A stretch of 37,517 nucleotides of DNA from a bacterium (GCA_043779265.1 JAYWEM010000118.1:1-37517), one strand, 5' to 3'. Counted from the first letter of the stretch, positions 1-37,517 are shown. A program made the numbers and translations. The notes: generated by a model not told the origin, from the sequence alone.

Positions 1-539
1 TTGTCCCAGGCCTTGGCCATGTAGACGTTGGGGTTGGCCATCACCGCGAACGGCGAGTCCGGGACGATCGCATCGCCGGGCCGGATGTCGAGCCGCTTCT
101 TCACGTCCCAGTCGGAGGTGGCGCCGACGTCGATGTACATCTCGCGGATCTCCAGGACCTTCTTGCGTTCCTCATCGCGCAGCTCGTGCGGCGGCTTCGA
201 GCCGACCACGCCGAGCACGTCACCCTTGCGGGTCTTGATGATCAGCCGCTGCGCCAGCACCACATGGCCCCACCAGCCCCCGAGCGGCAGGAACTTGATG
301 TAGCCCTCCTTGGTGATCGACTTCACCATGAATCCGACTTCATCCAGGTGACCGGCCAGCATGACGCGAGGGCCCTTGGCGTCGCCCACCTTCTCGCAGA
401 TGAAACTCCCGAGCCGGTCGCGCGACTGCGTGCCGACGCCCGTCAAGTACTTGGACATCAACTTGGCGACGTCACCCTCGAAGCCGGGGACACCATGCGC
501 ATCGACGAGTTCCTGGTAGAAGCGAAGCGAACGGTCCAT
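1..539 (-). CDS. M42 family metallo-aminopeptidase, 5' part only (runs off the left edge)
   Basis: Not in the ORF track. Manual translation gives MDRSLRFYQELVDAHGVPGFEGDV...VMLAGHLDEVGFMVKSITKEGYIKFLPLGGWW...GVVGSKPPH, with the M42-type G(F)E, HLDEVG and LGGW motifs. Confidence 0.9.
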   Translation of the reverse strand, partial: MDRSLRFYQELVDAHGVPGFEGDVAKLMSKYLTGVGTQSRDRLGSFICEKVGDAKGPRVMLAGHLDEVGFMVKSITKEGYIKFLPLGGWWGHVVLAQRLIIKTRKGDVLGVVGSKPPHELRDEERKKVLEIREMYIDVGATSDWDVKKRLDIRPGDAIVPDSPFAVMANPNVYMAKAWD

Positions 540-566
540 GAGTTCAGGTCTCTCTCTGGGAGGAGA

Positions 567-1592
567 TCAGCGTGAACGCGCCGGCGCCTTGTCCCGATGA
601 CGGGACTCGGCGAGCGCCAGGTCGAGGATGCGTGCGACGAGTTGATTGAACGTGAGGCCCTTGGCCGCAGCGGCCATCGGGACGAGACTGGTCGGGGTCA
701 TGCCCGGGATCGTGTTCACCTCGAGCACCTGTGGTTCGTCACCATCGTCAAGCATGAGGTCGACGCGGCAGACGCCGCGGCAGCCGAGCACCTGCGCTGC
801 TTCGGCGGCCAGCTCACGCACGTGACGCGCCAGGGCCTTGTCGAGTTCTGCCGGGCAGGTGTAGCGCGTCAGGCCCTTGGTGTACTTGGCGGCGTAGTCG
901 TAGAAACCGCTCTTGGGCTCGATCTGCACGATCGGGAACGCCTCCTCGCCGACGATCGCCACCGTCAACTCGCGGCCCTCGACGAACTGCTCGATGAGGA
1001 TCTGGCCCTCGGAGCCACCTGCCTTGACGAGCGCGGCATCGAGGTCGCTGGCGCGCTTCACGATGCTGAGCCCGACCGTGGAGCCCTCGGCGTTGGGCTT
1101 GACCACGAGTGGGAACCCACCCAGGTCGCGCGTCTGGATCGCGCTCGCCGGGACACCCGATTCGACGAGCACCCAGTGCGGCGTCGGGATGGCCTCGCGT
1201 TCGAACACGCGCTTGCTCATCGCCTTGTCCATCGCGATCGCGCTCGCGAGCACGCCCGAGCCCGTGTACACCTTGCCGGCGAGTTCGAGGGCCGCCTGCA
1301 CCGTGCCGTCTTCACCGTAGGTGCCATGCAGCGCGATGAAGACGACATCGGCTTCGCGCACGGCATCGCACTGCACCGCGGCGAGCATCGCCGAGACCGG
1401 CAGCACGCGCACATCCGACAGCGAGCGTGCGGAGTTCTCCTCATCGCCCGCGTTGAGCGTCGCACCATCGGCGCCATCAACGGACGTCGTCTCGTGGCCC
1501 AACTCGCGAAGCGCCTGCGCGACGCCCTGCCCCGTGCGCAACGAGATCTCACGCTCCGATGAGCGCCCACCCATGAGCACCGCGACCTTCAT
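567..1592 (-). CDS. ddl: D-alanine--D-alanine ligase
   Basis: Motifs MKVAVLMGGRSSEREISL, LHGTYGEDG, MDKAMSK, VVKPNAEGST, FYDYAAKY and LEVNTIPGMT. SD GGGAGG precedes the ATG at 1592. Confidence 0.96.
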   Translation of the reverse strand: MKVAVLMGGRSSEREISLRTGQGVAQALRELGHETTSVDGADGATLNAGDEENSARSLSDVRVLPVSAMLAAVQCDAVREADVVFIALHGTYGEDGTVQAALELAGKVYTGSGVLASAIAMDKAMSKRVFEREAIPTPHWVLVESGVPASAIQTRDLGGFPLVVKPNAEGSTVGLSIVKRASDLDAALVKAGGSEGQILIEQFVEGRELTVAIVGEEAFPIVQIEPKSGFYDYAAKYTKGLTRYTCPAELDKALARHVRELAAEAAQVLGCRGVCRVDLMLDDGDEPQVLEVNTIPGMTPTSLVPMAAAAKGLTFNQLVARILDLALAESRHRDKAPARSR

Positions 1593-1835
1593 GCAACCTC
1601 CCTGTGAGCCTGATGGATGGCCGAGGCCGAACGGGCCCGGCTCCGCTCTCGGCCGAAGAGCGGTGAGGCCGGCGCGTTCATGGTCCGCGACGGACCCGAA
1701 TGCGCGGCGCGGACCGTCGGGAAGTACGCGCGCCACATGGTGTTCGCGCGCCGCCCAGCGGTCCGGGTCGCGGATTGAACACCGACCGCGCGCTCTTCTG
1801 CAAGCCGGGTGCGACGAGTGCCGCGAGCGAGGCGC

Positions 1836-2261
1836 TCAGCGACCCCAGATGCTCTGGATGAACCAGGTGCCCACGAGGCCGGTCGACACGATGGCGGCGT
1901 ACACCCACCACGCCGGATGCACGGCCAGCGCCAGGACCAAGGTGCTCACGGAGATCGCCGACCACATGCCGGTCAGCCCCGTGATGCGGTCACGCCGGGT
2001 GATCAGGCCCCCGGGCTCCACGAATCGGGCGTAGGGCTTGAACATCGGCTGGGCCAGCAGCTTGGCGCGAAGCCCCGGGCAACTGCGGGCGAGGAAGAAC
2101 GACCCGATCAGCAGGAACACCGTCGTGGGCAGGCCCGGCACGAACACGCCGATGCCACCGAGCGCGAACGCGAGCACGCCGAGGGCGATGAACACCCAAC
2201 GATGGATCTCGAAGAGTGAGCGCGTGCTGTGGGCCACCGGGCGCTGTTCGGGCGAGTGCAT
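1836..2261 (-). CDS. YbaN/DUF454 family inner-membrane protein
   Basis: Family signature LGGIGVFVPGLPTTVFLLIGSFFLARSCP. Start uncertain (ATG 2261 or GTG 2306). Confidence 0.85.
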   Translation of the reverse strand: MHSPEQRPVAHSTRSLFEIHRWVFIALGVLAFALGGIGVFVPGLPTTVFLLIGSFFLARSCPGLRAKLLAQPMFKPYARFVEPGGLITRRDRITGLTGMWSAISVSTLVLALAVHPAWWVYAAIVSTGLVGTWFIQSIWGR

Positions 2262-2370
2262 GGTGGGTCGGGGTCTCGGGCGGTGGAGGTCGGACTGCGG
2301 GCTCACTCTAGGCTCGACGGCTCGGTGGCGCGACTGAAGAGGGGGTCGGCAGAACTTCGAGGCTTCGCGT

Positions 2371-2406
2371 TTAGGGCACCCTAACTATGGGCCGGATGGG
2401 CCGCAA
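2371..2406 (-). promoter_or_regulatory. Putative sigma70 promoter TTGCGG-N17-TAGGGT with overlapping palindrome TTAGGGCACCCTAA (DtxR/IdeR-like operator)
   Basis: The -35 is at 2401-2406 and the -10 at 2378-2383. The 14-bp TTAGG-N4-CCTAA palindrome at 2371-2384 covers the -10. Confidence 0.6.
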
Positions 2407-2438
2407 GCAATCGTGTTCCCTGGCGATCGGCTGTCACC

Positions 2439-2918
2439 CTACCCCACGTCCACCAGCGCCACCGCCATCGCGGCCAATCCCTCGCGGCGGCCGAGCGCGC
2501 CCAATTGCTCGTTGGTGGTCGCCTTGACCGACACCTGGCCCGGGGTGATGCCGAGCGCCTCGGCGATGCGCTCGCACATGGCGGCACGGTGCGGCGCGAT
2601 GCGCGGTGCCTCGGCGACGAGCATGGCGTCCACATTGGAGACCGTGGCGTTCGCCTCTCGAAGCAACGTGGCGATCCGCCGCAACAGGTCGAGGCTCGAG
2701 GCGTCCTTCCACTTGGGATCGCCCGGCGGGAAGTGCGTGCCGAGGTCTCCCAGGCTCGCCGCTCCCAGCAGCGCATCACCGATCGCGTGCAGCACGACAT
2801 CGGCGTCGCTGTGGCCCATGAGTCCCCACTCGGACTCGAGCCGGACGCCGCCCAGCACGAGCGGCCTGCCGGGTGCGATGCGATGGATGTCGTAGCCCAT
2901 GCCGATCCGCAGACTCAT
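2439..2918 (-). CDS. ispF: 2-C-methyl-D-erythritol 2,4-cyclodiphosphate synthase
   Basis: Motifs RIGMGYDIH, GHSDADVVLHA, GDLGTHFP and VSVKATTNEQLG. Confidence 0.97.
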   Translation of the reverse strand: MSLRIGMGYDIHRIAPGRPLVLGGVRLESEWGLMGHSDADVVLHAIGDALLGAASLGDLGTHFPPGDPKWKDASSLDLLRRIATLLREANATVSNVDAMLVAEAPRIAPHRAAMCERIAEALGITPGQVSVKATTNEQLGALGRREGLAAMAVALVDVG

Positions 2919-3604
2919 GCGCCCTCCTTGCGCGCGGGCTCGCCCTGCAGCCAGCGCTCGACCAGGGCCAGATCGGCCGAGGTGGTGATCTTGGGATTCG
3001 GGGACTCGCTCTCGACGACGCGCACGGCATGACCGAGCGCCTCGATGATCGCGGCATCATCGGTGGCGGCTTCGCGCGCGACGGCGTGCGCTTCGTCGAG
3101 CCATGCGCGGCGGAACACCTGCGGTGTCTGCGCGGCCCACAGCCCCGCGCGAGGGACCGTGGCGCGGATCTGCGTCGCCTCGACCTGCTTGAGCGTGTCG
3201 GCCACCGGGATCGCGGCGATGGCGCCGCCATGCGCTCTCGCTTCGGCCACGCAGCGCGAAATGAGCTGCGGCGTCACGAGCGCGCGCGCCGAATCATGCA
3301 CGGCGACGAGCTCGCACTCGGGCGGCATCGCGGCGAGGCCCTTGGCCACCGAGTGCTGACGCTCGGCGCCGCCCTCGACCCACGCCACGACCTTGCGAGG
3401 CGACAGCCCACTCGCCGAGAGCAGATCGCGCAGTTGCCGCACCGGGCCGACCACGACGAGCGAGTCGACGTCATCGCAGCGTTCGAACGCCTCGAGACTC
3501 CATGCGAAGAGCGGTCGGCCGGCGAGCGGCACGAGCGCCTTGGGGAGATCGGCGCCGAGCCGGGTACCGGCGCCCGCGCACAGCAGGATCGCGCCGGTGC
3601 TCAT
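2915..3604 (-). CDS. ispD: 2-C-methyl-D-erythritol 4-phosphate cytidylyltransferase
   Basis: Motifs AGAGTRLGADLPK, GGAERQHSV, VHDSAR, AQTPQVF, TDD and NPKITT. ATGA overlaps with both neighbours. Confidence 0.95.
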   Translation of the reverse strand: MSTGAILLCAGAGTRLGADLPKALVPLAGRPLFAWSLEAFERCDDVDSLVVVGPVRQLRDLLSASGLSPRKVVAWVEGGAERQHSVAKGLAAMPPECELVAVHDSARALVTPQLISRCVAEARAHGGAIAAIPVADTLKQVEATQIRATVPRAGLWAAQTPQVFRRAWLDEAHAVAREAATDDAAIIEALGHAVRVVESESPNPKITTSADLALVERWLQGEPARKEGA

Positions 3605-4095
3605 GCGACCTCGGTCACGGTGCCGCCGGTCATCGCGACCAGGTCGGCGGGCTCGAGGCGGAACAGCGAGTTGGGATGTCCCGCGGCAGCCCACAGTCCG
3701 GTGAGCGCCAGGAGATCGCGGTCGATCAGCGTGAGCATCTCGGTCGCATGTCCCAGCGGCGGGATGCCGCCGATCGCGAACCCGGTCATCTCGCGCACGC
3801 TCCTCGGATCGGCCATCGCAACGCTCTCGCCGCAGGCCGCGGCGACCTTGGCGAGATCGACGCGATTGGCGCCGCAGGTCTCGACGAGCACGCCGCGGCC
3901 CGAGGTCTCGCCTCGGAAGACGAGCGACTTCACGATCTGCGCCACCTCGCAGCCGACGGCATCGGCGGCGTCCTTGGCGGTGCGCACTGCGACCTCGAGT
4001 TCGATCACCTCATGTGCGAAGCCGCGCGCACGCAGAGCGTCCTGCACACGCTGCGCGGCATCGCTCAGGGGCTTGGGCGAGGCGGGCATGTTCAT
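3601..4095 (-). CDS. YbaK/EbsC family aminoacyl-tRNA deacylase (trans-editing)
   Basis: Motifs RTAKDAADAVGCEVAQIVKSLVF, TGFAIGGIPPLGH and WAAAGHPNSLF. ATGA overlap with the radA stop. Confidence 0.9.
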   Translation of the reverse strand: MNMPASPKPLSDAAQRVQDALRARGFAHEVIELEVAVRTAKDAADAVGCEVAQIVKSLVFRGETSGRGVLVETCGANRVDLAKVAAACGESVAMADPRSVREMTGFAIGGIPPLGHATEMLTLIDRDLLALTGLWAAAGHPNSLFRLEPADLVAMTGGTVTEVA

Positions 4096-5594
4096 GCGCG
4101 CGGCGCCTTCTCGGCGGGACGAGGCAGGCGCGTCTCGGGCGATGCGGCTTCGGGCCGCAGCGGCGCCACCTTCTCGCCGAGCAGTTGCTCGCACGCTTCC
4201 TTCAATGTGGCGAGCGGCACCAGTTCGATCCGTGCGCCCTCGGCATCAGCCTTCTGGCTCTTCGGGAATCCGGCGCGCTGGAATCCCATCTGCGCCGCCT
4301 CACGGACGCGCGCATCCAGCCGTGGCACTCGGCGCAACTCGCCCGACAGGCTCACCTCGCCCACCGCGAGTGTGCGCGCCAGCACCGGCCGACTGCGGAA
4401 ACTCGACGCGATGGCGAGCGCCACGCCGAGGTCGGCGCCCGGGTCGTCCAACTTGAAGCCGCCGGTCACGGTGACGAACACATCGTGCTTGCCGAGCCGC
4501 AACCCGACGCGGCGCTCGAGTACGGCGAGCAGCACCGCGAGCCGACGCTGATCGTAGCCGCTCGTCACGCGCTGCGGCGTGCCGTAGAAGCTGGTCGAGA
4601 CCAGCGCCTGCACTTCGACCAGCAGGGGCCGCGTGCCCTCGAGGCTCGCAACCACCGCGCCGCCCGGCGTGGCCTCACTGGCGTCCGAGAGGAACGCCTC
4701 GCTCGGGTTGAGCACTTCGCGGAGCCCGGACTCGAGCATCTCGAACACACCGAGTTCATTGGTCGAGCCGAAGCGGTTCTTGGCGGCCCGCAGCACGCGA
4801 TAGTGCTGGTAGCGCTCGCCCTCCAGGTAGAGCACCGCATCCACCATGTGCTCGAGCACGCGAGGTCCGGCCACGGCGCCGTCCTTGGTGACGTGCCCGA
4901 CCAGGAACACGGGGGTCTGCGAGCCCTTGGCGTAGTGCAGCATGGCCAGTCCGCACTCGCGCACCTGCGTCACGGTTCCGGCGCCGCCCTCGAGGTCGCC
5001 GCGCGTCAGCGTCTGGATGGAGTCCGCGATCATCACGTCGGGCCGCACCTCCGCGGCTGCCGCGAGCACGGTCTCGAGATCGGTCTCGCACAGCAGCAGC
5101 AGGGATTCGGGGACCGCGCCGAGGCGTGAGGCGCGCAGTCGGATCTGCTGCTCGCTCTCCTCGCCCGACACATAGAGGACGCGCTTGCCGTCTCGCCCGA
5201 TGGCCATGGCGAGTTGCAGCAGCAGCGTGCTCTTGCCGATGCCCGGATCGCCTCCCACCAGCACGAGCGAGCCGGGGACGAGCCCGCCGCCCAGCACGCG
5301 ATCGAGCTCCTGCATGCCGGTCGAGGCGCGGGCCGATCGTTCGAGTGAGACGTCGGCGAGCCGAAGCGGGCCCTTGGCACCGCCCTCCCCCGCGGGAATC
5401 CAGCGGGCGCGGCCCGAACGGACGGCGGGCGCGGCCGCCACGCCCCCACCCACGGGCGCCTCAGCCGCAGTGTTCCACTCGCCGCACGCGGTGCAGTTCC
5501 CGAACCACTTCGGCTGCTCGTTGCCACACGCCGTGCAGAAGAAGTGCGTCCGGTCGCTCTTCGCGCTCTTGGTCGACTTGCCGATTCGGGCCAT
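4092..5594 (-). CDS. radA: DNA repair protein RadA/Sms
   Basis: C4 zinc finger (CTACG...CTACG), Walker A GGDPGIGKST, KNRFG motif and a Lon-like C-terminus. Confidence 0.97.
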   Translation of the reverse strand: MARIGKSTKSAKSDRTHFFCTACGNEQPKWFGNCTACGEWNTAAEAPVGGGVAAAPAVRSGRARWIPAGEGGAKGPLRLADVSLERSARASTGMQELDRVLGGGLVPGSLVLVGGDPGIGKSTLLLQLAMAIGRDGKRVLYVSGEESEQQIRLRASRLGAVPESLLLLCETDLETVLAAAAEVRPDVMIADSIQTLTRGDLEGGAGTVTQVRECGLAMLHYAKGSQTPVFLVGHVTKDGAVAGPRVLEHMVDAVLYLEGERYQHYRVLRAAKNRFGSTNELGVFEMLESGLREVLNPSEAFLSDASEATPGGAVVASLEGTRPLLVEVQALVSTSFYGTPQRVTSGYDQRRLAVLLAVLERRVGLRLGKHDVFVTVTGGFKLDDPGADLGVALAIASSFRSRPVLARTLAVGEVSLSGELRRVPRLDARVREAAQMGFQRAGFPKSQKADAEGARIELVPLATLKEACEQLLGEKVAPLRPEAASPETRLPRPAEKAPRA

Positions 5595-5630
5595 GGGGCC
5601 CCCCTCACCGGGGGCGGTGGTGTTCGGTTC

Positions 5631-5714
5631 GTTCGGCGGGAGCCCGCGCCGCCTGCACGCTGCGGCGGCACGCTCGTCTCCGCATCCTGCAGGCGGCGCG
5701 GACTCCCGCCGAAC
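5631..5714. repeat. 27-bp inverted repeat forming a long hairpin between mlaD and radA
   Basis: GTTCGGCGGGAGCCCGCGCCGCCTGCA (5631-5657) pairs with 5688-5714 with one mismatch. An inner TGCGG/CCGCA stem is also present. Confidence 0.85.
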
Positions 5715-5724
5715 ACCGAGTGCG

Positions 5725-6618
5725 TCAGAAGATGCTGAGGTTGACGTACTTCTTGGGGTGCTTCTTGATGTCCTCGATCAGCGCCCTGAGCGACTTCACC
5801 GATTCGTTGACGTCGTTGTAGAGCTGCCTGTCGTTGACGAGCGCGCCCAGCGAGCCCGAGCCGCGATCGACCTTGCTCATCACGCTCTGGGTCGAGGCGC
5901 GCAGGCTGTCCATGCGGCCCGAGAGCAGTTCGAGGTTCCTGGCCGAGCGTTCGATCGAGTCGAGGGTCCGACGGTACTGCGCCTCACGATCGGCAGTCAG
6001 TGCCTTGGCCGTGTTGGTCACCGCCTCGGCGTTCTGCAACGTCTTCTCGAACGCCTTGCGGTTCTCCTTGACCATCGAGTTCAACTCCTCGCTCGTCTCG
6101 CGGAAGTTGGCGATGGTCTTGTCGAGGTCGCCGCTCTCATCCAGGCGGGCCGCCACGCGATTCATCGACAGGATCAACTGATCCACCGTCGCCATGCTGT
6201 TGCCGGCGGTCGCCATCACATCGCCCATGCCCTGCTCGAAGATGCCGGAGATCGTGTCGCGGTCGGTGTAGGGCTTACCCGCCAATGCCAGATCGACGGC
6301 GATCACCTTCTCGCCCATCAGGCCGACGTTGCGGATCGAGACCCGGCACGCGTCGGTCAGGATGATCTCCGAGGACAGCCCCAGGTCCACGATGACCTTG
6401 TCGCCCTGCAGCGCGATGCCGCTCACGGCCCCCTTGCGGATGCCGTTCACCTGCACCTCGTCACTGGCGCCGAGTCCACCCGTCTGGGGGAAGCGCACAT
6501 GCCACACACGCACCTTGCGGGCGAGCGAGAAGTCCTTGAGCCACGTCACGCCCCAGATGAGCGTGACGAGCGCCACGATCACCGTGAGTCCGACCTGGAT
6601 CTCCGTCCTGCGTTTCAC
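5725..6618 (-). CDS. mlaD: MlaD/MCE family substrate-binding protein
   Basis: N-terminal TM helix, MCE domain (FPQTGGL...VQVNGIRKGAV...GLMGEKVI), helical tail, GSLGALVND and DIKKHPKKY. GTG start with SD GGAGG. Confidence 0.88.
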   Translation of the reverse strand: MKRRTEIQVGLTVIVALVTLIWGVTWLKDFSLARKVRVWHVRFPQTGGLGASDEVQVNGIRKGAVSGIALQGDKVIVDLGLSSEIILTDACRVSIRNVGLMGEKVIAVDLALAGKPYTDRDTISGIFEQGMGDVMATAGNSMATVDQLILSMNRVAARLDESGDLDKTIANFRETSEELNSMVKENRKAFEKTLQNAEAVTNTAKALTADREAQYRRTLDSIERSARNLELLSGRMDSLRASTQSVMSKVDRGSGSLGALVNDRQLYNDVNESVKSLRALIEDIKKHPKKYVNLSIF

Positions 6619-6634
6619 GCGCGTTACCCTCCGT

Positions 6635-7381
6635 TCAGAGCGGCTGGATCGGGCCCTCGCTCGAGCCCTCGATGAACTGTCGCACGAACCGGTCACTCGT
6701 GCTGCGTGCCTCGTCCGGCGTTCCGGTGAACACGATCTTGCCCTCGTGCAGCATGGCGAGTTCATCGCCCACATGGAAGGCGCTGCTCATATCGTGCGTC
6801 ACGACGATGGACGTGATGCCGATGCGCTCCTGAAGCGAGCGGATGAGACGGTTGATGACATCCGACATGATCGGATCGAGTCCGGTGGTCGGCTCGTCGT
6901 ACAGGATGTAGTCGGGGTCCATGGCGATGGCGCGCGCGAGCCCGACTCGCTTGCGCATACCGCCCGAGAGCGAGGCCGGCTTCATCTCCTCGATGCCCTT
7001 CATGCCCACCCACTCGAGCCGCTCATCGACGCGCGCCGCGATCTCGTCGTCCGTCATGCGCGTGTGCTCGCGCAACATGAGCCCGACATTCTCGCCGACG
7101 GTCATCGAGTCGAACAGTGCCGCGCCCTGGAACAGGAATCCGAAGCGCTTGCGCACTTCGTTCAGGTCGTTCTCGCGCAGCCCGACGATGTTCGTGTCGT
7201 CGACCTCGATCGCTCCCTCGTCCGGATGCATCAGCCCCATGATGTGCTTGAGCAACACGCTCTTGCCGGTTCCGGAACGGCCCATCACGACCACGGTCCT
7301 GCCCTGTGGGATCTCGAGATCGACCCCGTCCAGCACCTGCTTCTCCCCCAGCTTCTTCTTGAGCCCTCGGATCCGGATCAT
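6635..7381 (-). CDS. mlaF: MlaF-type ABC transporter ATP-binding protein
   Basis: Motifs GRSGTGKS, FQGAALFDS, LSGGMRKRVGLARA, YDEPTTGLDP and VTHD. Confidence 0.92.
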   Translation of the reverse strand: MIRIRGLKKKLGEKQVLDGVDLEIPQGRTVVVMGRSGTGKSVLLKHIMGLMHPDEGAIEVDDTNIVGLRENDLNEVRKRFGFLFQGAALFDSMTVGENVGLMLREHTRMTDDEIAARVDERLEWVGMKGIEEMKPASLSGGMRKRVGLARAIAMDPDYILYDEPTTGLDPIMSDVINRLIRSLQERIGITSIVVTHDMSSAFHVGDELAMLHEGKIVFTGTPDEARSTSDRFVRQFIEGSSEGPIQPL

Positions 7382-8184
7382 TCGGCGAAGATGAAGCGGA
7401 AGAGGACATTGGCGAGCACGTAGTCGGAGATCAGCACGAGCACGCAGGAGGCGACCACGGCGCGCGTCGTCGCGATGCCGACTCCCTCGGCACCGCCCTC
7501 GGTGCGGAAGCCGTAGTAGCAGCCCATCCAGCCGATGATGCCGCCGAAGAACACGGCCTTGATGAGACCCGACCACAGGTCCTTCATGAAGAAGAACTGC
7601 TTGAGGCCGAGGACATAGGTGTGGCTGCTGACGCCGATGCTGGTGACCGCCACGACCCAGCCGCCGAACACGGCGATGGTGTTGGCCAGGATCGTGAGCA
7701 TCGGCAGCATCACGATGGCCGCGACGACGCGCGGCACCACCAGATAGCGGACGGGATTGATCGCCATCGACTCGAGCGCATCGACCTGCTCGGTGACGCG
7801 CATGGTTCCGAGTTCGGCGGCGATCGCAGCACCGACGCGGCCGCCGACGATGAGCGCGGTCAGCACGGGCCCGAGTTCGATGATGACCGAGCGCAGGATG
7901 ACCGAGCCGATGTACTTGAGCGGCACGACGGTGGAGAACTGATAGGCCGCCTGCACCGCCGCGACGGCACCGGTGAACAGGCTGACGATGACCACGAGCA
8001 GCAGCGACTGCACGCCGATCATGTGCATCTGGTCCACGACGAGCCGGAACGCGCTCACCCCGCGCACGAGGTTGCGGAACGTGTCGCCCACGAGCAGCGC
8101 GATGCGCCCGACCTCGGCGATCGAGTCGAGCACGCGAGTGCGAGCGCGTTCGTAGGTGCGCAGTGTCAGGGAGTCTTCGGACAC
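7378..8184 (-). CDS. mlaE: MlaE family ABC transporter permease
   Basis: Motifs ELGPVLTALIVGGRVGAAIAAELGTMRVTEQVDALE and GGAEGVGIATTRAVV. Confidence 0.93.
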   Translation of the reverse strand: MSEDSLTLRTYERARTRVLDSIAEVGRIALLVGDTFRNLVRGVSAFRLVVDQMHMIGVQSLLLVVIVSLFTGAVAAVQAAYQFSTVVPLKYIGSVILRSVIIELGPVLTALIVGGRVGAAIAAELGTMRVTEQVDALESMAINPVRYLVVPRVVAAIVMLPMLTILANTIAVFGGWVVAVTSIGVSSHTYVLGLKQFFFMKDLWSGLIKAVFFGGIIGWMGCYYGFRTEGGAEGVGIATTRAVVASCVLVLISDYVLANVLFRFIFAE

Positions 8185-8185
8185 G

Positions 8186-9568
8186 TCAGTACGATCTCTC
8201 CGAGTCGGACGCGGTCAAAGGCGAATACGGCACGAACTTGGTGCACTCGCGGATGAACGTCAGGTCGACATCATCGGTCGGGCCGTTACGCTGCTTGGCG
8301 ATGATCACCTGCGCCTTGCCCGGCTCCGGCGTGTCCGGCTTATACATCACCTCGCGATAGACGAACATCACGACGTCGGCATCCTGCTCGATACTGCCCG
8401 ACTCGCGAAGATCCGAGAGCTGCGGCCGGCCGCCACCGCCTCGCTGTTCAACGGCGCGCGAGAGCTGCGAAAGCGCGATGATCGGCACGCTCAGCTCTTT
8501 GGCCAATGCCTTCAGGCCGCGCGAGATCTGCGAGATCTCCTGGACGCGGTTCTCCGCGTTCGTGCTGGCGCGCATGAGCTGGAGGTAGTCGATCACGATC
8601 AGGCCGAGCTTGTTCTCGGACTTCAGCCGGCGGCACTTGGCGCGGATCTCGAGCACCGACTGGGCCGGCGAGTCATCGATGTAGATCGGCGCCTGCGTCA
8701 GCAGCCCGGCGCCAGTGGTGAGCCGCGGCCAGTCCTCGTTGCCGAGGAAGCCGGTTCGCACCTTGTGCAGCGGCACCTCGCTCTGCGAACAGAGCAGACG
8801 CATCGCCAACTGCTCTTTGCTCATTTCGAGCGAGAACACCGCGACCGGGACATTGAATCGGATCGCCGCGTTCTCGGCCATGTTCATGACGCACGAGGTC
8901 TTGCCCATGGCGGGTCGTCCGGCCAGGATGATGAGGTCGCCCGGCTGCCACCCGCTCGTCAGCTTGTCGAGGTCGTCCCATCCGGTCGGCACGCCCGTGA
9001 CCTGCACCTTGCGCTCGAACAGCTTCTGGATGTTGTCGAACGTCGGCTTGAGCAGGTCGCGGATGCTGGTGAAGCCCTGACGGATGCGCTGGTCGGTGAT
9101 GCCGAAGATGCGCGCCTCGGCCTGGTCGAGCAGGATCGCCGTCTCCTCATTGCCGCTGTAGCACTGCTGCTGGATCTCGGTGCTCGCCTTGATCAGTTCG
9201 CGCAGAATCGACTTGCTGTGCACGATGCGCGCGTGATGCTCGAGGTTGGCCGAGGTCGTGGCGTGATCGAGGATCTGCGCGAGTCCGGCCGCGCCACCGA
9301 TCGCCTCGAAGTCACCGCGCCGCTTGAGCTCCTCCGAGACGGTGATGACGTCGGCAGGTTCGTTGCGATTGAACAGCGAGACCAGCGATTCGAAGATCTT
9401 GCCGTGGGCGCTGCGGTAGAAGACGTGGGCGTCGATGATCTCGACGGCACGGCCGATGGCCGTCACGTCCAGCATCATCGCGGCCAGGATCGATCGCTCG
9501 GCATCGAGCGCCTGCGGCGGCGCCAGCGGGGCTCCGCTCATCGATTGTTCTCTCAAGGTGTCGGACAT
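8186..9568 (-). CDS. dnaB: Replicative DNA helicase
   Basis: Motifs PPQALDAERSIL, Walker A GRPAMGKT, FSLEM, IDYLQL, LSQLSR, DLRESGSIEQDAD and KQRNGP. Confidence 0.98.
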   Translation of the reverse strand: MSDTLREQSMSGAPLAPPQALDAERSILAAMMLDVTAIGRAVEIIDAHVFYRSAHGKIFESLVSLFNRNEPADVITVSEELKRRGDFEAIGGAAGLAQILDHATTSANLEHHARIVHSKSILRELIKASTEIQQQCYSGNEETAILLDQAEARIFGITDQRIRQGFTSIRDLLKPTFDNIQKLFERKVQVTGVPTGWDDLDKLTSGWQPGDLIILAGRPAMGKTSCVMNMAENAAIRFNVPVAVFSLEMSKEQLAMRLLCSQSEVPLHKVRTGFLGNEDWPRLTTGAGLLTQAPIYIDDSPAQSVLEIRAKCRRLKSENKLGLIVIDYLQLMRASTNAENRVQEISQISRGLKALAKELSVPIIALSQLSRAVEQRGGGGRPQLSDLRESGSIEQDADVVMFVYREVMYKPDTPEPGKAQVIIAKQRNGPTDDVDLTFIRECTKFVPYSPLTASDSERSY

Positions 9569-9605
9569 GGGGTCCTTCCCGGCGCTCAGGCGCCACGCGC
9601 GGGGA

Positions 9606-10547
9606 TCAATCGGTCAGGTATTCCTGGGCAAGTCGCTGGAGATCGTCCCACACGGGCTTCTTGGCACTCGGGCTGCGCAGGCAATAGGCGGGATGATACG
9701 TGACGATGAGCTTGGCGCCCTTCCATCGATAGGTCTTGCCGCGCATCGCGGCGAGCGTTCCGCCCTTCATGCCGAGCAGCAGTTCCGCGGCGAAGCGACC
9801 GAGGCAGCAGATGATGCGTGGCTGCAGCGCCTCGAGCTGGCGCATCAGGTAGGGCGCGCAGTGCTGGATCTCGTCGGGCATCGGATTGCGATTGTCGGGC
9901 GGCCGGCACTTGAGCACGTTGGCGATGAACACGCTCTCGCGCGTCAGCGAGACGCCCGGGATCAGGCCGCGATCATCCATGCCCTTGATCATCGAAGTGA
10001 GCAGTTCACCGGCGCGCCCCACGAACGGCTCGCCTCGCTCGTCCTCATCGGCGCCGGGGGCCTCGCCCACGAAGACGATCCCGGTGCGCGCGCTTCCGAT
10101 GCCGGGGACGGCGTTGGTGCGCGTCCGGTGCAGGCTGCACTTCTCACAAGCGCGCGCCTCAGCCGCGATGGCGTCAAGCACCGGCAGCGATGCCGACTCG
10201 ATCGAAGCGCGCGCTCCACTCATCGCCGCGGGCCACAGGAGCTCGGCGAACGGGGGCAGCACGACGGCATCGGCAACGACGTGGGTGACGCGCGGCATGG
10301 GTTCCGGCTCGGGAAGGTGGGGCGTGTACGCGGCGGCCGGCGGATCGGCCAGGGCGGCGGGCGCGAGCGAAGGCGGCGCCACGGCCGAGGGCGCAGTGTA
10401 GCTGCCCAGATCGGGCAATGCGATACCCGCGCGACGAGCGCGCGCCATGCCGCTGAGGATCGACTCCCCACCGCTTCGCTCGCGCTGGATCGCCAACCGC
10501 AGCGCCCGCGTGATACTCGCGGCCTCCTGCCTCAGCTCATCGCTCAC
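9606..10547 (-). CDS. Type-4 ([4Fe-4S]) uracil-DNA glycosylase with a Pro/Ala-rich N-terminal extension
   Basis: Motifs CEKC, VGEAPGADED, PFVGRAG, NVLKCRPPDNRNP and TYHPA. GTG start overlaps the coaBC stop. Confidence 0.92.
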   Translation of the reverse strand: MSDELRQEAASITRALRLAIQRERSGGESILSGMARARRAGIALPDLGSYTAPSAVAPPSLAPAALADPPAAAYTPHLPEPEPMPRVTHVVADAVVLPPFAELLWPAAMSGARASIESASLPVLDAIAAEARACEKCSLHRTRTNAVPGIGSARTGIVFVGEAPGADEDERGEPFVGRAGELLTSMIKGMDDRGLIPGVSLTRESVFIANVLKCRPPDNRNPMPDEIQHCAPYLMRQLEALQPRIICCLGRFAAELLLGMKGGTLAAMRGKTYRWKGAKLIVTYHPAYCLRSPSAKKPVWDDLQRLAQEYLTD

Positions 10548-11893
10548 CGGGCGCGGCCCTTGCCGCGAATGGCTTGCAGCACGGGGGCTTTGCGGACGCT
10601 GACGCGCTTGGCCGGCGCCCGGCGTGCAACCGAGGCTCGGGGGCTCGGGCCCTTCGGTCGGGGGGCGCCGCCGGGGCGCAATTCGAGGACACGCTCGAGG
10701 ATCGCCTCGGCCACTTCGCGCTTGCTGCGCTCGGGCAGTTCGGTCGAGCTCCGGGCCTCGACGAACGTGACGCGGTTGGTCTCGGTGCCGAGCGCCTTGT
10801 CCGGCGAGTTGAGCACGATCAGGTCGCAGCGCTTGGACTTCAGCTTGGCGCGCGCATGGGCAACACCGTCCTGCGTCTCGAGTGCGAACCCCACCAGCAC
10901 CTGGCCGCTCGGCCGCGCTTTGCCTAGACGAGCGAGGATGTCGGGATTGGGCGTCAGGGTCAGCGTCTCGTCGGCACCCTTGCGTTTGATCTTCTGGCGC
11001 GACGTCTTGGCGGGGCGATAGTCCGCGACGGCAGCCGCCATCACGACGACGTCCGCACGCGGCGCAGCCTCGTCCATGGCGCGCTGCATCTGCAGCGCGG
11101 TCACGACCGGAACCAGCACGACTCCATGCGGCGGATCGATGGAGACCGGCCCGCACACCACGGTCACGTTGGCGCCGCGATCGCGCGCGGCCTCGGCAAG
11201 CGCGAAGCCCATGCGGCCGCTCGAGCGATTGGTGAGCATGCGAACGGGATCGAGCGGCTCCTCGGTGCGCCCGGCTCCGATCACGACGCGCAGGCCGCGC
11301 ATGCTGGAGCGGTGGGTCACAGCGCGCTCACAGGCCTCGACGATGGCACCGATCTCGGCGAGTCGGCCGGGACCGGCGAGTCCCGAGGCGAGCGGACCGG
11401 AGTCAGGACCCACGATCACCGCGCCTCGAGCACGCATCGCCGAGACGTTGGCCTGCGTCGCGGGCGAGCGCCACATCTCGAGATCCATGGCGGGCGCCAC
11501 GACGAGCGGCGCGCGCGAGGCGAGCACCGCAGAAGTGAGCGCATCGGGCGCCTGACCGTGAACGATGCGCGCCATCAGGTCGGCGGTCGCCGGCGCGATC
11601 ACCAGGCAGTCCGCGACCTCGGCGACATCGACATGCTCGACTCGGCCACGAAAACGCTTGGCGTGGGTGGCGGGCAAATCGAACTGTGGGCGCTGATCGC
11701 CCCACAGATCGCTCACCACCGGATTGCCGGAGAGCGCCTGGAACGTGAGAGGCGTGACGAACTCCCGGGCAGCGGGAGTCATCACCACGATGCATGTGGC
11801 TCCACGGTCGCGCAGCCGGCGGACGAGTTCGCAGGCCTTGTAGGCTGCGATCCCGCCCGAGACGCCGACCACGACGACGCGGCCCCGGAGCAC
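10544..11893 (-). CDS. coaBC: Bifunctional phosphopantothenoylcysteine decarboxylase / phosphopantothenate-cysteine ligase
   Basis: Motifs GVSGGIAAYK, APATAD, PAMDLEMW, EPLDPVRMLTNRSSGRMG, AAAVADY, KIK and VGFALET. Confidence 0.96.
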   Translation of the reverse strand: MLRGRVVVVGVSGGIAAYKACELVRRLRDRGATCIVVMTPAAREFVTPLTFQALSGNPVVSDLWGDQRPQFDLPATHAKRFRGRVEHVDVAEVADCLVIAPATADLMARIVHGQAPDALTSAVLASRAPLVVAPAMDLEMWRSPATQANVSAMRARGAVIVGPDSGPLASGLAGPGRLAEIGAIVEACERAVTHRSSMRGLRVVIGAGRTEEPLDPVRMLTNRSSGRMGFALAEAARDRGANVTVVCGPVSIDPPHGVVLVPVVTALQMQRAMDEAAPRADVVVMAAAVADYRPAKTSRQKIKRKGADETLTLTPNPDILARLGKARPSGQVLVGFALETQDGVAHARAKLKSKRCDLIVLNSPDKALGTETNRVTFVEARSSTELPERSKREVAEAILERVLELRPGGAPRPKGPSPRASVARRAPAKRVSVRKAPVLQAIRGKGRAR

Positions 11894-11900
11894 GGCGGCG

Positions 11901-12137
11901 CTACTCGAGCGTGGGCTCGACGGACTCGACCTGCTCCATCAACGGCGCGGGATCCTCGTAGTAGAACGGGACCTCGTCGCGGATGACGCGATCGAGCGCC
12001 ACAACCGTGACCTTGCCGGGCAGGGTCTCGCCGGAGCGGCGCACCCAGTCATTGAGGCGACGGGCCTCACGCGAGGCGATGATGGACAGCTCGTACTTGC
12101 TCTTGCCCGGGGGCGGAACGAATGAGGACAGCTTCAT
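11901..12137 (-). CDS. rpoZ: RNA polymerase omega subunit
   Basis: SKYELSIIASREARRLN...KVTVVAL. Lies between gmk and coaBC, the usual position. Confidence 0.8.
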   Translation of the reverse strand: MKLSSFVPPPGKSKYELSIIASREARRLNDWVRRSGETLPGKVTVVALDRVIRDEVPFYYEDPAPLMEQVESVEPTLE

Positions 12138-12184
12138 GTCGGGCGATCTCCTTTTGGAGGGGATGGTGCTGCACTGCGAACAGT

Positions 12185-12814
12185 CTAACCGGTCTGCAGC
12201 CGCGAGACGCGGGCGCGTTCGGCATCGTGGATGGCGATCATCTGAGCGACCGCCTGCTCCAGATTGTCGTTGATCAGCAGGTAATCGTAGTGCTTCCACT
12301 GCGCCATCTCGCCGGGGGCGTTGGCGAGGCGCTGGGCGACCACTTCCGGCCCGTCCGTTCCCCGGCGCGCCAGGCGCTGCCGGAGCGATTCCAGTGAGGG
12401 CGGGTAGATGAACACGGTCACGGCATCCGGGCGCACGCGGCGAACCGACTCCCCACCCTGCACGTCGATATCGAGGAGTACCACACGCCCCATCTGCTCG
12501 AGCTGTGCCACCTCCTCACCCGGCGTACCGTAGAGATTGCCATGCACCTCGGCCCACTCGAGGAAGTAGTCCCGCTTGATGCGCTGCTCGAACTCCGGGC
12601 GATCGACGAACCGGTACTCGACGCCGTCGGTCTCACCGGTGCGGATCGGCCTCGTCGTCGAGGAGACGGCGAAGATGCAATCGGGCCTCGCCTCGAGCAG
12701 ACGCTCGACGAGCGTGCCCTTGCCGGCGCCCGATGGCCCGGTCAGGACCATGAGGAACCCGCCGGGGGTGAAACGCTGGGGCAACTGCGGCGTATCGGGG
12801 GTGACCGACGTCAT
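12185..12814 (-). CDS. gmk: Guanylate kinase
   Basis: Motifs GPSGAGKGT, SSTTRP, EWAEVHGNLYGT and DIDVQG. Confidence 0.97.
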   Translation of the reverse strand: MTSVTPDTPQLPQRFTPGGFLMVLTGPSGAGKGTLVERLLEARPDCIFAVSSTTRPIRTGETDGVEYRFVDRPEFEQRIKRDYFLEWAEVHGNLYGTPGEEVAQLEQMGRVVLLDIDVQGGESVRRVRPDAVTVFIYPPSLESLRQRLARRGTDGPEVVAQRLANAPGEMAQWKHYDYLLINDNLEQAVAQMIAIHDAERARVSRLQTG

Positions 12815-13689
12815 TCGACGTTCTGCACCTGTTCGCGGATCCGCTCGATCTCCTCTTTCATGATGATGACCGCATGCGCGATCGACACGTCATTGGCCTT
12901 GGAGCCGATCGTGTTGGCCTCGCGGTTCATCTCCTGAAGCAGGAAGTTCAGCTTGCGACCCGCCATCTCGGGGCTGTCGATCAAGTGCTTGAACTGCTCG
13001 AGATGCGCCGAGAGCCGGACGCACTCCTCGGTGCAATCGAGCCGGTCGGCCAGCATCGCCACTTCCTGCGCGATGCGAATGGGATCCATCTCGACGTCAT
13101 CGAGCAAAGGCTTGATGCGCGAGATCATCTTGTCCTTGGCCTCCTGCGGCCGCAGCGGCGCGCGCTCGGCGACCAGCTCCAGTTGCGTGCGGATGATCTC
13201 GAGTCGCATCACGAGGTCGGTCGACAGTGCCGCGCCCTCGCGCGCCTTCATGCTGTTCATGCTGTCGCAGGCCAAGCCGAGCAATTGCTTGAGCAGATCC
13301 CAGGTCTCTTCGTCCGAGATCTGCGCGCTCTCCCAGCTGAACAGGTCGGGAAGCGTGGCCAGCGTGCGCAGGTCGATCTCGCCCTTGATGTCGTAGCGCG
13401 TGCGTAGCGTTTGCATGAGCGCGAAATAGCGGTCCGCCACCGGCTCATTCAGCTTGAGCACGTCGCCCTGGTCGCCGGCGCCTGCCCAACTGATCGACAA
13501 GTTGAACTTGCCGCGCGAGAAACGTTCGGAGATCAACTGCCGCACCTGGTCCTCGAACGCCAGCACCAGCTTGGGTGCGCGCATCGAGACTTCGCAGAAG
13601 CGATGGTTCACCGAGCGGATCTCGGCGGACAGACGAATGCCGTCCTTCTCGATCTCGGCCGAGCCATAGCCGGTCATGCTGCGGATCAT
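12811..13689 (-). CDS. yicC: YicC/YloC family endoribonuclease
   Basis: Motifs MIRSMTGYG, EIRSVNHRF, GRKLNFLLQEMNREANTIGSK and IREQVQNVE. SD GGAGG. Confidence 0.95.
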   Translation of the reverse strand: MIRSMTGYGSAEIEKDGIRLSAEIRSVNHRFCEVSMRAPKLVLAFEDQVRQLISERFSRGKFNLSISWAGAGDQGDVLKLNEPVADRYFALMQTLRTRYDIKGEIDLRTLATLPDLFSWESAQISDEETWDLLKQLLGLACDSMNSMKAREGAALSTDLVMRLEIIRTQLELVAERAPLRPQEAKDKMISRIKPLLDDVEMDPIRIAQEVAMLADRLDCTEECVRLSAHLEQFKHLIDSPEMAGRKLNFLLQEMNREANTIGSKANDVSIAHAVIIMKEEIERIREQVQNVE

Positions 13690-13723
13690 GCGGGGAGCCT
13701 CCGGTAGGGGGTGGGAACTGGCC

Positions 13724-13753
13724 AGAGTAAGGGGGTGCGAGAGGCGGCGTCAA
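13724..13753 (-). promoter_or_regulatory. Putative sigma70 promoter of the yicC-gmk operon (TTGACG-N18-TACTCT)
   Basis: Both hexamers lie 35-64 bp upstream of the yicC ATG. Confidence 0.6.
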
Positions 13754-13988
13754 AGATGCGGAACACTTTGCTTGACAGGCGTTTGCGATGCCCTTGCCCG
13801 GCCTCGGGACCCATTCGCCGAGGCTTTCGTGAGCGGGGCTGGCGTGAATGCTCGCGGCTTCGCGGTGCCGACCCGGGCGAAGTCCACTCGGAGCGGGCGA
13901 TTCGTCGCCTGGCGGGCACGTCCGGGAGTCGCGAAAGCTCGTGATAGAAAGAGGATGCCCTCGCGACTCGCCCCTGTGGATACTCGTC

Positions 13989-15314
13989 ATGCGCTCACTG
14001 ACCCATTTGGCGGATCACGTCGTTCTTCAGCAGCTCAAGTCGCTCGCCACTCGGGAACGCACCACAATGGCCGAATTGCTGGCGCATCTGGCCGAGGCCG
14101 ACGAGCGGCGCCTCCACCTGCCGTCCGCCTATCCCTCGATGCACCTCTACTGCGTGCACGAGTTGGGGCTGTCCTCCGATGAGGCGTTCAAGCGCATTCG
14201 CGTGGCACGGGCGGCGCGCGAGTTCCCCGAGATCCTCTCGGCGATAGCCGATGCTCGGCTCCACTTGAGCGCCGTCGTCCAGCTGGCCCCTCATCTGACG
14301 AGTCAGAATGCGAGCGACCTGTTGGCGGCTGCCGCCCACAAGTCGAAGGTCGAGATCGCGTTTCTGCTTGCTGAGCGGTTCCCCGTCTTGGGTGCGGCGG
14401 CAGGGGCGACTGGCACCGAAACGGGCGGCGCGACTCCTGACTCGTCGAATTCCCAGCAAAACCAACTGGTTCCGGAACCAGTTGGGCCCTGTTCGGCCGA
14501 CTCATCCCCCGTCGTCGCCTGCTCCGAGCCCCCGAGGCCGAATCCAGCGCCTGCCGCACACATCGACCTGACACTTCGCATCGGCAGGACTGCCCACGAG
14601 AAGCTCCGCTACGCACAGTCGCTGCTCGGGCACGCTGTTCCCTCGCAGGAGTTGGCGGCGGTGATCGAGCGCGGCATGGACGCGCTGATCGAGAAGCTCG
14701 AGCGCCGGATCTTCGCTGCCGCCGGCCGAACGCGTCCGAGGCGAGGCGCGGCCAAGGGGCGGCATGTGCCGGCCGAGTTGCGCCGCGAGGTCTGGCATCG
14801 CGACGGCGGGCGATGCACGTTCACGAGCGATCGCGGGCAGCGCTGCCCTTCGTGCACGCGACTGGAGTTCGATCACTTGACTCCCGTGGCGCGCGGCGGC
14901 GAGACGACCCTTCCCAACCTGCGGCTCCGGTGCCGGGCCCACAATCAGTACGAGGCCGAGCGCACGTACGGGGCGGGGTTCATGGCGCGCAAGCGCCAGG
15001 AGGCCAAAGAGCTCACGGCGCGCGGGCGGGTCGCTGCGCGTGGCGAAGCGATGCGTTCTGTCGCCGAGGCCCGGCACGAGGACTCCGACGAACAGTCAAT
15101 CGTACCTACTCAGGCCGAGCTCAATGCGCGACGCAACGAGATCATCCCGTGGCTGCGGCAGTTGGGGTTCCGCGCGACCGAGGCGAAGCAGGCCGCTGCC
15201 TTGTGCGATGCCTTGCAGGAGCAGCCGCTCGAGGCGCGTGTCCGATTCGCGCTCGCAGGGCTCGGGCGCGAGCGCTACCTGCGCAGCACGCCAGGAGCGC
15301 TCGCGAGCGGCTGA
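13989..15314 (+). CDS. HNH endonuclease with DUF222-like N-terminus and RuvA-C-terminal-like tail (probable selfish/mobile gene)
   Basis: HNH/Zn motif VPAELRREVWHRDGGRC...RC...LEFDHLTPVARGG...NLRLRCRAHN. Helical N-terminus ELLAHLAEADERRL...YCVHELGLS. Tail IIPWLRQLGFRATEAKQA. Start chosen at MRSLTHL. Confidence 0.8.
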   Translation: MRSLTHLADHVVLQQLKSLATRERTTMAELLAHLAEADERRLHLPSAYPSMHLYCVHELGLSSDEAFKRIRVARAAREFPEILSAIADARLHLSAVVQLAPHLTSQNASDLLAAAAHKSKVEIAFLLAERFPVLGAAAGATGTETGGATPDSSNSQQNQLVPEPVGPCSADSSPVVACSEPPRPNPAPAAHIDLTLRIGRTAHEKLRYAQSLLGHAVPSQELAAVIERGMDALIEKLERRIFAAAGRTRPRRGAAKGRHVPAELRREVWHRDGGRCTFTSDRGQRCPSCTRLEFDHLTPVARGGETTLPNLRLRCRAHNQYEAERTYGAGFMARKRQEAKELTARGRVAARGEAMRSVAEARHEDSDEQSIVPTQAELNARRNEIIPWLRQLGFRATEAKQAAALCDALQEQPLEARVRFALAGLGRERYLRSTPGALASG

Positions 15315-15361
15315 AGCCCGGCGCTTCGCTCGCGGCTCGGCGCACAGCGCCCGGCCATAAC

Positions 15362-15444
15362 GCGAAACGCCGCGAGGGGGATCGCGGCGTTCGCAGGCCC
15401 GGACGGACGTCGGGCCGAGACCGGTGGGGGATGCCCCCGGTCTC
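15362..15444. terminator. Three tandem GC-rich hairpins between convergent genes (probable bidirectional terminator/stabiliser)
   Basis: AACGCCGCGA/TCGCGGCGTT (15366-15391), GGCCCG/CGGGCC (15396-15416) and GAGACCGG/CCGGTCTC (15417-15444). No U-tract. Confidence 0.5.
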
Positions 15445-17915
15445 TACATCGGGATCTTGTAGCGCTTCATCTTGGCGAGCATCGTCGTGCGCGACAGGCG
15501 CAGCATGCGGGCCGCGTCGGCCTTCACGCCGCTCGACTTCTCGAGCGCATCGAGGATGCGCTTGCGCTCCTGCTCTTCCATCTCCTCGAGGAAATTGCGT
15601 GGCGCGCTGGCGTCATCGAGCTGGAGCTCGCGCGGCAGGATCACCTGCCCATCCTTCGACTGAGCGACGAGCCGATGCACGAGCGACCGAAGCTGGCGCA
15701 CGTTGCCCGGCCACATGTAGTCGAGCAGTTGATCACGCGAGGCGGACGAGAGTCGGACCCGCTTGCCCTCGTCCTCGCCGAACACCTCGAGGAAGTGATC
15801 GATCAGCACCTCGGCATCATCCCCACGCTCGCGCAGCGGCGGCAGCGTGAAGACCGCATGCGCCAAGCGGAAGTAGAGATCCGAGCGGAAACCGTCGCCA
15901 CTCGCGAGTTTGGACTGCTCGCGATTGGTCGCGGCCAGCAAGCGCACGCGCACGCGCGTGTCCTGGGTGGCGCCGATGCGACGAAGCGAACCGTTCTCGA
16001 GGAAACGCAGGAGCTTGGCCTGCAGGTCGACGCTCATCTCGCCGATCTCATCGAGGAAGACCGTGCCACGATCGGCGGACTCGAAGAGCCCCGGCTTGTC
16101 GCGATCCGCGCCGGTGAACGCACCGCGCACATAGCCGAACAACTCCGCCTCGAGCATGGTGGGCTGGATCGCGCTGCAGTTGATCGCCACGTAGTCGCCC
16201 GTGCGGCCTGAGAGCTGATGGATGCCATGCGCGATGCGTTCTTTGCCCGTACCGGACTCGCCCAGTACGAGCACCGGGATGTCACTCGGCGCGAGTGCGG
16301 CGACCTGGTCGAGCATGTCGAGGAACGCCTTGTGGCGCGTGACGAGCCCGAAGGTCTCGTAGGCCCACTGCATGCGGCGCTGCAGTTCGATGTCGCGCAC
16401 CGGGCGGCGCCGCGGACGTGGCCGGATCTCGGAATCCGAGGTCGCCTGGTCGGACTCCTCCTTGAGACGCTCCTCCAGTTCGGCCAGTCGCTTGTGAGCC
16501 TCGGACAGCTTGTACTCCGAGCGCATGCCGTCGAAGTGCTCGATCGCGGCGCGGTAGGCATCGCGCGCCGCACGGAAGCTGAAGTAGTGCTGCGAGTGCG
16601 CCGAGCACAGCCAGTCACCATAGGACACCCAGAGCTTGCCCCACTCGTAGGGTGTCTGGATCTCGTCGAAGATCTGGAACGCCTTGGCGAACGCACCTTG
16701 TGCGTCGACCGGCTTGCCCGCTCGAGCGAGCAGCAACCCGAGCACGCGCAGCGAGCAGGCGAGTTCGTAGACATCGCCACACTCACGCGCGATCGACTCG
16801 GCCTCGCGAACCGCCTCGAGCCCCGACTCGACCTTGCCCAAGTGAAGCAGACACTCAGCGCGGCGGCGCTGGATTTCACAGGCGACATCGCCGCGAGGAG
16901 CTAAGGCGACCACCTGCGGTCGAAGCACATCAAGCATCCCGATGCCAGCCTCGAACTCGCCGCGCTCAAGAAAGACATCAATCGCATACTCAGCGCACAG
17001 CCACGAGGGCCTAGGGTGTTCGCTACGCGAGACGCACAGTCGAGCATCAAACGTCTTGGTCGCTTTCGCGAAATCTCCGCCGTGGAGCTGGATGAGACCG
17101 GAGAGAAGGCGTGCATAGTCGATGCTGATCGGACTGATTAGCTCGTTTGCCCGAGCCATGACGCCTTCCATAGCCACCGAGGCTTCCTGCAATCGCCCCT
17201 GCTTCCAATGCACGAGAGCTAGGGAGTGCCGTGCGCGAAGCTCCCACTGCTTCCAGCCCCCCAGCGCGAAGCAACGGCTCGCTTCAGTCATCGATTCGAT
17301 GGCCGAGCTCCACCTGCCCAGGCCCCGCATACACTGTCCGTGATTGATCCAACCTAGGCCCTCTGTAAACGCACTCTTGCAACGTCGTCCGCTAACGATT
17401 GCTTCCATGGCGAAGACGGAGCCAACAAGCCACTGGCCACCGTTGACATACACCGCCGACAAGTTAGCGGCTGCTTGCGCTAGCGGCTCAGTGTCGGCCC
17501 GCTGCAACAACTCATCTCGAATGCACATGAGTTCGCTTATCGCCTGATCGGCTCTTCCAAGCTTCGCATGCGAGAATGCGAGCAGAGACCTTGCGAACAT
17601 GCTCGTGCTTGAGTCGGGCGAGTCAAGCTCAAGCCGAATGATGTCGGTGGCGGATTCAGCTGCGTCTTGGTTGCGGTCGCAATTGAGCAGAATGCGAGTC
17701 TTGGTCAGACGAACTTCCATCTCGAACCTGAACGGCAGGCGCCTTGAGTCCAGCGCCAGGTTGGCGAGTTCGAGTCCTGCCTGAATTTCGGCTTCCTTCA
17801 GGAGGCCGAGGATGCAGTCGGAGAGCGCGCCTGCGACCACGGGCGAGAGCACACCAGTCGTGCCGTCCTCGAACAAAGCACGGAGCGCCGCTGACTGCTC
17901 GAGGCGATTGCTCAC
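15444..17915 (-). CDS. Sigma54-dependent enhancer-binding protein with a long N-terminal TPR/helical-repeat sensor and C-terminal Fis-type HTH
   Basis: Walker A GESGTGKE, NCSA, ELFGYVRGAFTGA (intact GAFTGA), FLDEIGE, FRSDLYFRL, WPGNVRQL and HTH AARMLRLSRTT. About 490 aa of TPR-like repeats with no receiver domain. Confidence 0.92.
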   Translation of the reverse strand: MSNRLEQSAALRALFEDGTTGVLSPVVAGALSDCILGLLKEAEIQAGLELANLALDSRRLPFRFEMEVRLTKTRILLNCDRNQDAAESATDIIRLELDSPDSSTSMFARSLLAFSHAKLGRADQAISELMCIRDELLQRADTEPLAQAAANLSAVYVNGGQWLVGSVFAMEAIVSGRRCKSAFTEGLGWINHGQCMRGLGRWSSAIESMTEASRCFALGGWKQWELRARHSLALVHWKQGRLQEASVAMEGVMARANELISPISIDYARLLSGLIQLHGGDFAKATKTFDARLCVSRSEHPRPSWLCAEYAIDVFLERGEFEAGIGMLDVLRPQVVALAPRGDVACEIQRRRAECLLHLGKVESGLEAVREAESIARECGDVYELACSLRVLGLLLARAGKPVDAQGAFAKAFQIFDEIQTPYEWGKLWVSYGDWLCSAHSQHYFSFRAARDAYRAAIEHFDGMRSEYKLSEAHKRLAELEERLKEESDQATSDSEIRPRPRRRPVRDIELQRRMQWAYETFGLVTRHKAFLDMLDQVAALAPSDIPVLVLGESGTGKERIAHGIHQLSGRTGDYVAINCSAIQPTMLEAELFGYVRGAFTGADRDKPGLFESADRGTVFLDEIGEMSVDLQAKLLRFLENGSLRRIGATQDTRVRVRLLAATNREQSKLASGDGFRSDLYFRLAHAVFTLPPLRERGDDAEVLIDHFLEVFGEDEGKRVRLSSASRDQLLDYMWPGNVRQLRSLVHRLVAQSKDGQVILPRELQLDDASAPRNFLEEMEEQERKRILDALEKSSGVKADAARMLRLSRTTMLAKMKRYKIPM

Positions 17916-18253
17916 TGATTGCTCCGCATCGAAGGCAAGCGAGAGTTTGCACCGAAGAAGTCGGAGCTCACTATCATCACGGGAAGCGCCAGCTGAGCAC
18001 CGCCCCTAACGTAGTTCTGCACGAACGTGATGAGACGGACTCTGAAGTCACCCGCGATAGGCTGGGTCCGCGCACCGATTCCCCCATCCGGATCCCCCGC
18101 CAGCATCCCGCCACCGACTGGCTCGAGAAGGTCCTGCTTCTCGTCGCCGTTGTTGTGTCCGCCTCGCGGGGCGGCTGAGAGCGGGCCGGCGCACAGGCTG
18201 AACAGCATCACGAGCGCGAGCGCTCGCATTCCCCACTTCCGCCACGACGTCAT
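17912..18253 (-). CDS. Small exported protein (113 aa) with Sec signal peptide; candidate signalling pro-peptide
   Basis: SD AAAGGGGAG. Signal-like MTSWRKWGMRALALVMLFSLCAGPLSA followed by APRGGHNNGDEKQDLLEPVGGGMLAGDPDGG. Its stop overlaps the bEBP GTG (GTGA). Confidence 0.7.
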   Translation of the reverse strand: MTSWRKWGMRALALVMLFSLCAGPLSAAPRGGHNNGDEKQDLLEPVGGGMLAGDPDGGIGARTQPIAGDFRVRLITFVQNYVRGGAQLALPVMIVSSDFFGANSRLPSMRSNQ

Positions 18254-18459
18254 GTCCGCGACTCCCCTTTGTGAGTGCACGGGACCTTCGGGAGCAGCCG
18301 GCCCGGGAACGGCGGCAGGTCCATGCACAGAACACGAAACCCCATGGCGGCAGGCGGCCGTCATGGAGCGGAGTTCGGGATCTTCGGGCCGGATCGAGAG
18401 GGGGATCACGGGGAATGGTCTCCAACGCCGAGAGATCGCTGCACCGGGCAACTTCGCTC

Positions 18460-18489
18460 AAGCTATCGAAGTCGTCCTGACAGGGTCAA
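18460..18489 (-). promoter_or_regulatory. Putative sigma70 promoter of the peptide-bEBP operon (TTGACC-N18-TAGCTT)
   Basis: The -35 is at 18484-18489 and the -10 at 18460-18465. Confidence 0.55.
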
Positions 18490-18542
18490 CGAATTTGTGA
18501 CCGGTCTAAAGCGCATTGATAGCGGTCGCGCGTGCGTTGGCG
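18464..18542. promoter_or_regulatory. Array of four tandem ~19-bp degenerate palindromes (about GGTCR-N9-TGAYN); candidate bEBP binding sites
   Basis: TATCGAAGTCGTCCTGACA (18464), GGTCAACGAATTTGTGACC (18484), GGTCTAAAGCGCATTGATA (18503) and GGTCGCGCGTGCGTTGGCG (18524). Start-to-start spacing 20/19/21 bp. Confidence 0.5.
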
Positions 18543-18571
18543 ACGCTCGTTCAGGCTCATGTGCGACCGAT

Positions 18572-18596
18572 TAACGCATTGTCATGCAACAACATG
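18572..18596. promoter_or_regulatory. IHF-like AT-rich site TAA-N4-TTG-N5-CAA-N4-ATG
   Basis: TAACGCATTGTCATGCAACAACATG resembles back-to-back CAA-N4-TTR IHF half-sites. Confidence 0.4.
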
Positions 18597-18774
18597 GGGC
18601 AGCGGCTCATCTCTCCACCGATGACCCATCCGACATTCCCCTTCCAATTCCATCCACCCGTTCGCTAGGGTTTCCACGATGGGGGACACGGGCACCCATC
18701 TCGGACCACACGGTCCGCGCTCCGCTCCCCAGGCCGGGGACGGGCACCCGAAGGTGCCTCGGAGGCCGTCGCCC

Positions 18775-21174
18775 ATGATCAGTCGGCGCTTCAACCGCAG
18801 TGCAAGGGGTCTTCTCCTCGCCCTGCTGGCCGCGCTCTCGTCTGGCTGCTCGCGCCCGATGTCGGCGCTCACGCCGGACCAGTGCCCCTCGATCCAACTC
18901 GCCGGCGTTCCCGAGCGAGGCGAAGGCTCGCAGTCGGTCACCTATCGGATCCGGTGGCAGGGCGCCGATCTCGACGGCAGCGTGAGCCACTTCGAGTACG
19001 CGCTCGACCCGCCTTCGCAGGCGCAGGCCGCAGCGGGCCGCGAGACGACTTGGGTTCGCACGGACTCCCGTGAGTACACGCTCGAGATCCGCGGCACGAG
19101 CGCGCCGCTCGACAAGAAGGCGGTGCGCGAGTTCCACACGTTCGTCGTGCGCGCCGTCAACGTGCGCGCGGAGCCGGCGTCGCGCTACTCGGAGCCGCTC
19201 ACGATCTCGTTCGACCGCTTCACGGTCGCGCCCGTCGTGCAGATCCTCACGCCTCGGCCGAACGCGCTGCTGGAGCCGGTGCTCAACCAACCCGTCGATG
19301 TGCGCTGGCAGGGACAGGACCTCGATGGCAGCCCGTCCACGATGCCCGCCTACTACAAGTTCAAGCTGTTCCGTCCGGGCGATTCGCCGAGCATCGCCAC
19401 GTGGCTCGCCAACCCCGACTCGCTGGGCCGCCACTATGGCCCGTCGGGTTTCGCGGGCTGGGACTCAGTCGGCGGTGGGGTCGAGTACCTGGGGATCGAT
19501 GCCGAGCTCCCTGACGCGCTTCATCTGTTCGTGGTCGTGGCGTTCGATGTGACGGGCGCCTACTCGCCGGTCTTCAGCCTCAACACGAACATGCTGAGGT
19601 TCCGTACCGCGCCTGCGGGCGGGATCCCGCCCACCTTGTTCGTCGGGTGGAGCGTCGGCTCCGGAGGCGCACCACCCGCACCAGTCCTCGCTCCGAGTCC
19701 GCTTCGGCTCGACGTCCCGGCCGGTCGGGTGATCGACTTCCTCTGGTACGCCGTGCCGCCGCAGGGGGCGTCGATCAAGGGCTACCGGTGGACCATCGAG
19801 TCGGTCGACCTCGGCGATGACACGCGGCGCGACAACGAGGAGACCGACTGGTTCCGCTGGAGCATGGCGGGACTCCACGCCACCACCGCGCGCGTCGGCC
19901 CCTTCGCAGCCGATGAGACGCACACGCTCTGTGTCGAGGTGACCGACAACTCAGGACATCGCGCGCTGACCATCACGCGATTCCACACGTTCGGCGCACA
20001 GCTTGACCAGGACCTCCTCATTGTCGACGACACGCGACTCCTGCCGGACCAGATAGCGGCCACTTCCGACCCGAGCGGTCAGCGCTGCCTGCGGCCCTAT
20101 GCCTCGAGTTCGCCATGGCCGGCCGCCGCCGAACTCGACACGTTCCTCTACGCCGTCGGCGGCAAGCCGTGGCGCGGCATCGCTGCCAATTGTCCGACAC
20201 CTTCGAACCCACCGGTGCTCAGCACGCCAGGACTGTTCGCCGGCTACCGATTCGACACACTCGGAACACGGCTGAGATTCGAGGACGCCGTCACGGCCAC
20301 TCCGATCTCCACGCTGGCGCGATACCGGAACATCGTCTGGCTGGTCGACTCGCCGTCAGCTCAACTGACGAGCATCCTCGACCCGATCCGTCCGATGACC
20401 GCGCTGCGGTCGATGCATCGCGCTGGCTCGACCAACGTGCTCCAGAACTACATCGCGGTGGGTGGCCGTGTGTGGCTCGTGGGCTCGGGTGGCGCGCTCG
20501 CGAGCCTCATCGACGAGGACCGTCCGGGGAACAATCTCCCGCTCGGCGTGGTGTTCGGCTCGGCCTACGGCGACCTGCCGTCATCGAACTCCATCGCCTC
20601 GCAGTTCCACTGGAAGTCGGAGCTCATCGTCTCGCGGACGACGGCGAGCATCGACCGCGCTCCTGGCGTGCCACACGCAGCGCTGCCCGCCGAGCTGCGA
20701 CGCCGCACTCCGGCCACGGACGCGATACCCGCCTCTCGTTCGGCGAGCGCGACCGCGGCGTTCTACTTCACGAACCTGGATGTGTCCTACCTGAGCCAGC
20801 CCAACTCGATCATCGAGGACGTCGACTTGTCTCCTGGAGTCGTCCACGAACAGGGCACGCTCGACACGCTCTACTCACTCGATGGCAGCGGCGGCGGCCT
20901 GCATCCGGCGGGGAACACGTCGCCGCGCCCGATCATGACGCACTACCACGGGCCATCGAACGCTCCCACCGTGCTGAGTGGATTCAACTTGTGGGACCTC
21001 GCACGCCCCGACGCCACGGCGCTCGTGGACTACGTGCTCGGCGATCTCTGGGGGCTCACGCGGCAGGGCGGCGCGGGACTCGCATCGCTTCGTGCTCCCG
21101 GCCGCCTGCCGGGCGTCACACCCGCGCAGGCGGCGGCTCGCTCACGATTGCCGGGAGCACTCGGCCGGAGATAG
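18775..21174 (+). CDS. Large lipoprotein (799 aa) with about three Fn3/Ig-like modules and a C-terminal alpha/beta domain; function unknown
   Basis: SD GGAGG at 18761. Lipobox LSSGC. Repeated W-x-G-x-D-x-DG beta modules (IRWQGADLDG, VRWQGQDLDG). C-terminal LLIVDD...YRNIVW...GGRVWLVG. Confidence 0.8.
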   Translation: MISRRFNRSARGLLLALLAALSSGCSRPMSALTPDQCPSIQLAGVPERGEGSQSVTYRIRWQGADLDGSVSHFEYALDPPSQAQAAAGRETTWVRTDSREYTLEIRGTSAPLDKKAVREFHTFVVRAVNVRAEPASRYSEPLTISFDRFTVAPVVQILTPRPNALLEPVLNQPVDVRWQGQDLDGSPSTMPAYYKFKLFRPGDSPSIATWLANPDSLGRHYGPSGFAGWDSVGGGVEYLGIDAELPDALHLFVVVAFDVTGAYSPVFSLNTNMLRFRTAPAGGIPPTLFVGWSVGSGGAPPAPVLAPSPLRLDVPAGRVIDFLWYAVPPQGASIKGYRWTIESVDLGDDTRRDNEETDWFRWSMAGLHATTARVGPFAADETHTLCVEVTDNSGHRALTITRFHTFGAQLDQDLLIVDDTRLLPDQIAATSDPSGQRCLRPYASSSPWPAAAELDTFLYAVGGKPWRGIAANCPTPSNPPVLSTPGLFAGYRFDTLGTRLRFEDAVTATPISTLARYRNIVWLVDSPSAQLTSILDPIRPMTALRSMHRAGSTNVLQNYIAVGGRVWLVGSGGALASLIDEDRPGNNLPLGVVFGSAYGDLPSSNSIASQFHWKSELIVSRTTASIDRAPGVPHAALPAELRRRTPATDAIPASRSASATAAFYFTNLDVSYLSQPNSIIEDVDLSPGVVHEQGTLDTLYSLDGSGGGLHPAGNTSPRPIMTHYHGPSNAPTVLSGFNLWDLARPDATALVDYVLGDLWGLTRQGGAGLASLRAPGRLPGVTPAQAAARSRLPGALGRR

Positions 21175-21208
21175 CCGGATCGCGACGAACGACTGCGGCC
21201 GCGCGCGT

Positions 21209-21237
21209 TTGCGGCCATCCTGCGCGCCCCCTAACGT
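21209..21237 (+). promoter_or_regulatory. Putative promoter TTGCGG-N17-TAACGT for a (near-)leaderless transcript
   Basis: The -10 ends 8 nt before ATG 21246 and no SD is visible. Confidence 0.5.
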
Positions 21238-21245
21238 CGCGCCCC

Positions 21246-22253
21246 ATGTCCGAACCCATCCTGCCCGATGCTCCCGATCCCGCCGAGACGCGCGCGCTCG
21301 AAGTGCGTCGTGCGCTCAAGCGGCTGCTCGACAAGCACAAGCGGCGGCTCGAAGCGCTGAAGGGCGACCTCGAGGAGTCCTCGAAGGGCCCCGAGTACCG
21401 CCGCGCCGGTGAGGCGCTGCTGGCGTTCGCGCACCTGGTTCCGCCTCGCGTCGAGCGTGTGTCATTGCCCGATCCCGCCGACGAATCGCGCACCATCGAG
21501 ATCGACCTGGCACCCGGGATCGCCGCCCCGACCAATGCCGCGCGCTACTTCAAACGCGCCGCCAAGGCCGAGCGCGGTCAGCGCGAGGTGCCGCCTCGGA
21601 TCGAGGCGTTGACGGCCGAGATCACCCAACTCCGCTCGCAGCTCGACGACTATGCCAACGCACCCGACGACGACGTGCGTGCCGGCGCGCAGCTCGTGCT
21701 CGAGCGCGTGCTCTCGCTGCTCTCGTCCGGGGCGCGCACGCAGATCCGCGCACCCGAGGTGCTGCCTCGTCGCAAGCTCGGCTTCGGCGAGTCGGTGACG
21801 CTGCCCTCGGGGCCCACCACGGCCGCGCCTCGCAAGCCCAAGCCGGAAGTGCTCGGCAAGTTGAACCCCTGGCGCTACAAGACGCTCGAGGGGTGGGACG
21901 TGCTGATCGGCCGAAGCAGCGAGGGCAACGACCACCTCACCCTGCACCTGGCGCGGCCCGAGGACTATTGGTTCCACGCGCACGGCTGCCCCGGCTCGCA
22001 CCTGGTGCTGCGTCGCGGCAAGGGTCCCAACGAGCCCAGCAAGGCGACGCTGCTCGAAGTCGCGAGCTGGGCGGCGTTCCACAGCAAGGCGCGCACTGCC
22101 GGAAGAGTCCCGGTGCACTACACGCTCAAGAAGTACGTGCGCAAACCCCGCGGCGCCAAGGCGGGGCTCGTGTACATCGAACGCGAGCAGGCGCTCATGG
22201 TGCGCCCGGTGGAGCCGCCGCACGAACAGATGGCGGAGTCGCGCGAGCCGTAG
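21246..22253 (+). CDS. Short NFACT/FbpA/RqcH-family protein (coiled coil, M domain, NFACT-R/DUF814)
   Basis: Motifs NAARYFKRAAK, VLIGRSSEGNDHLT, DYWFHAHGCPGSHLVL and YTLKKYVRKPRGAKAGLV. Only 335 aa. Confidence 0.88.
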   Translation: MSEPILPDAPDPAETRALEVRRALKRLLDKHKRRLEALKGDLEESSKGPEYRRAGEALLAFAHLVPPRVERVSLPDPADESRTIEIDLAPGIAAPTNAARYFKRAAKAERGQREVPPRIEALTAEITQLRSQLDDYANAPDDDVRAGAQLVLERVLSLLSSGARTQIRAPEVLPRRKLGFGESVTLPSGPTTAAPRKPKPEVLGKLNPWRYKTLEGWDVLIGRSSEGNDHLTLHLARPEDYWFHAHGCPGSHLVLRRGKGPNEPSKATLLEVASWAAFHSKARTAGRVPVHYTLKKYVRKPRGAKAGLVYIEREQALMVRPVEPPHEQMAESREP

Positions 22254-22319
22254 TCCGGGCGTGACGGCGGCGCTTCGATACGCCACCATGGACGAGTCCC
22301 CGCCACAGGAGAACCCGCC

Positions 22320-22922
22320 ATGCGCACGCTCACCTTCCTTGCACTCGTCGTCGTCGCCGCCGCGCTCACGTCACCGGCCAACGCCGACTACGGCAAGCCG
22401 CCGCCGGCGCCGAGCACACCGCAAGGCGGGTCCGGCGAGCCGCAGGCGCAGGGCGCCCAGATGACGCCCCGGCAAATGGCCGAGAGCTCTTACCGCGACG
22501 CCTACGACGACGTGGCGAAGGCCACCGCCGAAGCCGCCGCCGGCAAGACCGAGAGTGCGCGCAAGAAGTTCAAGCGGGCGTTCGATCGCAGTACACGCGC
22601 GGTCGAGTACGACTCGACCCACACCGAGGCGTGGAACCTCGTGGGATTCAGCTCGCGCAAGTTGGGTGACTACAAGGCCGCGTTCGCGGCGTATCGCACC
22701 GCTATCCGGCAGAACCCGCGCTTCGCCCTGGCGCGCGAGTACTACGGCCAGGGACTGCTCGAGCAGAACGACCTGGCGGGCGCCAAGTCGCAGCTCTCAT
22801 GGTTGCGCCGCATCGGCGATGAGGCGCTGACCGCGCAGCTCGCCGCGGCGATCGAGAAGTACGAGGCGGCGCACACAGCACCGGCCACGATGAAGCCCGA
22901 CAGCGCCGCCGCGGACCACTAG
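22320..22922 (+). CDS. Exported tetratricopeptide-repeat protein
   Basis: Signal peptide ending ANA. TPRs EAWNLVGFSSRKLGDYKAA and LAREYYGQGLL. SD AGGAG. Confidence 0.85.
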   Translation: MRTLTFLALVVVAAALTSPANADYGKPPPAPSTPQGGSGEPQAQGAQMTPRQMAESSYRDAYDDVAKATAEAAAGKTESARKKFKRAFDRSTRAVEYDSTHTEAWNLVGFSSRKLGDYKAAFAAYRTAIRQNPRFALAREYYGQGLLEQNDLAGAKSQLSWLRRIGDEALTAQLAAAIEKYEAAHTAPATMKPDSAAADH

Positions 22923-24007
22923 CGAGCGGTCGGCTCCGGCTTCGCCCGCACCCGGAGCCGCACCGGATGGTGGTCGCTGTGCTCGAAGCCCAGGTCACTC
23001 GTCTCGACGCTCAGCACGTCGATCCCGGGTGACACCAGGAATCCGTCGATGATGCTGGTGTAGTTGACGCCTGGCACATAGGGCGCCTCGAGCGTGCGGT
23101 TGGTGGGCGTGCGCGGGTCCACCGCCCACTGCCAGCCGGCGGGTGTGGCGCGATCGGGCAGGTCGCGCAGCCAGAAGCGATGCTCGGGAGCGGCGCTCGA
23201 AGCGAACCCGGTGGGCGCCAGTCGCAGGTTCCAGTCGCCGCCCACGATCACGAGGTGGCCCTCGGCGTGCGCCGCCAGCGCCAGGCGCAGCACTTGGGCG
23301 AGTTGCGCCCGGCGAAGCTCGCCATCGTCGAACGCCGCCAGATGGACGTTGAACAGCACCCAGGCAGGCGCTCCGGCGCGTGCAGGCAGGCGCGTCTCGA
23401 GCACGTGGTAGTGCTGCAGTGTCAGCCCGGCGAACGCGGACTCGGACGGCAGCGCGTGCCGCACGGCGCTGGCGATGCCGTTGCGCGACGAGGTCGCCTG
23501 GCCCACCACCATGCGGCCGAACACCGGGATCCCCGTCACGCGCACCATGGGAGCGAAGGCGAACGCGGACGAGTCCGCTTCAGCCCGCAAGCGCGACTTC
23601 AGATCCACGCCGTGGGTGGCCCATCCCGGCTCGGCCACTTCCTGGAAGAGCTGCACATCGGCGTGTTCCGCTTGAAGCTGCTTCACGATCGCGTCGAGAT
23701 TGGTCTGCACGCGCGCGACACTCGCGGCACGACGATGCCTGCCGCCATCGGCCACGAAGTCCATCTCGCGACCGAGGCTCGCGAACCCCAGGTTCCACGT
23801 GACGAGGTCGAGCGTGTCGGCAGCAGGCGGCGCTCCCTCAGCGGCCATACTCATGTGCGCCGGCTCAGAGGCGGCCGGCGCATAGGCCCCGAGCGCGCGC
23901 CACAGCCATGCCAGCAGCGCGAGCACTCCCAGCAGCACCACCATCGCGATGTTCAAGCCCGCACCTCTCGCTCGGCCCGCACGCTGCTCCGGGCGCGTGC
24001 CGTTCAC
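22919..24007 (-). CDS. Endonuclease/exonuclease/phosphatase (EEP) family protein with N-terminal membrane anchor
   Basis: Motifs VTWNLGF, LFQEV, NVHLAAF, VGGDWN, IIDGFLVS and SDHHPV. GTG start with SD GAGGAG overlapping the upstream stop. Confidence 0.9.
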   Translation of the reverse strand: MNGTRPEQRAGRARGAGLNIAMVVLLGVLALLAWLWRALGAYAPAASEPAHMSMAAEGAPPAADTLDLVTWNLGFASLGREMDFVADGGRHRRAASVARVQTNLDAIVKQLQAEHADVQLFQEVAEPGWATHGVDLKSRLRAEADSSAFAFAPMVRVTGIPVFGRMVVGQATSSRNGIASAVRHALPSESAFAGLTLQHYHVLETRLPARAGAPAWVLFNVHLAAFDDGELRRAQLAQVLRLALAAHAEGHLVIVGGDWNLRLAPTGFASSAAPEHRFWLRDLPDRATPAGWQWAVDPRTPTNRTLEAPYVPGVNYTSIIDGFLVSPGIDVLSVETSDLGFEHSDHHPVRLRVRAKPEPTAR

Positions 24008-25083
24008 GTCCGTTGCTCCTCGCCCGCCAGCATGAACGCATCGAGGAATCTTGCCACCGGGCTCGGGAAGATCACCCGGACCACCGAACGATGCGTCACC
24101 TTGGCCATGATGATCTGCAGCGCGTAACTGAAGAAGAGCAGCCACAGGCTGCCGCCCTCGAACGTGCGCCGCAGGAAGTGCACGGGTCCCTCATCGAGCA
24201 GCGTGACGAGTGCACCCTTGGAAGCGGCCAGCAGTCCCAGGTGCATGTCGCGCTCGGCGACGGCGAGCAGTCGCTCGTGTGTGCCGATGGCCATCGCACG
24301 AAGTTCCTCGTACTGGGCCAGGCCGTAGCCGGCGATCGCGATCGCCACCGCGAGCAGCGCCCACATGAGCCACTTGAAGGCATCCTGCGACTCCTCGGTG
24401 AACACCGACGTGATGCGCGTGTTGAGGAGCACGATCACGAATACCATGAACACACCGACGACCCACAGATAGCGACTCACCATGCGGGTCACGGTGTCGG
24501 TGGCGGCGCGGTGGTCGAGGCTGAACAGCTCGCTCTGCGTCTCGGGGGCCTCGCTTGTGACCTGCGCCGATGCGACCACCGCGTCGCCTCGTGAGGCCAG
24601 TTCCGCACGGGTGCGCTGCATGAGGCCAAGGTCCCCGTGGATCGACACGGTCACGAGCGCCAGCACGGGCAGCACGAGGCCGGCCCACGTGATGATCGCG
24701 AACGGCGCGTAGAGCGCGTACGGGCGCACGCACTCGCGCCCGAACTGCTCCGCTGCCACGTTCTGACTGCGGCGCAGGATCGAGGGCGCCACGGCCAGCA
24801 GGTAGATCGACGCACCCGCCACGATCACGACCCCGGCCCCGAGGAACAGCGGCTGCCGCCAGCCGCCCTCCAGGAACAGCAGGCGGAACGAGTCGTTCAT
24901 GATCACCGAGATCGCGAGCGCCGCGAGCACGGTGACCACGAGATAGCTCATCTCCACCGTCAGCCCGAATCCGTCGAGCCCGTACTCGCGGGTCCACGCC
25001 GAAGAACCCGAACGATACGCGGCCATGACCGAACCCACGGCCACGGCGAGCAGCAGCAGGGCGACCAATAGAAGCCAGAGCAT
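24004..25083 (-). CDS. Multi-pass membrane protein of unknown function
   Basis: About seven hydrophobic segments. TG-n-TACCGT lies 6 nt before the ATG. Coupled to the EEP gene. Confidence 0.75.
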   Translation of the reverse strand: MLWLLLVALLLLAVAVGSVMAAYRSGSSAWTREYGLDGFGLTVEMSYLVVTVLAALAISVIMNDSFRLLFLEGGWRQPLFLGAGVVIVAGASIYLLAVAPSILRRSQNVAAEQFGRECVRPYALYAPFAIITWAGLVLPVLALVTVSIHGDLGLMQRTRAELASRGDAVVASAQVTSEAPETQSELFSLDHRAATDTVTRMVSRYLWVVGVFMVFVIVLLNTRITSVFTEESQDAFKWLMWALLAVAIAIAGYGLAQYEELRAMAIGTHERLLAVAERDMHLGLLAASKGALVTLLDEGPVHFLRRTFEGGSLWLLFFSYALQIIMAKVTHRSVVRVIFPSPVARFLDAFMLAGEEQRT

Positions 25084-25185
25084 GCGCCGACGGTAGCACT
25101 CGGCACTCCGCGCGTGCACGCCCCCCCGTCTCCCGCCTAGAATCATGCGCCTGCAATCGCGCCCACCCGGAGCCTTGGAGTCGTC

Positions 25186-25785
25186 ATGACGGGCAATCCC
25201 CCGCTCCCGCCGCCCGAGGATTCGATCGACCTGGTCCAGCGGATCCAGGCAGGCGACGACGCGGCCTGGGAGCGGCTCTACCTGAGGTTCCGCGACCGAC
25301 TGCTGCTCTCGATCCGCTGCCGGCTCGGCGCCTCCCTGCGCGCGAAGCTGGAGTCCGAGGACATCCTGCACAGCATGTTCCGCGACGCGTTGTCCGACCT
25401 GCAGCGCTTCGTGCCGCAGGGCCCCTCATCGGTCAACCACTACCTGCACACCTGCGTGCTCAACAAGATCCGCTCCAAGGCCGAGCACTTCGGCGCGCTC
25501 AAGCGCCGCGGCGAGGTGGCGCTCACCGACTCCATGCTGGCCGCGCTGCCGAATGCCGCGGACTCCGAACCGCGCTACAGCGACTTCGACACGTTCGACC
25601 GGCTCGAGCGGGCGCTCGCGCGCCTGCCCGATGAGACACGCGAGGTCATTCTGTTGCGACTGGTCGAGGACGTGCCCAATCAGGACGTCGCCGTCTCGCT
25701 CGGCAAGTCCCCCGAGGCCGCCTCCAAGCTCTATCAGCGCGGGCTCGCACGCCTCGCCGTCCTGATGACCGGCACACCGGCATGA
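25186..25785 (+). CDS. ECF sigma factor (kinase-associated, Planctomycete-like type)
   Basis: Sigma2 GDDAAWERLY...RLGASLRAKLESEDIL. Sigma4 LARLPDETREVILLR...VAVSLGKSPEAASKLYQRGLARL. ATGA overlap with the kinase. Confidence 0.9.
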   Translation: MTGNPPLPPPEDSIDLVQRIQAGDDAAWERLYLRFRDRLLLSIRCRLGASLRAKLESEDILHSMFRDALSDLQRFVPQGPSSVNHYLHTCVLNKIRSKAEHFGALKRRGEVALTDSMLAALPNAADSEPRYSDFDTFDRLERALARLPDETREVILLRLVEDVPNQDVAVSLGKSPEAASKLYQRGLARLAVLMTGTPA

Positions 25786-27971
25786 GCGACGATCCGGTCG
25801 AGGCGGCCGTCCTCGCTTACCTCGAGCGGCGCGATTCCGAGCCTCTCCTGACCCCCGAGGCGTTCGCCGCGGCCCAGCTCGAGTCGCAATCGGCGATCCT
25901 CACTGGCATCCGAGCCGCGCTCGACCTGGAACGCCTGCTCGCGAGCGACTCGCCCACCGAGCGACGCATCGGACCCTATCGGCTGCTCGGCGAGTTGGGC
26001 CGAGGCGGCATGGGCGTGGTGCATCGCGCCGAGCGCGACGGCCGCGAGGTCGCCATCAAGATCCTGCCGCTGGCGCCTCTGATGGGCGCGCGGATGATGA
26101 CGCGATTCGAGCGCGAGGCCGCGGCACTCGCGCGACTGTCGCACCCCAACATCGTGCGGGTGCATGACTCGGGCGTGCACGAAGGCGTGCCCTATCTGGT
26201 GATGGACCTGATCGAGGGCCGTCCGCTCAGCCAGATCGCCGCATCGCTCGGCGAGCGCGACTCGGTCGCGCTGCTGCGCACGCTCGCCGAGACCGTGCAT
26301 GTGGCGCACACGCAGGGCGTGCTGCATCGCGACATCAAGCCGCAGAACATCCTGGTGCGGGCGGACGGCTCGCCCGTGCTGCTCGATTTCGGACTGAGTG
26401 TGTTCGATGAAGCCTCGAGCCTGACGATGACCGGCGACGTATTGGGGACGCCTCGCTACATGGCACCCGAGCAACTGACCGGCGGCACCATCGACGCACG
26501 CACCGATGTGCATGCGCTGGGCCTCATCCTCTATGAACTGGTGACCGGGCAACCGGCGCACGATCCCGGCACGCGTGAGGCGGCGTTCGACTCGGTGCGG
26601 CAGGGCCGCATCGCATCACCCCGCACCCATCGGCCGCAGATCACTCGTTCGCTCGAGGCGGTGATCCTCACCACACTCGCGCGCGACCCTGCCGGCCGCT
26701 ATCCCGATGCCGCCGCCCTCGCCGCCGACCTCGCACGTTGCGAGCGCGGCGAGCCGACCTGGGCGAAGCCCGCGAGCGCCGCGACACGGATCGCGCAGTC
26801 GCTGCTGAGCGCGCCCGCTCGATTGCGCTCGGCGCTTCGCACCACGCTGTCGGCGCCGCCCGAGGACCGCCACCGCGCCGGCGCACTCATCGACAGCGCC
26901 GTGCGGGCATGGGCCGACGGCGAACGCGATGCGGCGTGCCGTCAGCTCGATCAGGCGCACCGGCTCGACCGGCGCGAACCCACCGCCGCGCTGCTGTTGG
27001 CCCACCTCGAGGGGCGAATGCTGCCGCAGGGTTCACCCGAGGCAGCGGCTCTCGCCTCGGCGCTGCGGCATCACGAGGCGGGTGAGCATCGCCTCGCGCT
27101 GACGGAGCTGCCCTCGGCCGACTCGGGCGATGTGCGCGCCTCGCTGCGTTCCGCGATCGCCGGGCTGTCGTCGGCGCATGCCGGCGACGACGCGCAGGCG
27201 TTCGAGGAACTCACCACCGCCGCCCGTCTGCTGCCGGGCTCGAAGCGCATCCAGCGCACGCTCGCGCTCGTCTGTCAGCGTCTCGGTCGGCTGGATGACG
27301 CGGTGCGCGCGCACGCGCGCGCGCTCGAGCTCTCGCCCGATTCGGCGGACGGCTGGGCCGATCTCGCCGAGGTGCACGTGAAGCAGCGCGCTGTGCAAGA
27401 GGGGATGCACGCGCTGGCGCGCGCGGAAGCGCTGGCCTCGGGCGAGCGGCCGCGCCTGCTGCGCATCCATGGCAGCCTCGAGATCCTCACCGGCCGGCCG
27501 CTCGAAGCGAAGCTGCTGCTGGGCCGCGCGCTCGAACTCGATCCCGAGGATGCCGAGTCGCGCTTCGGACTCGCCTACGCGCTCGACAGCGATCACGACA
27601 TGGCGGCGGCGGCGATCGCCTACGAACACGTGCTCGAGGTGGCCCCGGGACACGTGCACTCGCTCGTCTGCCTCGCCAACCTCCACTCCGGCGCTTCGCG
27701 CGGCCAGTGCCGACGATGCGACGAGTTCTATGCGGCGCACCCCGATCACTTCGACCCGCGCCGCGCCGAGGCCTACCTGCTGCGCGCCTTCGAGTCCGAC
27801 CGTGGCGCCGACGACTGGGCGACGCGGACGGCGCGCGACATCGCACTTCGGCTCGAGGATCGCGCGAGCGTGATCGCGCTGCTCACGCGACTGACGCAGG
27901 GCGCCGCGCGCACGCCGGCCGTGCTGCGCTTGGAAGAGGCCCTGCGCCGAGTGCAGTTCCTCGCCGGCTGA
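25782..27971 (+). CDS. Hanks-type Ser/Thr protein kinase with C-terminal TPR repeats
   Basis: Motifs GELGRGGMGVV, VAIK, HRDIKPQN, DFG and GTPRYMAPEQ. TPRs such as RALELSPDSADGWADLA and RALELDPEDAESRFGLA. Confidence 0.93.
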   Translation: MSDDPVEAAVLAYLERRDSEPLLTPEAFAAAQLESQSAILTGIRAALDLERLLASDSPTERRIGPYRLLGELGRGGMGVVHRAERDGREVAIKILPLAPLMGARMMTRFEREAAALARLSHPNIVRVHDSGVHEGVPYLVMDLIEGRPLSQIAASLGERDSVALLRTLAETVHVAHTQGVLHRDIKPQNILVRADGSPVLLDFGLSVFDEASSLTMTGDVLGTPRYMAPEQLTGGTIDARTDVHALGLILYELVTGQPAHDPGTREAAFDSVRQGRIASPRTHRPQITRSLEAVILTTLARDPAGRYPDAAALAADLARCERGEPTWAKPASAATRIAQSLLSAPARLRSALRTTLSAPPEDRHRAGALIDSAVRAWADGERDAACRQLDQAHRLDRREPTAALLLAHLEGRMLPQGSPEAAALASALRHHEAGEHRLALTELPSADSGDVRASLRSAIAGLSSAHAGDDAQAFEELTTAARLLPGSKRIQRTLALVCQRLGRLDDAVRAHARALELSPDSADGWADLAEVHVKQRAVQEGMHALARAEALASGERPRLLRIHGSLEILTGRPLEAKLLLGRALELDPEDAESRFGLAYALDSDHDMAAAAIAYEHVLEVAPGHVHSLVCLANLHSGASRGQCRRCDEFYAAHPDHFDPRRAEAYLLRAFESDRGADDWATRTARDIALRLEDRASVIALLTRLTQGAARTPAVLRLEEALRRVQFLAG

Positions 27972-28092
27972 GCCGCGCGGCTGCCAGCGGCGGCCGCCCG
28001 ATAAAAGAGTGTCCCGGCGCCGCCCGGAATCCTTCTCTAAGAGGAGAGGGTCCGGCACCCGAGCCAGGCCCCAGCCCCCGAGGAGGCCTGCC

Positions 28093-31000
28093 ATGTCATT
28101 GCGCCCCATGCTCTTGCCGGTTCTGCTCGCAGCCCTGTGGGGGGCGCCCGCCGCCTCTCAGGATGCCCCCGCCACACAGCGCCAGCCACGCGCCGAGCCC
28201 ACCGAGATCCTGGTCCACTTCCGCCCCGGCACGCCGATGAGCGTGCGGGCGCTGATCGCCCAGCGCCACGGCGGCAGCATCGTCAAGAGCAACGCGGTGC
28301 TCGGCTACGACAAGATCCGCCTGATCGGAACGCGCTCGCTCGCGGCCGCGCGCGCCGGGCTCGAGGGCGAGCCGAGCGTGCGCGTGGCCGAGCCCAACGG
28401 CAGCTACGGCACGCAGTCGTGCACGGCCTGCCCGCAGGACCCGTTCCTGCGGCCGCTGCATGACCCGCTCTCGAGCGGCGAGCATCAGTGGGGTGTGTTC
28501 ACGAGCGGCGTGCCGTGGCTGTGGCGGCAAGGCGGCGGTGGCGATGCCGGGATCAAGATCGCCATCATCGACACCGGGATCGACGACTTCGCCTCGCCGC
28601 ATCCCGATCTCGCCGCGAACGTTCACCCGATCGGCTACGACTTCATCGGGCTCGACGCCGACCCGACCGATGCCGGCGCCTACCGTGGCCACGGCACGCA
28701 CGTAGCCGGCATCGCGGCCGCCGCGGCGAACGGCACCGGCATCGCGGGCGTCGCGTACGCGTGCAAGCTGATCATCGTGCGCGTGCTCGACTGCGCCGCT
28801 GCGAACGACTGCCCCGGCAGCTACGACGCGGTCGCCGACGGCATCCAGTACGCCGCGGACCAGGGCGCCCGTGTCCTCAACCTGAGCCTCGGCGGGCGCG
28901 ACCCCTCCCCCACGGTGCGCAAGGCGGTGCAGTACGCGATCGCTCGCGGCTGCATCGTGGTGGCCGCCGCCGGCAACGACAGCGAGACGACGCTCAGCTA
29001 CCCCGCGGCCTACCCCGAGGTGATCGCGGTCGGCGCCAGCGACTCACTCGACCAGGTGCCCGCCTTCTCCAACTCGGGTCCGGGACTCGACCTCGTCGCG
29101 CCCGGCACGCGGATCCTCAGCACCTGGCCGGGGCCCGGCTATCTGCGCGCCTCCGGCACGTCGCAGGCCACGCCACTCGTCGCGGGCGTCGCCGCCATCG
29201 TCGCCTCTCGCAACCCGAAGATCACGAGTGAGGAGATGGAGTCCTATCTGAGAAGCCACGCCACACCACTCGCCGCGGCGAATGCCGATCGCGATGGCGA
29301 GGGCCGACTCTCGTTCCCGTGGCTCTCCGACTGGAGCGACCTGCCGCCGCCCTATGGCGCCGCGGGGCATGGCGGCTTCCTGTGGGAGTGGCTCGGGTTC
29401 GACGCCTCGGCGGAAGGCTCGATCTTCGATCTCTACGACACCGACTTCCGTCCCAACATCGGCGCGCCGCATCACACCGACGGCTACGACGATGGCGTCT
29501 TCCCCGCCTCGATCCCGCGGCTGCCGTTGCTGCCGGCGCACTTCGCGCCCGGAGCGGCGCTCGATGTCGGATTGAGCGTGTCGCGGTTCGACGGGCCGCG
29601 CTACGGCGCCGACCCCCTGAAGAGCCTGCATCTCGACATGTGGATCGATTGGGATGGCGACGGCCTGTTCGAGCAGAGCGTGCCTGCCAGTGCTGAGCAT
29701 GTCGTGGTCGACCACGTCGAGAATCCGGCGACCTGGGGCGGCAACGGCAAGTTGGCGACCCGGCCGATCGCTCCCGTCGCCGAGCACATCCGCGGCAATC
29801 CCCTGCGGGTGCGCACACGGCTCGCCTATGGCGCCAGCGCGGGCTCGCCGGATGCGTTCTCCTACTACGGCGAGGTCGAGGACGACCACTTCATCAACTT
29901 CGTCGAGGACTTCGATGTCACGCGCCGCGTGCACTCGCCGGGCGTCTACACGATCACCGACTCGTGGTCGATCTCGCCCGATCCGTGGAACGGTTGCTCC
30001 CACCGTGGGCAGCACCAGCTCGCGAGATCGGCCCATCCGGCGATCGGGGCGCCGTGCAATGGCTTCATCGAGCGCATCAACGTCCTGGCCACGCCCACGA
30101 TGGACTGGTCGGAGTACACCCGGGCGAGTGTCGCCTTCTGGTACTGCCACTCGGCGAGCAACTGCAGCCCAGCGGGCGAGTTCTGTCGGGTGCGGATCGA
30201 CACCTCGGGCGTCAAGCACGACATCAGTCCCATCCCGACCGGCACCGGCATGCTCACGCTCGACCTCACGCCCTTCGTCGGCAGCGAAGCGGTGATCATC
30301 GAGTTCGTCGAGCACACCGACTGGAACGGGAGGCTCGCAATCGACGACCTCGTCGTCTCAGCGTATGACGACAGTCCGCCGAGCCCGGTCACCAATCTGT
30401 TCGCCGATCGTCTCGGCGGTTCCAAACGTATCGACCTGCTGTGGACCGCGCCGCGGGACAACGGCACCGTGCCGGCCGTGACGACCCAGCAGCTCGCGAG
30501 TCTGTACGACGTCCGCTACCACACCGCGCCGATCACGTCGGAGGCCGCGTGGGATGCGGCCCAGCGCGTGGATCCGCGCGAGGTGCTGGGCGCTGCGCTC
30601 GTGCCCGGAACGGCGGGCACCTCGCAGTCGAATCGGATCGCCGCCCCCTCGGCGTTCCAGACCTACTTCCTCGCGCTGCGGACGGGCGATGAAGTGGTGA
30701 GCTTGTCGCCCACGTCCAACTCGCCCTCGGTCGGCGCATTGCCGACGCTCGATGTCGCCGTCACGGGATTCCCGGACACGCTGCTCACACCGGGCGACAC
30801 CGCCGACGTGCGGTTCGTGGTCAAGAACGTGGGCAATGCACCGGACACCTACGCCATCGAGGCGACCGACACGCAGGGCTGGCCGCTGCTCGGGCTGCCC
30901 TCGGCGATCGCGCTCGAGCCCGCCGCCGAACAGGTGTTCGTGTTGCCGGTCGTGACCTCAGGCGGTGGCGGCGATCGCGACAGCGTGCGCCTCGTGGCGT

Positions 31001-31371
31001 GGTCGCTCGCCGACAGCAGCGTGCGGGCCGAGGCCGAGAGCATTGTCGAGACGACCGCCACCACCGATGTCGGCAGCGGACTGGTGAGCTTGGCCGCTCC
31101 CGGGCTGCACTCGATCGGGCCGAACCCATTCCGCAGCGAGGTGCGCTTCGAGTTGCGGGCCTCGCGCTCGGAACTCACGTCGGTCGGCGTCTACGACCTG
31201 AGCGGGCGACTGGTCCGCCGACTCGTCGATCGCGTCGTGTCGGCTGGCCTGCACACGCTGACTTGGGACGGGCGTGATGCCAACGGCGGCTCGGTCGCCA
31301 GCGGCGTCTACTACCTGAAGTTGAGGACAGCGGGGATCGAGCAGTCCCGCGGCCTGCTGCGAGTGCGGTAG
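28093..31371 (+). CDS. Exported S8 (subtilase) serine protease with GEVED, Fn3/Ig-like and C-terminal FlgD-Ig domains
   Basis: SD AGGAGG and signal peptide. Triad motifs IIDTG, HGTHVAG and GTSQATP plus AAGND. WIDWDGDG...GEVED. C-terminal PNPF...WDGRD...SGVYY. Confidence 0.93.
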   Translation: MSLRPMLLPVLLAALWGAPAASQDAPATQRQPRAEPTEILVHFRPGTPMSVRALIAQRHGGSIVKSNAVLGYDKIRLIGTRSLAAARAGLEGEPSVRVAEPNGSYGTQSCTACPQDPFLRPLHDPLSSGEHQWGVFTSGVPWLWRQGGGGDAGIKIAIIDTGIDDFASPHPDLAANVHPIGYDFIGLDADPTDAGAYRGHGTHVAGIAAAAANGTGIAGVAYACKLIIVRVLDCAAANDCPGSYDAVADGIQYAADQGARVLNLSLGGRDPSPTVRKAVQYAIARGCIVVAAAGNDSETTLSYPAAYPEVIAVGASDSLDQVPAFSNSGPGLDLVAPGTRILSTWPGPGYLRASGTSQATPLVAGVAAIVASRNPKITSEEMESYLRSHATPLAAANADRDGEGRLSFPWLSDWSDLPPPYGAAGHGGFLWEWLGFDASAEGSIFDLYDTDFRPNIGAPHHTDGYDDGVFPASIPRLPLLPAHFAPGAALDVGLSVSRFDGPRYGADPLKSLHLDMWIDWDGDGLFEQSVPASAEHVVVDHVENPATWGGNGKLATRPIAPVAEHIRGNPLRVRTRLAYGASAGSPDAFSYYGEVEDDHFINFVEDFDVTRRVHSPGVYTITDSWSISPDPWNGCSHRGQHQLARSAHPAIGAPCNGFIERINVLATPTMDWSEYTRASVAFWYCHSASNCSPAGEFCRVRIDTSGVKHDISPIPTGTGMLTLDLTPFVGSEAVIIEFVEHTDWNGRLAIDDLVVSAYDDSPPSPVTNLFADRLGGSKRIDLLWTAPRDNGTVPAVTTQQLASLYDVRYHTAPITSEAAWDAAQRVDPREVLGAALVPGTAGTSQSNRIAAPSAFQTYFLALRTGDEVVSLSPTSNSPSVGALPTLDVAVTGFPDTLLTPGDTADVRFVVKNVGNAPDTYAIEATDTQGWPLLGLPSAIALEPAAEQVFVLPVVTSGGGGDRDSVRLVAWSLADSSVRAEAESIVETTATTDVGSGLVSLAAPGLHSIGPNPFRSEVRFELRASRSELTSVGVYDLSGRLVRRLVDRVVSAGLHTLTWDGRDANGGSVASGVYYLKLRTAGIEQSRGLLRVR

Positions 31372-31503
31372 TCGGGGGACTGCCGGCTCGTCAGGACGCA
31401 CGAGTTCCCGGTGGGTGGGCCCGGTCGGGTCCATCGCCCACTGCCGGGTCTCGGCGTCCGCGCGACTCGCGCGCGGGGCGCCCTCCTCGTTAGAGTGCGC
31501 ACC

Positions 31504-34188
31504 ATGACCCTCTCCAGCGGTGCACGGCTCGGACCCTACGAGATCCTCTCCCCACTCGGCTCGGGCGGCATGGGCGAGGTCTATCGCGCCCGCGACGCGC
31601 GGCTCGGGCGCGACGTCGCGATCAAGGTGCTCCCCGAGCACCTCTCGCTCCACCCCGAAGTGCGCGCCCGATTCGAGCGCGAGGCCAAGACCGTCTCGTC
31701 GCTCAACCATCCCAACATCTGCACGCTGTTCGATGTCGGCCGAGAAGGCGACAAGGACTACCTCGTGATGGAGTTGGTCGAGGGCGAGTCGTTGGCGCAA
31801 CGCCTCGCCAAGGGCGCGCTGCCGATGGGCGACGTGCTGCGGATCGGGGCGCAGATCGCCGACGCACTCGATCGCGCCCACCGCGCCGGCGTCATCCATC
31901 GCGACCTGAAGCCCGCCAACGTGATGCTGGCCAAGAACGGCGCCAAGCTCATGGACTTCGGGCTCGCCCGCGAGACCGGCATGGCGGGCCCGGGCAGCGG
32001 CTCGCGCCTCTCGGCGATGTCGCAATCGCCCACGCGCGCAGCGCCCCTGACCACCGAGGGCACCATCATCGGGACGTTCCAGTACATGGCGCCCGAACAG
32101 TTGGAAGGCGTCGAGGCCGACGCACGCTGCGACCTGTGGGCGCTCGGCTGCGTGCTGCACGAGATGGCCACCGGCCAGCGCGCCTTCGAGGGCCGCAGTC
32201 AGGCGTCATTGATCTCGGCGATCATGACCGCGCAACCCGCGCCGGTCTCGCAACTCGTGCCGCTCGCCCCTGCGGCGCTCGATCGCCTGGTGAGCCGCTG
32301 CCTCGCCAAGGACGTGGACGATCGCTGGCAGTCGGCGCGCGACCTCATGCACGAACTGCGCGCCATCGGCGAGCCGGGCACAGGCAGCGTCACGGGCGCG
32401 CCGGCGGTGGCGCGTTCCACGCGGCGAGGCGCGAGCCTGTGGCAGGCGGTCGCGGTCGCGGCGGCGGCGTTCGCCGCGGGGGCCGCACTCATCCTGCTGC
32501 TGCAGCGAGGTGAGCCGGACGTGGGCCCCTTCGTGCTCGACGTGCCGTTGCCTTCGGGCCAGACCATGGTCGGCGGCGCCGGCGACATCGCGCTCTCGCC
32601 CGATGGCCGCACCATCGTGCTCTCGCTGCGTGACTCCGCGGGCGTCGCGCGACTCTGGCAGCGGCCGTTGGACGGCAAGCCGGCCACGCCCATCGAGGGC
32701 ACCGAGGGCGCCGTGATGCCGTTCTGGTCCCCCGATGGCAAGTCCATCGGCTTCTTCGGCGGCGAGAACCTGCGACGCGTGCGGCTCGCAGGAGGCACCT
32801 CGCAGGTGCTGTGCCGAGCGGCCGGCGGTCGCGGCGCCAGCTGGGGGGCGAATGGCGACATCCTGTTCACGCCCGGCGCCGAAGGGCCTGTCTTCCGCGT
32901 CTCCGACCAGGGCGGCACGCCCGTGGCGGTGACCACGGTGGATACGGCGCGCGGCGAGATCGGACATCGCTACGCGCGGCTTCTGCCGGATGGACGGCGA
33001 TTCCTCTACGCGACGCTGCCCGCCAAGGAGGGCGAGCACGAGATCTTCCTCGGGGAACTCGGCTCGACGAAATCCAAGTTCGTGATGCGCGCCGACGGCG
33101 TGCCCACCTACACGCGCGACGGCTGGCTGATCCACCGGCGCAACCGCCTGTTGGCCGCGCAGCGCTTCGACCCGGGCTCGGCCAAGCTGACCGGTGCTCC
33201 GATCCCCCTGTTCGAAGTGGGCACCCTGGTCGGGATCCAGGCCACGCCGACCGCCTGGTGCACGGAGGGCGGCCTCCTGCTCACGCTCAACGCCACCAGC
33301 ACCCGCTCGGAACTGACGGTGCGGAGTCGCGGCGGCGAACGACTGCAGGCGCCGATGCTCGTGAACAGCATGATCGACCCGGCCCTCTCGCCCGATGGCC
33401 GCCGACTCGTCTTCTCGCAGGGCACACCGACCTCCACGTCCAGTTCCGGCTGGAACCTGTGGACATTCGACCTCGCGCGCGGCCTCGCCAGCCAACTCAC
33501 ATTCGACGGCAGCGGCTGCTTCAGCCCGAACTGGTCGCCCGATGGCCGCGAGGTCGTCTACCACTCCAACGTGGCCGGCTCGTATGCGCTGTATGTGAAG
33601 GCCGTGGACAGCGGGGCCGCGCCGCGACTCCTGTTCAAACCCGACGGCCTCACGATCAATGCGAACGATTGGACGAGAGACGGCCAGTACGTGCTCTACT
33701 CGGTCACAGACTCCAAAACGGCCGAGGACGTGCACTTGCTCTCGATGGATGGCAGCGGCCGGACGAGGCCGCTGTTGACGACTGCCGCGAACGAAGATGG
33801 CGCGAAGGTCTCACCCGATGGCCGCTGGATGGTCTACCAATCGGACGAGAGCGGTCGCACGGAGGTCTACGTGGCCTCGTTCCCGGGACTCGGCTCCAAA
33901 CGACAGGTGTCGCTGGCCGGTGGTGCGGATGCGCGTTGGCGGAGTGACGGACGGCAGATCCAGTTCGTCGCAGCGGGCGGGGCGACCATGGGCACTGAGG
34001 TCCGGCTGGGCGATGACATCGAAACAGCGGAGCCCGTGAGCCTGGTGCCCCCCTCTGGCGGGTTCAGGTGGTGGGCCGGGACGACCGATGACGGCCGGTT
34101 CATCTTCTTCGAACCGCTCATCGGCTCGCGGGAGTTCCAGCCCATCGCGGTCATCGGATGGCGGAAACTTCTCGAGTCCTCGAAGTGA
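31504..34188 (+). CDS. Membrane Ser/Thr kinase with extracytoplasmic PD40/TolB-like beta-propellers
   Basis: Motifs GSGGMGEVY, VAIK, HRDLKPAN, DFG and YMAPEQ. TM helix near aa 310-335. Many SPDGR/SPDGK repeats. TAGAGT lies 7 nt before the ATG. Confidence 0.93.
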   Translation: MTLSSGARLGPYEILSPLGSGGMGEVYRARDARLGRDVAIKVLPEHLSLHPEVRARFEREAKTVSSLNHPNICTLFDVGREGDKDYLVMELVEGESLAQRLAKGALPMGDVLRIGAQIADALDRAHRAGVIHRDLKPANVMLAKNGAKLMDFGLARETGMAGPGSGSRLSAMSQSPTRAAPLTTEGTIIGTFQYMAPEQLEGVEADARCDLWALGCVLHEMATGQRAFEGRSQASLISAIMTAQPAPVSQLVPLAPAALDRLVSRCLAKDVDDRWQSARDLMHELRAIGEPGTGSVTGAPAVARSTRRGASLWQAVAVAAAAFAAGAALILLLQRGEPDVGPFVLDVPLPSGQTMVGGAGDIALSPDGRTIVLSLRDSAGVARLWQRPLDGKPATPIEGTEGAVMPFWSPDGKSIGFFGGENLRRVRLAGGTSQVLCRAAGGRGASWGANGDILFTPGAEGPVFRVSDQGGTPVAVTTVDTARGEIGHRYARLLPDGRRFLYATLPAKEGEHEIFLGELGSTKSKFVMRADGVPTYTRDGWLIHRRNRLLAAQRFDPGSAKLTGAPIPLFEVGTLVGIQATPTAWCTEGGLLLTLNATSTRSELTVRSRGGERLQAPMLVNSMIDPALSPDGRRLVFSQGTPTSTSSSGWNLWTFDLARGLASQLTFDGSGCFSPNWSPDGREVVYHSNVAGSYALYVKAVDSGAAPRLLFKPDGLTINANDWTRDGQYVLYSVTDSKTAEDVHLLSMDGSGRTRPLLTTAANEDGAKVSPDGRWMVYQSDESGRTEVYVASFPGLGSKRQVSLAGGADARWRSDGRQIQFVAAGGATMGTEVRLGDDIETAEPVSLVPPSGGFRWWAGTTDDGRFIFFEPLIGSREFQPIAVIGWRKLLESSK

Positions 34189-34712
34189 GCGCAGCGCCCG
34201 GCGCGAGTCTGACCGACACGCTGTGCACGCAGTGCGGCCTGTGCTGTGACGGCACGCTGTTCGCCGACGTCGAGCTGGCTGGCCCAGCCGAGGCCGCACG
34301 GCTCGAGACGCTGGGGCTCGATATCCTCGAAGACGGCGACGACAGCGCGCAGATGCAGCTGCCGTGCGCCGGCCTGAAGGGCACGAGGTGCAGCGTGTAC
34401 GCGCACCGGCCGCGCTGCTGCCGGAGCTTCGAATGCCAGCTGCTGATCGACACGCGCGCAGGCGCGGTCTCGGTTCCGCGCGCGATGGCGCGCATCCGTA
34501 AGACGCGCACGCAGGTGGGGCTCGTCAAGCGTCTGCTGGGGCCGCCCGCCGCGGACGCCGAGCGGCTGCCGCTCTCCGAGCGCTGCGCCGAGGCGATGGC
34601 TGGAGAGAGCGACGATCGGGCGCACGTCCGCCACCGCAACGCCAAGCTGACGGCCGCGATGGCCGCCGTCGAGCGGTCGCTCCGGGCCGCGTTCAGGGCC
34701 CGTCCAGGCTGA
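34185..34712 (+). CDS. YkgJ family CxxCxxCC cysteine-cluster protein
   Basis: LCTQCGLCCDG...PC...CSVYAHRPRCCRSFEC. GTGA overlap with the kinase stop. Confidence 0.85.
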   Translation: MSAAPGASLTDTLCTQCGLCCDGTLFADVELAGPAEAARLETLGLDILEDGDDSAQMQLPCAGLKGTRCSVYAHRPRCCRSFECQLLIDTRAGAVSVPRAMARIRKTRTQVGLVKRLLGPPAADAERLPLSERCAEAMAGESDDRAHVRHRNAKLTAAMAAVERSLRAAFRARPG

Positions 34713-34732
34713 TCGCCCTCGGTGGATTCCGC

Positions 34733-34761
34733 TTACCGCACGCTCGGAGCGGGCCTAGCCT
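34733..34761 (+). promoter_or_regulatory. Putative sigma70 promoter TTACCG-N17-TAGCCT
   Basis: Correct spacing upstream of the lamin-tail gene; the -35 match is weak. Confidence 0.4.
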
Positions 34762-34917
34762 GCAATCACTCCGCAGAGGCGTGACGCCTCCTTCGCCGCC
34801 GGCACCGGTGCGCGCTCGAGACCCCGCCACCTGCGCCGAAGCATCGTCACGACCCGACGCCGCGGACACGAACGCGCGGTGCCGTGCTCGGCCCCCCCTC
34901 ACCAGGAGCGACCCATC

Positions 34918-35580
34918 ATGAAGCGAACCATCACCCTCGCCCTCTCGCTCGCCGTCACGTGCATCGCCTCGAGCGCCTTCGCCGTCGGGAACGTCGTCGT
35001 CAGCCAGATCTACGGTGGTGGCGGCAACACCGGCGCCCCGTGGACCAACGACTACGTCGAGATCCACAACCGCAGTGGCGGCCCCGTGAACGTGAGCGGC
35101 TGGAGCGTGCAGTACGCCTCGGCCACCGGATCGTCGTGGTCCGTCCAGGCGATCCCGGCGGCCACCATCCTCCCGGCCGGCAGCTACGGCCTGATCAAGC
35201 TCGCCACCGGCGGTGCCGTGGGCACGCCGCTCGTCGTCGCCTGCCAGATCGCTCCCGCGGGCGGCGCGGCGGGCAGCATCAACATGTCGGCGACCGCGGG
35301 TAGGGTGGCCCTGACCAGCAACGCGGTTGCACTCACGGGGACCTGCCCGACCGGTGGCGCCATCGTGGACTTCGTCGGCTACGGCACGACGGCCAACTGC
35401 AACGAGACCGCCAACGCACCGGCGGCCAGCAACACGACGGCGCTGCAACGCAAGAACGCCGGCGGACTCGACACCGACAACAACAGCACCGACTTCACCA
35501 CCGGCAGCGCGGTGCCGTGCTCGCTGCCCACGCCGGCTCGGTCGAACACCTGGGGCCAGGTCAAGACCATCTATCGCTGA
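34918..35580 (+). CDS. Exported lamin-tail-domain (LTD) protein with C-terminal TWGxxKxxYR tail
   Basis: SD AGGAG and signal peptide. LTD motifs VVVSQIYGGGGN...NDYVEIHN...GWSVQYAS, VDFVGYG and DTDNNSTDF. Confidence 0.88.
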   Translation: MKRTITLALSLAVTCIASSAFAVGNVVVSQIYGGGGNTGAPWTNDYVEIHNRSGGPVNVSGWSVQYASATGSSWSVQAIPAATILPAGSYGLIKLATGGAVGTPLVVACQIAPAGGAAGSINMSATAGRVALTSNAVALTGTCPTGGAIVDFVGYGTTANCNETANAPAASNTTALQRKNAGGLDTDNNSTDFTTGSAVPCSLPTPARSNTWGQVKTIYR

Positions 35581-35603
35581 CACGCTTCGTCGCCGCCAAC
35601 GCA

Positions 35604-35636
35604 ACAGCCCCGTCCGGGAGATCCGGGCGGGGCTGT
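35604..35636. terminator. 14-bp stem hairpin between convergent genes
   Basis: ACAGCCCCGTCCGG-GAGAT-CCGGGCGGGGCTGT with one G-U pair. No U-tract. Confidence 0.6.
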
Positions 35637-35663
35637 CGCGCGTTCAGACGGCCGCGGCGAGGA

Positions 35664-35801
35664 TCACTCGACGCGCACGAGCCTGGCCTGGCCCTCGTAG
35701 CCGTCGGCATCCATGCGAACCAGATAGATCCCCGCGGGCATCGCGCGGCCCTGCTCGTCGCGGCCATTCCATGCGGCCGAGTGACGGCCGGCCGCTTGCG
35801 A
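35664..35801 (-). pseudogene. Orphan 3' fragment of a FlgD-Ig C-terminal domain gene
   Basis: Manual translation SQAAGRHSAAWNGRDEQGRAMPAGIYLVRMDADGYEGQARLVRVE*. An in-frame TAG precedes it and the N-terminal half of the domain is missing. Confidence 0.8.
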
Positions 35802-35809
35802 CTAGAGCG

Positions 35810-37516
35810 TTACTCGATGACCACCAGTCGCTGTGTCGACGAGAGGCCGGGAGCCTCGAGGCGTGCCAGATAGAGCCCTGGCGCCAGGCGTCTGCCGTCG
35901 GCCGCGCGACCATCGAATGCCACCGCGTGCTCGCCCGCCCCTCTCATGCCATCGACCAGCACACGCACCGAGCGACCCTGCGCATCGTGCAGCGTCAGCC
36001 TCACGCCGCCCGCCTGGGTGATCGCGAAGCGCAGGGTGCTCGCGCCGCCCGGGCGAACCGGATTGGGGCGCGGCGCCGCGAAGTGCGCGACGAGTGCACC
36101 CGGCGTGTCGCCCGCATCGAGCACGCCGCCCGGCTGCAATAGCGAGGCCCCCGAGACGTTGCCGTGCGTGTCGAACGCGACCAGCTTGTAGAAGTACGGC
36201 TGGCCCGCAGCGTCGGTGTAGCCCGTTTCGGTCATGCTCGCCACCAGCGACGAGGGCCCGATGGCGAACCCCGGGCTGGTGCCGCGATAGAGGCGATAAC
36301 CCGCCAGGTCGGCCTCGGCATTGGGCGCCCAGTAGAGCGCCGTCGAACCGCTGCCGTACTGACCGTTGAACGGCGCCGGCGCCGCCGGAGCGAGGTTGTC
36401 GACCGAATAGCCCGAGTCGGAGGCCGACACCCACCACGAGGTGCCGTAGTCGGTGAGCGCCATCACCATGAACGACGTGCGCGGGTTGGAGCCGACGATC
36501 GAGTCGCCCTCGGTCGGCGCGAGGAAGCTGTAGGCCGCGAGGCGGCGGGCCGTCACGGCGCCCACCTCCTCCCAGAAGTAGTTGGCGGCGTTCGAGGAGG
36601 TGCGCAGGAAGCGCCTGCCACCGAGCGCCGTGAACGGCGAATCCGAGCGAAGCGGCGCCGCGCGCTCGAGCGTGGTCGCGAGTGGCGCCGAAACGGTGCG
36701 GAACACCAGGTACTGCGCGATGTTGCGGAACAACGGATCGGTGTCGAGCGGGCTGGCGTACCACGCCACGCGCACCTGCCCGCCCTGATCATTGGGCACA
36801 TCGCCGACGCCCGCCATCACCGGCTCGGCGCCGAGGTAGCCCCACTCGTCGACCGCCTGGATGCGCACGCCGTAGGCGCCGCTGAAGTCCGTGAAGGCGA
36901 TGTGCGCGCCGCCGCCTGCAGTGACGCGCAAGTCGGCATTCGTCTGCACGTTCGCGGAGGTGGCGATCGGCACACCATTGCTCTGCCAGTGAGCCCAGCC
37001 CTGCGAGCTGATCCGCTGAGCGTAGATGTCGGCGGCGCCGCTTCGAGGATCGTCCCACACGAAGATCGCCCCTCCCCTGCCATCGGCCGCGGCCCTCACT
37101 TTGCTGACGCTGCCGCTCGAGACGCGGAGCGGAATGCCGTCGAAGCCCCACTGACCCGTGCCGAGCGCGTCGAGCTTCTGGATGTAGAGGTTGAGGTTGT
37201 CGATGGAGAGACGCCCGTCCTCCCAGACGAACACATACCCGCCCAAACCATCCGCCACGACTGATCGTAGCCACTGAAATCCGGCGGCGGTGCAGACGGG
37301 CACTCCATTGGCCGCCCATTGCGCCGCGCCGGAGTACACGTAGATCCGCTGTGCGTAGACATCCAGACCAGCGCGGGAATCCGTCCAGCCGACGACGAGT
37401 TCCGTCTGGCCGCCGATGACGACACGCGGCGCGAACTGGGTTCCCGTTGCATTGCACACAACGATGCCACTGGCGGCGAGCTGTGGGGCGCCTCCGATGG
37501 AGTAGCGCTGGAGATA
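35810..37516 (-). CDS. Exported repeat protein (W-x-D-x-R / D[IV]YAQR beta-propeller-like repeats) with Fn3-like and FlgD-Ig CTD; 5' end outside the window
   Basis: Repeats WTDSR..DVYAQRI, WEDGR..LYIQKL and WDDPR..DIYAQRI. DVPNDQGG, ADLAGYRLYR and PNPV...FDGR...PGLYLARL. Frame open to the window edge. Confidence 0.9.
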   Translation of the reverse strand, partial: YLQRYSIGGAPQLAASGIVVCNATGTQFAPRVVIGGQTELVVGWTDSRAGLDVYAQRIYVYSGAAQWAANGVPVCTAAGFQWLRSVVADGLGGYVFVWEDGRLSIDNLNLYIQKLDALGTGQWGFDGIPLRVSSGSVSKVRAAADGRGGAIFVWDDPRSGAADIYAQRISSQGWAHWQSNGVPIATSANVQTNADLRVTAGGGAHIAFTDFSGAYGVRIQAVDEWGYLGAEPVMAGVGDVPNDQGGQVRVAWYASPLDTDPLFRNIAQYLVFRTVSAPLATTLERAAPLRSDSPFTALGGRRFLRTSSNAANYFWEEVGAVTARRLAAYSFLAPTEGDSIVGSNPRTSFMVMALTDYGTSWWVSASDSGYSVDNLAPAAPAPFNGQYGSGSTALYWAPNAEADLAGYRLYRGTSPGFAIGPSSLVASMTETGYTDAAGQPYFYKLVAFDTHGNVSGASLLQPGGVLDAGDTPGALVAHFAAPRPNPVRPGGASTLRFAITQAGGVRLTLHDAQGRSVRVLVDGMRGAGEHAVAFDGRAADGRRLAPGLYLARLEAPGLSSTQRLVVIE

Positions 37517-37517
37517 G

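What the first reader, a model, noticed from the sequence alone, without database searches (positions are those of the whole stretch)
15444..18253. Secreted small protein coupled to a TPR-sensor sigma54 activator: candidate RRNPP-like peptide signalling system with sigma54 output
Seen: a 113-aa ORF with a strong SD and a Sec signal peptide (…GPLSA|A). Its mature part starts with a Gly/Asp-rich segment containing AGDPDGG. Its stop overlaps the start of an 823-aa protein made of ~490 aa TPR-like repeats, an intact AAA+ GAFTGA domain and a Fis HTH, with no receiver domain and no histidine kinase nearby. Known: RRNPP receptors (Rap/Rgg/NprR/PlcR/PrgX/AimR) use TPR domains to bind re-imported peptides encoded by an adjacent small exported pro-peptide gene, and are described mainly in Firmicutes and their phages. 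Inference: this pair may be an analogous peptide quorum or kin sensor wired to sigma54 in a diderm lineage. I know of no description of that architecture.
Basis: partly seen in the sequence, partly recalled or inferred. Interest (0 to 1): 0.85.

Follow-up and report, generated by a model that had tools for sequence, protein, structure and literature searches.

The report
Exported mini-protein paired with TPR sigma-54 activator
A small exported, mostly unstructured protein with an almost invariant Gly-Asp-Pro-Asp core is encoded directly in front of, and overlapping, a large cytoplasmic sigma-54 gene activator with a repeat-type sensor, and this pair recurs across an uncultured bacterial lineage, so it is probably an undescribed signal-and-receptor pair whose binding is still unproven.

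Summary
On the minus strand a 113-aa ORF (17912-18253) has a strong ribosome-binding site and a signal-peptide-like N-terminus. It ends in a GTGA overlap with an 823-aa TPR / AAA+ (GAFTGA) / Fis-HTH sigma-54 activator (15444-17915).

- Of 35 assessable orthologue loci, 32 have a complete upstream ORF with a signal peptide and a G-[DE]-P-x core. Two more are cut by contig ends, and one lacks it. A random-position control fired at 28 of 4000 positions.
- Of 20 regions around other bEBPs, 14 have the same kind of ORF. Four PAS/HisKA-type regions have none.

Beyond the signal peptide and the core the small protein diverges almost freely. It is predicted disordered, and 25 of 32 copies lack a second membrane segment. 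Its divergence tracks the variable N-terminal 300 residues of the TPR region.

Binding, processing, re-import and the target promoters are not shown. It fails the RRNPP receptor-size criterion and has a different output domain, so it may work like RRNPP but is not a member. I found no description in five literature searches. Earlier notes of this scan report the same kind of cassette on other DNA (e1-7659457, e1-7297520; Zixibacteria variants).

The parts
18262..18270 (-). Shine-Dalgarno-like AAAGGGGAG, 8 nt before the ATG of the small ORF
   Evidence: Read directly. The region from this site through the core motif is 76% identical to the same-genus genome G002. The rest of the ORF is 38% identical.
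17912..18253 (-). Small ORF of 113 aa: exported, mostly disordered mini-protein
   Evidence: It matches no Pfam family and no NCBIfam family. Public gene calls hold it as a 113-aa protein, and the word-based search of near-length proteins found no relative other than itself. A positional and architectural counterpart is present at 32 of 35 orthologue loci.
18170..18253 (-). Signal-peptide-like N-terminus (residues 1 to about 28; cleavage probably after ...SA or ...SAA)
   Evidence: Hydropathy and charge heuristic. AF2 helix at residues 3-21 with pLDDT about 86-92. The feature is conserved in all 32 aligned copies. SignalP was not run.
18086..18097 (-). Core motif G53-D54-P55-D56, encoded as GGG GAT CCG GAT
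   Evidence: and alignment A1. The core is GDPD in 25 of 32 copies and GEPD in 3, with 4 single variants. The codon triplet GGG GAT CCG occurs in 18 of 32 copies, against 12 of at least 214 G-D-P tripeptides in long ORFs of this genome.
18002..18046 (-). The only predicted structured element of the mature part: a helix at residues 70-84, hydrophobic, aromatic and basic
   Evidence: AF2 on alignment A1: block pLDDT about 75, with the rest of the mature part at 52-64. Amphipathicity is not significant against shuffles (2 of 32 copies at or below 0.05).
17912..18001 (-). Variable C-terminal tail kept open up to the activator start
   Evidence: DNA identity after the motif is 38-40% in two same-genus pairs, with indels that are not multiples of 3. 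The codon-position signal is weak: GC1/2/3 are 0.65/0.55/0.65, against 0.67/0.53/0.78 for the 5' part. Even so, the frame runs to within -20 to +14 nt of the activator start in 31 of 31 loci.
17912..17915 (-). GTGA: the stop of the small ORF overlaps the GTG start of the activator (translational coupling)
   Evidence: A 4-nt overlap occurs in 15 of 31 loci and an 8-nt overlap in 4. The start codon was picked as the one nearest the stop, which leans towards small gaps.
15444..17915 (-). Sigma-54 activator (bEBP), 823 aa: TPR sensor, AAA+ domain, Fis-type HTH
   Evidence: Pfam. Orthologues at 39-76% identity occur in the same family. All 37 public relatives listed carry PF00158 and have only generic names.
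16416..17915 (-). N-terminal TPR-type superhelix (residues 1-500). Residues 1-300 are fast-evolving and 300-500 are conserved
   Evidence: Pfam hits at residues 102-420. Atlas model alignments over residues 1-488. Alignment A2. Mean pairwise distance is 0.69 for the N part and 0.45 for the C part.
15858..16343 (-). AAA+ sigma-54 interaction domain, with Walker A (16242-16262), GAFTGA (16107-16124) and Walker B (16038-16052)
15459..15581 (-). Fis-type HTH_8 DNA-binding domain
   Evidence: E 1.2e-10.

Best explanation
The two genes form one conserved signalling cassette.

Shown:
- The small gene encodes a signal-peptide-bearing, largely disordered protein of about 85 mature residues.
- Its only conserved parts are the signal peptide and a hydrophobic-G-D/E-P-D-x-G/P core.
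- It is made together with a cytoplasmic TPR / AAA+ / HTH sigma-54 activator through overlapping stop and start codons.
- The pairing is kept across orthologues and across diverged TPR-type relatives.

Inferred, as the most likely mechanism:
- The mini-protein is exported by Sec and cut by signal peptidase.
- The protein, or a protease-resistant fragment around the acidic Pro-containing core, is the ligand of the variable N-terminal part of the TPR superhelix.
- It reaches that sensor again through a peptide permease.
- Ligand binding changes the hold of the TPR domain on the AAA+ module. Regulatory N-domains do this in other bEBPs, and sensor domains do it in MalT-type regulators.
- This gates hexamer assembly and transcription from sigma-54 promoters that lie elsewhere in the genome.

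The flanks of the invariant core would give each cassette its specificity.
For: Conserved pairing:
- 32 of 35 assessable orthologue loci have a complete ORF of this kind. Two are cut by contig ends but show the motif, and one (L036) has none.
- The detector fires at 28 of 4000 random positions in this genome, and at 7 of 4000 with an equally hydrophobic N-terminus.
- The whole own genome gives 2 hits.
- The same architecture sits in front of diverged TPR-type bEBPs in other families: 14 of 20 regions, plus L065:3601-3942. None of the 4 regions with PAS/HAMP/HisKA N-termini has it.

Protein-level constraint on the core: synonymous variants such as GGC GAC CCC GAC keep G-D-P-D, and the only replacements at the second position are Asp to Glu.

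Export is the conserved property: the signal peptide is present in all 32 copies. Only 7 of 32 copies have a TM-like 19-residue window after the motif (own protein 1.16), so the mature protein is not membrane-anchored as a rule.

The TPR region is of the peptide-binding TPR_12 type. Profile hits include LGN/Pins (E 2e-19), kinesin light chain (2e-12), RapJ (4e-8), RapF (3e-6) and NprR (3e-5).

Co-divergence: the small protein tracks the variable TPR N-part (r 0.62; partial r 0.50; 0 of 2000 permutations). It does not track the conserved C-part once the N-part is controlled (partial r 0.09; 264 of 2000).

Some genomes hold several diverged cassettes. G014 has three, as expected of parallel signal channels.

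Permissive only: the genome encodes 3 OppA/DppA-type binding proteins, OPT transporters and rpoN.
Against: - No binding, processing or import has been shown.
- The organism is presumably diderm, so a signal shared between cells would also have to cross the outer membrane.
- No protease or transporter travels with the cassette. Across 18 neighbourhoods (117 proteins scanned), one OPT transporter lies two genes away in a single locus, and the flanks are housekeeping genes such as YicC/NFACT or MetK/AhcY.
- The core is nearly invariant across diverged cassettes. A specificity-determining pheromone would be expected to vary there.
- The gene order (small gene upstream, overlapping the receptor start) differs from the RRNPP pairs that I recall.
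- The motif codons are conserved at synonymous sites beyond what the amino acids need. That hints at an extra constraint at the nucleotide or translation level.
- The mirror-tree signal can arise merely because two fast-evolving sequences both resolve recent divergence.
- No sigma-54-type promoter scoring at least 10 of 12 lies anywhere in the window, so the output is unknown.
Confidence: 0.4

Rival explanations
1. Export-coupled antagonist or secretion sensor. The TPR domain binds the mini-protein in the cytoplasm before it is exported. Sec export removes it, so activator activity reports export capacity or envelope stress. The logic is that of FlgM / sigma-28, or of PspA / PspF for a sigma-54 activator (both recalled).
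For: - Overlapping stop and start codons fit equimolar co-production of a regulator and its partner.
- The mini-protein is disordered, as export-competent TPR clients are.
- No re-import step is needed.
- Co-divergence with the TPR N-part fits this reading as well as the ligand model.
Against: - Sec export is constitutive, so the switch would need a further input.
- Several diverged cassettes in one genome (G014) are hard to explain for a general secretion sensor.
- In the diverged group the genes are separated by 4-55 nt instead of overlapping.
Confidence: 0.2
2. Cis-acting leader. The small ORF is chiefly a translational device that resembles SecM, VemP or MifM. The signal peptide and a slow or arresting G-D-P-D site make translation of the coupled activator depend on export, with no binding to the TPR domain.
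For: - The architecture fits: a signal peptide, one short invariant Pro-containing motif, and an overlapping downstream gene.
- The tail is unconstrained in sequence but is kept open to the activator start in 31 of 31 loci.
- The motif codons are conserved at synonymous sites: GGG GAT CCG in 18 of 32 copies, against 12 of at least 214.
Against: - The motif lies about 56 codons before the stop, not beside the downstream ribosome-binding site.
- Predicted pairing between the motif and the activator's ribosome-binding site is under 0.3 expected pairs in 26 of 32 loci.
- There is no conserved local RNA structure: 2 invariant pairs and no covariation.
- The diverged cassettes are not overlapped.
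- G-D-P-D is not an arrest motif that I know of (recalled).
- This reading does not explain co-divergence with the TPR N-part.
Confidence: 0.15
3. Conserved neighbours without direct contact. The mini-protein is a periplasmic or envelope protein that is co-expressed with the activator or belongs to its regulon. The TPR domain senses another protein or metabolite.
For: - TPR domains bind many kinds of partner.
- The small protein matches no known family.
- No contact has been shown.
Against: - The pairing persists although every other neighbour changes.
- It persists across cassettes whose TPR regions are only about 25-35% identical.
- It is absent at the 4 non-TPR bEBPs examined.
- The small protein's divergence follows the TPR N-part specifically.
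Confidence: 0.2
4. Bitopic membrane anchor. After signal-peptide cleavage, a second hydrophobic segment holds the mini-protein in the membrane and its basic C-terminal tail binds the TPR domain in the cytoplasm, as in an anti-sigma factor.
For: - There is a hydrophobic, aromatic patch after the motif and a basic tail, which fits the positive-inside rule.
- AF2 predicts a helix at residues 70-84.
Against: - Only 7 of 32 copies reach a TM-like 19-residue hydropathy of 1.6. The own protein scores 1.16.
- The tail is not conserved even within a genus.
Confidence: 0.05

Closest known systems
RRNPP peptide quorum sensing of Bacillota and their mobile elements (Rap-Phr, NprR-NprX, PlcR-PapR, AimR-AimP)
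   Same: A small Sec-type exported propeptide gene lies directly beside a cytoplasmic receptor whose sensor is a TPR superhelix. Several diverged pairs can occur per genome. Weak profile similarity to RapJ, RapF and NprR (E 4e-8 to 3e-5).
   Different: - The receptor is 823 aa, against 250-500 aa in the RRNPP signature (passages of PMC10075063).
- The TPR sensor is N-terminal to an AAA+ sigma-54 module and a Fis-type HTH, not joined to an XRE-type HTH or a phosphatase surface.
- The small gene is upstream and overlaps the receptor start.
- 19 of 32 small proteins exceed 100 aa.
- The core motif is invariant.
- The host is presumably diderm.
- The best profile hits are LGN and kinesin light chain, not RRNPP proteins.
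bEBPs controlled by a separate partner protein (PspF-PspA, HrpS-HrpV, NifA-NifL; recalled, not tested here)
   Same: A sigma-54 activator whose activity would be set by a co-encoded protein rather than by phosphorylation. There is no receiver domain and no kinase nearby.
   Different: Those partners are cytoplasmic or membrane-peripheral and act on the AAA+ domain. Here the partner carries a signal peptide, and the activator has its own 500-residue TPR sensor.
MalT/AfsR-type (STAND) regulators with TPR-like sensor domains
   Same: A long TPR superhelix serves as the ligand-sensing arm of an ATPase-driven transcription activator. The Atlas model aligns to AAA_16-GerE proteins (TM by query 0.76-0.80). 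There are profile hits to AfsR and PH0952 (about 4e-7).
   Different: The ATPase is a sigma-54-type AAA+ domain, not a STAND NTPase. The domain order is reversed. The known ligands of those regulators are small molecules, not a co-encoded exported protein.
Secretion-monitor leader peptides SecM, VemP and MifM (recalled)
   Same: A signal-peptide-bearing upstream ORF with one short conserved Pro-containing motif, coupled to the next gene.
   Different: The motif is about 56 codons from the stop. No structure links the motif to the ribosome-binding site. The downstream gene is a transcription activator, not a Sec or YidC component.
The same kind of cassette noted earlier in this scan on other DNA (e1-7659457 and e1-7297520 with a G-D/E-P-D core; e1-7349123, e1-7539132, e1-6371949 and e1-7315928 in Zixibacteria with His-Pro-Trp or Pro-Trp-Asp-type motifs)
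   Same: An exported small protein directly in front of a TPR sigma-54 activator, conserved across a candidate phylum, with no binding shown.
   Different: Those are AI notes on other genomes, and I did not check their loci. Some report adjacent sigma-54 target cassettes, which I did not find here.

Membership tests
RRNPP (five-criterion signature of RRNPP_detector, PMC10075063, passages read) | Propeptide is small (10-100 aa) | tested here: not met
   The own ORF is 113 aa. The orthologues span 86-125 aa, and 13 of 32 are 100 aa or shorter.
RRNPP | Propeptide is secreted (Sec signal peptide, or PptAB) | tested here: inconclusive
   All 32 copies have a basic N-terminal region and a hydrophobic 12-residue window of at least 2.09. 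AF2 predicts an N-terminal helix. SignalP was not available and there is no experiment.
RRNPP | Receptor is 250-500 aa | tested here: not met
   The own receptor is 823 aa. The complete related frames at the other loci span 773-839 aa, apart from a 580-aa frame at L055, where the gene is read in two pieces.
RRNPP | Receptor harbours TPRs | tested here: met
   TPR_12 at E 3.8e-13, TPR_2 at 1.7e-9 and others.
RRNPP | Propeptide and receptor genes are directly adjacent | tested here: met
   4-nt overlap here. The gap is -20 to +14 nt in 31 of 31 loci.
RRNPP | Mature 5-10-aa peptide is imported by Opp and bound in the TPR groove | not testable with these tools
   Peptide permease genes exist in the genome, but that is only permissive.
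RRNPP | Receptor is homologous to the known RRNPP subfamilies | tested here: inconclusive
   RapJ, RapF and NprR appear at E 4e-8 to 3e-5, but below LGN/Pins (2e-19) and kinesin light chain (2e-12). This is generic TPR_12 similarity.
Bacterial enhancer-binding proteins (sigma-54 activators) | AAA+ domain with Walker A, Walker B and the GAFTGA loop | tested here: met
   PF00158 at E 1.8e-57. The three motifs are at residues 552-558, 598-603 and 622-626.
Bacterial enhancer-binding proteins | C-terminal Fis-type HTH, and a sigma-54 gene in the genome | tested here: met
   HTH_8 at residues 779-819. Sigma54_DBD on contig C155 at E 3.8e-62.
Bacterial enhancer-binding proteins | Activates an identified -24/-12 promoter | tested here: inconclusive
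   No match of at least 10 of 12 to TGGCACG-N4-TTGCW lies in the 37.5-kb window. Within 450 nt upstream of the small ORFs, 2 of 32 loci reach 10 of 12 and the rest score 9 or less. The target is unknown.
Secretion-monitor arrest peptides (SecM, VemP, MifM; features recalled) | Arrest motif at the C-terminal end, next to the downstream ribosome-binding site and linked to it by mRNA structure | tested here: not met
   The motif is about 56 codons before the stop. Motif-to-RBS pairing is under 0.3 expected pairs in 26 of 32 loci. No conserved structure was found.
C-terminal sorting signals (PEP-CTERM and relatives) | Motif followed by a TM helix and a basic cluster at the extreme C-terminus, recognised by curated models | tested here: not met
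   None of the 32 copies matches an NCBIfam sorting-domain model at E up to 1. A TM-like segment is present in 7 of 32.

The most novel reading that the evidence does not exclude
A lineage-wide family of sigma-54 activators is gated by a co-encoded exported peptide. This would be the first cytoplasmic TPR peptide-receptor signalling system of the RRNPP kind in double-membraned bacteria. It would have an ATP-driven sigma-54 output, an acidic G-D-P-D ligand core, and several parallel channels per genome. It would also be related in logic to the cassettes noted in Zixibacteria.
Probability: 0.33. Interest if true: 0.9.

Novelty: new variant of a known kind. Interest (0 to 1): 0.72.

Why it matters
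Sigma-54 activators are known to be switched by phosphorylation, small molecules or cytoplasmic partner proteins. Peptide-receptor signalling with cytoplasmic TPR receptors is known only from Bacillota and their mobile elements.

A conserved pair of an exported mini-protein and a TPR-gated sigma-54 activator would join these two fields. It would extend peptide (or exported-protein) sensing to uncultured double-membraned lineages. It would also give a compact two-gene switch with a definable ligand core, which can be tested with synthetic peptides and a purified domain.

Even if the small ORF turns out to be an export-coupled antagonist or a leader, it would be a new way of tying a sigma-54 regulon to the state of the cell envelope.

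Tried and rejected
- **Complex prediction** on TPR residues 1-500 (alignment A2) with mini-protein residues 29-113 (alignment A1): no verdict. The scores were 0.02 and 0.00 and the controls were not run. I do not use this either way.
- **The look-up of sequencing runs:** no RNA holder was listed. There were 2 DNA holders from one study, which may be the source of this DNA.
- **Sequence searches for the small protein:** the word-based search of near-length proteins found only itself among 18 candidates. I did not run the 'longer' or 'shorter' options, so fused or split forms are not excluded. The six-frame search of 40 relatives found only the same-genus copy (E 2.9e-23), and the rest were at E 0.004 or worse. 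The family is recognisable by position and architecture, not by HMMER with one sequence.
- **The search for related loci in genome contigs** with the single TPR sequence returned one locus, the same place as L004.
- **Sigma-54 autoregulation:** rejected for lack of a promoter.
- **The divergent 831-aa lipoprotein gene (18679-21174) as a conserved target:** rejected. It has no homologue in the 18 other neighbourhoods.
- **DUF6526, which follows sigma-54 promoters beside related cassettes in one genus:** not found in this genome, which is 92% complete. The control genomes did not ring either.
- **The palindrome ATCCGGAT inside the motif codons as a specific operator:** rejected. It has 102 copies in the genome.
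- **Amphipathic-helix test:** not significant.
- **Hydrophobic clustering after the motif:** significant in only 5 of 32 copies.
- **Atlas feature search:** gave only generic TPR clusters.
- **Rows dropped before counts:** 8 duplicate loci and 8 loci with under 250 nt upstream. L016 was dropped from the gap count because no activator ORF of at least 380 aa was found.


Full report
**What is there**

On the minus strand, a 113-aa ORF spans 17912-18253. It is preceded by AAAGGGGAG, 8 nt before its ATG. Its TGA stop overlaps the GTG start of an 823-aa ORF at 15444-17915.

The large protein has these Pfam matches:
- TPR families between residues 102 and 420;
- a sigma-54 interaction AAA+ domain at residues 525-686 (E 1.8e-57);
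- an AAA lid;
- a Fis-type HTH at residues 779-819.

Walker A, GAFTGA and Walker B are intact. There is no receiver domain. None of the 29 ORFs of the window that I scanned carries a histidine-kinase or receiver domain. The genome has one rpoN.

The small protein matches no Pfam or NCBIfam family. Apart from its own public gene call it has no relative in a word-based search of near-length proteins.

**Is the pairing conserved?**

Six-frame searches found full-length orthologues of the activator (39-76% identical) throughout the same family, and weaker TPR-type relatives in other families of the phylum. The single-sequence search for the small protein found only the same-genus copy.

Reading the DNA in front of each orthologue showed a same-strand ORF with a signal-peptide-like start and a G-D/E-P-D core. 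I then scored this with a rule-based detector.
- There were 43 unique loci, and 8 of them have under 250 nt upstream.
- Of the 35 assessable loci, 32 have a complete ORF of this kind.
- Two (L017, L039) run off the contig end but show the motif.
- One (L036, from a 65%-complete genome) has none.

The detector requires the motif, so invariance of G, D/E and P in alignment A1 is partly circular. Two controls address this. At random positions of this genome the detector fires 28 times in 4000, and 7 times with a comparably hydrophobic N-terminus. A six-frame scan of the whole genome yields 2 hits: this ORF and one unrelated membrane protein.

The ORF ends within -20 to +14 nt of the activator start in 31 of 31 loci. 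The overlap is 4 nt in 15 loci and 8 nt in 4. The start codon was chosen as the one nearest the stop, which favours small gaps.

**Beyond the orthologues**

I picked 20 regions at other bEBPs listed that had long open frames.
- 14 have an upstream ORF with a signal peptide and G-D-P-D, mostly followed by Pro, lying 4-55 nt before the activator.
- 4 of the 6 negatives begin with PAS, HAMP or HisKA domains, so they are not TPR-type. They serve as internal negative controls.
- The other two (L085, which is TPR-type, and L091, which is unassigned) have an upstream signal-peptide ORF without a matching motif.

One genome, G014, carries three such cassettes.

The flanking genes are not conserved. 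The cassette sits between YicC and NFACT genes here and in three other loci, and between MetK and AhcY in three others. In 18 neighbourhoods (117 proteins) no protease or transporter travels with it.

**Anatomy of the mini-protein**

Only the signal peptide and the core are conserved. The core is a hydrophobic residue, then G, D/E, P, D, any residue, then G or P.

AF2 on the 32-row alignment predicts the signal-peptide helix (residues 3-21) and one further helix (residues 70-84, pLDDT about 75). The rest is at pLDDT 52-64, which suggests disorder. Amphipathicity of a helix after the motif is not significant against shuffles (2 of 32 copies). Only 7 of 32 copies have a TM-like 19-residue window after the motif (own protein 1.16). 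This argues against a membrane-anchored form as the rule.

Between species of one genus, the DNA from the ribosome-binding site through the motif is 76-82% identical. After the motif it is 38-40% identical, with indels that are not multiples of three. The tail shows a weak codon-position signal, yet it stays open up to the activator start. In this family the tail therefore seems to be kept for translational coupling rather than for its sequence.

**An unexplained extra**

The four core codons are GGG GAT CCG GAT far more often than the amino acids require.
- GGG GAT CCG occurs in 18 of 32 copies, against 12 of at least 214 G-D-P tripeptides in long ORFs of this genome.
- GAT is used for the first Asp in 24 of 29 copies, against about 51% before Pro genome-wide.

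Synonymous variants that keep G-D-P-D also exist, so the protein-level constraint is real. Something else may act on the RNA or on translation. I found no pairing of the motif with the activator's ribosome-binding site and no conserved local structure. The contained palindrome ATCCGGAT has 102 copies in the genome and is not specific.

**The receptor side**

The N-terminal 300 residues of the TPR region evolve fast (mean pairwise distance 0.69), and residues 300-500 evolve slowly (0.45). The small protein's pairwise distances follow the fast part: r is 0.62, and the partial r given the slow part is 0.50, reached by 0 of 2000 permutations. They do not follow the slow part once the fast part is controlled: partial r is 0.09, reached by 264 of 2000 permutations. 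The sequences are related, and both partners are fast-evolving, so this is suggestive and not proof of co-evolution.

A profile of the TPR region hits peptide-binding TPR_12 proteins:
- LGN/Pins at E 2e-19;
- kinesin light chain at 2e-12;
- RapJ at 4e-8, RapF at 3e-6 and NprR at 3e-5;
- AfsR and PH0952 at about 4e-7.

The Atlas model of this protein aligns over residues 1-488 to TPR arms of MalT/LuxR-type regulators and kinases.

**Output**

No -24/-12 match of at least 10 of 12 lies in the window. None lies upstream of the small ORFs beyond 2 of 32 loci at 10 of 12. The divergent 831-aa lipoprotein gene is not a conserved neighbour. The regulon is therefore unknown.

In one genus, sigma-54 promoters precede DUF6526 genes beside related cassettes. 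That family was not found in this genome.

**Mechanism**

The shown facts are a conserved, co-translated pair, conserved export signals, a conserved acidic Pro-containing core, and a variable TPR arm. They fit best a signal-and-receptor reading in which the exported protein or a fragment of it is the ligand of the TPR sensor that gates the AAA+ module (0.4).

The rivals are:
- an export-coupled cytoplasmic antagonist (0.2);
- conserved neighbours without direct contact (0.2);
- a SecM-like cis-acting leader (0.15);
- a bitopic membrane anchor (0.05).

Peptide permeases are encoded in the genome. That is permissive only.

**Comparison with what is known**

Against the five-criterion RRNPP signature (passages of PMC10075063):
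- adjacency and TPRs are met;
- the Sec signal is met only by heuristic;
- propeptide size is narrowly missed;
- receptor size is clearly missed.

The output domain, the gene order and the host type also differ. So it may work like RRNPP, but it is not a member.

Five full-text searches found no description of such a pair. The terms were RRNPP with sigma-54; enhancer-binding protein, tetratricopeptide and sigma54; bEBP with TPR; Eisenbacteria with sigma-54; and RRNPP, propeptide and Gram-negative. For these I saw search listings and abstract starts only. Public relatives of the activator carry only generic names.

Earlier AI notes of this scan describe the same kind of cassette on other DNA, with the same core (e1-7659457, e1-7297520) or with other motifs in Zixibacteria. 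They also call this genome Candidatus Eisenbacteria. I did not check that label.

Noticed in passing
window 18086-18097 (-) and the same codons in 31 related loci: Conservation at synonymous sites in the core motif. GGG GAT CCG GAT is used far more often than the genome's codon and codon-pair usage predicts. No RNA structure or pairing explains it.
   Followed up: partly
window 15444-17915 and loci L063-L080: The TPR-bEBP genes have lower third-position GC (0.73-0.85) than almost all their neighbours, which are mostly 0.85-0.97. Window GC falls to 0.596 at 17001-18000. This could mean fast evolution or relaxed codon selection in the sensor part.
   Followed up: no
L065:6827, L071:3765, L076:15663: In one genus, strong sigma-54-type promoters (TGGCACG-N4-CTGCT, 11 of 12) precede DUF6526 genes that lie just downstream of other bEBP genes and next to these cassettes. 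This is a candidate target for the neighbouring activators. DUF6526 was not found in the window's genome.
   Followed up: partly
window 18679-21174 (+): An 831-aa lipoprotein-like protein (...LSSGC) with no Pfam match, transcribed divergently from the cassette. It has two paralogues in this genome (C151 at 44% identity, C70 at 34%) and is absent from the 18 other cassette neighbourhoods.
   Followed up: partly
window 13848-15314 (+): A 488-aa protein with a weak HNH endonuclease match (E 8e-4). It lies convergent to the activator and sits between it and the conserved YicC gene. In G160 the cassette abuts YicC directly, so this gene looks like an insertion.
   Followed up: no
L075 (G022:C1) about 8810-11104: The orthologous activator appears split by an IS element. 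Genes with rve and HTH_Tnp_1 domains lie between the AAA+ part and the TPR part.
   Followed up: no
L036 (G197:C39): This is the only assessable orthologue without the small ORF. The upstream frames hold short ORFs with a hydrophobic stretch but no motif, which may be a decayed copy.
   Followed up: partly
L070:58-2700 (G160): A DnaB helicase gene carries an intein with a LAGLIDADG domain. The window's own DnaB (8189-9568) has none.
   Followed up: no
window 25782-34185 (+): A row of three genes: a Ser/Thr kinase with TPRs, a 1120-aa S8 subtilase with a FlgD_ig-type C-terminal domain, and a Ser/Thr kinase with PD40 repeats. Secreted proteins with FlgD_ig ends also lie next to several related cassettes.
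   Followed up: no
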